Below, piece after piece: positions 1 to 64,000 of a stretch of DNA of 64,000 nt. Origin of the DNA: Botryllus schlosseri (Eukaryota); assembly GCA_051294905.1 (NCBI GenBank), contig CM119372.1, positions 33,916,001-33,980,000 of the forward strand. The letters run 5' to 3'. A model generated the notes under the pieces. It was not told the origin of the DNA, did not search any database, and saw nothing but the letters and a program-made list of their open reading frames with translations. The translations under genes were made by a program, and so were the position numbers. Numbering within the stretch: the stretch's first letter is position 1; every line of letters begins with the position of its first letter.

Positions 1-162
1 AGCAATAAATGGAATCAAAAATTGTCATAAGAATTTTGTGATGCACTAGTAACTTTCTGGAACCTGGAATGTGTTTTTGTACAACATTGATCAACTCATT
101 TATTCACGATTGCTATATGTCTGGGAGTCTATTGAATTTGTAGTCTCCCCACCATTGTTACT

Positions 163-3100
163 CAGAGGTGGTCACTGGTCAGAAACGAAGTACGGTAACC
201 CATAGGCGCCGACTTTTATTTTTTTACGAGGTGGCGAAGTCTTGTGACGCCATAATTGTTCCATACCGATGACGTCATCAACGCACGTTACTACATGCCG
301 GTGGTATGCGTGCAGCGTTAAACCATTCGCGTGACATTTTAATACTGGCATTGCACTCATTAATATCAAAACCATGCAGTTGAGATATTAAATGGAATCT
401 TAAAACGGTACGATCATTAGAAGTGTTGAAGTGCCTGCGCTACCAGTCCGTCCTACGGAATCTGCAGTTGCATCGATGTTATTCACGCGCCATGCCCAGT
501 GTGACTAACGAAATGCAATACGCAGTGGCCTTGCAAGTAACACACGACAACTCTCGAATACTTTAAGCAGACAATAATGATGATTACAAACGCGAAATCG
601 CACAGCCAATCAATAATTGTCTCTTGCGGTTTCTTGCTTCGCGTTGACCAACTCGCATCGCAGCAATTGTTTGATGATTAAAACATTGGTGCATTTCCCG
701 ATTCAAGTTCGCGAAGCATTTCGGGAGTTCATCGACCAACTCGTAAATTCAATCTGCATGTCGACGGCCGCCAACGCATACTAATTGAATTACGTGTTGA
801 CGGCCGCACAAATTTCGTTCTACGGCCGCGGGTTGACCACCCTTGGGCTAGAATTAATTCCACTTTCGGACGCATGCCGCGATCTTACCAATAGAAATCC
901 ACTGTCTATATAATGCCTAATAGTTTAATATTCGATAATGTTGTTCTCGATGCGAGTACATCAGCAATCATCAAGTTTATCGCAATGTAGAAGGTTCCCT
1001 GATCAAACAAATCGAATAAAATCAGAATTTGTGGCACCCATAATCCTGTGATGCATCACGTTAATAATGAGAGGAAGACTGAAAAATGACTTTGTGTGAC
1101 AATTTCGGAGTACGAATGCATCAAGTAGATAACAAGAAATATGGATGATGGCAAATAAGAAAGCGTGTAATCTAATCAGTATCGCCACGAATCGGTTTTG
1201 AGTGTGACACTGTATTGAGTGGCTTTCGTCGCGACAATTGTTTTCTCATTACTGTTCAAGCTGTATTGCTGCATCTCCCGATTAATGTCACAGGAAAAGC
1301 GAATCTGCGAAGAAATTAATTCCAATTTGCAGGCACACACCAACACACCCTCCAATTTCGCGCTCCGATTACCTATCACGAAGCTAGCTAGTTCATGAAT
1401 GGTTTTGTAAACGAATATGGGCGCACATAATTTAGATTTCAGAAAAGCAGAACGCGCCTGGTCGGCAGAGGAGATCTAGGATGGTGCTTCTCAGCACACG
1501 CTAGGCGCGTAGCAAGTCGAAAAATTGGTAGGATTTGGATTTTTTTTTAATTTACCAATAAAACATCAATTCAATTAGGGGTCAAGTACAATGTACATGC
1601 GTAAATGGCGATCATATTATAACTTCGTATTGACGATTTTAGGCGTATGATAAGCTTGCCAGAGTCCGGGAGTGCTGCCAATTAGCGAGTCACTGATCTC
1701 TGGTGAACAATTAAATACGCGCGAGTATTACGCAGGCAACAGTTTCTGCAAATCAAAATGTCCGAGCTTGATTGCACCGATTTCAAACCTTTGTCGTATT
1801 TCAGAACTCGAGACATGATACACATCTTGTGGTCGTTACGTTCAAGTATTAGCGGGAATCAATTTTGCACGTTAAAGTCTGTTTGCAGCGATTTGATTTT
1901 ATTCAGGTTCGCGGTGTCGCTTTTTAATCAATATGACATAAAACAATAACTAATTAGCGTAAACTAGGCCGCATTGTCTCGAAACCAGCGGGAGACAGGA
2001 ACCAAAGCATGCTAGGCCCGAGACGCGATAGTTAGGCCATAGACCAGCATTCAGCAATGATATCGTTCACTCCAGGCCTATTGCATATGCTATTGTGTAG
2101 GCCAGCGATGATATCGTGCACACGAGGCCGAAGCCGCCAATGCAGATTCGATTGCGCAGTTAAGCGATGATATATAGTGTGAACTGGGCCCATTGCAGAT
2201 GCGATTGTTGAAGCCTGCGGAACCAGGCAGGCTTGATCGAGACGCGATGAATCAGGCTAGCGACGATTGCCCTGCGCACGGGAATGAATGACCTAATTTC
2301 GTGACCATCTCAGCGGGAGATGATCACAGATTCTTCGCGCTAATTGACAACACGTTTCTTGCAAACCCGCCGCGCGGAACACTGATTACACAATTATTGA
2401 ATTGCAACTGTTGCAATTGCAAGAGTTAGAATGATCATTTCAAAATGACGCGGTTTCGCGTTTCAAGTAGGGAAGTTCGACCCCCGAAAACCCGTGTCTA
2501 CGCGCCTGGCACACGCGCGTGTCGGACTCGTAGAGGTCGCATCGATTCGCCTGATTACTAATTACTGATCACAAATCACTTGGGCGTTTGAGCATTTTGT
2601 ACGAGGTGGCCGCCACCTCGTAAATATGGTCACGAGGTGACTGCGCCACCTCGTAACCTCGTAAGTCGGCGCCTATGCGGTAACCTACTTAAACTTTTTA
2701 AGGGTAGGCCTACCCGATTAGGTTATGCCTACTTCCACTACTCCCTTAAATGGTTACGCTTTCAGACTACTACTACTACTACTTGATGGTTTTTTAAGCA
2801 AAAACACTACAATAAATATTTACACTTGTGCTTTTGTAAAGTAGTAAGTAGTTTTCAGGTTGATCTGCATCTCTTCTGTGAGTGAAACAACAAAGTGAAA
2901 TAGCGCTTTTAACATGATTACAAATAAGCAATGGAATATTCGTAGTGTCATTGGTCATTTTGCGTTTTCACGAAGATACGAATTTAAATTTTGAAAATAA
3001 CCACCGTCCGTGGTCCGATATACGTCTTAGGCCTATTTGATTACATTTCAGATCTTTATTTCTACTTCTACTCAAGTGGTTTTGACATGTCTTTGAAATT

Positions 3101-3194
3101 GCTATTTATACTTACAGTTCACTAAATAGTTACGGCATTGCTCATACATCTACTTGAGTAGCAATGCCGACTATTTTGAATTTTTGATCACCTG
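163..3194. mobile_element. Old copy of hAT-type non-autonomous family B (CAGAGGTGGTCA terminus, CTACTT subterminal repeats), interrupted by the 201-2677 element
   Basis: Starts CAGAGGTGGTCA like the copies at 45283 and 50574; after 2686 it resumes with ctactt-rich sequence and ends in a degenerate right end (tttgatcacctg). Confidence 0.6.
201..2677. mobile_element. hAT-type non-autonomous DNA transposon
   Basis: TIR CATAGGCGCCGACTT / AAGTCGGCGCCTATG; perfect 8-bp TSD CGGTAACC (193-200, 2678-2685); subterminal ACGAGGTGGC repeats; degenerate ~35-40-bp repeats at ~1980-2260. Confidence 0.9.
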
Positions 3195-3286
3195 TCTTCA
3201 GCTCAGACGTCTGTTATTACCAAGTACCATCAATCTAAATTTCCATATTGTTTTGGACTGGTTCCCGGTGTAAAGGTATAGTTAGG

Positions 3287-3544
3287 CAGGGTTGTAATGA
3301 CTTGGGTCATGATTCGACTCGAGTCACGATTTTCTGATGACTCGAGTCATTTTTTCAAAATACGGAAATGACTCGACTCCAGTCAATCTGTGTATTGACT
3401 CGACTTGGACTCGAGTCATTGCGCATGACTCGAGCCAAGTCATTTGACTCGAGACTCATACGGCCAAGACCGACATTTCATTGTAGGGAGATTGACTATA
3501 AAAGTGAGATTGACTCGGAGCCTTGTGACTGGGTTACAACCCTG
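3287..3544. mobile_element. MITE with GACTCGAGTC subterminal arrays (CAGGGTTGTAA TIR)
   Basis: TIR CAGGGTTGTAA / TTACAACCCTG; flanks agttagg / agttaagg; related partial copies at ~43655-44230 and ~53600-54043. Confidence 0.8.
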
Positions 3545-4238
3545 AGTTAAGGTCTGGTTAGGGGTAGAATTTAGGCACTTCTAGCCTACTTGCCGCAAAC
3601 TTGGATCTACAGTACGTACTTATTCCATTATGTCATGCTACTTATTTTGTGTTTCCTTTGGCAAGTCTATTTCGACTTCATCGATTCATCCTTGGCAGAC
3701 CATCAATATTTTTTGGGGTCCCACTTTGTAGCCCTTCAGTGACTTCACTCTGTCGCAGTTCGTGATCTTGACACATTGTAAAAAGATTTTAGCAATGGTA
3801 TTCTGCTATGGTATTGCATTTGTGTGTCACGCCAAGCAAACATAAATCAACTAAAGTCAAATATACTAATTCGAGGAAATTAGCCTGGTCAACATTTAGC
3901 CTAGCTGAAACTATTATTTTACGACAGTAAAATGGCGACAATGTGGTAACTGATGCAATATATGAATGTGATAACAGAACACATTCATATCTAGCACTGC
4001 TACACCAGAAAACTTCAGGTTTTATTTTCAATTTACAGGCAGTATTATGCTATTATGGACAATTTGACAAAAATTATTCACCATGAAATAAAACCACATA
4101 AATTTTTATTGGCCTTCCATGAAGCCCTGCAATAGGTAGTCTACTCAACTGCTTTAATGTGGCTAAGCGGTTTGCCCGCAAACTCGTTTCACTTGAAGTT
4201 TTTCAGTTATCTTTCATGAACGAACATGACGTCTATAT

Positions 4239-5736
4239 CGTCGCTGGAAAACCAAACTGCGCTATGTCCACTTTTGGTGATTTTGACTTTTTTGGCTCTT
4301 ACCACTATTTGGACATAGATCTTTCATTTGGCCCGGGTTCCGTGTTTCTAGGTAGTTGGGATCTCTAGTGAAGTGGACATATACACATGCATTTTCAAGG
4401 TTAATTGAAAACCAAACTGGCCTATGTCCAAATTATATAGTCATAAGCCTCTTTGACCTTCCACTTGACTAGGGTATTATGTCTATTTGTGCCGGTAAGT
4501 AAACTTTTAGGAACCTGATGCCGTGTATAATATACGTAGCATCACTTTTTCTCAAGTTTCCTTTGTTAGACCATTGTAAGCTATCGACCAATCCTAACTA
4601 TTGGGCTCTTCTTGAGGATGTATGTTTATGGAAGACATTCATCTCTGATGCCATTACATGTCGGAAGAAAAGTCATAGAAAAAGTGAAATTGCAAACACA
4701 AATGACAACAAAAATTACGAGTTTGTCAAGAATGTTTTCTCGGTAGGCCTACACTAAATATTTTGCAAAAAGGTATCAACTGCAATGCGAAAAATTGCTG
4801 AGACTGAGAACATTATTCCAGACAGTAGTTGTAAAAAAGGAAGGACATATAGCCTAATTGTGGTTCTAAATAACACGATGATAGGAAATGCCAATAAATT
4901 TTGCATTCAAGAAGCATTCTGCAGATGTCGAGGCCTTTTAATTATAGTGATGGGATTAACTTCAAATCGCCCCTCGGTTTACCCTAGTGTCCCTCAATTT
5001 GGAAGAACAAATCCATCTAAGTTACTGATCAAAAGTACGGCAAATGAAATATTCAAACTGGTCTAAACCAGCAGTATTTTCAAGTATAGCCTAATGACAG
5101 CGAGTCTGGGTTGATAAAGTTGCAGCTGTTCAGTTTGAAGCCATCAACCAGTACAACTGACACATTTCTTCCACAACTGTATCTGGACATGCTAGGGATT
5201 TCGGTAGACACCAAGTGCTGCCGAAACGTGACAAAAATTTAGTTCCTTGCAGCCTTTTCTTTAAAAATATTCCAGTGATATGCAATAGTGTAGAATGGCC
5301 GAATTAATTTTTTGATGATTTTGTGATTATGTCCCATAATATGTATTTTGAATACCAGGCATTGATTCCCTTCATTTGTTGTGATCATGTGTTTCAGTTT
5401 CACTCATTTCTGTCACAAAACACCTCTAAACTATATGTCTGATGCAATTATTGGTACGCTGAAGAGGTATTATGTCCAATAAAATGCTTCTTTGATTGAC
5501 ACTATTCGAGAACTGTACTGGCCTATGTCCATAAATGGGGCTAAAAAAGGGGGTTACTCTTATTTTAAGGAAGTAAAAATTATGTGATTTCTACACTATA
5601 TGCATATGATTCAATATCCCAGGAGCACACTTCCAATGTATTGGTAGTGTGACCGTGACAACCATTGGAAATCTTCTTTTTCGATTATCTCAGTTTGTCA
5701 TTTTGGGACATAGCGCAGTTTGGTTTTCCAGCGACG
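4239..5736 (+). mobile_element. Sola1-like DNA transposon deletion derivative
   Basis: ~31-bp perfect TIR CGTCGCTGGAAAACCAAACTGCGCTATGTCC; 4-bp ATAT flanks (4235-4238, 5737-5740), matching the AWWT target of Sola1; decayed peptides NYWALLED..TFISDAI..RKK, RVCQECFL..TLNI resemble a Sola1 transposase N-terminus (recalled, not searched). Confidence 0.65.
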
Positions 5737-5744
5737 ATATAGAT

Positions 5745-6059
5745 TAGGGCTACCATGCATGACATACGTCCTCCTTTAAGGATTTGTTTTTGAAAATGTC
5801 CTTCTTTTTGGCAATTCGTCCTCCTTTACAGCTTTTACAGCTAAGATAATGGACAGATTCGAGTGAAAATGGGCATAAATGACGCTACATATCAAAGACG
5901 GACGTTCGAGCGGGAAATTTTTGGTTCGACCGAAAGAGACCACTGTTTTTTTAGTCAACCAACACCATTAAATTCAAGTCAGAACTATATAAATCGGGAG
6001 TCTGACTCATTTCTCATTTGGTCCTACTCCTTTCCCGATTCCAAAATATGGTAACCCTA
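5745..6059. mobile_element. hAT MITE (TAGGG[C/T]TACCAT family)
   Basis: TIR TAGGGCTACCAT / ATGGTAACCCTA; 8-bp flanks atatagat / atacagac. Confidence 0.75.
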
Positions 6060-6141
6060 ATACAGACGTCACAGAAAAACGTCTATATATTGTTCGCTGT
6101 GCTAAATTGTCAGCAACAGTGGTTAAGATCGCACTCACATC

Positions 6142-6296
6142 CAATGTTTCAACGAGTCTGCGCACACTCACCAACTCACTGCGCAGACCCTTGGAGAACA
6201 GTGCGTAACAACTAAAAAAAAGGTCAGCACTAAGGATTTTTTGTTCGCAGAGACCGTGTCAGCACTGCGCATTTGCGCAGCTTACAGGGAACATTG
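6142..6296. mobile_element. 155-bp mini-MITE, hAT-type
   Basis: Ends CAATGTTTC / GGAACATTG; 8-bp flanks ctcacatc / ctcgcatc (1 mismatch); internal TGCGCA motifs. Confidence 0.6.
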
Positions 6297-7688
6297 CTCG
6301 CATCACAGAGCAGAGTGTGACCGTGTTCGACGCTACTCAGTCAGAATTTAGATCGCTAATTATAATTGAAACAACCGAATTTCAATTCGAGTTTATATTC
6401 CACCTAATTATGGTCTGTAGTTTTTTCTGAAATAGAAAGCACTTTCCCCACTCATACTTCATGGTATTCCAAAAACATTAGTTCTGCAGAATAACATCTA
6501 TCATTGATTAGTCTGATCACCTGCAACAACCTCCCTTGTGCGTGCTCAGAGCCAATTCGAAGATAGCATTTTTATCTACCTGAGCACTAGGCTACTATAT
6601 ATCACAACACCGATTTCGGAAAAAACATGAAGTGATGAAGATAATCCAACCCCGACCGCCATGCAGTAGTATTTACATTTTCAAATTATGCCAATAGCTG
6701 AAGTTAACCTTCAGTTGTATGAATGTTGTAAAAGAGTCAGTCGGCGTTGCCGGGCTACATAACCTAACATACCTTGCTCTAAGTGCAACGATAGTTCCAG
6801 TATGTCCACATTGATCAGCTGGCCGACACTTTAGAATCCCATGATTTTATCAAACAATCAGGTTTACTTCAAAATTTACATTGCCTATAAAATGAAAAAC
6901 AGTTTCAATTTTTTATGAATTGATAAGGGTATTAAAATGCACACCAGTCAAATTGAGAATGTTACATCCTTAACTGATATGTGAAATCAAAGAATAGTTG
7001 CTCGCTTTCTCCAACCGTTGCATCCTAACAAGTCAAAGGCACCCCTGCAGAATGATTCAATACGATCTATGCAAAATCGCAGCAAACTTCGATCCTTGCG
7101 AATGAATGTATTTGAAATTGCAGATTACCAAACAATGGTTAAGTACAGACTAAAATATCAACACAGTAGGCCGCACCATCCTTCAAATTAGGAACTCAAC
7201 GTTGCAGGCGAACAAAGTAGGCTGAACGCAGTAACTGTTGTACATTTGGAGGTAATAAATCCAAAGCAGGTCACGACTGTAATCTGGTAACATACTTGCC
7301 TCTAAGTGGCAATTACAAATAAAAATGGATTGAACTAATTGCAAGTCAACTTGACACAATATCTTTTTGCGAGTCCCACATAAAATCAAAACAGACACAA
7401 TTATTCGTAAGACACACATTACCTCAATACGCAAAATTGTTTCCACACCACAAATCTTGTTATTGGTACAAACATAAGTGATGCTATTTGTCCAAATTGA
7501 TGTACGATTGGCGCATAGATGTGTCTCTCATGCAGGAAATCGCGATAATGGACCACTTTCAATTATTTGAACCTAGTTCTATGAGATGGGGGTCTTACAA
7601 TGTACACCATATTCAAAAGTGCGTGAAAAAATGAAATCCAAAGATTATTAAAGCATGTTACAATAAAAATGAAGGTACGAGAGCTCGC

Positions 7689-10600
7689 TTACGCCAAGAA
7701 AAAGCCTTCAGATCGGATAGCCAGTTTTAACTTTGTTTTTAACGCATCTCTGTTGGTATATCGCGGCAAATCTAGTATATTAAAGCAAGTATGCGCGACT
7801 GGTAAGTAATCATCTCCAAACGGCAACGGTTGGATACAGAATTCCAACCCGTTGATCGGTATCTTGCTAGAGCCGGTTAAGAAACGGACAAATTCCTTTT
7901 TCTCGTCCACAGTCAGGGCGTGGAACACCTCCCAAAACCAAACGATGACTTTATGATTGCGCCAGTATTCGCCTTTATAAACTGTCTTCTTCTCCAGCTC
8001 TTCCCAGTTATAGTTTTGATTCCCCACCACCATCTCCATCAGTTCTTCGGGACGGAACAAATTCAACACCTGCCCGCCGCACACGCGCAAAAACCCTTTC
8101 TTGAAACATTCAAACTGCGACTCGATAGACTTATTGAAGACATAGTCCAAGTAAGCGCTCACATACTGACTGCGATTATCACCAGTGACGGCGATATTCT
8201 CACCGTTTTCAATCAATTCCTTACACGCGGTGGTGCCAAAATGGTCACGCGTGATCGTGAAATTGAGACAGAATATATCTTCGATCGTGGAGCCGTCGTC
8301 TTCCACAAAGTCCACGAGTTGCTGCAGACTGTTGCCCACCACCGGGTCTAGTTCTTTCAAATCCGACAACGTCGGTTGTACGTCGAGCAATTTCTTGTAC
8401 AACGCTAACGGAAAACTGATGTCGATTATTGTGCTGTTGTACACAGCAAGGCCGCAAAGTGTCCCAATCAAATGATACGTATCGTCTGTTTCAATGCCAA
8501 AGTCACTAAACCATAACAAGTTAGAATCATCGTAGTTGCGAAACATTCCATACTTCGGGTCTAGAATCTCTCTGAGAATAAGCATGAAGAATTCTTTACG
8601 AACACCGCCCGCGTCCTGTCCGTCTTCACCGACAAATTTTACGATAAAGGGGCGCTTCAAATTGCCGTTGTCACGAATTCCACGTATCGCGTCTTCCACT
8701 AAACGCTCGCGACGTATCTCGACCTCAATGACAGGACTTTCGAGGCCGACGCCGCCCATCCCGAGCCCGAAAATAGCGGCTACGTTCTGCCCGCGCGCGT
8801 GTAAAAATGCTTCGTTCATCTGAAATTTAGAGTCTATTTGCAGAAGTAGCGTTTTAGCTTTGGAATTAAACACAAACGGGTAACGGCAGAAACTAAAATC
8901 CTGGTTTGCGGTCCGCGCCCACTGCTGGTAATCTGATTCGAGAGGTATCAAGTCGTTCAACTCCGGGATGTAAAACTTGCGGAAGTCTACAACGCAGGAC
9001 TCGCCAGAGTTGTTGACCTTGTTCAACTTCCGCATCAAGTTCAACAGTAATGTGATCATTTTTTTCACTATATCCGGCGGCAGGCCTCTTTTTATCGTGG
9101 ATACGATACAATCCTTGCACATCTCAACCGGAGTCATGAAGAAATCTGAGTCCAACGACCGGTACCACTGGTCCAAAATTTTCGAAGGATTTTCGGCGAG
9201 ATTCAGTAGCTTTTCGACAAACGGAAACAGCAGGCTGTCGTGAAAATCAGGGTTACGAAAGATTTTGAACTCGGGCAGAGTGATGTACAACCTCAAGGCT
9301 TCGATATCCGGAGGGTTCGGCGGTAGAGACGGTATCAAGTACCATGCTAAATAAGATTCGACTTTCTGAATCAATTTCTTGTTGCCGCATTTCATCAGCT
9401 TCGAGAATAACAGACGTGCGGTCATGAGACTTACGCCGGGGTATTTGCTGCTGGTGGTGTGGTGGTCTTGCGCGAGGAAGGAAGCGTTCATGCAGCTTTG
9501 CGAGCTCATGATGCATTCCAATTGTTGCAAGACGTTAACGGGTATCTGCCCTGCGTCACCAATTCGAGATGCTCGCTCGCAAAGATCGGAATTGACGCGC
9601 CAAATTTGACGGTGTTCTGGAGAGTCTCGATAATCCACTGATTTAGCACCGACGATTACAAAACTTTGATTTCCGCAAGCGAGAATTCGGCTGATGTTAT
9701 AAAAAGGCGAAGTCGACTGTCTCCAAGGTCCTTTGACGACAGTAGGTACTTGTAGAGAGTCTATTTTCGTGCCGAGACCAAGCTGGCCTCTTTCACCGCT
9801 TCCGCACGTGAATACATTTCCAGAATCAGGAACATATGCAATTGTGTGCAGTTTTCCGCAAGCCACTTGTGTCACGACACTCCCCATCAGCTCAAACACT
9901 TTACGAGGATTCACTTCCGACTCAGAAATACTACCGTGGCCAAGTTGCCCTTTACTGGACGAGCCAAAAGTAAACACCCCCCCATCTTGAGTTAAAACCG
10001 CACTGTGATAATCACCGCCCGCAATGAATTTGACAGCGTGCGAACGTAGCATTCGTAAAGGACTAGGAGATTTACGGTTGGCACGATCGCCGAGACCTAA
10101 TTGACCAAAGTCATTTCTGCCCCAACAAAACACACGACCGGAAACGGTCACACAAAATGAGTGCCACCCGCTGGCTGCGATTTGAGCTATAGGTAAACCG
10201 CGCAATGACGTTACTTCCGTAGGTTCTGAGGTAGGCTCGTAAGTGCCGATACCAAGTTGTCCGTATGAATTGTCACCCATGGCATAAATCGATCCGTCGT
10301 GCAACAAAACTAAAGTGTGGGACAAGCCGCAGGATATTTGCACCACGCGCTTCGAAGGAAGACGTCTGACGCTTTTAGGAACGCTGATCACCGAATTCCC
10401 AGATTCATCTTTCCAGCCCAACTGCCCAAAGTTATTACCACCCCAGCCGTACGCGCGGCCATCATCTGTAACTGCGAACATATGGCTACCGCCAGCAAAC
10501 ACATCTACAATGTTTAAGGTTTCGAATGCAGTGATTTTACTGCTAGTGGAGATTTCATGAGATGAACTACCATTGCAGGTGGTGCCGAAAATAGTAACGG

Positions 10601-10757
10601 ATCCGTCCGTGCTCAAGACACAACACTGATATTCGCCCACAGCAAGCGCTTTCAAGTTTCGTAGGGTGGGGCTTTCTTTGGGCAGTTCCGTAGGTGACAT
10701 AATTTCTCTTCCGTTTCCGTGGAAGTATCCAATCGAATTATCGCCCCAAGCGAGCAT
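7689..10757 (-). CDS. HERC4: Small HERC-family E3 ubiquitin ligase (HERC3/HERC4-like; RCC1 repeats + HECT), single exon, 1022 aa
   Basis: Uninterrupted ORF; the first ATG (10757) gives MLAWGDNS, resembling the HERC4 N-terminus; repeated RCC1 motifs (WGxNxFGQLG, CGxxHT); HECT motifs FVGEDGQDAGGVRKEFF, FPLALYKKLL, catalytic LPVAHTCFN, C-terminal EGFFLA. Exact orthology (HERC3 vs HERC4) cannot be resolved here. Confidence 0.95.
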   Translation of the reverse strand: MLAWGDNSIGYFHGNGREIMSPTELPKESPTLRNLKALAVGEYQCCVLSTDGSVTIFGTTCNGSSSHEISTSSKITAFETLNIVDVFAGGSHMFAVTDDGRAYGWGGNNFGQLGWKDESGNSVISVPKSVRRLPSKRVVQISCGLSHTLVLLHDGSIYAMGDNSYGQLGIGTYEPTSEPTEVTSLRGLPIAQIAASGWHSFCVTVSGRVFCWGRNDFGQLGLGDRANRKSPSPLRMLRSHAVKFIAGGDYHSAVLTQDGGVFTFGSSSKGQLGHGSISESEVNPRKVFELMGSVVTQVACGKLHTIAYVPDSGNVFTCGSGERGQLGLGTKIDSLQVPTVVKGPWRQSTSPFYNISRILACGNQSFVIVGAKSVDYRDSPEHRQIWRVNSDLCERASRIGDAGQIPVNVLQQLECIMSSQSCMNASFLAQDHHTTSSKYPGVSLMTARLLFSKLMKCGNKKLIQKVESYLAWYLIPSLPPNPPDIEALRLYITLPEFKIFRNPDFHDSLLFPFVEKLLNLAENPSKILDQWYRSLDSDFFMTPVEMCKDCIVSTIKRGLPPDIVKKMITLLLNLMRKLNKVNNSGESCVVDFRKFYIPELNDLIPLESDYQQWARTANQDFSFCRYPFVFNSKAKTLLLQIDSKFQMNEAFLHARGQNVAAIFGLGMGGVGLESPVIEVEIRRERLVEDAIRGIRDNGNLKRPFIVKFVGEDGQDAGGVRKEFFMLILREILDPKYGMFRNYDDSNLLWFSDFGIETDDTYHLIGTLCGLAVYNSTIIDISFPLALYKKLLDVQPTLSDLKELDPVVGNSLQQLVDFVEDDGSTIEDIFCLNFTITRDHFGTTACKELIENGENIAVTGDNRSQYVSAYLDYVFNKSIESQFECFKKGFLRVCGGQVLNLFRPEELMEMVVGNQNYNWEELEKKTVYKGEYWRNHKVIVWFWEVFHALTVDEKKEFVRFLTGSSKIPINGLEFCIQPLPFGDDYLPVAHTCFNILDLPRYTNRDALKTKLKLAIRSEGFFLA

Positions 10758-11214
10758 TACGCCCGTTCTCGAGCGTTCGAATTGACTAGCCTTGACTGAT
10801 ATAAATTGCAACTAAATCTAGTTCATAGCGAAAAGAAGCTCGAGAGTTGATCGCGTCACATAACATCAGGGCTGGGCACAATGATGCGAGTCGAGTTAAC
10901 ATATTATTGATTCTGAGACGAGTCGTGAGAGACGATTTCGTCAAGTAGTGAAATAACATGCTCCTTGCCACTAAGACCTAATTATGCAACTTGTCACAAA
11001 ATGAAATGAAATATAGCTAGTCAAGTCAAAAAACAAATAAATTAATAATCTTTAATGTAATAGGGAGCAATAATGTAATGAGCAGGGAGCATGACATGCA
11101 GTGAGAAATTAACTATATTCAAGCATACTTTAAAAGAATGTGTAACAATAGGTTACTTTGTTCTATAGGCCCATGTCGAGAAGGGGTTGGTGACAAATAC
11201 AGATCTCAAAACTA

Positions 11215-12219
11215 CACTACAAAAAAAATCAGACAAATTTGGTCTCAAATGTAAGACATGAGTATGATTTGGTCTCATTTTCAGCAATTTCAGTCATGCT
11301 GTTAAAGTGAGGTCTCAAAATTGAGACCGATTCAGCTTTTTAAGACCAATAAAGCGCATCTTATAAGACATATTGTGATTATTTGATTCATCCAATATTT
11401 TGGTCTTGTTTTCAAGACAGATTTCGCTGATCAAGAAACAACATGGTTTGTGGTCATAAAAATGAGACCGGAAAGTTGACATGGGCCAAGAGCACAAGAC
11501 ATAACTGGCTATTTGAGACAGTTTTTGATGTGTCAGTAATTTTGGTCTTGTTTTCAAGTCGGATTTCGCTAATCAAGAAACAACATGGTTTGTGGTCTTA
11601 AAAATGATACCGGAAAGTTGACATCCATGGGCCAAGAGCATAAAATTAGACAAATTTGGTCTCAAATCGATTTTTTAGAAAAAGAAGTCTCAAAACCAAT
11701 TAGTCTCACCAAGTACTTTACGTCCCAAAAGTAAGACCCAACTTGATCGGAGTGAAGGGGGAGAGTGAGAGAGACCATGGGACAATACTTTGCTAAGGAC
11801 TTTACAGACACAGCTAGCTTATTGAGACAATTTTTGATGCTTCAGTATTTTTGGTCTCATTTACCCACTCACCATAAATGCAATTTTCGACTTAGACAAC
11901 CATATATATATTGATCTGAATAGTACATGTGAGTAGTAAGTGGCATGTACCTTGATAACTATATCTAGTGAATATCTTGTAAACTCCTTAGTACAGCATT
12001 ATCCTAACACTGCAAATTCTGATCTCTCTCATGCTTCCCCTTCGCTCAGACCCTAACATTGAAAAGGAGGCCCCCCGAAGCACTTCTACTATCTTCGATC
12101 AATTTGTGTCTTACTTTCAAGACATAAAGTACTTGGTAAGACTAATTGGTCTTCAAGACATTTTTTTAAAAATAGATTTGAGACATAGAGACCAAATTTG
12201 TCTAATTTTTTTTGTAGAG
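11215..12219. mobile_element. EnSpm/CACTA non-autonomous element
   Basis: Begins CACTACAAAAAAAATCAGACAAATTTGGTCTC, ends GAGACCAAATTTGTCTAATTTTTTTTGTAGAG; TA on both sides; many TTGGTCTCA subterminal repeats and an internal direct duplication (~11398-11500 vs ~11540-11640). Confidence 0.8.
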
Positions 12220-12344
12220 TAGAAATAGCCTATTCATCAGAGTGGTGCCTTACCAAAGAAAGAATTACTAAAGGTTTTTGGAGAATTCAAATTAAAAAGC
12301 CATTGTTGCGAGATGAAGCACCTTACCAAATCGGCCTAAAAGCT

Positions 12345-12658
12345 ATAAGATAGCGTAATGGTTAAGCGCCCGGCTTCTTGATCGGTAGGTCATGGGTCAG
12401 ACCAAATACCTGAATAGTAACACGGGTATCCACGACTTCCCTGCTTGGCGCTCATGCATTACTGGGATAGCATGGAGGGGTGGTGCAAGACTTAAAAAGC
12501 CGTACAAGGCTATATCTGCACCTTCCTTGTCCAGCGGCATATGCACATCATGCACTCATGATATGCATATGCGCAGATCGTGTGTATGTGTATCATGAGT
12601 CGGTGTGTATGCTGCAAAAACATCGAGGACAAAAATAAACTACGACCTTTCCTTTCCT
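12345..12658 (+). mobile_element. tRNA-derived SINE family 1, B-box deleted copy
   Basis: Alignable end to end with 44765-45100; has the A box TAGCGTAATGG but lacks TTCGATTCCCGGCCGGG; (CCTTT)n tail. Confidence 0.85.
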
Positions 12659-13473
12659 CTATATAATCAATCATCATTCAACTGAATGTTACATAGATGC
12701 TATGAGCGTGGGCTGTATGTACGGCTAATCTATCACCTGATGCAAGCATCTCTCCACTCACAGATATATAGCAGCAGAATTGATCGAAATTTCTCATTCT
12801 CAATACCGGTACGGCATAGTACTTACTTAAATCGCTATGTTAAGAAATTTGCGGAAAGAATTCCAGATCTCGTGCTGCAACTCCATTACGACACTGGGAA
12901 CTGTGCCCAGAGAATTACCTCTGCATATGTTAACCTATATGCCAAGGATTCTTGACCTTTAAAAAGTCTTCATTTCAGCTCAGAATCGGCTTCGATGTGA
13001 TTTCAAACTTAAATAAAATAAATCACTACCGGTAGGCTACGTTTAGAAGCAATGAAATGTAAGCTTTTAGAGATATTGGCACCATAAATCGCGATAAGTC
13101 CAGGAAACTGTCTCAAAATCAAGTATGGTTAGGAATAGGATACGAATCATACGATTACCGATCCGATCTGGATTTCATCTTACGAAATAATGGCTCACTC
13201 AACACACTCAACCGAAAATTGCAGAAGTGCTGTGACAAAAGCAGAACGATAAATAGACTCTCGTGGGAGGGGATATACCGATGGGTATGGTACCCCTTAA
13301 GAAAATGTTATCCGATAAGAATGACGTCGCGTTAAATTCTCTATAGACAAAACATCGTGCAAATAAACAATAGACTATACCAGTATCTTCTGGAATGAAC
13401 TCAGTATGATGTAATATGGTGGATTTAAATAGTGATGTCAGTGATGTCGGCAATATCAGCGATATCACCATAC

Positions 13474-14315
13474 TAGGGATGGTGTGAACTTGAGGTTCAC
13501 GCTCGCGTTCTGTGTGTGAACCTCGGGAATTTAGTGGTTCGCGTTCACAACAGAACCTTGGTAGGTTCTGCACTGTGAACCTTTTTCATATATTACAATT
13601 TTCACTTCAATATGATAATTTTGGTTCGAATTTATTGCATTTCAACTGCGGGCCACTCTATGAATGACGCTGGCAGCATAAAAAATCAACACAAAACGAG
13701 CATGCACCTTGACAATCTCAAAGATTTTACTTGCTTTGTTACAAAAGTTTGCACCAAATTTCCAGCTTCCCGTTTATGAATATTTAGTGACTCTCTGCTG
13801 TGAGCTTGACCCGCAATCACACAATACCATGAGCGACATGCAGTACCTGTAGTCAGCGAATGATGCTTATTCAACGAATCAATGAGATCGATATCGCTTT
13901 TTGATGTAATAAATCTAGCAGTCAATCTTGACTTCATATGTTTACTGTATCGTTAAAACAAAATCCGTGCGATTGAGGCGTTGGCTACAGTTGTATCACT
14001 TGTGGTGTAGCCTAATATCGGTACCAAATATGGAAACATGTTTTACGCTCGGCCCAATATCAATGTAGCAATAGTCAGCCACCGAATACATTGTCCGGTC
14101 TGGCGAAGACCGTTAAGGCGTAAGCTTATATTCACTGGCAACTCGTCGTCGAAATTGTCGGCAAAGTGACGGATGATATTGATTTTATGGGAGTATCATA
14201 TCATTTGACTGCCTCAGTTGATACATATAGCGAGGTTTCAAACGCCACTATGTATTTAGGCATTCTGTCATTGTGTGGCCCGACTCGTCGCTAGATATCG
14301 TGTACATTAATATAG
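13474..14315. mobile_element. hAT MITE (TAGGGATGGTGTGAAC family), truncated
   Basis: Same terminus and interior as 17905-18886 (inverted) and 63331-64000. Confidence 0.85.
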
Positions 14316-14690
14316 TAGGCTTACCATACGTCCTCTTTCAAGAGGATTTGTCCTCTTTTTTTGACTTTTTTGAAAGTGTCCTCGGAGGACGCCCTTTTGT
14401 CCTCTTTTTTGAGATTTTGTCCTCTTTTTTGAAAATTTAGGTCAGATTTAGAGGAAATTGCGAGTGATATGCCGCAAATTAGCGCAGAAGTGAAGCTCCG
14501 GCGGGTATTTCGGAGGGTAAAGCGGCGGTCATATTAGCTCTGAGCGAAAAGAAGACCTTTTTTTTAGTCATCCACCTGGCAATGGGGAGAGAAAAACGTT
14601 ATTTTGAGCTCTGAGCGGAAGTGAAGACCTTTTTTTTTTAGTCAACCGATCACGAACAGAACAGGAACATGAACCAGGTTGATGACCTTT
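14316..14690. mobile_element. hAT MITE (TAGGCTTACCATACGTCC family), right end missing
   Basis: Closely matches 56841-57255 with TGTCCTCTTTTT repeats; no right TIR found. Confidence 0.8.
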
Positions 14691-15379
14691 TTCTGTGTCT
14701 ATTTGTAGTTGTATTGCTGCCATGTCTTTGTCATCGATGATCATTTTACACCATGCCGATATTACATATTTTGATTCCTGAGGTGCCAACTTTTAGCACT
14801 CTTTGGAAGACACTGCTTTTGCAGATCGGGGGACGAGTAGAAGCATACATTAACCTCCAACACCATGGAAGGCATTCACACCGCCGAGAAATGAACTAAT
14901 TTGGAAGTGATGCTCACGTTTACAAATTAGTATTGCCAGCTTAGCCATTCACATTGCGATTGTTAGGTATAGAGTGCCAGCACTGCAGGTAAAATGTAGG
15001 CTCAGGGCGCAACGCTATGTTGCAGGCGACAAATTCCAGAATTGAGAAGTAAAATTTATCAAATTATGTCAGTTACAAATTTCCCCGCCGCTGAGGTTTA
15101 TTATCCCGGTTTGATGGAACTACAATTGAACTGCGGGCGATTGCCAGTAATACTATTGAGGTAGACTATCCTCATAGGTGCTATTACACGATCTGCGTGG
15201 AAATGGGTTTAGCATCCACCTCTTCGCCTCTGTATTTGTTAGTAGCTATTGTGATTGGACTCTTCGATGCGACGGTTGATTACATCGACAATGCGTTAGC
15301 GGGCAGACTTTATTGTCGAACCAATCTTATGAAATTAAGCTCAGCCGGACATTTAAACGAGATCTTAGCAGGCCACTCA

Positions 15380-15776
15380 CAGATGTAATAACTGATAATT
15401 CAAAACTTCACACGGAAGCGGAGTAAGCTCTTCCGGCCTGCAATAGAATTGTAAAAATATATTTGGGAAGATTTGAAAACGATTCCCATGTCAAATGATA
15501 CCATTCGTAGACGTATTTGTGAGATGTCAACAGATATAAAAAGAAAACTCAAAGCAGAGAAAAGCCTACTCGTGTGCTCCGAAAAGGTGGAAGTAGCCTA
15601 CTTCGTCTGTGACCATGACCATCTCTGTAAGACTATGGTTGCCGCCCTGCTATACGCATTCTGGTAGTTCACCTGTGCCGTAAGCCCAATGAGTTCAGAA
15701 CCACTGTGCTAGTGTGCCGCGAACTATTTTTTATTTTCAAAGTGTGCCGCGCAGTCAAAAAGGTTGAGAACCACTG
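15380..15776 (+). pseudogene. hAT Charlie/Buster transposase remnant with right terminus
   Basis: Peptide KTIPMSNDTIRRRICEMSTDIK matches the LSNDTVxRRI motif; ends AAAAAGGTTGAGAACCACTG. Left boundary approximate. Confidence 0.7.
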
Positions 15777-15815
15777 GAGTAGTCTATTGAATCAGACACC
15801 CACCTTGGCCTAGCC

Positions 15816-17154
15816 CAGGGGTTCGCAGCCTGGGGGCGCGGGAGGCTCTCAGGGGGGCGCGAGAAATTGACGAAGTCAGCATAGGGGGGGGGCGCGAGAA
15901 ATTGACAAAGTCAGTATAAATTGTACGTGTCTAAACATTTGTTTCACATCCATTATGAGAAGACGATTAATGAAGATGAAATTTATTCCATATTCAAGAA
16001 AGCTTGCAACTCTAGCAACCACGCTCAACGGAGTATAGTCTGATTTCAACTTCATTTGAGCAAATTTTTGAAATTCTTTGGAGATAAAGAGAGCAATTCC
16101 CACGTGTAAGTCATTCATTGCTTCATAGCTTTGACAGTAGCCTAAAGCTTGTCGCGCTGGGCAGCTGCTGTTAGTAGCTTGCGAACTGCACTGCCTAAGA
16201 CAGACTTAGATGCAACATAGGTTGCCCGGTTTCGCCCTCAATTAGGCTATAAATCAACACAATTTAAATAATTTCCAAAACTGATCAAATTTAGCCTGGC
16301 AGGACAGAACGACGCCTTGTTCTCTGTACTCACTACCAGCATCAGGATTAGTCTCAGGGTGACCTACCTTGAAACTAATTAATGGATGTCTTGTTCAATG
16401 TTTTTTTGTTATTTTCAAACAAGTTTGGAGAAATTTGTCAGCAATGTAAAAGACTCAACAACTGGAATGCAGATTCAAAATTGGCGTAAGATATACCTTA
16501 TGTATATACTATTAGATCAGGGGTGGGCAGCCTGCAGCCGTAGAAGGGAATTTGAGCGGCCGTCGACGCCTAATTCAATTAGTATGTGTTGGCGCCCGTA
16601 GACATGGAAATTGCAATTACGAATTCACTCCCGCATTTTCGAGAGATTTTAATTAATCTTGAAATTTTCTTCGCCCTCGCGCAATTCAACAAGAATTCAT
16701 TTTCGATTTTAATGCAGCGCCCTTCTTAATCTGAGCCGGAATGGGAATTGGCAAGAAATAACAATTCGTTCGCGGCCCTGAAAAATTTTCGCGCTCCGCG
16801 CGACAATATGCACCTCCCGGCAACTATTCATAACATTGGCACTCGCTATTTCGGTGCGCACAATAGGCCATTGTGAAAAGTAGAATAGTCCGGAGTTCAC
16901 CGGGAATGGATATGGACAGTTTACCACCGGGACTTTGCGTCCAGATCGTTCATTGCGGCTATGCCCTGGAATGCGGCCTTACGCTACATAAGCAATCGAA
17001 ATGCGGCCATGATTATCAAAAACGTTGCCCACCTCTGTATCAGATGATGTGCTCTTTTTGACATGACGGTAAATGCAAGGCGGGTCAGGGGGGCGCAATT
17101 TTTTTGACCATCTCCAAGGGGGAGGCGCGTGTCAAAAAAGGTTGAGAACCACTG
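15816..17154. mobile_element. hAT (Charlie-type) non-autonomous element with a nested MITE fragment (~16518-16980)
   Basis: Ends CAGGGGTTCGCA / TGAGAACCACTG; flanks gcctagcc / gcctaggc; right end matches 44298-44460 inverted; nested piece matches ~757-845 inverted. Confidence 0.7.
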
Positions 17155-17904
17155 GCCTAGGCGATGTAAAGAGGTGGCATGCACACTGAATGAAAAGTAA
17201 AGAAGATAGTATAGTAAAAGGCAAGTGGCAAGAAATGAGGTGGCATGTCATGGAAGGCAAGATCGATAGGTCGAGTCGTCGTCTGGTAATGTTGTGGATG
17301 GACTAATATTCACTTAGTAGTAATTGCTTGTATTTCAACTTGAATGTGGACAATGGACATGTGGCTATCGAATCGAATGTAAACATTCACACCCAAAGGC
17401 CCGAAAAGGGTAGCACATGAAAACAGAACCTAACTCAGAATTAAATCGCAGTCATAAGTGCCTGCGTGCATACCTCCCTACGTTACTATGCATGCATGCA
17501 TGCCAGTGCTGAGATGACTCGAGTCATGACTTGACTTGACTCGAGTCAGACTCGAGTCAACTTTTTCGTATGACTTGACTTGACTCGAGTCACTTTGCAA
17601 AAATGACTTGACTTGACCTGACTCGGTGCTTCAGAAATGTGGATTGACTCGTGACTCAGAGCAAAATTTACGAGTCAATTTCAAGTCATCAGTAAGTAAA
17701 TGGTGTCGACTAAATCACTGTGTAAATTCATGTGTATAAAAATTATTCGCGATAGGCCGGTGGCACTTGTGAGAGCAACCATAGTCATTCACTTATTGTA
17801 CGTTTCAATGGTCCTCCCTTGTTACATCACAAATAAATTGGCCGCAAACGCAATGATCACAGCTTACGTTACCGTAGCCTTGGAGTCGACTATTATCAAA
17901 ATAC

Positions 17905-18886
17905 TAGGGATGGTGTGAACCTCTGAAAGGTTCGGGTTCGTGTGAACGCGAACCTTTTTGAAAGGTTCTGTGTGAACACGAACGTGAACCTCGTGACGTC
18001 ATATTGCTAAATCCAACCCTATCTTTCAATGAAGTGATAGCCTATATTAAAGTACACGATACCTAGCGAAGACTCGGGCCACATAATATCGCATTGCTGA
18101 AGTACAAATTGGCGTTTTAAACGTCGCTAAATGTATCAACCGCGGTTATCAAAGGATATAATAATCTCATAAAATCAATACATTCCGTCGCTTTGCCAAC
18201 AATTTCGACGAGGACTTACCAGGGGATATAAGCTTACGCCTTAATGGTCTTAGCCAGACCGGACAATGTATTCGGAGACTGAGTATTGCTACATTGATAT
18301 TGAGCAGAGTGTAAAACGGGTTTCTATACTTTCTACCGATACCATAAACAACAAGTTATATAGCAGTAGCCAGCACCTTAATCGCAGGAATTTGGTTTTA
18401 ATGATACAGTAAAGATATGAAATCGAGATTGACCCCGTACGCCCGCTCGATTTTATACATCAGTAAACGATATCAATGTCATAGATTGGTTGAATAAGCA
18501 TCATTCGCTGACTACGTATATCGCTCGTGATGTTGTGTGATTGCGGGTCAAGCTCACAGCAGAGAGTCACTAAATATTCACGAACGGAAAGCTGGATATG
18601 TGGAGAATTTTTTGGTAACAAAAAAGCAAGTAAAACTTTTAAGGTTGGCAGGGAGCATGCTCATTTGGTGTTGATTTTTTATGCTGCCAGCGCCATGCAT
18701 AGAGTGACCCGCAGTTGAAATGCAATAAATTTGAACCAAAGATCTTATAATAAAGTGCAAATTACAATTTACCAAAAAGGTTCACAGTGCAGAACCTACC
18801 AAGGTTCTGTTGTGAACGCGAACCTCTAAATTTCCGAGGTTCACACACAGAACGCGAACGTGAACCTCACGTTCACACCATCCCTA
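17905..18886. mobile_element. Complete hAT MITE (TAGGGATGGTGTGAAC family)
   Basis: TIR TAGGGATGGTGTGAAC / GTTCACACCATCCCTA; perfect 8-bp TSD CAAAATAC. Confidence 0.95.
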
Positions 18887-19056
18887 CAAAATACACCAAC
18901 CGAAACTCTGTCAACAAAAGCAATTCGTCTACCACCTAAAAATAGTACATTGGACGCTCTCTCATTCGAAATTTCATGGTGTGGTGACGTCATATTATGT
19001 GATACGAATGTTGATATACTATGTTCTTTCCAATTCTCTACTAGTTGCTGACGATT

Positions 19057-19090
19057 ACCCCTGACGAGTGTCAGCCGAAAATATTCGGGT
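19057..19090 (+). ncRNA. Minimal type I hammerhead ribozyme motif (Penelope-associated)
   Basis: ACCC-CTGACGA-gtgtcagcc-GAAA-ATATTC-GGGT: 4-bp stem I, CUGANGA and GAAA cores, palindromic AATATT stem III, UUC cleavage triplet; stem II imperfect. Confidence 0.75.
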
Positions 19091-20469
19091 TCATTTCAAT
19101 ATGAATGGCTGATAATAGTAGCCTGTAGCATAGCTATGTGGTGTGCGTCGTTTTTTAAGGCAACTTAACGATTTAATCACATAGCTAGCAAGATTCAAAA
19201 AAAAAAGTTTTTTTTGAACCGCCCTACAGTATACACTTACTCACGTATTTTATTATCAGCTCTACGTGGCGTGTGCGATACAACGCCTTTTTGCAGGTAT
19301 ATATAGCTTTATATTCGTTATTTGTTTCAAGATAATAATGGCTAATTAATCTGTCTTTCACACAGCTGGCAAAATGTTGCGACTTTGAATCATCACTCAT
19401 AGGCAGGCCGTGTTATTTTTGGCATATGCCAAAACTGCCAAAAATAACTTATTTTTGGCATTTTTCGATTTTTATTTTTGGCAGTTTTGGCATCGTCATC
19501 TAAATAGATAGTTTCAGACTCGAATTAGTCACAAAACGCTTCATTTGGGCTTGTTTGTCAAAAGACACCACACAATGTGCAGCACCCACGTTTAATCAGT
19601 GCCAACAAACAATAAGTACAGAAGAAAAAACCTAACGATCTCATAGGTTGATAATATCAAACGAAACCACAGAATATGCAGTATCCATCGGAATCGGTGC
19701 CAATAAGCAAAAAAAAGAAAGAAAAGCCTAACAAACACGCTCAACAGCTGATTGTTACAGCTGTTGAATAGACTGAAATCATTTGCACTGTAACAGTGCT
19801 TCCAAACTCAGGTCAGCTAAGTTTGTCCTAAATTCATTTCTCGCCCAGAGAATCTGGGAAATATCGGCTTCAACGGTACCCGCTGAGGGAAAGAATGTTG
19901 CCAGTCATCCACAAAAGTTTTTCAGAGCTTTAAAATCTTTGGAGGGCCGAACCGGCATCCATACATCATAAAAAGCGATCACTTCGCCCGTGCCATCGAT
20001 CTCATCGGGGAAAGAATTTTCTTCCCGATCCTTTTCCAGGAGTTTCCTGTGTTGTCTCTCAACACATTCTATTTAGTAGCCCGACTATCATTTCTCCTTC
20101 AGTCTACCGATATATTTTCGGAGGACTTTTGTCACTTCAGGTGGCTTTAATAGTACCAACTCGCATGGAAGAGTCCTGGGAGAGAGAGAGAGAGTCTTTA
20201 TTTTTCATCAAACCAAAATACATAACACTCGGCAGTGGTGGTGGTACAGAAAATATGCATGCACAGTATTCGGTATTAGATAGGAATGATCGATAAGACC
20301 GTGAGGGTCATCTAGTCTGATCACACCAGCATCAAACAGGTACACTTGACTCTAAACAGTCTGGCTGTAAAAAAAGTTACAGTAGTTAAAAAAATAAAAT
20401 AGAAGAAAAATTAAACGATGGTAGCAAATGATCAATGAAGCAATGTCTGGGCGAGGTATGGCAACAGTG

Positions 20470-21377
20470 TTAGTGTAACGATAAGAGGTGATCAAGTAGG
20501 GCTTTTTTGAATCTATCATAAGGCAATTCACGGATATGTGGTGGTAATGCATTCCAAATGATAGGTCCCGAGTAGTCGATAGATCTCTTAGTTAGGTTGC
20601 TATTGGGTGGGGGTAAGTAGATATTTCCCTTTGACGAGGATCTCGTGTAATGGGAATGGACATGTTTAGCAGGTATGAAAAAGTCATCAAACACAGGAGG
20701 CAGACTATTGGAAAAATATTTTTGAACAACTTTTGATACTTCGAAGCGATATAGCTCATCAACTCGCAAAATTCGATGCTTACGGTAGTAAGGCGATAAA
20801 TAGGTACGTAAAGGTACAGATGAGATCAGCCGTATCGCACGGTTTTGCAGGGTTCGAATTCTGCACAGAAATGTTTTGCATGCACTTCCCCATACTACGA
20901 TTCCATATTGCAGGTGAGAGTGGAAAAGAGAAAAATATATGGTTCGTAGTATTGATCTGGAAACCAAAGATTGCAGACGGGTCATTATTCCCACACACCG
21001 AGCTAGTTTTGATATTGTGCATTCAATATGCTGCTTCCAAGACATTTTAGCATCAATAGTGACACCGAGATATTTTGCTGAGTCACATATGGAGATTTGT
21101 TTATGATTGATGTTCACAGTGAAACTATGATTGGCATTATTTAAAAGGAGCATCTCGGTCTTATCTGCATTCAAGCTTAGTTTGTTTGCTTGGAGCCATC
21201 TCGACACTTTTGGGAGTTCCCTATTCACGGATGCATGCAAATCATTGCCAGTGTTAGAGGTTATGAAGAGGTGAGTATCATCAGCAAATAGGGTTGTGCG
21301 GAATAAAGATGCATTAACAATGTCGTTAATATAAATGAGGAAAAAAGTCGGTCCAAGGACTGAGCCTTGTGGGACTC
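20470..21377 (-). pseudogene. LINE ORF2, C-terminal part (RT GVPQGS and FADD motifs to stop)
   Basis: Open frame GVPQGSVLGPTFFLIYINDIVNASLFRTTLFADDTHLF...KYLGVTID...LLSLH*. Confidence 0.95.
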
Positions 21378-21383
21378 CACAAG

Positions 21384-21700
21384 AGTAGTAGTATAGATCG
21401 GTCGCGAACTAGCGTTGTGGCTTATGGCGGGGTCGCGATTCGCCGTGAAAACCCGGGGTGGCGATTCGCCTCTTATCTCTTATGGCGGGGCCGCGATTCG
21501 CCATGTGTTCTTATGGGTGCGGTCGTGATTCGCCCTTTCGGGTATAGGCTGCGGTCGTGATTCGCCGTGAAAACTCGGGGTCGTGACTCGCCTTTTTTGC
21601 TATAGGCGGTGGCGGTGATTCGCCTGTCGTGTATTCTTACGGGTTCTGTGGTGACTCGCCATGTGTTCTTATGGGTGCGGTCGTGAATCGCCCTTTCAGG
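21384..21700. repeat. GC-rich terminal segment with ~9 copies of GGTCGTGATTCGCC-like motif (mirror 34480-34796)
   Basis: Variants such as ggtcgcgattcgcc, gccgcgattcgcc, ggtcgtgattcgcc, ggtcgtgactcgcc, ggtcgtgaatcgcc; sharp switch to AT-rich DNA at ~21720. Confidence 0.85.
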
Positions 21701-24700
21701 CATCTCTCGCACGGTGTTGAATATGTATCAAGTGAATAGTCATATGAATGAACCTTGTTAATGTGTATATCGTAAATTATTATATATGATGTAGTTTAGT
21801 CGTGACAAATGACCGATCGTGTTCTAAGTGTTTCCTCGCTATTGATCCCTACGTAGCCTGAATAGCACGCCGACTTTCAGATCGGATTATTGACACCTTC
21901 GCTGTTTCACATCTACAGAATAGTCTGCTGTTCACAAACTAACACTCCAAAAAGGTGTGAAATATTGGTAAAATCCCGCGATCGCTCACAAGATAATACC
22001 TAAGACATAACCATCGCTCGCGACTCGCTGTTACATACATGCCGATCGTTGACAATGTAATATTTTGGTAATTGGTTTGCCACAGAGCCGGCGTAGACGG
22101 TGATTCGAATATCAACAATAGCCGCGTTCACAAACCAACACTTCAAAAACGTGTGAAATAGGTTACAAATCCCACGATCACTCACAAGATAACACCAAAG
22201 ACATAGCCATTTCTCGCGTCTTGTCATTACATACATCCCAATCGCTACAGTGTAATGTGTCGATGGTTGTTACTATCAAGTAATAAGTAATGAATAACAG
22301 TACCAGCGCAGACCGTGATTCGAAAACCAACAATTTGACATTTGCCCGCGATCGCTATATGTTTCACGCCTCCCGAATAGTGGCTGACTTTAGTTGCGTG
22401 ATAAGATCCATGAAAATATTCAATCAATGTGTTAGTTTGTCAACTTGAAATGTAACTCACTACACAAATCAAGTTGAATCGTATTTGAATGTATTGACTC
22501 GACCCAACTCAAATCCTTTGACAAATTCTATTAACGCAATCTGTTGAATCGAACGTAACCTGAATATTACTGACGCCAACATTCACCCACATCGGATCAT
22601 TCACACATTCCACGCCGCTGTTTTAACAGGTATAGAATCAATACAAACTATCTCTAACCCGATAATATTCAATCATTTTGGTAATTTACCAACTTTAAAT
22701 CCATTCGCGGATGTACTAAAGGTAAATCCAGATAATCCAAAATGAAATATTTGGACTTTGACATAGTCTGAATTGAAATAGATTGACAAACATGACTAAC
22801 AACTTTCAACCCAGTCATATTTAGAGATTATACGCACATTGATTCGAAACAAGTAATGAAACATTACAACTCTATTCGCGATCCGACTTTTCAATTGTCA
22901 AAGCGACATTTTAACATCTTACCATACTCAAAAGAATTATTCACAACAAACACCAGTGTTAAAAATCTAGTTTTCACTTACTTGATTATATCAGTACAAC
23001 TAGCAAACTTGAACTAATTCATCTGGTTGTATTCATATGACCGATAATTTTTATCCAACTGTAAAGTTCGTTACTATTCTGTAAAACAAAGTATTTACTA
23101 ATCGATCCATATACGACTTGACATAAACCTATTACATTTTGAATATACGATATTTGAATGTCTGAACAATAACTGAGAAATAATTATCACAAGTGAATCC
23201 ATATACGACAGCGTAAAAGATATTGGAATGTCAGCAACTCTTTACGGTCGTAGTTACTACCACATTAACTAATTTACCCGACCAACTCGTCATGATCATT
23301 CCTGAAATCAACACAAATATGACCACTGACTTGAGTTAACCACAAAACAGCATCAAGTTTTAAATCCACTTGTAGCTTACGGATTATTTGAATGCTGGTT
23401 ATGTTTTGTTGTAATTGAGTTAACGGAAATACTATTACGTCTCGACATCTGACCATCTTACCATATTCAAAGAATCAACCACGAAAACATTGTCAAGTAA
23501 ATCCGTTAACCGACCAACTCAACAGTATCAATATGAAAAACAGCCAAACATACACGAATCCATACAAGCACTAAAACCTAAAATCCATAACAAGCCTGGT
23601 TGTATTCATATCCCTACATGTCTTTTTTATTCAACTTGAAAAGTCGTTACTATTCTGTAAGACAAAGAAATTACTATGCGGTATATTTTGTAAGATAAAA
23701 GTAATTACTTCTCGGTGCCCGCGACTTGAGATTAACATAATATGTTTGAGTATGCGAGATTTGAAAGTCTGCCCAACATGTTGAGAATTCATTTCTTACA
23801 ATCGAACGCAGGTGTTATATTGAAAATTATCATGATGTAAACATAAGGATTGACACATTGATTTGACATATGTAATAGTTGATCATGACTTGCCTATTAA
23901 ATTATTTGCGTTAATTAGACCCGGCGTTGTGGTAAAGATTATTGTGACAGCAACAAACTTTTCAGTACCATTGTTATTAACATATTGAGTTGTAAACTAT
24001 GTGTGTCTAAAATGTTCTCGATTGGAAAATTATTCAGCCTTGGTACAAGCCACGCAGAGTATTGTGGATATCGGGAAATATTTTACAAATGTCTGCATTA
24101 AACAAGACTAAAGATGAAACAACAATTTCCTTTGTTGAACAATAACCGGGGCAATACTTTATTGTCGGTGAGAATGGAAACACTTTCGCGCATTACCTGG
24201 TGTCAAGATATCACACTTGGTGAATTGACATACCACCATTTGATTAATGCTTAATCCGTTCGCATCATTTCACACTCACTTTGATCATTACAAAAGTAAA
24301 TTGGAATATGTTTGTTAGGCACCACCTATTCAACTATACTTGAGTAATACAGAAACCTCTCAGCATTAATAAAATCGAAATGTGCGCTACACTGAAATCT
24401 ACAAAAATGTGTTTGTATTGCTGTTCGTAGTAGCGATATCGATTTGAACCTCCATCATCTAACCAAACTACTGAGAGTCGTTGTCAATTTACATGACGTT
24501 CACTGATTACATACTAGAACTATTTGTGCAGCACACACGATCAGAGAAATTGGAAATTTTCCCATTGCCATTTGTCAAAGTAAATGTCGTCACAATACTC
24601 AGTCACTAAAAGACCATATACTTGTATGTGATTGAATCACCAACAATTAACTCGCTAAATCAAATCGTAAGGCAATTTCACGCACTCAGCGGATATTACA

Positions 24701-26446
24701 CAACGTCGCTTTATCGGTGTGGGTCGTTTTTTCTAAATACAAATCATATCTGTCCAGTAGAAAACAATTTTCACGCACTTGGGTAATGAAACCAGTGTGC
24801 AATATCAATACAAGATATTTTCGTGACACAAAAAATAATCAACTTACTCGATATTCTCGTAAAACGAAACTGTACACAGGTTTCATGTTTTTTGTATGAC
24901 ACGGAATTAATACCGATCGAAGTAACTGTGTTGGAAATGACTTTCATACAAATACACTCTATGTGGTTAACATTCTCATCGATTCTACTGTGATCAATGT
25001 ATACTATATGTATTCTGGATTCATTTCGATATGGCTAAACATACAACCTCGACAGATACGAATTGTCACACACTCAAGTAATATCATACCAAATAGTTAT
25101 TTACAAGACGCAGAAAATTTGTTTTGGCCGTTTCGATTTTATTACTGGAGGTACTCATCACTTCGCTTAATACAATCTAGATTTAAACCCCATCGAACCT
25201 TTGGTGTCTATCGTTTTGCTGGATACGAATTATGTTAGTCTAACAGTAAACAATTTTCACAATCTTGGGTTATGAATTCAATGTGTTGGCGGTCATTCAT
25301 TATTTTGTTTGTATCAACTAGTTACTTTGTAGGGTATGAATGAGCACCCTCCCACAACTCTTACAAAAGTACGAAGGATATTTACATCACACAAAGTAGT
25401 CGACTTTACTTCATATCCTCACACTACGAAACCAAATGGTTGTTTAGACTCTACAAACTTTTTTACACGAATGGTCACACATCTAAATATTCAAATAATC
25501 CAACACATAACTATAGTACTTACAGAAATATCATAGTTCTTGTAACAAAGGTGTTTATCGTAAGTCCTACACAGTCATGATAGCCGTCCGAGTTTGACTT
25601 TTAGAAAATATTATATCGATACATCTTTCAAAAACAAAACCATGGTCACTGCTTGAGAGACCTGTCAATGATATCACAATAATACAGTTACTTCCACAAA
25701 AAAAAATATGTATTCGACTTACTTTCCACAAATCTAACACACAAAACAATTTACTTTGCTAACGAAAAGTGCTGAGTCATCATATGATTGTCCTCACAAC
25801 AATACAACTAAAACATACTATCATACAAAATGGTCGTTATAGTTTGCACCCCAACGGTACATCGTAAAAGTAACAAGTTTCAAGAATCGAGTTATTGAAA
25901 AACGTGAAAGTGTTTCTCCTGTGTCAAGTCGTTATGTTGATGAAAGTGTATATTGCAATATCATGATCAATTTGCATTCCTTGGTCACAAACTGTCACTA
26001 TACTCTAAATAATTATTTTTCACTCAAACACAAAAGCATACTAGTCACCATTCGTTTTCATCAAGTACGAGTTCAAGAAACTTACTTACTACGACATGAA
26101 TTGTTATTTTTATGTTGTGTAAATAGGTAATCGTTATTTTTAGTAACACTTTATCAATGTCATCGAGTTGTGCGAAAAGATTTTCATGTGGTCTTGCGGT
26201 TTTAATCGAAGCACACATCATGATCTAATGTAGAGTCGTCTCTATTGTACAACAACTCGGTAATCGAAATGCATGCATTAACATTTGATCAACGATCTTG
26301 TTTCGTCGCACCAAAAATATGTTCACTGTCACAATACTCTGCACAAGACGTGCAAATCCTTTTCACCCTCGTAATAGTATACCAACGACCACCGACGACA
26401 ACGTTTAACAATACCAACGACACTGGAAACACTGAACCCACGACAC

Positions 26447-26982
26447 TTATCCGAGTAAAAATACATTTTCCTTTGGCTACATGACGCTTACCAGAGTAAA
26501 AAATATCATTATCACCTGGAGATCCACCGTTACCCGAACAACAAAACCATTTTCCTTTGGAGATCTATCGTTTACCCAGTGTAACAATACATTTTCACAT
26601 GGCGATCCATCGTTTACCCTGAGCAACAAACCTTTTTCACTTGGAAATATATTTTTTCCCTGGGTAACAAACCTTTTTCACTTGGAAATATATTTTATCC
26701 CTGGGTAACAAACCTTTTCCACTTGGAAATATATTTTTTCCCTGAGTTACAAACCGTTTCCACTTGGAAATATATTTTTTCCCTGAGCAACAACCCATTT
26801 TCACTTGGATGTATATTTTTTCCCTGAGCAACAAACCATTTTCACTTGACGGTCCGTCGTTTACCTGAGTAAAAATATCATTTACCTTTGGATATCTGGC
26901 GTTTACCCAGTGTAACAATACATTCTCACTTGACCATCTAACTTTTCCTAGAGTATCAATACCGTTTTCACTTGGAAATCTG
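26447..26982. repeat. 41-42-bp tandem repeat, ~13 copies (mirror 29198-29733)
   Basis: Unit ~TTTTCACTTGGAAATATATTTTTTCCCTGGGTAACAAACCT; CACTTG cores at 26638, 26679, 26720, 26761, 26802, 26843, 26927, 26969, with degenerate outer copies. Confidence 0.95.
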
Positions 26983-28072
26983 ACAACCACACCCGGCAAT
27001 TTGGTGTTTGTTGTATTGACGACAGTTGGAAATTGATGACAACGAACAGTGACGAAAATATACACGAACAACCGGTTTCAGAGTATACCCGCGTCGGTCG
27101 TATCACATCAATATCATCGGTTAGCCACATGAAATACCAATATGCTCTTATACATCGAAATGTATGTTTTGGAAATTGGACTATAGGTTTCGATATGTCT
27201 GTGATGTCCAGGTTCGTACTTTGGATTTTCCAGAGTCAAAGTGTCTGAATAAAACACCGCCTCGACTTCGGTAAATGTTTGGCACGCAGATAACGCTGGT
27301 CGGAAATCGTGGAATTTATGTTTCCATCGGGCTAACAACTCCAGGTTACTTGTGATTTTTCTCACACGTGTTTACTATGTTGTGTCGCTCTTTATTGATC
27401 AATACATAACACGCCATTAAGTTTGAAATCGGAAACCTCGAGAAAGTGTTAACCGGATCCGGATATCAACTCTGAATCGATAAACCATATTCAAGTAAAC
27501 ATACCACAACCCGGGTTTCCATGAAAATAACAAGACATCGCACAAATCAAGCATACTTCGCGATTATTTGCCCACACAAGAATCCCATAAGCGAGGTGTA
27601 TGACATTACATACATCATGGATAACATCGTGTCTAGCATTACAAACATCATGGGTGACAAATTCGTCTTCTCAAGTCTCGTCATGCACCGACTCTGTACA
27701 TTCAATGTGGGGTAGACGACTTGGAGACAGACAAACAGACATATTTGACCGTAACATGGCCTTAGCATGAGAATTCGTTACACGGGTACAACGTCGCAGT
27801 CAGACGTCTTTAACAGTGATTCCGCGTATGGAAATCTTAATTCGATTGTGGTTTTGTAATGTAATCCGGGTTACTGTGTTTCTGCGGTGTGAAGACTAAA
27901 TTCGTGTTGATCCCCCTGCAAGAGCGTGATGTCTATTTCACACCTAGAGCAATTATAAAACACATCTTCGAAACTTTTGGTCTAGTTCATCCGCTTGCAT
28001 TTTGAAACGGACCATCACCGCAAGACAATTGAAAAAACTTTGTCGTTACCTGATCAATATACACGAGTAAGG

Positions 28073-28348
28073 ATGAGACTACGCGTAACTGTCCATAGAT
28101 TCCTCTGGCCCCACACCGTGGTTTTACGACACAGACAAGATGCAGCAGTGGAAATATTGAAAATGAAAAACGATACCTTGGTTACATTTGATTTGGATTT
28201 TACACCTGATGAACCATACACTCGATTGATACATTGGGATGACAACTCTATCGTCGAGGTTGAGGGAAAAGAAATGTACAGATTTGTTGGTGTCGTGGAT
28301 ATTCAACGAAAATCGGGGTACATGATAGTACATGGTTCGCATATATGA
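28073..28348 (+). CDS. Hypothetical 91-aa protein in the unique spacer of the palindrome
   Basis: ATG at 28073 within a 117-codon open frame; TATAAAA at 27954-27960; globular-looking composition; no homology recognised. Confidence 0.4.
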   Translation: MRLRVTVHRFLWPHTVVLRHRQDAAVEILKMKNDTLVTFDLDFTPDEPYTRLIHWDDNSIVEVEGKEMYRFVGVVDIQRKSGYMIVHGSHI

Positions 28349-28419
28349 CTATGAATGTATCGGTATGCATAATGCTCTGTTCACTGTATCGATATCATCA
28401 ATGGTATTTGAACGCATAA

Positions 28420-31400
28420 CCATGTTACGGTCAAATATGTCTGTTTGTCTGTCTCCAAGTCGTCTACCCCACATTGAATGTACAGAGTCGGTGCATGACG
28501 AGACTTGAGAAGACGAATTTGTCACCCATGATGTTTGGAATGCTAGACACGATGTTATCCATGATGTATGTAATGTCATACACCTCGCTTATGGGATTCT
28601 TGTGTGGGCAAATAATCGCGAAGTATACTTGATTTGTGCGATGTCTTGTTATTTTCATGGAAACCCGGGTTGTGGTATGTTTACTTGAATATGGTTTATC
28701 GATTCAGAGTTGATATCCGGATCCGGTTAACACTTTCTCGAGGTTTCCCGATTTCAAACTTAATGGCGTGTTATGTATTGATCAATAAAGAGCGACACAA
28801 CATAGTAAACACGTGTGAGAAAAATCACAAGTAACCTGGAGTTGTTAGCCCGATGGAAACATAAATTCCACGATTTCCGACCAGCGTTATCTGCGTGCCA
28901 AACATTTACCGAAGTCGAGGCGGTGTTTTATTCAGACACTTTGACTCTGGAAAATCCAAAGTACGAACCTGGACATCACAGACATATCGAAACCTATTGT
29001 CCAATTTCCAAAACATACATTTCGATGTATAAGAGCATATTGGTATTTCATGTGGCTAACCGATGATATTGATGTGATACGACCGACGCGGGTATACTCT
29101 GAAACCGGTTGTTCGTGTATATTTTCGTCACTGTTCGTTGTCATCAATTTCCAACTGTCGTCAATACAACAAACACCAAATTGCCGGGTGTGGTTGTCAG
29201 ATTTCCAAGTGAAAACGGTATTGATACTCTAGGAAAAGTTAGATGGTCAAGTGAGAATGTATTGTTACACTGGGTAAACGCCAGATATCCAAAGGTAAAT
29301 GATATTTTTACTCAGGTAAACGACGGACCGTCAAGTGAAAATGGTTTGTTGCTCAGGGAAAAAATATACATCCAAGTGAAAATGGGTTGTTGCTCAGGGA
29401 AAAAATATATTTCCAAGTGGAAACGGTTTGTAACTCAGGGAAAAAATATATTTCCAAGTGGAAAAGGTTTGTTACCCAGGGATAAAATATATTTCCAAGT
29501 GAAAAAGGTTTGTTACCCAGGGAAAAAATATATTTCCAAGTGAAAAAGGTTTGTTGCTCAGGGTAAACGATGGATCGCCATGTGAAAATGTATTGTTACA
29601 CTGGGTAAACGATAGATCTCCAAAGGAAAATGGTTTTGTTGTTCGGGTAACGGTGGATCTCCAGGTGATAATGATATTTTTTACTCTGGTAAGCGTCATG
29701 TAGCCAAAGGAAAATGTATTTTTACTCGGATAAGTGTCGTGGGTTCAGTGTTTCCATTGTCGTTGGTATTGTTAAACGTTGTCGTCGGTGGTCGTTGGTA
29801 TACTATTACGAGGGTGAAAAGGATTTGCACGTCTTGTGCAGAGTATTGTGACAGTGAACATATTTTTGGTGCGACGAAACAAGATCGTTGTTCAAATGTT
29901 AATGCATGCATTTCGATTACCGAGTTGTTGTACAATAGAGACGACTCTACATTAGATCATGATGTGTGCTTCGATTAAAACCGCAAGACCACATGAAAAT
30001 CTTTTCGCACAACTCGATGACATTGATAAAGTGTTACTAAAAATAACGATTACCTATTTACACAACATAAAAATAACAATTCATGTCGTAGTAAGTAAGT
30101 TTCTTGAACTCGTACTTGATGAAAACGAATGGTGACTAGTATGCTTTTGTGTTTGAGTGAAAAATAATTATTTAGAGTATAGTGACAGTTTGTGACCAAG
30201 GAATGCAAATTGATCATGATATTGCAATATACACTTTCATCAACATAACGACTTGACACAGGAGAAACACTTTCACGTTTTTCAATAACTCGATTCTTGA
30301 AACTTGTTACTTTTACGATGTACCGTTGGGGTGCAAACTATAACGACCATTTTGTATGATAGTATGTTTTAGTTGTATTGTTGTGAGGACAATCATATGA
30401 TGACTCAACACTTTTCGTTAGCAAAGTAAATTGTTTTGTGTGTTAGATTTGTGGAAAGTAAGTCGAATACATATTTTTTTTTGTGGAAGTAACTGTATTA
30501 TTGTGATATCATTGACAGGTCTCTCAAGCAGTGACCATGGTTTTGTTTTTGAAAGATGTATCGATATAATATTTTCTAAAAGTCAAACTCGGACGGCTAT
30601 CATGACTGTGTAGGACTTACGATAAACACCTTTGTTACAAGAACTATGATATTTCTGTAAGTACTATAGTTATGTGTTGGATTATTTGAATATTTAGATG
30701 TGTGACCATTCGTGTAAAAAAGTTTGTAGAGTCTAAACAACCATTTGGTTTCGTAGTGTGAGGATATGAAGTAAAGTCGACTACTTTGTGTGATGTAAAT
30801 ATCCTTCGTACTTTTGTAAGAGTTGTGGGAGGGTGCTCATTCATACCCTACAAAGTAACTAGTTGATACAAACAAAATAATGAATGACCGCCAACACATT
30901 GAATTCATAACCCAAGATTGTGAAAATTGTTTACTGTTAGACTAACATAATTCGTATCCAGCAAAACGATAGACACCAAAGGTTCGATGGGGTTTAAATC
31001 TAGATTGTATTAAGCGAAGTGATGAGTACCTCCAGTAATAAAATCGAAACGGCCAAAACAAATTTTCTGCGTCTTGTAAATAACTATTTGGTATGATATT
31101 ACTTGAGTGTGTGACAATTCGTATCTGTCGAGGTTGTATGTTTAGCCATATCGAAATGAATCCAGAATACATATAGTATACATTGATCACAGTAGAATCG
31201 ATGAGAATGTTAACCACATAGAGTGTATTTGTATGAAAGTCATTTCCAACACAGTTACTTCGATCGGTATTAATTCCGTGTCATACAAAAAACATGAAAC
31301 CTGTGTACAGTTTCGTTTTACGAGAATATCGAGTAAGTTGATTATTTTTTGTGTCACGAAAATATCTTGTATTGATATTGCACACTGGTTTCATTACCCA

Positions 31401-34400
31401 AGTGCGTGAAAATTGTTTTCTACTGGACAGATATGATTTGTATTTAGAAAAAACGACCCACACCGATAAAGCGACGTTGTGTAATATCCGCTGAGTGCGT
31501 GAAATTGCCTTACGATTTGATTTAGCGAGTTAATTGTTGGTGATTCAATCACATACAAGTATATGGTCTTTTAGTGACTGAGTATTGTGACGACATTTAC
31601 TGTGACAAATGGCAATGGGAAAATTTCCAATTTCTCTGATCGTGTGTGCTGCACAAATAGTTCTAGTATGTAATCAGTGAACGTCATGTAAATTGACAAC
31701 GACTCTCAGTAGTTTGGTTAGATGATGGAGGTTCAAATCGATATCGCTACTACGAACAGCAATACAAACACATTTTTGTAGATTTCAGTGTAGCGCACAT
31801 TTCGATTTTATTAATGCTGAGAGGTTTCTGTATTACTCAAGTATAGTTGAATAGGTGGTGCCTAACAAACATATTCCAATTTACTTTTGTAATGATCAAA
31901 GTGAGTGTGAAATGATGCGAACGGATTAAGCATTAATCAAATGGTGGTATGTCAATTCACCAAGTGTGATATCTTGACACCAGGTAATGCGCGAAAGTGT
32001 TTCCATTCTCACCGACAATAAAGTATTGCCCCGGTTATTGTTCAACAAAGGAAATTGTTGTTTCATCTTTAGTCTTGTTTAATGCAGACATTTGTAAAAT
32101 ATTTCCCGATATCCACAATACTCTGCGTGGCTTGTACCAAGGCTGAATAATTTTCCAATCGAGAACATTTTAGACACACATAGTTTACAACTCAATATGT
32201 TAATAACAATGGTACTGAAAAGTTTGTTGCTGTCACAATAATCTTTACCACAACGCCGGGTCTAATTAACGCAAATAATTTAATAGGCAAGTCATGATCA
32301 ACTATTACATATGTCAAATCAATGTGTCAATCCTTATGTTTACATCATGATAATTTTCAATATAACACCTGCGTTCGATTGTAAGAAATGAATTCTCAAC
32401 ATGTTGGGCAGACTTTCAAATCTCGCATACTCAAACATATTATGTTAATCTCAAGTCGCGGGCACCGAGAAGTAATTACTTTTATCTTACAAAATATACC
32501 GCATAGTAATTTCTTTGTCTTACAGAATAGTAACGACTTTTCAAGTTGAATAAAAAAGACATGTAGGGATATGAATACAACCAGGCTTGTTATGGATTTT
32601 AGGTTTTAGTGCTTGTATGGATTCGTGTATGTTTGGCTGTTTTTCATATTGATACTGTTGAGTTGGTCGGTTAACGGATTTACTTGACAATGTTTTCGTG
32701 GTTGATTCTTTGAATATGGTAAGATGGTCAGATGTCGAGACGTAATAGTATTTCCGTTAACTCAATTACAACAAAACATAACCAGCATTCAAATAATCCG
32801 TAAGCTACAAGTGGATTTAAAACTTGATGCTGTTTTGTGGTTAACTCAAGTCAGTGGTCATATTTGTGTTGATTTCAGGAATGATCATGACGAGTTGGTC
32901 GGGTAAATTAGTTAATGTGGTAGTAACTACGACCGTAAAGAGTTGCTGACATTCCAATATCTTTTACGCTGTCGTATATGGATTCACTTGTGATAATTAT
33001 TTCTCAGTTATTGTTCAGACATTCAAATATCGTATATTCAAAATGTAATAGGTTTATGTCAAGTCGTATATGGATCGATTAGTAAATACTTTGTTTTACA
33101 GAATAGTAACGAACTTTACAGTTGGATAAAAATTATCGGTCATATGAATACAACCAGATGAATTAGTTCAAGTTTGCTAGTTGTACTGATATAATCAAGT
33201 AAGTGAAAACTAGATTTTTAACACTGGTGTTTGTTGTGAATAATTCTTTTGAGTATGGTAAGATGTTAAAATGTCGCTTTGACAATTGAAAAGTCGGATC
33301 GCGAATAGAGTTGTAATGTTTCATTACTTGTTTCGAATCAATGTGCGTATAATCTCTAAATATGACTGGGTTGAAAGTTGTTAGTCATGTTTGTCAATCT
33401 ATTTCAATTCAGACTATGTCAAAGTCCAAATATTTCATTTTGGATTATCTGGATTTACCTTTAGTACATCCGCGAATGGATTTAAAGTTGGTAAATTACC
33501 AAAATGATTGAATATTATCGGGTTAGAGATAGTTTGTATTGATTCTATACCTGTTAAAACAGCGGCGTGGAATGTGTGAATGATCCGATGTGGGTGAATG
33601 TTGGCGTCAGTAATATTCAGGTTACGTTCGATTCAACAGATTGCGTTAATAGAATTTGTCAAAGGATTTGAGTTGGGTCGAGTCAATACATTCAAATACG
33701 ATTCAACTTGATTTGTGTAGTGAGTTACATTTCAAGTTGACAAACTAACACATTGATTGAATATTTTCATGGATCTTATCACGCAACTAAAGTCAGCCAC
33801 TATTCGGGAGGCGTGAAACATATAGCGATCGCGGGCAAATGTCAAATTGTTGGTTTTCGAATCACGGTCTGCGCTGGTACTGTTATTCATTACTTATTAC
33901 TTGATAGTAACAACCATCGACACATTACACTGTAGCGATTGGGATGTATGTAATGACAAGACGCGAGAAATGGCTATGTCTTTGGTGTTATCTTGTGAGT
34001 GATCGTGGGATTTGTAACCTATTTCACACGTTTTTGAAGTGTTGGTTTGTGAACGCGGCTATTGTTGATATTCGAATCACCGTCTACGCCGGCTCTGTGG
34101 CAAACCAATTACCAAAATATTACATTGTCAACGATCGGCATGTATGTAACAGCGAGTCGCGAGCGATGGTTATGTCTTAGGTATTATCTTGTGAGCGATC
34201 GCGGGATTTTACCAATATTTCACACCTTTTTGGAGTGTTAGTTTGTGAACAGCAGACTATTCTGTAGATGTGAAACAGCGAAGGTGTCAATAATCCGATC
34301 TGAAAGTCGGCGTGCTATTCAGGCTACGTAGGGATCAATAGCGAGGAAACACTTAGAACACGATCGGTCATTTGTCACGACTAAACTACATCATATATAA

Positions 34401-34796
34401 TAATTTACGATATACACATTAACAAGGTTCATTCATATGACTATTCACTTGATACATATTCAACACCGTGCGAGAGATGCCTGAAAGGGCGATTCACGAC
34501 CGCACCCATAAGAACACATGGCGAGTCACCACAGAACCCGTAAGAATACACGACAGGCGAATCACCGCCACCGCCTATAGCAAAAAAGGCGAGTCACGAC
34601 CCCGAGTTTTCACGGCGAATCACGACCGCAGCCTATACCCGAAAGGGCGAATCACGACCGCACCCATAAGAACACATGGCGAATCGCGGCCCCGCCATAA
34701 GAGATAAGAGGCGAATCGCCACCCCGGGTTTTCACGGCGAATCGCGACCCCGCCATAAGCCACAACGCTAGTTCGCGACCGATCTATACTACTACT
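28420..34796. repeat. Right arm of giant inverted repeat (6,377 bp)
   Basis: Begins CCATGTTACGGTCAAATATGTC, the reverse complement of the left-arm end at 27759. Confidence 0.98.
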
Positions 34797-36813
34797 CACA
34801 AGTTATATCTCTGGTAGTCGATCTTAATGTCCCCAGTTTAACAAATTGTTTGCGATTTGCCAGGTAGCTTTCAAGTAGAGTTGCTGCAATACCCCTGATT
34901 CCATAGTGTTCTAGCTTGTATCTTAAGATTCTGTGGTTAACTGTGTCGAAAGCTTTACGGAGGTCGATAAAAATGCTGCAGCCACTTTTTTTTTGCTTTA
35001 TGGTTTTGTAATAGTCCGTTACAATTGATAGTATTGCATGGTTGGTGTTGTGGTTTGATCTGAATCCATGCTGGGTCGGAGACAGTACTGCATTCAATTC
35101 AAAAAAAATTTTGAGTCGGCAGTCAATCAGTTTTTCAAAAACCGTGGCAAGATTTGGCAGAACAGATATTGGTCGGTAGTTAGAAATTAGCTTTTTACAG
35201 CCTTTCTTAAACACTGGCATTACTCTGGCAGTTTTCAGTGCATCTGGGAAAATGCCCAGACGTATCGACTCATTAAAGAAAATGCATATAACATCACCAA
35301 TAATATTAAAGACTAGCTTCAGAAAGTGCGTTGGGATGAGATCGGGTCCTACTGCTTTGCTACTTTTCATTTCAGATAGTATGATGGCAACTTCTCCTTC
35401 ACTTGTCGGCTCAAGAAAAATGGATTTCTTGGGGCCAGGACTTAAGTACGAGAGAAAGTCATCGGAGGAGTTCGGTATTGAAGCTGCAAGATCCGGACCA
35501 ATGTTGCAAAAATACTGATTGAACTTTTCTGCTACTGCAAGCTGGTCTTTGATCATGCTGCCATTCTCGAGTAGCTCGATGTCAGCAGCACTGTTGGGAG
35601 CATTACCTTTAGTTAGGTTGATAATTTCTCCAATGGTTTTCCATGTGTTCTTGGGATCCTTGGAGCACTCTTCGAATCTTTTTTGGAAGTATGCCTTTTT
35701 GGCATTTTCTTTCATATGCGTCACTTGGTTTGCATATTTTTTGTACACTTTTTTGCCTTCGCTTGTGCCTTGCAGATAGTAGTGCTTATGCATCCAATCC
35801 CTTGTTTTGATCGCAACTAGTATGTCATGACCAATCCAGGGTTTCGATTTCAAGCGCCTTGCATTGCGGTTGACTTTCCTAATTGGGAAAGATGTGTCGA
35901 GGGCTGCCCGCAGTTCCTCAATAAATTTTTCAAAGTGGCGATTGTAGTTGTCAATTGTGAGTGGAGGAGTTTTGTAGTTGTTGAAGGTATTGCTGACAAT
36001 TTCAATATACTCCTCAATACCGCGTGGGTTCAGGGGCGTTCGAGATTCAAATTCTTTAGCACATTGTGGCAGGACCAATTTCATGTGGCAGATGATGGGA
36101 TAGTGATCAGTCATACTGTGTTGGAGCACAAAAGGGGACAGGTGATATTGATGAGTGTTGCAGTAGAAGTGATCTAGTAGAGTTTTGGATTGGTCAGCTA
36201 TTCTTGTGGGTTCAGTAATTATCTGAGCTATTCCATAAGAATCAAGCATTTCACGGTACCTTGTGTTGAAGTTGGTGGTCTTCAGCAAATCAATATTTAT
36301 GTCTCCCATAATAAATATTTGTTCGTTAGCTGCCGTTAACGTTTCCAGTATATTTGAGAATTCGTCAAGAAAAGTCTCTTGCTTTGTTCCTGGGTGTTTG
36401 TAGATGACTGCCACTGTGAGAGCTTTTTGTACATGCACTCTGACAAATATATATTCTACGCCTTCGGTTTCAAATTTTACGTCGGGCATCATGTCATATC
36501 TCACACCTTCGTTGATGTATAGTCCAACACCTCCAGCGTTCGTTTTGGATGGCGAGTGTAAAAAGTTGAAACCTGTCAGGTTAACATTAGTTGTTGGTTG
36601 TTCTTTCAACTTGGTCTCAGAGATTCCGATGATGATTGGTGAGCAATTAAACATCTCAAACAGGGGGGGAATTTCATCTAGATGAGCTTGGAGGGATCTT
36701 GTGTTTAAGTGTGCAAGTAAAATTCCTTGAGATGATGGGATGTCACTACTATTCGTTGAATTGATGGATCTGCAGTTGCTCATGTTGAAAAAGGTTAGCT
36801 TGTTTAATAACAT
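34797..36813 (-). pseudogene. LINE ORF2, N-terminal part (APE endonuclease + RT N-half)
   Basis: HLNTRSL, IIGISETKL, GGVGLYI, MGDINIDL, TLLDHFY, TDHYPI (APE); NYRPISVLP, QHGFR, IDLRKAFDTVNH (RT); frame open up to the insertion site (..RDITC). Confidence 0.95.
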
Positions 36814-37744
36814 TGACGCAACAAGAGTGTCTGGCAAAACGAGACTATGCAGCTCAGAAATAGCTAGACAGTTTGTTGCGTCACAATGTTCAACTCGATC
36901 ACAATGCAAAATTCGTGGTTGATTTTGGGGGTTCCAGTTCCATGAGAATAGTTTATATTTTAATAATCAGTACTGCGGCAGCTTCTCATTGATACCCGTT
37001 TTATCAAATTTAGCGCTCGACAAGCCGGTCAAAAATGGTCGTAAAATTGCCTTTGGACAAATGGAAAATATGACGTAAACCAAATGCAGTCAGCCGTTCA
37101 ATCTCGCTGTGCCCACACCGTTTAGGACACCATGCTTTCACCCCTAATGGGTGAGCTGGACCCAGATTAAGAAACGTGCCTTTCACAAACGCTCTTCTCG
37201 CTTGTAACGCGGTCCTGTTAACACAACACCATGAACGAAATACACTATTTGGCAGGCCGTGTTATTTTTGGCATATGCCAAAAATTGCTTATTTTGGGCA
37301 TTTTCAAATTTTTATTTTTGGCAGTTTTGGCATTTGGCTCCTGAAATGCCAAAAATAACACGGCCTGCTCATAGGCTACTTCGAAAATTCAATTTGACTT
37401 GAATTGTGACTTGACTCGACTTGACGCGATGAGTCACCTCCAAAATCGAGTGACTTTACTTGAATCGAGTCATCTTCGAAAATCGATTGACTGGACTTGA
37501 CTTGAGTCAAAATCTGCAATGACTCGTGACTCGAAGGCAGTGACTTGATCCCAACACTGATGCATACTAGGGTTGTTCAGAAATAACTTTTTTCCCGGAC
37601 TCTGGGATTCACATGATTACATTGGTTGGTAGCTATAACGCAAGACGAATATTTTGATGATATTACACTCGCGTAATATGAATCCAGAAGGCTACTTATA
37701 GGATTCGCTGCGTGTATCTTCCCTTTTAACGGACCAGCGTATGT

Positions 37745-37950
37745 GGCGAGATAGCGCAGTGGTAGGCTATAATCCGCGGCTGCAACACCAATGGGTGCGG
37801 GTTCGAGTCCGACCGAGGTCGACTTCTGAATTCCGATAATATCTAAGTGTTGGAGGTTTACCTAGGCTCCTCCTCGCCACCTCATCCGCGTCAGCGGTGC
37901 CTTACAAAAGCCTGTGCATAAGTCGGCAGTTACGAAAAATAAGAACAATA
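37745..37950 (+). mobile_element. tRNA-derived SINE family 2
   Basis: A box TAGCGCAGTGG, B box GGTTCGAGTCC, TGTTGGAGGTTTA core shared with 55238-55449; A-rich end. Confidence 0.65.
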
Positions 37951-38499
37951 TCGGCCTGGTGTAAATTACAATAGTAGTCGACAAACACCATGAATACCAC
38001 AAAACAAACAAATGGGCCAGCGTCCAACGGCAGTGAACGGCTTGACTGACGTACGACAGTGCCTCTCTTGTACAGTACACCGGTAATTGATCACTTTTGT
38101 TTCTGTCTCCAAAGACTTGTAAATTTATCGAATCATTCCTGCACGTTACGTCGAATGGATATGAATGAATATTTTAGGCTACTTTGAATTACATAGGCCT
38201 ACATATGTAAATACGAATTATTTCCTCAAATATTTCGCATTATGCACAAATCATGTCATATCACAAAGATAGCCTACTACAAAGACTTCAATCCATATAA
38301 TACCCAAAACGTCGTTACCAATACAACTGTTGGTTCAGATGCAGTAAATACCTACTTTACACGGGGAACACTGAATGTAATTCGAGAGAATATGAGACAA
38401 AGAAGAGTAAAAAGTCTGAATATGACGAAGCATGAATTTTATGGAAGTACACTTGATCTCATAAGGAACAAGTGCATTTAACACAAATATAATTTGACG

Positions 38500-41400
38500 T
38501 GAAAGCGTAGAAAAAATGTGGAAAAGCCAGGAGATGGGGTTGAGCTCTGTGAAGTAAATCGAACCAAGTGTGGAACACTTGCATGGCAAGCGCCATGAAG
38601 CTACACTATAATCAAATGGAGGCACCAACTGAACTTCTTCCAGGGCTGAACGTCATTTCTTGGCAATTTCAGTGGACGGGGGAGAGTCTGAAGACGAACA
38701 CATCGATTACCTCCTTACTATCTGCGAACGCCAATCTATGAAAAGAAAAGAAAAGATCGTCGAAGGATCACAACTGGGGTTTTCTGCGCCGACACGGGAA
38801 GCGTCCTCAAATTGAAAAACGTCGTAGAAACCTAATACCCGCCAAGCTGGGAGGAGCGGCAACCTATAGACATGAAACTACGTAATATAGGTGACTCCTC
38901 CCACGTTGACTCCTTAGTAATAATCAATATCGACGGACTGTCGGCTCCATTTGCGATCGAGAAAGGAGACCTCTCGATATTGTAGGTCTAAAATGGATTG
39001 ATCATGTACAACAATTACCAAACATAGCGACTGAATTTGAATCTCCGCCTAATGCAAACGAAGAGTTGTCTTTAGTAACACTTCATGACGAGATCTCGTG
39101 TGATCAGCGGGACGGAACCAAAGTCGGAAGCAGTCTTCGCGACACTGTAACCGATGATGGGTTGATGGAAGCTGCAAATCAAATAAGCGTCGAGTCGGCA
39201 CGTTGTCTGTGTCGCCGCAGGCCGTTGCCGCTGGCGCAAGTGTCGAGATGGTAATCACCACTGGCGCGAAATGTGTCGAGTCAGGAATCCCTGCTGGCAC
39301 CAATCATAAATACGCCGATCTTACGACGGCAACTGTCTTACCTTCTTTCCCAAAAGGTCAAAAAATATGGGAAATCCCTAGTGTTGGGTCAGGTAGCCCC
39401 TGCTGGCACTAGTCGAGAAAGTGTCGGGTCAGTTAGCACTGCTGGCACTAACTAAAGATGTGTAGAGTCAGGAATCCCTGCTGGCACCATTAATGAAGAC
39501 GTCGAGCGCGGAATCCCGGCTGGCGTAAATAAGGACCTGCACGAGAAAACTGGTCCTAAATGCTCTCGTGGATGCACTTGTCCGAATAACTGTAATGATT
39601 CGGCACATAGATGCATGACGACAGCCACAGTCATGAGTACTACCCCAAAAGGTTCAAACAAAGCAGCTATTGCCGGTCAACCGGATACACGCCCGGTCAT
39701 GTCCGGCAAGGAGTCTGGGGATTTTAAGATGCACGTCTCCCCAGAAAGGGGCCCCGGCGGCGACCGAATCCGCCGGCGTGACGGTAGGCGTGGGCACACG
39801 CCGAGATCAGAGGTCAGATTGAATAGGTTGGGAATCCCCGCTGACAACGAAGAACCTCGCCCTCTCTCCACCAACACCAAAACCCCGTTCATCACGAGAT
39901 TCGCATTGGGCCAATAACTGGCCCGATTACTATGTAGCCTAACCTTACAACAAGACACCAGTCCCAGCGTGAAGACGGAACTCGAAAGTCTCTGTGCACA
40001 ATCGGTAGCACTGGCGAAACTGTCATACAAACCTCCTGACTTTTGACTGGCCTAGAAAATATCGCCATTCCTGAAGGAGTCTTGACAGCTGTTTATGATC
40101 CATTTGCTTCCGAACTTGATAGCCTGCGGTTCCAACTCAGCGCCCCGCAATCCATGAAATACCAATGTGACATCGGACGTAAGGACCCATCGACTAAGCC
40201 TTTCGTTTCTGGCCCTTATAACCCGACGCGGGAGGGTCAGGCGAAGGCACTAAAGGAAGCAATAGATATAATACCTTACTTTGGTATTATTGAACAAGGT
40301 TTTGCCGAATGAAAATTGGCTATTTTTGTTGTTCATGAGAAAATGAATGAATTACTACAAGACAAGGCGAGTCGCACTCGATAGTAGCTAGACGGACGTC
40401 AGAGGTAAACCCCCATCCCAAGAAGTGTACATGATCGCTTACTACAGTCCGACGTGGGTAACTCCAGCGGCGAAAGACTATGATCCAAGCACTACAGCGC
40501 TGAAACATCTGCCACCCCTAACAATACAATGGCGGATGAAAGCGAGGCTGGTGCAAGTAAAACGATCGAAATCGATGGCTAACAAAAAGGGGGAGTATAA
40601 AACTGTCAAACCAATTGATGCGACTTATGGGAAGTAACAGTTGCAAACTCTTCGCGCACGAAACCAAACCGACGGAACGACGAAAATCATTGGTGAAACA
40701 CCTACAACGTCGCGAGTGCATCCGGTCACCACTGCGAAGGCTTTGCAGAACTCCACGGAAGACGGCAGGACCGACATCGGAACGGACTACCAAAACCCGG
40801 ACCACAACCGTAAGGTAAGTACCGAAACAACTGTTTTGTATTCAACAGGAGACGACAAAGACGACTCGTCCTCGAAGAGTGTCGAACTAATGAATACTAC
40901 CTTGGAGTCAACGATGGCTAACGCATCACCACTGCTTGGGCAGAAAACCCGAAGTTTAGGAACACCCGCTCCTGAGTATTCCAGAATATCAAGAACCACC
41001 GTGGGGAAGACAACCACAGATTTCGTTGACTACAACTATACTCGATGGCTGCACGAACTGGTGATGATGGAAGGTGGATATAAGGTAAGAGAATTATCCT
41101 TGATCGATAGGGTTATTATGGAAGGTGCAAAGCTGATACCTATCATGGAACCAGTGGTTGTAATATTGGTGGTAACAGGGTTGATGGCTCTGGTGATTGA
41201 GTTATGGGTAGGTTGTATAAGGTGTCGTCGACGTAGAACCTTGAATCTTCCGAGGAACACGAGGAGACGTAACGGAACAAGTCAATGGATGGCGATAAGA
41301 GTAATACGGAACACAACGGAGAATGACTAACTCCGAAGGTAAGAATTGGTGTTTAAGATTTAGATGTAAATACGGGATTTTCATAGTTTGTTATAGGGAA

Positions 41401-41800
41401 GTAATGAAGTGTAACGTTATAATTTTGGTAAATCGTTAAGAAAAATGGTGATAGGTATCATGCGTACAAAACAAATCCTTTGGCGCATCGTTTATGATGA
41501 GTCCCAAGCACTCCGTGTTTCACGTAATGGGCGTTAAAGGAAAAAACTGTGAGTCATGGTAAGATAGCTATGTAACGAAGCATAAATGAATGGCAGTGCA
41601 TCGTTTATAATAGGTATCAAGTGAATTATTTTACGTAATGGGCGTAAACGGAAAAAACTGAAACCTCGCAACTAGAAATCTGTTGAGTAATGAAATATCA
41701 ATTCGAGAGAACAATAAAAGAAAAAGGTTGACGTGTGAAAAGATTGAGTCAATAAGGTGATTACCATGAACGGGTAATGTTGGTGTATAGTGCACTAGTT
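38500..41800 (+). mobile_element. Decayed Ty3/Gypsy LTR retrotransposon remnant (protease, RT start, env-like frame)
   Basis: VIINIDGLSAPFAIEKGDLSIL (~38917-38982) resembles an aspartic protease with a lost DTG; KPFVSGPYN..ALKEAIDII..GIIEQGFAE*KLAIFVV (~40195-40335) resembles the Gypsy RT N-terminus. LTRs not identified; boundaries approximate. Confidence 0.6.
40425..41330 (+). pseudogene. Env-like type I membrane glycoprotein frame (one internal stop at 40635-40637)
   Basis: ORFs 40425-40637 and 40641-41330 are in the same frame; S/T-rich region with sequons NQT, NST, NTT, NAS, NYT; hydrophobic PVVVILVVTGLMALVIELWVG followed by CIRCRRRR. Confidence 0.55.
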
Positions 41801-41859
41801 CCCAACTGTTTCATTTCCTCTGTCATTTCACGATACAGACTAATGTTATTTATAATCGC

Positions 41860-42308
41860 TAGGGCAAGTTTTTGCAACTTTTGCAACTTTTTTTACAGCT
41901 ACCGGCAGCTTCCTAGATACTCGTAAGATATGTAGAATGCTGTTTCAAGCTGTTCGAAGGAATCTTATAGTGCAACTTTTTGCAACATTTGTCCGATTAT
42001 TTTCATGCAACTTTTTGCAACATTTTGCAACTTTTTCGATTTTCCATGAAAGTATTTTTGATTTTGGTGAAATACACGGCCGAATTAGACTGAAATACCG
42101 TAAATCAGCACTGAAGTCACGCTCTTACGGGTATTTCGGGAGCTGAGCCGGAAAGTTGACAATTTTTTTTTAGTGGAACTGGGAAGTTGACCTTTTTTCT
42201 TTTTCTTTTTTTTTAGTCAACCGAGCAAAATGTGGTCTTTTAGTGCAACTAATGTGAAAAAATAAATGCAACTTTCCACTGATTTAACTGCAACAAAAAC
42301 TTGCCCTA
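41860..42308. mobile_element. hAT MITE (TAGGGCAAGTTTTTG, TGCAAC repeats)
   Basis: TIR TAGGGCAAGTTTTTG / CAAAAACTTGCCCTA; flanks ataatcgc / atattcac. Confidence 0.8.
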
Positions 42309-43765
42309 ATATTCACCCAAAATATACAGCGCTAAAATTGCCTAAAAAGGCTGTACACCAGATTTGGCTCGATTTTTCCAACCAGCAGAAGCCGAAGCAG
42401 AGCCAATTGCAATTTTTGAATTTGAAAAAAAGATTGAAGTAAAATTTTCAAATTTGACTGTCGACCCCATGAAATTGTTAAGTTGTCTACAAAAACGATG
42501 CAGAATAATTTTAACGCAATTCCAATCCGTAGAAGCGAAGTAATTGACGAGTTTTCATCATCACTATTCCTATATTCATTCGATACAATATACAATACCG
42601 TTGGGTTATATTTTTCATCTGAACAAGTCACACACAATGTACAATGCGATAAGACACAAGGCGATGTCATTAACAGATGGAGGATGTCGAACGACACGCA
42701 TCAGTAGCGTTCGTTTACTCTAACATCCACATCGGCCCAGAGTGCCCGATATCACAGTTTTTTCCGATGTTGACCTTTTTTTTTGAAGCCGTGGCCCTTT
42801 CTACTAGTCCTTTCCATTCCTTGTGAGTGCTTTCTTTCGTCGGGTCTTTCTGTTTTTTTTTGTCGCCGTAAGAACGGCAACGGCGGGGGAAGAGGAGCCC
42901 AGATGAACCTCCGACGGTCTGTCAGATTGGTGGGCGCTTATCGTTACCGCTACGCTATCTGCCCCGCCAATATAATTCGATATAATTCTGAGTCCGGTTC
43001 TGTTTTCGTGTGTAACACCCTTTACGGCCATGTGGGTGTGAATGCACACGCTTTTCGATAAAAGTGTGACAATCCCCACAGCTCACAACATTAGAGATGG
43101 CCTATATGTTTCACTCCTGTATACAGTCAATATGCAAAGCTTTGTGACGTGATATTGATGGAACAATGTGTTCATACCTCATTTTAAAACCCGCTAGTAG
43201 GCGCTAAAGAATGTTCGGGATTTGAGCCACAAAAATATGGTAACCCTACCCTATCCATAATCTCTATTGCAACCAGATGTGGCCAAGTCGCCGTTAGTAG
43301 GCCTACACAAGTGAAAGTAGATCTAACGTTGTAAATGTTTGCTCAAGTGAAAGTAGAATTTAAAGTAACTGGAATTAAGTAATCTTACATAGGCTTAGTT
43401 TTGACTCAACTGTGAAAACTCGAAAACTGGTAAAGTGTTAATTAGAATGTCAGTAAGTTAAAATCGTAACCTCCGGACTAGGCTAAGTAGTGCAAATAAG
43501 CAAAACTTGCAAAACCTACATGAGTACAAACGAAAAGTAGAAATACTTCGTTACTGAACACCTCTGAATGCAGCATACGCGATTATGTGCTCATTTCCGA
43601 ATGTATCAATCGAGTGTGAGTGCGTGCGCCCTACAGCCAATAAAACTATCCATGGTCGTAACCAAGTCACAAGGTTCCGAGTCAATCTCACTTTTATAGT
43701 TTTGACCCGAGTCAAGTCGAGTCCTTTGCAATTCACCACCGAGTCATGTCCGAGTCCAAGTCAGT

Positions 43766-44151
43766 TAGGGTTACCATACGCTCCCTTGGATTTTTCAAAA
43801 ATGTCCTCGGAGGACGCTTAATGTTCTGTTTTTTGAGAATTTGTCATCTTTTTTGAAACTTTAGAGTAAATGTACGCGGAAATTGGACTGAGACATAGGA
43901 AATCAGCGCTCAAGTAACGGTCCGGCGGGTTTTTTGGGACTTGAGCTAGATAAATGACCTTTTTTGTATTAGTCAACCAACGAGAAATCTCATAGAAAAC
44001 GTCGGTATATCGGGAGTTAAGCAGGAAAGGTGACCTTTTTTTAGTCAACCGACCACAAACTCGCGACAAATTTTCCATTTTTCGGATTTAACTTCGTCTG
44101 AAAATTTTGAAAAAGTGTCCCTTCTCAGATTCACAGAATAGGGTAACCCTA
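43766..44151. mobile_element. hAT MITE (TAGGGTTACC) nested in a GAGTC-repeat MITE (~43655-44230)
   Basis: TIR TAGGGTTACC / GGTAACCCTA; perfect TSD AAGTCAGT. Confidence 0.9.
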
Positions 44152-44764
44152 AAGTCAGTGAGTAAATGGTCGAGTCCGCGTCATAGTGTTATGACTCGAG
44201 TCCGAGTCCAAGTCATTGTGTTTTGTGTTCACTGTTCAGTTTTGAGTTCAATCGGGTTCAACCCACATTTGTCAACTTTGCTCCAATGATATAGAACAGC
44301 GGTTCTCAACCTTTTTTGAAACGCGCCCCCCTTGGCGATGGTCAAAAACTCGCGCCCCCTGGCCCCCCTTCATTTATCGTCATGTCAAAAAGAGCAAGCA
44401 TATCATCTAATACAGAGGTGGGCAACCTTCCTGCTAATCATGGCCGCATTTCGATTACTTGAATCTCGAAGAAAAATTTCAAATAGGATAAATGTGCTTA
44501 AAACTAATATTATTTATGTGTATTTACGAAAAAACTTTGAGCGTACTTCAAGCATTCAAAATCCTTGACAGTTGGACATTTTTTAGAATTTCATCCTCCC
44601 AGACGCAGTTTTTACGGTGAAATTTTGGAGATGTCCGTGAAATTCCGGACGTATGGCAACCCTAGTTTTGTACCATGTTTCTAACTTTCTGTAATCGTTG
44701 CTGCTGTCCGGTGTAATGAATTTAGTCATGTCTAGATGCTGAAAAATTTGAGATTGAAATAGTA

Positions 44765-45100
44765 ACCGATAAGATAGCGTAATGGTTAAGCGTCCGGCTT
44801 CTTGATCGGTAGGTCGTGGGTTCGATTCCCGGCCGGGTCAGACCAAAGACCTGATTAGTAACACTGGTATCCATGGCTTCCCTGCTTGACGCTCATGCAT
44901 TACTGGGATGGATAGCATGGAGGAATGGTACAAGACTTAGAAAGCCGTAATGGCTATATCTGCACTTCCTTGTCCAGCGGCTCATGCACCCAGTGTATGC
45001 ATATGCGCAGATCGTGTGTATGCTGTAAGTTTATCATGAGTCGGTGTATATGCCGAAAAAACATCGAGGACAAAAATAAACTACGTCCTTTCCTTTCCTT
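44765..45100 (+). mobile_element. tRNA-derived SINE family 1, full-length
   Basis: A box TAGCGTAATGG, B box GGTTCGATTCC, central GGGTCAGACCAAAGAC...CTTCCCTGCTTGACGCTCA, tail CCTTTCCTTTCCTT. Confidence 0.9.
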
Positions 45101-45282
45101 AACGCTGCAATATGGCCTCCACCTCAAAGCCCCCTAGGATGCGGTAAATTTTTGGTGCCTTGTTTATACGTAAACATTGGTGTATGCGAAGCAGTGTTTG
45201 GTTCAACTTATCGCTGTGAATCAGCTCATCAAAAACAAACACAAAACACGACTCACTACTCAGAATTACAGTGTCGAGTTAC

Positions 45283-46579
45283 CAGAGGTGGTCAGTAACG
45301 AAGTAATTCTACTTTTTCGAAGTACTCAAGTAGTTTTCCTCCACTTCTGGTACTTACTCAAGTAGATCTGATTTTCGCTACTTCTACTTCTACTTCTTAA
45401 TATTTTGTGATCTACTTACTTACTTTTCGCTATTTTCAGTTTGTCAAGTAGAAGTAGTTCAATCTTCCAATCAGGAAGATAGCCTGAGGAATTTCGGAGC
45501 TGTTTTCACGGAGTATTAACATTTGATTTTCATAAAAGTTTAGTAAACACAGAATTTTCGTCGCGCTTCGCGCGCAGTGGATACGGAGTGACCAGTATGA
45601 TTTCACGAAAGTATCGGTGAATATAATTTAGGTGGAGGGTTGGCGTGGTTCCGTTCACATCACATTGTCGCCCTTCGCCCATATGAAATAATTCATCACA
45701 CTATATATGGCTCATCCTAACGTTTGAAACTGATGTTTCTCAATCTAGCATTTTCTTGTCATATCGTAATCTAGCATATATGTCCATGGCGTGTCCTAAT
45801 CTGGAAGAGTAGACTTTGACTTTTTTTAATTTTAGAGCTGGTTTAGCATACCACCTTTGAAACTTTCTGGACTAAAAACATGAAATACATATTCTGGTTT
45901 TAGAAGTAGTATTTATATATTTCACTTTCAATTCCCAGTATCATATACTTTGAGTTATAATTAATATCAGTTCTTTTGTCCGGATAACATACATGTTGAA
46001 GTATAAAAGTAAGTGCAGTAATGCCTTTAATTTCTGAAAATAAAGCTATACACAATATGGCATTTTTACGGTCCACCGTATTTTTTATTAACGTTTACTA
46101 ATCGCGCAAAGTGTTTACACCGTATCCTATACAACTTCTCCGTATTGCTCTTCGACCAAACTAAGGGCCTTATAATATGAGGTATGGCGCCATACCATGC
46201 TATTTTCCAAAACGTGCTGTTCGAGAAAACAGATGATTAGCATCGCATTTCCTTATCAATACTATCATTTTTATCCCATGATGTGGACGAATGCTTATGC
46301 TATCGAAAATTGGATACCTGCTGGTATGCATCAATATGAATCAAGCTCGTCACCTATCACATAGCTCAATTTGCACCTTTTTATAGTCCATCCAATCAGG
46401 ATCGTTTTCACAACTACTTACTTACTTGAGTACTTTTAAAGTCAGTCAATTCTACTTCTACTTCAAGTAGTTTTAGGTTGCTTATGAAAGAAGTACTTCT
46501 ACTTGTACTTGAGTTGATTTTTTCGGCGCTACTTCTACTTCTACTTGAGTAGCTTTCTTGACTACTTTGACCACCTCTG
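45283..46579. mobile_element. hAT non-autonomous family B, complete
   Basis: TIR CAGAGGTGGTCA / TGACCACCTCTG; perfect TSD CGAGTTAC; colinear with 50574-51859. Confidence 0.95.
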
Positions 46580-46606
46580 CGAGTTACATACCAGAGTACA
46601 GTGCAC

Positions 46607-47567
46607 CAGTGTTGGGATGACTCGAGTCATGACTTGACTCGAGTCAGACTCAAGTCACCTTTTTCGTATGATTGATTTGACTCGAGTCACTTTGCTAAAA
46701 AGACTTGACTTGACTTGACTCGGCGTATCAGAAATGTGGATTGACTGGTGACTCGGAGCAAAATTCACGAGTCAATTTCGAGTCATCAAGCAATCGATGT
46801 AAATAAAAATCATTGTGTCTTGCATATGTTCGGATTGTACGCGAAACGCTGGTGTAACCCGTGAGAGCGACCAATCATTCAAAGATTGTGCTTTTTACTG
46901 AACCTCCATTGTCCTCACACAAATAAATTGATCGGAAATGAAGTGATCGAAGCTTACAGCTTACGCTGTCGTAAACTAGTATAGCAAAGTAATTTAATAG
47001 CAAAATGTCTATTTCTGTTCTTTGTTCTTAACTTAACCAAACTTGTTTTATTGAAATTGAATTATAATATAGTATATATAGTCCTTAACCATTAGCGCAG
47101 GTCCGAATCAATTTGTAACTGGGTACTGTATTGTATCTTATCAATCCGTTTCTCTATTCTCCATTTTGGCTGGTAACTATAATTCGAGGCTATGCCATTA
47201 CTCATGTAGTTTAGCATTTCTACGTATATGTGAGCAATAAAATGCCTTTTTGCGTTTATATTTAACTCTATATTCGTTCATTAGTCCAGAATCAATGACC
47301 ACTCAATCTTTATTTCTGACAGCTAGCAAAATGGAATGACGTAATCATGCCTTATACTTCGAAAAGGCAACTTGACTTGAATTGTGACTTGACTCGTGAC
47401 TTGACTTGACTTGACTCGACTTGACTCGAGTCACCTCCAAACATCGAGTGACTTGACTTGACTCGAGTCCTCTTCGAAAATCGATTGACTTGACTTGACT
47501 CGAGTCAAAATGTGCAATGACTCGAAATGACTCGTGGCTCGAAGGTAGTGACTTGATCCCAACACTG
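46607..47567. mobile_element. hAT MITE (CAGTGTTGGGAT / GACTCGAGTC family), complete
   Basis: TIR CAGTGTTGGGAT / ATCCCAACACTG; flanks cagtgcac / cagcgcac; (GACTT)n and GACTCGAGTC arrays at both ends. Confidence 0.92.
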
Positions 47568-48859
47568 CAGCGCACTAGTTGATCGCATGCAATGCCAGGC
47601 TTCCCACTGACTGATATAGAAACATATAACATGACGTCCAGTCTAAAGTGTGACATGATTTATTTCGAAATTTGAGTTGACTGTTGTTGAATAAGTTACA
47701 CAAACACGGTGCAAAGTAAGTCATGATTTCTTAAAAAATCATGGTGGATATCTAGTTGAAATGAGATGATTTGATTTAAAGGACTATCTGCGAAGTCTTA
47801 ATGCAAGGTGATTCCTTATCAGTGCTATGAATATCACAGCGCAAACTCAGTCTGGTACGGGTAAACGTCGGAAGTAAATGGTAGCCCGTCGCTTCAATCA
47901 GTACCCAAGACGTAGATCTTGGTAGCAAAAAGGTTGGTGACCCCAGATTCAGAAAAATGAATCAAACCGCATTCATATGTATCAGAAAACGATATGTTTC
48001 TAGTATCGGTTGAACCGTGGAGATGCGCTAGTCCTGGGCTGTGCAGTCCGGTGTTTCGGAGACTATAAGGCACCGACATTTCGGTTTCGCTGGGTTCGCG
48101 CCGCTAGATCCCAATAGGTAAAAATTTACCACAGCATAGGAATCCGCATCATTGGATACAAACGACAATTTATCTAATTTATCTCAACTCTTATTCACGC
48201 CACCGTGCCATTTCAGCAAGTATGTGATGCGTTCCCGCCATTTAGTTCATTAAAAATGTGGTAGATCATAAAATGTTATTTACATTGGATTTTACTTCCG
48301 GAAGATAGAGGAAAAACTGCTTTTAGTTTTAACCTTCAACATTCATGTGATCCGAAAAACGAACTCAAATTCATTTCACGGTGTCAAAGTAATAATACAA
48401 AATATAAAAAGAAATACAAATACAATTTTGATAAAGCAGAAAACATATTTCATGCCAATTGTCGAGAAAGCTTCAACGGAGGTCTGTTAAAACAGGGTCT
48501 GGCGCTCAAAAGTCCAGGACCATACTTTTTCAGGTGAAAACACACCATGTACAGCTGGAATATGATACGATAATTAGATGCTATATTTGGAAACGATAGT
48601 TCCAAACGTTATGCTGAGCCGTATTTCCATGTTATGAAACATGTCATATGGTCTTCATTTCGGTATGAAACAACCACTCGACCACGCAAGTGATATTGAC
48701 CGATACTTTCGTGAGAACGTATTTTCTCGATTCGTACCTATTTCTCGCGAAGCACGACAGATACTCTGGAATTTGTTGACTTTTGTGAAAATTTAATTCT
48801 CGAGAACAGATCTACTTTCTTTGTCTTAGTCTTTTTCCCTCTCATCGAAGTAATATAGT

Positions 48860-50207
48860 CAGGGTTGCCATCGACATGGACCAAAAGATAAGGACAGTCG
48901 AAAAATAAGAGTAGCATTGAAATACGTTTTTCTACGTACTTTGTATTTATATGAGCCGTGGCATATCACATTCCATACTTTTTTGCCAGAAACAATCTGC
49001 TCCAGCAACTCCTTGTCATTAGAAAGTACTTCGTGGATCTCACGACAGCTCAGGTCTAGGTTTAACTTTACTGAGGGCCGAAGTAGCACTTCGTCAGCCC
49101 ACCCCCCAAAAAAAGTTGGTCTTGAGTCTTCAATAGGGAATAAACCAAACTTCTTCACCTCGTTGTGATTAGAGGCGTCAGCCAATATGGGAAAAGGCCG
49201 TACACCAAGTTTAGACAAAATCATTTTTTGAGCGTATGGAGCAATAAATTCCAGTAACAATGCTTGTAGTCTTGGTCCTGGCCGAAGTAAACTTATTTGC
49301 GATGTTGGAATGAGGGAATGTTGGTTTGAACAATTGTGATGTGCAATCATTGGTGAGGAATGATTGCTGGTGTTTGACAGTATGGAATGCCCGGGTACCC
49401 TCAGCAGCGGCAGCTGATTTGTAGTCTGTGGTCGTTGGTGCTGATCGACTAGTGAAAAAATTATTCATCGACTGGCTCGAATTTATAATTGTGACACACT
49501 TCTTGTGCTTTGAGGTATCAATGTGAGTTGAAATAGCGGTCTTTCCTATGGCCTACAGGTTAATGTCACAATTGCAGGTATTTCAATGCGCGAAACACTC
49601 GCCCTTCAAGCTTCGCTGCCTTTTGTATTCTCTCTCATAATCGTAACGAAAAACGTTTTTACACCCGCTCATTTGAACTAATCAGATTTAGCCTTATTAG
49701 TAGTTAAAACTATATGTGCAAAATAATTTAGATACATTTATCAATGATTTATAGCTTTACCACTTTTTAACCCAAGTGTCGACGTCACTGCGCCCTTTTT
49801 TTCACTACGCAACAAATGCTGCATTCCCCACAGCGTATTCTGCTGTAGACTAAACAGAAAAAACCTGGTACTGCTAAAATGAGGTCCGCTGCGATAGCTT
49901 TTGATACACCCGAAACTGCTTTACCACTGTTCACTGCCCTAGCTATCTCACCACTTAGAAGTCAAATCACGCGGTGTATACGTCACGGGAGCTCCTTTCA
50001 TTTATGATGTCATAAAATCTCGACGGAAAAGCATAATTTTATAATATTATCATACAATATAGATACCAGAGGAAAACGATCAAATTTCTGTAGTGGTTGA
50101 AAATAAGACAAAATAAGGACGTAAGTCGAAAATAAGGACATTTCTTAGAAATAAGGACAATTGAGTTTTTTAAGACGTGGCCCTTCAAAATAAGGACAAA
50201 TCTTAGA
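48860..50207 (-). mobile_element. hAT element with internally deleted transposase remnant; one TIR replaced by a 28S fragment
   Basis: Terminus CAGGGTTGCCA with AATAAGGAC subterminal repeats at both ends; peptides AAAEGTRAFHTVKHQQSF..DCTSQLF..SARTKTTSIV and ILADASNH; zinc-finger-like C..CDI...HIDTSKHKK. Confidence 0.8.
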
Positions 50208-50270
50208 CTTCTTTCCCCGCTAATTCCGCCAAGCCCGTTCCCTTGGCTGTGGTTTCGCCAGATAGCAGAC

Positions 50271-50312
<42 letters not shown>
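50208..50312 (-). rRNA. Isolated 105-bp 28S rRNA fragment (pseudo-rDNA)
   Basis: Minus strand reads AGTGACGCGCATGAATGGATTAACGAGATTCCC...GCGAAACCACAGCCAAGGGAACGGGCTTGGCGGAATTAGCGGGGAAAGAAG, a conserved eukaryotic LSU segment; no flanking rDNA. Confidence 0.92.
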
Positions 50313-50573
50313 GGCTTAAAACCAGTTCAGTAATTCCTTAAATACAGTTATTAAGCCATGCAGCAAGGTCTAAAACGGTATTTTCTGTATCATTCCGTTC
50401 TATAAGATGGACGCAATTGTACGGAAGGACAAAAGCGGCTATGAATCCAGCACGGCCTTGTGTGAGTTCATTGTCAATTGTTACTGAATGGTTCGTCGCT
50501 GTTTCACCATAATTTCTGATCCTTGGCATATGGATCAGCTTGGATCAGACGCTCATCTATCCAGGTAACAGTC

Positions 50574-51859
50574 CAGAGGTGGTCAGTAACGAAGTACTTC
50601 TACTTTTTAGAAGTACTCAAGTAGTTTTCCTCTACTTCTGGTACTTACTCAAGTAGATCTGATTTCCGCTACTTCTACTTCTACTTCGTAATATTTTGTG
50701 ATATACTTACTTACTTTTCGCTATTTTCAGTTTGTCAAGTAGAAGTAGCTTAATCCCCCAATACGAAAGATAGCCTGGTGAATTTCGGGGTTGTTTTCAC
50801 AGAGTACCAACATTTAATATTCATAAAAGTTGAGTAAAGCCCAAAACTTTTGTTGCGCTTCGCGCACAGTAGTTGGAGTGGCAACGGAGTGACAAATATG
50901 TTTTCACGAAAGTATCAGGGAATATACTTTAGGTAACGGATTGCTTGGTTCCGCTCACACCGTATTGTCGCCCGTATCAAATATTTCATCACAGTAAATA
51001 TGGACCACCATAACGTTTGAAACTACCGTTTCGCAATCGAGCAATTACCTATCATATCGTAATCTAGCAGCCTATGATGTGTCCTGTTAATCTGGAAAAT
51101 CCAGCTTTTTTCAACGTTACACCTGTTTTAGCAGATCACCTTCGAAGCTTTATGGACAAAAGACATGAAATATATTTTCCGCTTTTTAGGGGTGGTATTT
51201 GTATTTCACTTTCAATTCCGAGTATCATACTTTGAGTTTTAATTACTTTCAGTTCTTTTGTCTGCAGAACATACATGTTGAAGCATAAAAACAAGTGCAG
51301 TAATGCCTCTATTTTGCGAAAATAAAGCTACACTAAATATAAATTTTACGATCCACAATTATTATAGCGCGTACTAATCGCGCAAAGTGTTGAAACCGTA
51401 TCCGGTACGACTTCTCAGTATTGCTCTTCTCCTAAACTTGGTGCCTTATAGTATGGGGTAGGATGCCATGCCATTATATCCTCTAAAACGGGGTCTTCTA
51501 GTAAACAAAGGATTAGTATCGCATTTTCATATCAATACTAATTTGCGTCCCATGATGCGACAGAATACTTATTCTGTCGAATATTGATATCTCCGGCGAT
51601 GCATCAATACGAATCAAGCTCTCTGCACCTTCCGCATATCTCAATTTGCAGCTTTTGACAGTCCATGCGAACGAATTGAGACTGTTTTTAAAACTACTTA
51701 CTTACTTGAGTAGATTTAAAGTCAGTAAATTCTACTTCTACTTCAAGTAGTTTTAGGTGGCCTATGGAAAAAGTACTTCTACTCGTACTTGAGTAGATTT
51801 TTTCGTCGCTACTTCTACTTCTACTTGAGTAGCTTTCTTGACTACTTTGACCACCTCTG
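50574..51859. mobile_element. hAT non-autonomous family B, complete
   Basis: Same TIRs as 45283-46579; flanks ggtaaca(gt)c / ggtaacac. Confidence 0.92.
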
Positions 51860-52609
51860 GGTAACACACTATGAGCAGTGGTTTGGGTTAATAAAGCCAA
51901 CGATCCTGAGTTTCAACATTCCAACTGGAATGGCTGGATGAAGAGAATCAATGGTAATGATGCAAAACAGCGCGCACAGATCGAGTTCCTTCCAGTTATT
52001 GAAGGAGACCCTGATGACCTCAAAACCTTCTTCGCCAGTCTTAAAGAGTGCACACAGCGCGTTGGGGTAGCTATAGTGACCGTCGATCTTCCGATTCGAC
52101 AGAAGGCTATATATATAATGAAGCAGACAAATTTACCAGTCATTCCAAGGTTGAGTAGTTTTCACCTATTGAAATATTTTCTTGAACCAATTGGTGACAA
52201 CATCGAATATTCTGGGCTACTATAGATGTAATCCAGTTGATCTATGCTGGAAGCACAACAACCATCCACATCATGGATGGAGGATGTTTTGACAAGGCTA
52301 TCTATCAACATACCATGGAAATTGCCTTAACTGAGGATAAGCGTGGTGACATGAAATCCTTCATGGAAAAGGTGACTGGTGGGGAAATGGGAGCCAGACA
52401 CTGTGACCCAGTATTGCGAGGATTTGAGCGAAGGTTTGAAGAAACGTTCAATCGATTTGCAAAAAGAGGAAGAACACCTGCACTCTGGGTGGAGTGCCAA
52501 TACATGGTAGATATGCCCAATGTCTTTATCAGAACCGAGTGACACGCAGACCACAATGGGAATCTGTCCTGCATTGTTACCAAGATGCCTCACACCTGCA
52601 GGCCATCAT

Positions 52610-53209
52610 CAGCGGTTCTCAAACTTTTTTCGGCACGCCCCTTGATAAAAGATTTCGCCCCCCTCTTATCGTCATATCGAAAAGTGTTAAAAAGAGCAAC
52701 CAATGTTTGCAACCCAAATGCATTGTCTGGTGGCACGGGAGGTATTATGGCTGTTGAGACACTTCTCAAATATGTAGTTGCAGTTGAATAATTTATTAAA
52801 CATAACCATGTGCAATGATAACATGCAGCACATAGATATTTTAGCGATTTTGTTGCCTAACCCCTTCTATTACCCCACTTGATCATAGCTCAAACGGACC
52901 TGACCACAACCTAAATCAAAAACCAATGGCAGCTACATGCATTTACCAGTTACACTTCATTCAGGGACATCTTCTGATTAGTGCAAGATTCGGTATCACT
53001 CAAAATCTAGCATCAGTGTGTGGATGGTACGGCGGAATTATGACATTTCAAATCGAAATGCCTAATTAGGATTATTTCCGATGTTGAAACTGGAGGTTTC
53101 AGCACAAATTAAACTCATTCCGAGTTCAAGAAAATCATTTCTCTCAGGTGGCTTCGCGCCTCCCCTCAGATGCTTCCACGACCCCCCACCCCCAGTTTGA
53201 GAACCACTG
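52610..53209. mobile_element. hAT (Charlie-type) MITE
   Basis: TIR CAGCGGTTCTCAAAC / GTTTGAGAACCACTG; no clean TSD. Confidence 0.7.
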
Positions 53210-54785
53210 CATTAGAACGTCTTGCGGCCACGGGAACCACGTTGGTGAACCCGCAGAGGAAGAATGCGCAACAGCTTTTCTGGCCACAGATGTTGGGTGC
53301 CCACTCTCAGTCATCTGTCAGATGTCAACCGGCGAATGGAGGAGGACGTCAGTAGACATGTACTCGTTCACAGAGAGCTTACCAATACACAGATGAAGCG
53401 AGATGCAGGGGCCATTGAAGTTGTCCTAAAATGGTTTGAAGAAATGAAGCCATTCGTCAACGATGGATAAAAGAAGTTGCTCATGTATTTCTCAACTGGA
53501 TTCACAAGTATACGGTTGATGACGTAGTCGAAATACTGATGGAGCAGCTGAATTTAGGATGGCCATTGGCCATGCAGATCAACCTGGATGAAAAGTCAGT
53601 GACGCGCATGACTTCAAACAAGTCATATGACTCGAGACTCAGACGGCCAAGACCAACATTTAATGGTAATTTCGAAGAATAGTAAAGTAACCAAACTATT
53701 GGGATTTCGTCTAATAGTACTTGTACTTGAAAATGCGACGAGAAACTGCTGAAAGTGAGGAAAAATAGTATATTAGAAATGCGAACCATTCGATATCACC
53801 AAACAGAGTTATAAAAAAGGGGATTTAACATGGCTTTAACTGGAAACTGAGCAGTATCAACACAATGACTTGGATTCGGACTCGAGCCATATTACCATGA
53901 CTCGGAGTCAACCCTCTGCTCGCTGACTTGGACTCGGACTTGACTCGGTGGTGAATTGAAAATGAATCGACTTGACTCGAGTCAAAACTATAAAATTGAG
54001 ATTGACTTGTGACTCGGGGCCTTATGAGTTGGTTACAACCCTGGGTAAAAGCCCTGTCATCACAAAGAAAATGTTTTTTACCAGCAAAACATTCACATTG
54101 ACTCATTGAAGTTGTTCAACCGACTGATCATTTTCACCCAGCGGGATATGGATGTTGCGACAAGCTTACAGTATAAGTTCACTCCTTTCCCGCTGTCCCT
54201 ATGTTCAGCAACAAATCAGAAGATGAACAAGGCTACCAAGGCAAAATGTTCGAATACAACCTTGTAGGCCTTAACTGAACCACTTGATTCGACTAATCAA
54301 CCATGCTGGACCCTCATAATTGATGGTGGATGGCTTCTGTACATGGTGAAGTGGGGTCAACGTCAGACATGACAGGGAATTGCCAACAATTACCCAAGCT
54401 TCGTGCAGTATCTGGGCCGTTGCTTTCAGAATGTCATTGTGGTCTTTGATGGTTACAGCAGTTCACCAAAACATACAACATGTTCTCAAGGAAGACACCG
54501 ACAGGAGTGATAAAACCAGAGACACTACCTCTAACAGAGGGTGCAGCTTCATAACGTTCACTCCGCGAGTACCTGCAGACCCGAGATTTGATTCTTTTAC
54601 AGAACTTGTATCCGAACCCCAGCGATTACGGATGGACAATAGGCGTGCATAGATATGAGCCTGATGAGCTATTGCCGTTCAGAAGCTATAGTTGTCATAA
54701 AGATTGCAACAACCGAATATACAGCTGCAAGAAGAATGAGGTCACGTGCATTTCAGCCTGTGGAGTATGTAAAGACCCTATAATG

Positions 54786-56164
54786 CAGAGGTCTCAAACA
54801 CGCGGCCCGCGAGAGCATTTTGTGCGGCCCGCGACGACATTTTGGAATTTCAAGGATATGACACTATGACAGTATATTTAAGTGACGTATATCTTTTTTA
54901 GATATAACAACTTGAAGTTAACCCTAGAACTACTACAAAAATCACTGAAATCTCAACAAACTTCACTATCACATCACTACCATGCGGTAGAAGATCAGCT
55001 ATTACGTCACATTTCTAGTTCATGATGATAAAACATGACCCGATGATGATTCGTGACTAAAATTGTGATTTGGTTTGGTCCGCCCTTTCGCAAAATTACT
55101 CAATTTCGGATTGACGGGAGGATAAATAAAAATCACTCGAGTTGAGTTTGTTTGTATTTTTATTACCACATCATTTGGCGCTGATCGCGATTATAGTCAT
55201 TTGCGCCCAGTACATGAATTTTAGTAATGTCAGATGTCTTTTTTGCTTTTTCTCCTTCAACGTGATCTTTAGCTGCCATCTTTTAAGAGTTCGGCTCTCT
55301 CTTCCTCCGGGCTTTTGAAGGCGCTGTATTTACAGCGAGACGCCCAGATAAACCTCCGACACATAGAAACATGGCAGAGCCGAGACTCGAACCAGCAACC
55401 GTTGGTGTCGTGACCGCAGTGTTTTACCAACTGCGCCACCCGCTTCCCCACTCGAGTTGGGTCAAACATTAAAATCAGAAGACTTGCGACTCGGAACGGT
55501 GACTTGGAATATTGTATTGAAAATGGACAGGAGCTAGAAATCTTATTAGAAGCACAACGTGTGCGATCGCTAAAAACGTTAAGAAAGAATGCTATTACTA
55601 TGGTCAATAATGACTATATTTAGATTTGTTATTGATATGTTCCATTATTAATCGAAGGCAAAATCCAACGCTGATTTAATTTGACTTTGGCAATGGCAGT
55701 AACAATAGCCTACTTATCACGATTATATCAAGACCCGGATTAGGCTACACTGCTCAAATGCTCTGATATCAGATCAATCTTCAGTAGATTTTAAAATATT
55801 CTACATAAGATTTGTGGCACGTAAAAGGTCCACTAGCTGCAATATTATAACCCGACAGTTTTACGACTCATGATGCACCCTCTTGCATGATGTCTGTAAC
55901 TCATTATTCTAACAAACTATGCCAGGCACAAAACCAATTTATTCAAACATTAGAAATTATGTGATTTTTTCGTGTCAAGCGTGAATAGTACAATAGTAAA
56001 TTACATTTTCACGATGTTTGCGGAATGCTTGTCGGCAAGGTCCCGTCAAATAAGGCCTATTTTCAAATTCTGCATTGAATATTCCAATCCTTTATGCTGC
56101 GGCCCGCGGCGTCCTCAAAAACTAGGAAATTGGCCCGCGAGTACATTTGAGTTTGAGACCTCTG
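54786..56164. mobile_element. hAT (Charlie-type) non-autonomous element
   Basis: TIR CAGAGGTCTCAAAC / GTTTGAGACCTCTG; perfect TSD CTATAATG; GGCCCGCG subterminal motifs. Confidence 0.92.
55238..55449 (-). mobile_element. tRNA-derived SINE family 2 (related to 37745-37950)
   Basis: Minus strand: TGGCGCAGTTGG (A box), GGTTCGAGTCT (B box), TGTCGGAGGTTTA core, A-rich tail. Confidence 0.7.
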
Positions 56165-56725
56165 CTATAATGCAATAATTACATTTACGATGATGTTGAG
56201 TCCGAAGAAGGCATAGGCAATGCCTGTTGAAATGTCTGATATTGTGCATGTGAAATAGGCTACCTCTTCAGTGAACATAGCTATGCGAAATAAAGGCGAT
56301 TTTGTGCATGAATATAAAAGTGGGTGTGGCGTTTTTCACAAAGCAGAGCCTGTAGTGAATTATAAGTGCTAACAATTAATTGAGAATCATGGAAAACCAT
56401 TATTAAACACGTCCTAAGTTACTTATGGGCGATAAAGATTTTTTAATCTTTTTTAATTTTGTTTTTAATTCGTCAAATTTAACAGCTTTTTGGGGGGGTT
56501 TCCCATAAGAGTTAAACTTCAACATTTTAACACATGTTATTACACACCTTAACAAACATATTGGTAAAGAAATTGTTTGGTAACAATATAGTTCACAGAT
56601 TGTCATAAGTTTCCCTTACTATAAGTTCAATCGGGTGTATATTTGTAGCAAAAGTATTTTGCAACGGACTTTAAAAATCAGCTAAAATTTATATCAAAAG
56701 CTATGCGGATATGTAGCCTGTAGAC

Positions 56726-58665
56726 CAAGGGTCGGCAACCTACGGCCCGCCAAGCGAAATCGTCCGGCCCGCCGTTTCATAATGAGTTTCAATCTGCAGT
56801 GCAGCGCTGCATGAAAAAGTGCGGCATTGCTACGATATAATAGGCTTACCATACGTCCTCTTTTAAGAGGATTTGTCCTCTTTTTTGACTTTTTTGAAAG
56901 TGTTCTCGGAGGACGCCCTTTTGTCCTCTTTTTTGAGATTTAGAGCAGATTTAGAGCAAATTGCGAGTGATATGCCACATATTAGCACAGACGTGAAGCT
57001 CCGACGGGTGAAAAACGGTGATTTTAGCTCTGAGCAAAATAATGACCTTTTTTTTTTTTTTTTTTAGTCATCCACCTGGCAATGTGGGGAGAAAAACGGT
57101 ATTAAGAGATGACCTTTTTTTTTTTTTTTTTTTAGTTAACCAGTCACAAAGTGGGAAAAATTAACCGGTTTTTGAGAATTCTACTCCGATTTTGAAAGTT
57201 GGAAATTTATGAAAAAGTGTCCTCTTTTTTTGATTTGCAAAATATGGTAAGCCTACGATATAATAGTAGCCTACATCGTATTAGTCTATTGTTACGCCAT
57301 GCAACGAAGGTGGTTGAAGTAGGAGATGGAGATAGACTAGACTGGATCAGTGCTTATCAATCGGGTGTATCTCGCAACCGAAGGTGTTCCATACTTTAAA
57401 GGGTTGACCACTCTAACGGGGTGTGACAATAAAGGTGTTCTTCCTTTGCTTCAAAAACGCTTGGAACATCTCAGACGCAATGACGGAATCTCAAACTGTT
57501 CAATTATAGATAACTAGCCTCCGTATGTTAGTTAGCCTGTCTATAGTTTAATTTTCCAGAAGGCATTGTGTGCCAAGACAAAAAACCTGAATAGTGTTTT
57601 GGCCACAATGGTGAAAACTGTTAATATAATTTTTGTCTCATTAACTGAATCAGTTACGCCAGATATTACTAGAAGCAGAGAATGAATGTGGCGATGTCAT
57701 GTAGGTCTATATCTGTCATGTTCACTCATTAAGTCGAGCAGCTATGCTTACACGAGTGTATGAACTGAGAAATGAAATAGCAGCTTTCCAAATATCGCCG
57801 ACTCATAATCTTGTAATCGAAAATGGGTATCTCATCTTGCTTTCCTGGTACACTTAATGTCACATCTGAACAAGTTGAATTTGCAACTTCAGGGGGAAGA
57901 CAACTAAATACATGAGATGTTGAGGCGCATTCAAAACAAATCTGTGACTCTGGAAATGTCAACAGTACAAAGAAAATTATGCTCACTTTCCTATACTGGA
58001 GGAGAGAAAGCCTAGTACCAACACTACATTTGTAACTGTGATACGAAATTTAACTACTGAATATTCACCCGCTTTTCCGACATTCCTTCTCTACAAAATG
58101 AATTCTGACTATTCAGTACTCTGTTTAATGTGGACGCCAATACCATTGCCTGAAAATTTCAAATGGGCCTTTCTGAAATGCGATGCAGTTGAATTGAATG
58201 ACAAATTTCATACAAAGAGCATATCGCTGCATGGCTTTGACGAAGAGTACGTTCTTGAAATTGGTCTTTATCCCAGCTTTACCAGCAATGCAAAAGAAAT
58301 TGCATCGATTTTTGGAAGCACGTACGCATGTGAACAATAGTTTTGAACAATGAAATTCACGAAGAGCAAGCTAAGATCACGTATTTCGGACGTCCATTTT
58401 GAATAGGGTCTGATTCTTGTTTCATCTGACTTGTTACCAGAAGTTGAAAACCTTTCACCAGGCAAGCTGCGTCAATTGTCACAATTATTCTGTGTTGATG
58501 AAGTGTAAATACATGTGTCTTCTGATTGGTATGATTGAGATTGCAGCAATGTAGGATAATATACCGAAGTGAGCGTAAAATATAGTACTAAGAAAAATTC
58601 CGGCCCGCCAAAAAGTTGTACTCCCGAAATTTGGCCCGCGACTAGCAAAAGGTTGCCGACCCCTG
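56726..58665 (+). mobile_element. hAT element (SPIN/GTF2IRD2-like) with decayed transposase
   Basis: TIR CAAGGGTCGGCAACCT / AGGTTGCCGACCCCTG; perfect TSD CTGTAGAC; dimerisation motif IASIFGSTYACEQ*F*TMKFTKSKLRSRISD. Confidence 0.9.
56841..57255. mobile_element. hAT MITE (TAGGCTTACCATA), complete, nested
   Basis: TIR TAGGCTTACCATA / TATGGTAAGCCTA; perfect TSD CGATATAA. Confidence 0.95.
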
Positions 58666-58721
58666 CTGTAGACATATGACACAGTTCATTAGGGTTGTTC
58701 ATATGTTTCTAAAATGGTTTG

Positions 58722-59686
58722 GGGGAGATGTGGTACCGATGGATCAAAAATTGCAAAATGATCTCTGGCCCTCAAATCTTCAGCCGAGAATAGCGGATCT
58801 TTTGCTGTCTCAGCACTTTGATGCAAGCTCTAACTATCGCGGACATTTACATTGATATACCTTTTTTCAAAAAATATTTATAAACGTTTAAAATTTGTTG
58901 CTTGAACGTATCATCGGTCCCCACCCGGTGGGTTCAATGGCGCACGACCCTGATACCTAAGAGACATACGCCCAAAACTCAAATGTTTCAACTTGTTGTG
59001 TTGTGTTGTTTACTATAATCTAAGGTACAGCATGCCAATGAAGAATGTTTCGTCGCCACCTACGGGAAAAAATAGATTATATCAACTCAAATGTTGGGAT
59101 ACAATCACGTTTTGATTTCCGCCGAAACTTACAAAATTATTGCCACATACATATCACCGGAAAATCGACATTTTGACTTTCAAATACCTCGTAATAGTGA
59201 TAAAACACCCCAGGTAACTATGATTTACAGCCTCCATATATGTAGGCGTGTTTCTGTTGTTAAGTGATTAGTTGGTCCAACTATTTTGCTTGATTTGGCT
59301 GTGGTACCATAGGTCTGCCACCCTAAAAATATTGTAATTGAATTGAAAATAGTCCACTGGAGGATGGTATTGATTCAAAAAATATGTGCCATTATATACC
59401 CTGATACAAGCCCTATAATTCACATCACAAATTATTGCGAGTTTGTTAGTCTGGAAGGTGATATAGAAAAATGTATATGTTGATCCAAATTTACTTAGAA
59501 CCCCCTAAAACGTAAATTATTTGTCACCGACCCCATAAATCACGCAGGTCGAAGTTTTTTGCATGTAAGGAAAGATTCTGTCAGCATGCCATTGTAGACA
59601 AAGTCGCGTACTGTAATCATGGGATTATCACAGAGAATTTTTCAAGTATTTTCGGTCCCAGTGTCTCATCGGTACCACATCTCCCC
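58722..59686. mobile_element. Unclassified MITE
   Basis: 20-bp TIR GGGGAGATGTGGTACCGATG / CATCGGTACCACATCTCCCC; TSD unclear. Confidence 0.8.
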
Positions 59687-61346
59687 TACATATCACGATT
59701 CGTCGAAGGTTTTCAAGAGCGGATCACTTATGAGTGGGGCTTGGCACAATGAATCGAGAACTCGCATCTGAATCGAGTAGTAATTTTAATGATTCGAGCC
59801 GAGTAGTAAAAGACGATTTTTTCGAGTACTGAAATTATACGCTCCTCGCCACTGAAAGTTAATTTATCAACGAGAACTATAGTTTCGACACGGTTTTCCA
59901 CTGGTGGAAGCCTTGAAACATACGCAGCATACGAAACATATAGCACAAAGCTACGAACGTTACTGGAAATAACGCTTTTCCGAATGTCATGATCATCCCA
60001 CAACCTTATCACTCGGCGTCTCAAAAATAACGATCCACTTGTGACTACTCGAAGCAGTATTTTCGAGTCAATTACATGTCATTAAGTAATCGGTGTCGAC
60101 TAAATGGCTGTACCTGTACGGACCGTACATGTTCTCGACACGCTGATACGATCTGTGCGAGTATCCAGTCAGTCAACGATTGCGCACATATGGTTTTACC
60201 GAGCCTCTGTCGGTAAGTCACAAATAGATTGACCGCAAATAAAGTGGTTAGAGCAGAGGTGGGCAAACTTTTTAGCTCAAGGGCCGCATTCAACATATGA
60301 ATCCATTCGCGGGCCGCTCCAGAGTCACGGGATATTAAGTCAACACACATTTTCTTATTTGATTACATAACATATATTTGAAACAAACCAAATATTGATT
60401 TGATGATAACGCACACGCGTCAGAAAAGTTTAATGATATTGTATAGGCTGGCCATCCCCAATAATCAATTTGTCAAAATTAGGGATGGAAGTCGGTTGTG
60501 CCGACTTTTACAACAGGATAAAAATTTGAATTTGTGATCAGCGATCGGCTCATAGATTTGCTGATTTGCTTCAGAACACACAATGCTGACAGCGCCATAA
60601 CCATGTTACCTTTAAATACGCTTCAGCAAATGGTTTAGGTCACTGAGTTAAACTCTTTTTCCGAAGACTACATCAACATTATTACAGTTGTCTCAAACAC
60701 ATTAATTCGGTTGATCTATTTTGCACCTTATAATTTGATAAAGTGTGCCTATAATTAGGATATTCGGTTTCAAGTGGTGTTTGAAATTACAGCAACGATT
60801 TTATTATATGGCAAGTCACATATACATTGCGTTATCTTGACTCCGGAACAGAACTACTGTTCAGCCGGTTCTTTATTGATAGCACAGAATTCATTTTCAA
60901 CTTTTCGCAATTTAGATTACTTTGGACAACTCATTATGAGGCCGATGGTATGAATTATCTGTAGCTTACTGCACACATAGAGGACAAATCTATCTAACAC
61001 ATTCACGAATCCGTGTTTCCAAGTACAGCACTGCAAGTTCCAGTTGTCAATCTAAAATTACAAATGTTATCCGAATTCAGCCATTTCCGTTTAGATTTTC
61101 TGGGATGTTTAGCTATACCGAAATCTTCCAAAATGCATTGGCGCCCGAGGTTGGGCTACTGCGCCACAGCCATAAAATCAAAACATGCTATGGTAAGAAT
61201 GAAACAAATTAATATCATGATGAAATATATGAGGAAAAGTTTCATCAAGCTGCTGCACGAATTATATTCTTACTACGCATTTTATCAATATTTTCATCAT
61301 AAAGCTTCTTGGAGGAACAGAACTTCAATATACAATGAAATAGTAT

Positions 61347-61975
61347 ATTCATATTGAAGTGAACCCGAATATTTTCGGCTGAGACTCGTCAGGGGTAATC
61401 GTCAGCAACTAGTAGAGAATTTGAAAGAACATCGTATATCAACAATCGTATCTAGAAATATGACGTCCCAGCATGAAATGAGATCTCAAATAAGAGAGCG
61501 TTCAATGTACTATTTTAAGATGGTTCACGAACTCCTTTTGTTGACAAAGCTTGGGCTGATGTAGTTTGATAAAGGTCGACTCCAAGGCACACAGATGAAA
61601 GTGTGAGCGGCCCCTCCCGATGACACGACATCTGTCGTCTCGATAATTTTTTTGCACAGGCGGGATTATCCAGCAGATGCTCAAGGCTGCGGCATGCTTA
61701 AGTGGATGAGTCATAAGGGCGAGCTTTTCACCAAGCGTGATGCACGTGTTCTGATAAATCTAGGGACATGCTGGTTTATGCGTTCCTGCAAGCGCTTTGA
61801 TGTTCTTCCTACGCAACCACAATCAAAATGGCCCATAAATTCGTACACTACGTCACTTAGTTGAAGTGCAGGAAGCACGTCTTTACGTGTTGAAGGTAGC
61901 AGTTGCGTTGTCGTAAAAATACATTAGTTTTCAGTGTGTCGTAACACCATAACAGTCGAAAAGTTAAGTACGGTG
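61347..61975 (-). mobile_element. Penelope-like retroelement 3' fragment with GIY-YIG endonuclease remnant
   Basis: KDVLPALQLSDVVYEFMGHFDCGCVGRTSKRLQERINQHVPRFIR and HLCALESTFIKLHQPKLCQQKEFVNHLKIVH; 3' UTR with hammerhead. Confidence 0.85.
61363..61396 (-). ncRNA. Minimal type I hammerhead ribozyme motif (Penelope-associated)
   Basis: Minus strand ACCC-CTGACGA-gtctcagcc-GAAA-ATATTC-GGGT. Confidence 0.75.
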
Positions 61976-63330
61976 TTAACTGATCAAAACAACCTTCATC
62001 AGATTTCACCATATTCACAAGCCATACGCATTATTGTAGGATGCAGTTAGTAGTCAATCCTTTATTTAATGATACTTAAGAATGCAATGCCTGGAATACT
62101 GCCTTCAATCTGGCCGTGTTATAACACTTCGTGATATTTTGCTGCCTGCTCTAGATTACCGCAATGAAGAATTTGATGCACTCATTAAAATAAGACCAGG
62201 AATGGCGGAGTTTATTTGAGTAGCGGCATCGTCAAAGTTAGCCGGGACGATGTTATTGCTGGACACGAGACCCGATATATTTCTCGCCCTGATACAGTAG
62301 CAGTGTTGATGGATTAGTTGTGTTGCATTTATTATTTTCAATAAAACTATTGATTCACAATGAAGAATGAAGCATTTCAAATTGAAATCCTTTGAAACTA
62401 CCGGATGTGAATCTTGATCGGATGGTAATAACGACATGCGCAGGCAGGATTTTCCGTATACTTTTTCTGCAGAATCCCCATAGCAAATCGGACGAAATAT
62501 CTCTGCGGTGTTTCTCAGCTTCCTGAAAAGTGTAGTTGTGTTAGGAAATTACTTGGCAACGGACTCGCGGTTTCATCTTAATGAGGCTCATTCACCGATG
62601 CATCAAACTAGATGTTATAGTTCTGTAGTCATTTTCCTGTTCATATCTATGGTAAGACATCTCCAATGTATCATCATCCCGACGCGCTGATTGAAATCAT
62701 GGTAATGCTGTGATTCACTCTTATTCTGTTAGCACAAACTCTCCGTGATAGTTGCCATTCGAACTGGCTAACTCCATACTAACACCTGTGATTGATTGTG
62801 GCAAGATTCCTAATTGAAACGAGGTAATAATCCACCAAATTATACGTAGGCCGCTACCATACTGTATTTCATATGATTTAGACCAGTGGTCCTCAACCTT
62901 TTTCACCTCGCGGACCGGTAAAATTTCAAAAAATATTCGGCGGACCGGTGGACTTTCAAAAATGGAAATCAACTCAAAGCGTGCCGTATGCAACTGTTTT
63001 ATGCAAGTACATGGTGCTAGAGAGTGACATTTTGAGGATTTTGATCGTAATTAATTATGTTCATGATGGCATCTATCAGATTTTACCGTGGTAAGTCTGT
63101 TGAGTCGAGGTAAAATTGCCTTACCAAGATAAACCTGCTAACGCCGAGAGTCGTTTACAGTCTTTCGCACCGAAGGTCATGGATTTAACCGACCACGCTA
63201 ACTCGAATATCAATATTCTCTTCGACAATATCGAGAGAACAAGCGTTTCGGAGTCAAACCAAGCACCTTGTGCTACCTTGCTCATTGCCCACTACCATCA
63301 GTTGTAGGTTACTGTGGATATACCATGAAT

Positions 63331-64000
63331 TAGGGATGGTGTGAACGTAAGATTAACGTTCGCGGTCTGTGTGTCCACCTCAAAAATTTAGAGGTTCACG
63401 TTCACAAACGAACCTTCGTAGGTTCTACACTGTGAACCTTTTTCATATATTACAATTTTTCACATCTTTAACGTCATTGGTTGAAATTCTTTGCTTTTCA
63501 ACTTAGGGCCACTATGCATGACGCTGGTAATATAAAAAATCAACACTAATCGAGCATGCAACTGGCTAATTTTAAATATTTTACTTGCTTTGTTACAATA
63601 GTTTGCTCGAAATATCCAGCTTTCCGTTTGTGGATATTAGTGACTCTCTACTTTGAGCTTGACCCGCAATTGCACAACATCAAGAGCGAAATACGCTGTA
63701 GGTGGATAGCGAATTATTCTTCATTCCACCAATCAATAAAATTTATATAAAGAATACATCGCTGCTACTGCAAAAAATCTAACAAGCGTTGGGTATCCAT
63801 CTTGATTTTATATGTTTATTGTATCATAAAAACCAAATCCGTGCGATTGGGGTGCTGGCCACTGCATAACGTGTTGATGGGGTAATGTCGGAAGCAAGTA
63901 TACAAACCCGTTTTACACTCAGCTCAATATCAATATATCAATAGTCAGACGCCGAATACATTGTCTAGTCTGGCACATATCGTTAAGGCGTAAGCTTGTA
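63331..64000. mobile_element. hAT MITE (TAGGGATGGTGTGAAC family), runs off the window end
   Basis: Same terminus and interior as 13474-14315. Confidence 0.85.

Follow-up and report, generated by a model that had tools for sequence, protein, structure and literature searches.

The window analysed here, a stretch of 64,000 nucleotides of the genome of Botryllus schlosseri, carries a large palindrome that lies between the two halves of a LINE ORF2. This organization raises the question of whether the palindrome is a genuine and recent integration, as an earlier note on this DNA had proposed, of the type of element to which it belongs and of how its two arms came to be nearly identical. The ends of the insert mark a genuine and recent integration, and the element is very probably genuine over its whole length. 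The overall reading that we hold to be probable is that of a nested, non-autonomous Maverick-type palindrome whose arms are corrected from the tip inward in protein-primed copying.

The interrupted LINE ORF2

The LINE is found on the minus strand. The 5′ half of its ORF2 (34803-36813) codes for the APE endonuclease and the start of the reverse transcriptase (RT), while the 3′ half (20470-21377) codes for RT domains with the FADD motif and for the C-terminal region; the LINE 3′ end (20180-20202, minus strand) carries AATAAA and, behind it, a (CT)n tail. The Pfam RVT_1 domain (PF00078) is split between the two halves, profile positions 5-112 being located in the right (5′) frame and 119-205 in the left (3′) frame. 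The APE endonuclease domain (PF03372) is found in the same right-hand minus-strand frame as the RVT_1 start. The sequence CACAAG is present at 21378-21383 (left copy) and again at 34797-34802 (right copy), an exact 6-bp repeat with a chance probability of ~2e-4. This duplication and the two in-register halves confirm the earlier claim that insertion of the palindrome splits the LINE ORF2.

Excision in silico joins 36909-34797 to 21377-20470 in a frame of 3,021 nt whose sole stop is the terminal one, as had been anticipated. In a control of 17 excision registers, five are stop-free (shifts -6, -3, 0, +3 and +6), so that an open frame defines the joint no further than modulo 3; it was consequently ruled out as proof of the exact junction. 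Protein P0001 (545 aa, coded by an ENA contig) matches the LINE at 236 of 240 residues in the 5′ half and at 288 of 301 in the 3′ half (17 of 541 residues differ). P0001 is continuous across the insertion site, and the three residues (9 nt) found between its matched halves are those that the excision predicts. Taken together, this spacing and the CACAAG duplication fix the exact insertion site and the 6-bp length. The comparison with other LINE copies suggested earlier thus delivers an independent protein that is unbroken across the junction with the predicted spacing. P0001 is a sister copy of the LINE, which does not imply identity with the present locus.

A search with the LINE 5′ half yielded a set of 101 homologous proteins. 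The G[VI]PQGS motif, just upstream of which the insertion cuts, is present in 66 of them. The next-best matches after P0001 in this set have just 35-36% identity across the 5′ half, and one LINE homologue bears the label “outcast”. The joined frame had been counted from 36909; it is indeed stop-free over 3,021 nt, but 36909 is a TTG codon, and an ATG in frame is first encountered at 36813. When the stop-to-stop frame is tested with its residues 1-51 alone, no LINE match is obtained (the lowest E value against the retrieved proteins being 1.5), and P0002, the closest full-length relative, starts at the place matching 36813. ORF2 most likely starts at 36813, with a predicted length of 974 aa.

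No ORF1 and no long frame are found upstream of ORF2. The space between the ATG at 36813 and the sequence of the surrounding element (from 37227) is at most ~415 bp, the sequence at 37227 being already part of a neighbouring repeat family (loose end of a contig from run X1), and there is thus no room for ORF1. The search for a target duplication of the LINE returned only chance 7-mers. The LINE residues coded at 20802 and 21248 differ from P0001 and also from 99.6% and 86%, respectively, of the summed depth of X1. The description of the LINE as perfect and undamaged is accordingly not upheld: it is devoid of ORF1 and departs at these two amino acid sites from P0001 and from most family contigs. 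The CpG observed/expected ratio is 0.63-0.78 in the LINE halves and ~1.0, not depleted, in the window flanks.

The CR1/L2 group of APE-type non-LTR elements includes Crack, Daphne, Kiri and Outcast. The present LINE resembles this group in having APE and RT in a single ORF2 of ~970 aa, a microsatellite 3′ tail and an unclear target duplication. It differs from full-length members in having no ORF1, and is taken as a putative member of the group.

Structure and reality of the palindrome

The insert (21384-34796; 13,413 bp) is a near-total palindrome with non-mirrored flanks whose termini are AGTAGTAGT at the start and ACTACTACT at the finish. The left arm (21384-27759, plus strand) and the right arm (28420-34796, minus strand) are 99.87% identical. 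They are distinguished by 7 substitutions and 1 indel, that is, at 8 of 6,376 places (95% interval 0.05-0.25%). The ORFs of the left arm are all at most 146 aa long and six read-through frames are free of Pfam families. The arms are spaced by a single-copy loop of 660 bp (27760-28419) whose longest internal inverted match is 8 bp. A G+C-rich subterminal array (21431-21703, plus strand; mirror at 34477-34749) features a GATTCGCC-like motif each 26-36 bp and may offer candidate binding sites for the enzymes of a helper element. A second, tandem array of 41-42-bp units lies inside the arm (26447-26982, plus strand; mirror at 29198-29733).

Contigs of 4 of the 24 public sequencing runs listed were compared with positions 18900-26400, the loop lying outside that range. 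All 30 bins of the range are covered in the four runs, with many variants of 90-99% identity; in run X1, 135,846 of 183,860 aligned records are 90-99% alike. This complete coverage by variants reveals that the LINE and the arm are both abundant families. A 373-letter contig of run X21 (record 28) follows the LINE to 21383 and then continues for 160 letters off the arm, as an unbroken LINE would. In X1, no contig bridging 21383 is found among 32 pieces listed of ~141,000, and no empty allele of the present locus was seen in the contigs of the four runs. Words of the stretch were found in runs X5-X15 and X21, which are labelled as four other organisms and marine metagenomes; those from other organisms and seawater whose share is 0.2-0.35 are no evidence. 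Coverage of the 30 bins by X21, including the repeats of the host flanks, is more readily explained by a close relative or by carry-over of DNA than by transfer of the element only.

The claim that the palindrome is a real integration holds for its ends, which have the 6-bp duplication and Maverick-type motifs, the unbroken P0001 as a counterpart and the X21 contig whose match ends exactly at 21383. It was overstated for the interior. Likewise, the argument that the differing flanks exclude a fold-back artefact is valid for both ends and does not vouch for the 13-kb interior: the different LINE halves found at the flanks prove the ends, and an artefact in the interior is unlikely. Such an artefact of assembly or library, in which a fold-back read or a mis-join of a high-copy repeat replaced the true right part between real ends, is in our estimate very improbable. 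Fold-back reads exist, with up to ~2 kb between segments (PMC12870357), the arm belongs to a highly abundant repeat, no bridging read is seen at the LINE/arm junction among the pieces listed, and the arm differences are rich in transversions and close to the hairpin centre. A fold-back read retraces the same locus, however, and would mirror the LINE 3′ half, whereas each arm enters a different LINE half. Furthermore, genomic ONT data contain ~0.6% of fold-back reads and HiFi data almost none (PMC12870357), and the conserved loop gene has relatives in independent assemblies.

The enclosing DNA transposon

The LINE is itself located within an older, internally deleted DNA transposon (19404-37367) that has a 22-bp terminal inverted repeat, CAGGCCGTG..., and an 8-bp target duplication, CTCATAGG. 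The left copy of this duplication (19396-19403) is identical to the right copy (37368-37375; chance ~1e-5). hAT elements have a short terminal inverted repeat and an 8-bp duplication, and the duplication length suggests that the outer element is hAT-like. A decayed frame of 133 codons (20180-19782, minus strand), which we take to resemble the end of a transposase, has no relevant Pfam family, and 0 of 1144 candidates scored in the search for a transposase in the outer element. Its right end (37253-37367) carries a second, direct copy of the left 22-bp repeat, which turns the final 115 bp into a small hairpin-like unit; X1 contigs show the same layout in other copies. The locus is composed of three nested insertions in the order old DNA transposon, young LINE and palindrome. 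Nested insertion as such is ordinary.

Class of the insert

The ends of the palindrome recall Maverick/Polinton elements, which were reportedly treated by Kapitonov and Jurka in 2006. The commonest Maverick end motif is 5′-(AGT)2//(ACT)2-3′, another being (AG)3//(CT)3, and the repeated end motif serves protein-primed “jumping back” (Barreat and Katzourakis 2021, PMC8097293). Mavericks are recognised by ends of the type (AGT)2//(ACT)2 together with a 6-bp duplication (PMC8097293; PMC3014272). The insert has (AGT)2//(ACT)2 ends, a 6-bp duplication and terminal inverted repeats. Protein-primed polB, integrase and the capsid module, which define an autonomous Maverick, were not found in it, the longest ORF being of at most 146 aa. 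The search for Maverick remnants in the arm and loop gave 0 Pfam families in six of six frames read through with X. There were 0 Rfam matches over the window, and searches with the end pattern of the insert were blank for both metagenome contigs and viral contigs (0 matches each). In view of its sequence features the insert is classified as a non-autonomous Maverick/Polinton-type element, of which 95% is one inverted repeat. Since no Maverick gene remnant is found in the arms, descent from Mavericks is deduced solely from the ends and the duplication length.

The organization of the insert is shared only in part with known Mavericks. AGT-repeat ends, the 6-bp duplication, terminal inverted repeats and a comparable length (13.4 kb versus ~17 kb) are common features, while the insert is devoid of polymerase, integrase, ATPase, protease and capsid genes and has one small unrelated gene in the loop. 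Its inverted repeats of 6.4 kb account for 95% of the element, as compared to 584 bp in a Maverick of Anolis (PMC3014272) and 744 bp in one of C. elegans (10.1101/2024.01.15.575659). Butterfly Polintons, according to the Pannagram study (10.1101/2025.02.07.637071), have gene-bearing terminal repeats of ~2 kb and mobile derivatives devoid of polB. They are thus similar to the insert in their enlarged inverted repeats, and show mobility of derivatives without polymerase; they differ in that core genes are kept and the repeats make up the smaller part of the element, whereas the repeats of the insert are 3x longer and carry no recognisable gene. No near-total, gene-poor palindromic Maverick or satellite was found among the open-licence papers listed in searches aimed at it, and Repbase or subscription papers may hold one. 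The term “palindrom” is not used in a review on giant transposons (PMC6431247).

It is quite improbable that the insert belongs to another superfamily (Galileo/P, FB/Mutator or Ginger), as a foldback transposon that moves by cut and paste and has Maverick-like ends by chance. In FB/Mutator the duplication measures ~9 bp, and Ginger elements have the termini TGT...ACA. Foldback elements are often geneless, and their inverted repeats are long and repetitive inside (PMC3573991); the tandem arrays inside the arms are a shared feature, and no Maverick protein remnant is found in the insert. The likeness to Galileo and FB of Drosophila extends to their geneless copies and to repeats grown by conversion (PMC3573991). 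Galileo, however, has a 7-bp duplication and repeats of 0.3-1.2 kb. Galileo/FB elements are described with a 7-bp duplication, a P-type transposase, repeats of at most ~1.2 kb and no AGT-repeat ends (PMC3573991), whereas the insert has a 6-bp duplication and ends that match the commonest Maverick motif.

The loop gene

The loop contains a 91-aa ORF (28073-28348, plus strand) that is conserved in 5 relatives, all of 90-93 aa and 64-93% identity. Their kept length and the conservative nature of the changes suggest that the ORF is a real gene. The five relatives are borne by contigs of 671-1075 bp, the size expected if loops assemble separately from the repeated arms. The loop protein has no Pfam family and no relative in viral contigs; in PHROG the window copy is without match and the best E (0.076) is for a relative. 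Among 1.84 billion representatives one true relative was found, in addition to one short low-information match. The AlphaFold model is poor (pLDDT 56), and fold searches gave no match in PDB and BFVD at E <= 0.001 and, in a further comparison, a best Z of 2.7, results that are silent on fold novelty. Placement in a protein atlas next to small phage tail-type domains (0.93-0.96) is taken as a lead only, the recognition value of 2038 being below the 2300 mark.

Other features of the window

A 1040-codon open frame (7689-10811, minus strand) codes for RCC1 repeats and a HECT domain, as in a small HERC-type ubiquitin ligase (E 5e-90). Its first Met is at codon 19, it is intronless and it is possibly a retrocopy. 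At ~37735-37830 and 44755-44840 (plus strand) there are two SINE-like heads of tRNA origin, in which motifs resembling the A and B boxes are present; ARAGORN detected 0 tRNA genes over the window, these heads included. A repeat beginning with TAGGGATGGTGTGAAC is found at 13474-14315, 18042-18886 and 63317-64000 (77-83% identical), its first two copies being mutually inverted, and a direct repeat of 1.3 kb at 45282-46579 and 50573-51859 is 81% identical. The frames 40638-41330 (plus strand, 230 codons) and 48859-49464 (minus strand, 201 codons), for which no Pfam family was found, are perhaps host exons.

Arm differences, age of the insertion and proposed mechanism

All 8 differences between the arms fall between 24578 and 27641, in the inner half, and none occurs in the outer 3,194 bp. 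This polarity is supported by a KS test (p = 0.006) and by a mean relative position of 0.82 (p = 0.0006), figures that are post hoc and derive from 8 events in a single copy. Homogenisation inward from the ends is favoured by this distribution: even decay after a single snap-back would scatter the differences, and the clustering observed fits a correction that starts at the ends. Five of the 7 substitutions are transversions (p ~0.06 versus the family spectrum), which makes errors near the hairpin centre possible and counts against the end-correction reading. At 7 of 7 arm sites, hand-picked among 40 rows listed of 428, both arms share the letter of the window where at least 95% of the X1 summed depth differs. 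Such family-rare letters common to both arms indicate that the arms were copied from each other after this lineage had split from most of the family.

The use of the arms as a plain LTR-like clock was ruled out, as their differences are unevenly spread. The time elapsed since insertion was approached from the LINE frame. In simulations of decay of both LINE halves, with indels set at an assumed rate of one tenth of substitutions, an open frame survived a divergence of 0.1% in 75% of trials, of 0.5% in 20% and of 1% in 4.5%; with substitutions alone it was open in 46% of trials at 1%. The LINE has probably decayed by less than ~1%. The proposal that the insertions are young is therefore sustained by the open frame and by the lack of any arm difference over the outer 3,194 bp, with the reservation that the arms are no simple clock. 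A recent insertion is supported. The arm differences may predate it.

The mechanism that we propose for the Maverick-type palindrome is as follows. The insert would supply the ends only, and an autonomous Maverick would lend it a polymerase that is protein-primed and an integrase of the retrovirus type. Copying would begin at an AGT-repeat end and displace one strand, which would then form a panhandle of 6.4 kb by folding. One arm would be corrected on the other from the tip onward, with an effect that weakens inward, giving identical tips and differences near the loop. The integrase would finally make a 6-bp staggered cut. Most of the 8 arm differences would already have been present in the donor, and the insertion would be younger than the 0.13% arm divergence suggests. 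A panhandle is a standing model for the restoring of homology in protein-primed replicons such as adenovirus and PRD1, which direct evidence has yet to confirm (PMC11886824). Helper, panhandle and correction are all inferred.

A rather unlikely alternative is that the insertion is real and that its arms were made identical afterwards by gene conversion within the chromosome, through cruciform formation or break repair; the arms would then be silent on replication and the insertion perhaps somewhat older. Conversion is known to lengthen and homogenise terminal repeats in Galileo (PMC3573991) and acts likewise in linear organelle DNAs and plasmids (PMC3673629), and the family-rare letters common to both arms are consistent with it. 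Repair of a cruciform in place, however, would be expected to act mostly at the loop and not at the tips, and the open LINE frame limits the age of the insertion to roughly 1% decay.

Beyond the correction of arms during protein-primed copying proposed for this copy, we put forward tentatively, and with more doubt than confidence, that Mavericks have helper-dependent “hairpin satellite” replicons. These would be near-total palindromes close in size to the helper genome, with their own selected 91-aa loop gene and with arms rewritten from the tip inward at each protein-primed round.

The architecture of the insert and its tip-to-loop gradient are the parts that deserve follow-up. The coding-frame target and the unbroken sister protein make the empty site known to the base, with a duplication of 6 bp, and the present copy is a clean reference for a family that at first sight resembles an assembly artefact. 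Maverick replication has been modelled but is not known to have been observed, and the two aligned arms found in each copy are a built-in test: the positions of arm differences pooled over many copies separate an end-started panhandle, a central snap-back and conversion in place. If the proposal is true, the gradient from tip to loop would preserve a legible trace of the intermediate panhandle.

What the first reader, a model, noticed from the sequence alone, without database searches (positions are those of the whole stretch)
21384..34796. 13.4-kb self-palindromic element with Polinton ends but no Polinton genes: a candidate copy-back (defective/satellite) Polinton
Seen: 95% of the element is one inverted repeat (6,376 + 6,377 bp around 660 bp), with ends AGTAGTAGT...ACTACTACT, an exact 6-bp TSD CACAAG, and no ORF over 144 aa. 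Known: Polintons/Mavericks have AG...CT ends with short terminal tandem repeats used in protein-primed slide-back initiation, 6-bp TSDs from a retroviral-like integrase, and TIRs usually of hundreds of bp to about 1 kb. Inference: one ~7-kb end of a parent element was duplicated by template switching during strand-displacement replication, as in copy-back defective viral genomes. This would give a molecule with two origins and near-normal length but no enzymes, replicated, possibly packaged, and integrated by a helper. Arms that are near-identical yet non-coding, inside an intact young LINE, suggest a recently mobile parasite of Polintons.
Basis: partly seen in the sequence, partly recalled or inferred. 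Interest (0 to 1): 0.93.

Follow-up and report, generated by a model that had tools for sequence, protein, structure and literature searches.

The report
Palindromic one-gene satellite of Polintons
This 13.4-kb mirror-image element is one of several hundred dependants of a virus-like Polinton transposon in this genome; it has kept the virus's ends and one small unknown gene at its centre, and its two halves are kept identical.

Summary
Arms 21384-27759 and 28420-34796 differ by 7 substitutions and 1 indel around a 660-bp spacer. The ends read AGTAGTAGT...ACTACTACT, the flanking duplication is CACAAG, and the insertion splits a LINE reverse-transcriptase domain cleanly.

It is one member of a large family. 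The terminus motif occurs 2,496 times in this 495-Mb genome (control 24). All 10 elements whose ends I read have their own 6-bp duplication, and 9 of 11 palindrome loci fetched are complete palindromes.

A coding Polinton in the same genome shares the terminal ~550 bp (about 92% identity) and the 6-bp duplication. It carries a protein-primed polymerase, rve integrase, ATPase and double-jelly-roll capsid protein.

- The arms share nothing with the Polinton beyond that repeat, so this copy is not a fresh copy-back of a coding parent.
- The element is not gene-free. The spacer holds a conserved 91-codon orphan ORF (28073-28348) with dN/dS 0.11-0.34 between lineages. Its motif occurs 789 times, against 93 for the helper integrase motif.

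Differences between copies are mirrored in both arms (153 against 12), so the arms are homogenised. The most likely route is hairpin or panhandle replication intermediates, which is inferred. I rate it a new variant of a known kind, interest 0.78.

The parts
21378..21383 (.). left copy of the 6-bp target-site duplication CACAAG
   Evidence: 10 of 10 elements whose ends were read have their own perfect 6-bp duplication
21384..27759 (.). left arm of the palindrome (6,376 bp), no conserved coding signal
   Evidence: 0 of 86 ORFs of 40 aa or more in arm plus spacer hit Pfam; most arm ORFs carry stops in other copies
21384..21392 (+). terminal AGT x3 repeat; other copies have x2, and the two ends of copy C8 differ by one unit
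   Evidence: a role in slide-back initiation is inferred from protein-primed replicons (recalled)
21387..21936 (.). terminal repeat shared with the coding Polinton (92.7% and 90.9% over 561 alignment columns to its two ends)
   Evidence: the helper's own two ends are 97.8% alike over 557 nt
21432..21692 (+). array of GYCGYGAHTCGCC-like subterminal motifs; six strict copies start at 21432, 21490, 21522, 21554, 21580 and 21680, at the same offsets as in the helper
   Evidence: protein-binding or packaging role inferred
26491..26980 (.). about 12 copies of a 41-bp tandem repeat (mirror copy about 29200-29689)
   Evidence: homologous arrays in all other copies
27760..28419 (+). unique central spacer (loop), homologous between copies
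27954..27959 (+). TATAAA 119 nt upstream of the ORF's ATG, inside a block ATAAAAC invariant in the 6 aligned spacers
   Evidence: promoter role inferred
28073..28348 (+). conserved 91-codon orphan ORF (MRLRVTVHRF...HGSHI, stop included)
   Evidence: open in 10 of 11 places found in the fetched loci; dN/dS 0.11-0.34 between lineages, codon-position differences 26/15/39; 148 of 150 scored genomic hits without stops; four outside relatives of 90-91 aa
28420..34796 (.). right arm (6,377 bp), reverse complement of the left arm
34797..34802 (.). right copy of the target-site duplication CACAAG
20470..21383 (-). host LINE, C-terminal part of the RT domain (RVT_1 profile 113-205)
34797..36966 (-). host LINE, endonuclease and N-terminal part of the RT domain (RVT_1 profile 5-112)

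Best explanation
The element is a non-autonomous, fully palindromic derivative of a Polinton/Maverick: in effect a Polinton whose terminal inverted repeat has grown to 95% of its length. It keeps the helper's ~550-bp ends, with the AGT terminal repeats and subterminal motif array. It adds ~5.8 kb of non-coding arm on each side and one small conserved gene in the central loop. It encodes no polymerase, integrase, ATPase or capsid protein, so it must be copied and integrated in trans by the Polintons of the same genome that share its ends (inferred). Integration by the rve integrase would explain the 6-bp duplications (inferred). Between copies, nearly all differences are mirrored in both arms. 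The two arms are therefore repeatedly made identical along each lineage. The most likely route (inferred) is that a strand displaced during protein-primed replication snaps back into a 6.4-kb hairpin, the extreme form of the panhandle proposed for adenovirus and PRD1. In that hairpin, mismatches and end differences would be repaired from the partner arm. Total length stays near 13-15 kb despite fast sequence turnover. That hints at a length constraint, possibly packaging in the helper's capsid (speculative). The function of the 91-aa protein is unknown. My guess is that it helps the satellite use or interfere with the helper.
For: Shown:
- Family. The terminus motif occurs 2,496 times against 24 for the control, and the spacer-ORF motif 789 times against 0. 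On contig C1 up to 19 Mb, 23 of 33 ORF-motif hits lie inside a listed +/- terminus pair, mostly near its midpoint (my cross-tabulation).
- Palindromy. 9 of 11 palindrome loci fetched, the window included, are complete palindromes with arm-to-arm identity of 99.67-100%. The same copies are only 66-96% identical to the window copy over the arm interiors.
- Integration. 10 of 10 elements whose ends were read have distinct perfect 6-bp TSDs.
- Partner. The 14.9-kb element C4:12062501-12077432 has TSD TATGCC and the same ends (92.7% over 561 columns). It carries rve (Pfam 1.6e-16), an A32-like ATPase (weak Pfam hits), a polymerase whose homologues carry PF03175 (E about 1e-138) and a double-jelly-roll capsid protein (model pLDDT 86; Foldseek E 1e-16 to 1e-12 to iridovirus, PBCV-1, Sputnik and mavirus capsid proteins). 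The integrase motif of this lineage occurs 93 times. Many polymerase frames are open for 1,217-1,300 aa.
- Symmetry. Window copy against C15 copy: 153 substitutions are mirrored and 7+5 are arm-specific. The terminal ~600 bp is replaced by another end variant on both arms at once.
- Gene. See parts.
- The panhandle and 'homology-restoring' model for protein-primed replicons is in print (passages of PMC11886824).
Against: No direct evidence of mobilisation by the helper, of extrachromosomal or hairpin forms, or of packaging. In-situ gene conversion between the arms could also produce mirrored differences and is not excluded. Every copy examined has very similar arms (0-0.33% divergence), so no old copy was available to separate the two. 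The paper cited for the panhandle says direct evidence for such structures is still lacking. RNA support for the small ORF is negligible: 14 and 39 reads were laid, most only partly. The protein has no recognisable fold or family. The one helper copy read in full has its polymerase split over two frames. Other helper copies were seen only as search hits. Only 3 coding elements were tied to these termini, two of them by coordinates alone. Repbase could not be consulted.
Confidence: 0.78

Rival explanations
1. One reading: this copy is a recent copy-back defective genome, made when one ~7-kb end of a coding Polinton was duplicated by template switching.
For: Ends, TSD and near-helper length fit. 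A 22.9-kb variant (C14a) with a second symmetry centre and its own TSD shows that rearrangements between arms occur before integration. As the remote origin of the whole family it cannot be excluded. The small ORF lies at the element's centre, as the ATPase gene lies near the centre of the helper, and a pairwise BLASTP links the two weakly (E 2e-4).
Against: Only positions 4-553 match the coding element. No polymerase or capsid remnant was found in the arms of 9 copies, with positive controls at 1e-162 and 1e-166. The same arm and spacer architecture is shared by hundreds of copies that differ by up to about 30%. The profile-to-profile comparison of the ORF with the ATPase gives probability 2.9%. 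The profile search of 1.84 billion proteins returned no ATPase.
Confidence: 0.05
2. Same family and same dependence on the helper, but the arms are kept identical by gene conversion between the arms of integrated copies, as in sex-chromosome palindromes, and not during replication.
For: Mirrored differences are equally expected. Copies that have since taken up 2.2-9.9-kb insertions in one arm still have 99.7-100% identical arms.
Against: The terminal ~600 bp was exchanged for another end variant on both arms. That needs exchange with another element first, which is simpler among co-replicating molecules. The arm-to-arm differences seen (0-17 substitutions in about 6.4 kb) are no more than young insertions would accumulate without any conversion. 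This is indirect.
Confidence: 0.17
3. An unrelated foldback-type DNA transposon (FB, Galileo/P or similar) moved by its own enzyme, which only resembles Polinton ends.
For: Long inverted repeats with internal tandem repeats recall foldback elements (recalled).
Against: About 550 bp of terminal sequence, with the same motif offsets, is shared with an element encoding pPolB, rve, ATPase and capsid protein. TSDs are 6 bp in 10 of 10, whereas FB makes 9 bp and Galileo 7 bp (recalled). No transposase-like ORF was found.
Confidence: 0.02
4. Assembly artefact: a chimeric foldback read turned a one-armed insertion into a palindrome.
For: Perfect palindromes are a known artefact of long-read libraries (recalled). 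I laid no reads across both junctions.
Against: Both junctions continue one LINE ORF with a TSD. Nine separate complete palindromes carry their own sequence variants, and 10 elements their own TSDs. The ORF motif lies between terminus pairs across the genome.
Confidence: 0.01

Closest known systems
Autonomous Polintons/Mavericks (polintoviruses)
   Same: 5'-AG...CT-3' ends with short terminal repeats, 6-bp TSD, ~550 bp of terminal sequence shared with a co-resident coding element, and total length about 90% of that element.
   Different: No pPolB, integrase, ATPase, protease or capsid gene. The inverted repeat covers 95% of the element instead of a few hundred bp. It carries one orphan gene that was not found in the helper.
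Butterfly Polintons with ~2-kb gene-bearing TIRs, and polB-less Polinton-related insertions (preprint 10.1101/2025.02.07.637071; passages read)
   Same: They show that Polinton TIRs can expand and that derivatives without polB can still insert.
   Different: Those TIRs hold hexon and adenain genes and cover a minor part of the element. The derivatives carry LINE cargo. None is described as a full palindrome.
Capsid-only mini-Mavericks noted earlier in this scan (e1-7499109, e1-7499069; AI notes, not checked here)
   Same: Dependent, stripped-down Polinton derivatives with long inverted ends.
   Different: About 6 kb, with capsid-module genes retained. Here no helper gene is retained and the element keeps near-full length.
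Defective adenovirus genomes with long inverted terminal duplications, and panhandle repair of inverted terminal repeats (recalled; panhandle model cited from passages of PMC11886824)
   Same: Protein-primed linear replicons in which intrastrand pairing of inverted ends is proposed to restore end identity. Defective genomes can duplicate one end.
   Different: Those arise anew in infections and are colinear with the parent genome. This is an old, diversified, integrated lineage with its own gene and non-parental arms.
Foldback elements (Drosophila FB, Galileo) (recalled)
   Same: Very long inverted repeats containing tandem repeats, mostly non-coding.
   Different: TSD length (9 or 7 bp against 6 bp here), unrelated ends, cut-and-paste transposases.

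Membership tests
Polinton/Maverick (autonomous) | [quoted passage not shown] | tested here: not met
   None in the element. Present in the partner element.
Polinton/Maverick (autonomous) | retroviral-like rve integrase gene | tested here: not met
   None in the element. The partner has rve at E 1.6e-16.
Polinton/Maverick (autonomous) | capsid module (double-jelly-roll capsid protein, packaging ATPase, protease) | tested here: not met
   None in the element. The partner has a DJR capsid protein and an ATPase (weak). Its protease-like ORF was not confirmed.
Polinton/Maverick (autonomous) | terminal inverted repeats beginning AG and ending CT, with 6-bp target-site duplication | tested here: met
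Non-autonomous derivative of a Polinton | shares termini and TSD length with a coding element of the same genome | tested here: met
   92.7% over 561 columns and identical motif offsets. Some palindromes have the same terminal 20-mer as the helper.
Non-autonomous derivative of a Polinton | many copies at different sites, each with its own TSD | tested here: met
Non-autonomous derivative of a Polinton | mobilised in trans by the coding element | not testable with these tools
   Inferred only.
Copy-back defective genome of a coding parent | arms colinear with one end of the parent genome | tested here: not met
   Only the terminal ~550 bp match. No gene remnants found.
Foldback (FB/Galileo-type) transposons | 9-bp or 7-bp TSD and family-specific ends (recalled) | tested here: not met
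   6-bp TSD in 10 of 10.
Packaging ATPase (A32/FtsK-HerA) fragment, as the origin of the small ORF | significant profile similarity to the helper ATPase; Walker motifs | tested here: not met
   BLASTP E 2e-4 over 69 aa, but hhalign probability 2.9%. No ATPase in the profile search. No Walker A.

The most novel reading that the evidence does not exclude
These palindromes are true satellite viruses of a Polinton. On this reading they are replicated by the helper's protein-primed polymerase through a full-length hairpin intermediate that makes the arms identical in every cycle. The non-coding arms act as stuffer that brings the genome to packageable length. The 91-aa orphan protein diverts or interferes with the helper's machinery. 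They would then be a natural read-out of the long-postulated panhandle intermediate in eukaryotic protein-primed replication, and a parasite that outnumbers its virus-like host about 8 to 1 in the genome.
Probability: 0.3. Interest if true: 0.9.

Novelty: new variant of a known kind. Interest (0 to 1): 0.78.

Why it matters
How Polintons leave the chromosome, replicate and keep their ends identical is still not known. This family offers several hundred natural replicates in which 95% of the element is inverted repeat. Mirrored against arm-specific differences then directly report how, and how often, the two ends are copied from each other.

The family also shows that a virus-like transposon can carry a large parasite population. 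By motif counts that is about 789 palindromes against 93 helper integrases; at about 13.5 kb each this would be roughly 2% of the genome (my arithmetic). Those parasites share one conserved orphan gene, which is a candidate factor for helper exploitation or interference.

For genome annotation, such elements will be missed or misfiled as foldback repeats or assembly artefacts.

Tried and rejected
- Arms as decayed Polinton genes: blastn (word size 7) and tblastn of all helper ORFs against arm plus spacer found nothing in the arm interior beyond the terminal repeat and short matches to the DNA flanking the helper; the only ORF hit beyond the repeat was the spacer-ATPase one. HMMs of the polymerase (40 homologues) and capsid protein (24 sequences) were run against six-frame translations of 9 copies. 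The best hit was E 0.008, in one copy, and inconsistent between copies. Pfam on 86 ORFs gave 0 hits.
- Small ORF as an ATPase fragment: tblastn E 0.007 and BLASTP E 2e-4, but hhalign probability 2.9% and no ATPase in the 1.84-billion-protein profile search. I rejected it as unsupported.
- That profile search's only distant hit is a bacterial WD40-repeat protein scored over 5 repeats. I treat it as chance.
- ESM Atlas: recognition value below the stated level, only unrelated small phage or bacterial clusters. Not used.
- AlphaFold of the small ORF: pLDDT 42.7. No fold search was attempted.
- Pfam on the small ORF and other element ORFs: 0 families. Rfam at E up to 0.1 on 21300-28500: 0 matches.
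- PDB sequence search for the capsid and protease-like ORFs: nothing useful. The protease-like ORF stays unconfirmed; the His and Cys motifs were seen by eye only.
- Expression: no RNA holder was listed for the spacer. Two raw RNA runs gave 14 and 39 laid reads, mostly only partly on the stretch, so this is inconclusive. Higher contig depth over the ORF appears in a probable DNA run too, so it reflects copy conservation, not expression.
- Other arm ORFs under selection: apart from four short frames (41-50 codons) inside the DNA-conserved ends and elsewhere in the arm, each open in 5-7 of 7 copies, only a 44-codon frame (27184-27315, minus strand) stays open, in 6 of 7 copies. All are too short to judge.
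- Literature: four searches found no description of palindromic non-autonomous Polintons. The 2006 PNAS paper that defined Polintons was not held. Repbase is not searchable here.
- Earlier notes of this scan: none for this genome or this ORF.
Full report
**1.
The inverted repeat is as described. Arms 21384-27759 and 28420-34796 lie around a 660-bp spacer. A base-by-base count finds 7 substitutions and one single-base indel between the arms, all at or inside position 24578. The ends read AGTAGTAGTATAGATCGG...CCGATCTATACTACTACT and are flanked on both sides by CACAAG.

The element sits in a LINE. A 724-aa minus-strand ORF with endonuclease and RVT_1 profile positions 5-112 runs up to the right junction. 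A 312-aa ORF with RVT_1 positions 113-205 leaves the left junction. One RT domain is therefore split at one point, which makes both junctions real. The longest internal stop-to-stop ORF is 146 aa, inside a 41-bp tandem array.

**2. It is one member of a very large family.**
The window is C2:33916001-33980000 of a 495-Mb assembly. The terminal 327 bp recur as +/- pairs 13-24 kb apart. A terminus pattern matches 1327+1169 times against 6+18 for the reversed control. About 7 in 100 of the listed matches are double counts of AGTAGTAGT ends, so there are roughly 1,100-1,200 elements.

I fetched 11 palindrome loci, counting the window.
- Nine are complete palindromes: window, C5a, C14a, C9a, C8, C11, C2b, C16 and C15. 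Their arm-to-arm identity is 99.67-100%.
- Three of them carry a 2.2-9.9-kb insertion in one arm. One (C14a, 22.9 kb) has two spacers and an extra symmetry centre.
- The other two loci (C7, C4b) were only partly covered or are rearranged.
- The arm interiors of the other copies are only 66-96% identical to the window copy, in patches. The terminal ~340 bp stay at 91-97%.

All 10 elements whose ends I read have different perfect 6-bp duplications: CACAAG, AAGGCG, CACGGG, CACGTC, AACGTG, TACGGC, TACAAC, CGCGTA, TACGGT and, for the coding element, TATGCC. Elements also insert into one another.

**3. The partner is a bona fide Polinton.**
One terminus pair on contig C4 (12062501-12077432, 14.9 kb) shares only its ~550-bp ends with the palindromes: 92.7% and 90.9% over 561 columns, with the six subterminal motifs at identical offsets. 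Between those ends lies a one-strand gene array.
- An rve integrase (Pfam E 1.6e-16) and an ATPase with weak AAA, RNA_helicase and Pox_A32 matches.
- A large ORF whose 120 listed homologues (E about 1e-138, 95% coverage) mostly carry PF03175. In this copy it is split over two frames.
- A 432-aa protein whose model (pLDDT 86) matches double-jelly-roll major capsid proteins of an iridovirus, PBCV-1, Sputnik and mavirus at E 1e-16 to 1e-12 (similar in BFVD).
- A protease-like ORF that could not be confirmed.

The integrase of this lineage has at least 90 hits at 90% amino-acid identity or more, mostly open. Its DNA motif occurs 93 times against 0 for the control. Polymerase frames open for 1,217-1,300 aa are common. 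Other Polinton lineages also live here, with integrases at 65% and 51% identity and ATPases at 66-69% and 47-49%. By coordinates, two further terminus-bearing loci on C1 enclose integrase and ATPase hits.

**4.
Beyond positions 4-553, the arms share nothing with the coding element by sensitive blastn or tblastn. Profile HMMs of the polymerase and capsid protein find no remnant in six-frame translations of nine copies, while the controls on the helper score 1e-162 and 1e-166. None of 86 ORFs hits Pfam.

The palindromic architecture, with a homologous spacer whose borders agree to within about 60 nt, is common to lineages that differ by about 25%. This copy is therefore not a fresh copy-back of a coding parent. 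The palindrome is an old, inherited property of the family.

**5. The spacer is a gene.**
A block of about 275 nt in the spacer aligns across lineages in which the rest of the spacer hardly aligns. It has a conserved ATG and a single shared frame. The ORF (window 28073-28348, 91 codons) was found in 11 places in the fetched loci and is open in 10. C8 has lost the ATG, and C16, which has a 332-bp spacer, lacks the ORF altogether.

Between lineages dN/dS is 0.21-0.25 at dS of about 1.05, and 0.11-0.13 for nearer lineages. Differences fall 26/15/39 by codon position. Between close copies dN/dS is 1.37, as expected for decay after insertion.

In the genome, 148 of 150 scored hits (of 1,206 candidates) have no stop and are at least 91% identical. 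A 22-nt motif of the ORF occurs 427+362 times against 0 for the control. On C1, 23 of 33 motif hits lie inside a listed terminus pair, mostly near the midpoint. Four outside relatives exist in public assemblies, at 69-93% identity and all 90-91 aa long.

The protein has no family, no usable fold model and no credible distant relative. A weak likeness to the Walker-B region of the helper ATPase did not survive a profile-to-profile test (probability 2.9%). A TATAAA lies 119 nt upstream of the ATG, in an invariant block. RNA evidence is inconclusive.

**6. The arms are kept identical.**
The window copy and its close relative on C15 differ at 153 substituted positions where both arms of each copy agree. 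Only 7 and 5 positions differ between the arms of one copy. Of the mirrored columns (153 substitutions plus 39 gap columns), 147 lie in the first 1,000 columns. There the C15 copy carries another end variant on both arms.

Mutations and exchanged ends are therefore copied from arm to arm along lineages. Two routes fit: repair within a snapped-back single strand during protein-primed replication, or conversion between the arms of integrated copies. I favour the first. It is the same process proposed to keep inverted terminal repeats identical in adenovirus and PRD1 (passages of PMC11886824, which also states that direct evidence is lacking). It also explains the two-sided end swap simply. The helper's own 557-nt ends are 97.8% alike. 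The data here cannot decide, because no old copy with diverged arms was seen.

**7. Length.**
Terminus pairs on C1 that enclose the ORF are mostly 12.9-15.5 kb apart; three longer ones (17.6-28.7 kb) carry insertions or nested elements (my reading). The helper is 14.9 kb. Arm sequence turns over quickly while length is kept. That suggests a length constraint such as packaging, but this is an inference only.

**8. Comparison and novelty.**
The element fails the defining gene content of a Polinton. It meets the end and TSD criteria, and the criteria for a non-autonomous derivative. It is not a foldback-family element (TSD length, ends) and not a colinear defective genome.

Expanded gene-bearing TIRs of about 2 kb and polB-less derivatives have been reported in butterflies (passages of preprint 10.1101/2025.02.07.637071). 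Earlier notes of this scan describe capsid-only mini-Mavericks (not checked).

I found no description of fully palindromic, near-full-length, one-gene Polinton dependants in four literature searches. Repbase and the founding 2006 paper could not be consulted. I therefore rate it a new variant of a known kind.

**9. Verdict.**
- Observation confirmed.
- Interpretation partly supported: dependence on a Polinton, yes; a fresh copy-back of a coding parent and 'no genes', no.
- Confidence in the family-level explanation 0.78. Within that, I give the replication-cycle route of arm homogenisation about even odds.

Noticed in passing
G000:C4:12062501-12089594 (L045-L047): The coding Polinton read here sits inside the right arm of a palindromic element; its flanks match arm positions about 560-812. 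The unit of Polinton plus arm remnant is repeated in tandem with a period of 21,327 bp, and the second polymerase copy is 100% identical.
   Followed up: partly
G000:C1:16768420-16810257: Three elements with these termini are nested in one another, with pairs at 16774511-16789166, 16772825-16801530 and 16768420-16810257. The two outer ones hold the small-ORF motif and the innermost does not.
   Followed up: no
L034-L036 (G000:C14:15384932-15407857): A 22.9-kb variant with its own TSD (CACGGG), two spacers that both carry the small ORF in the same orientation, and a third symmetry centre about 400 nt wide between two truncated arms. This rearrangement probably arose before integration. One search lists other close pairs of the ORF, for example C13:4150498/4158032 and C11:18267059/18273032.
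   Followed up: partly
window 27730-28440, run X2: Contigs from a run labelled as a second organism match the spacer with no differences over 228, 134 and 144 nt. The same subfamily therefore occurs under another species label. This could be a close relative, a labelling issue or a recent transfer.
   Followed up: no
window 27184-27315 (-), mirror about 28865-28996 (+): A 44-codon frame near the inner end of the arm stays open in 6 of 7 diverged copies at 46-95% identity. It is too short to judge. The stretch 27191-27250 also has very high contig depth and loose ends in several runs, so it may occur in other repeats.
   Followed up: no
TSDs of 10 elements (window, L031-L051): Seven of 10 target-site duplications have AC at positions 2-3 (CACAAG, CACGGG, CACGTC, AACGTG, TACGGC, TACAAC, TACGGT). 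This may be a weak target preference.
   Followed up: no
G000:C1:12460616-12461327: Two small-ORF motifs lie 690 bp apart on opposite strands, with no listed terminus nearby. This is an unusual arrangement of the spacer gene.
   Followed up: no
window 7689-10811 (-): An uninterrupted 1,040-aa ORF with an RCC1-like domain and a HECT ubiquitin-ligase domain (HERC-like), apparently without introns.
   Followed up: no
window 14016-14315 and 18042-18341: A 300-nt inverted repeat (83%) spaced 3.7 kb apart, with only a 109-aa ORF between. It may be another non-autonomous DNA transposon.
   Followed up: no
G000, genome-wide: Besides the helper lineage there are at least two more Polinton lineages (integrase at 65% and 51% identity; ATPase at 66-69% and 47-49%), many with open frames. 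I did not examine whether they have palindromic dependants of their own.
   Followed up: no
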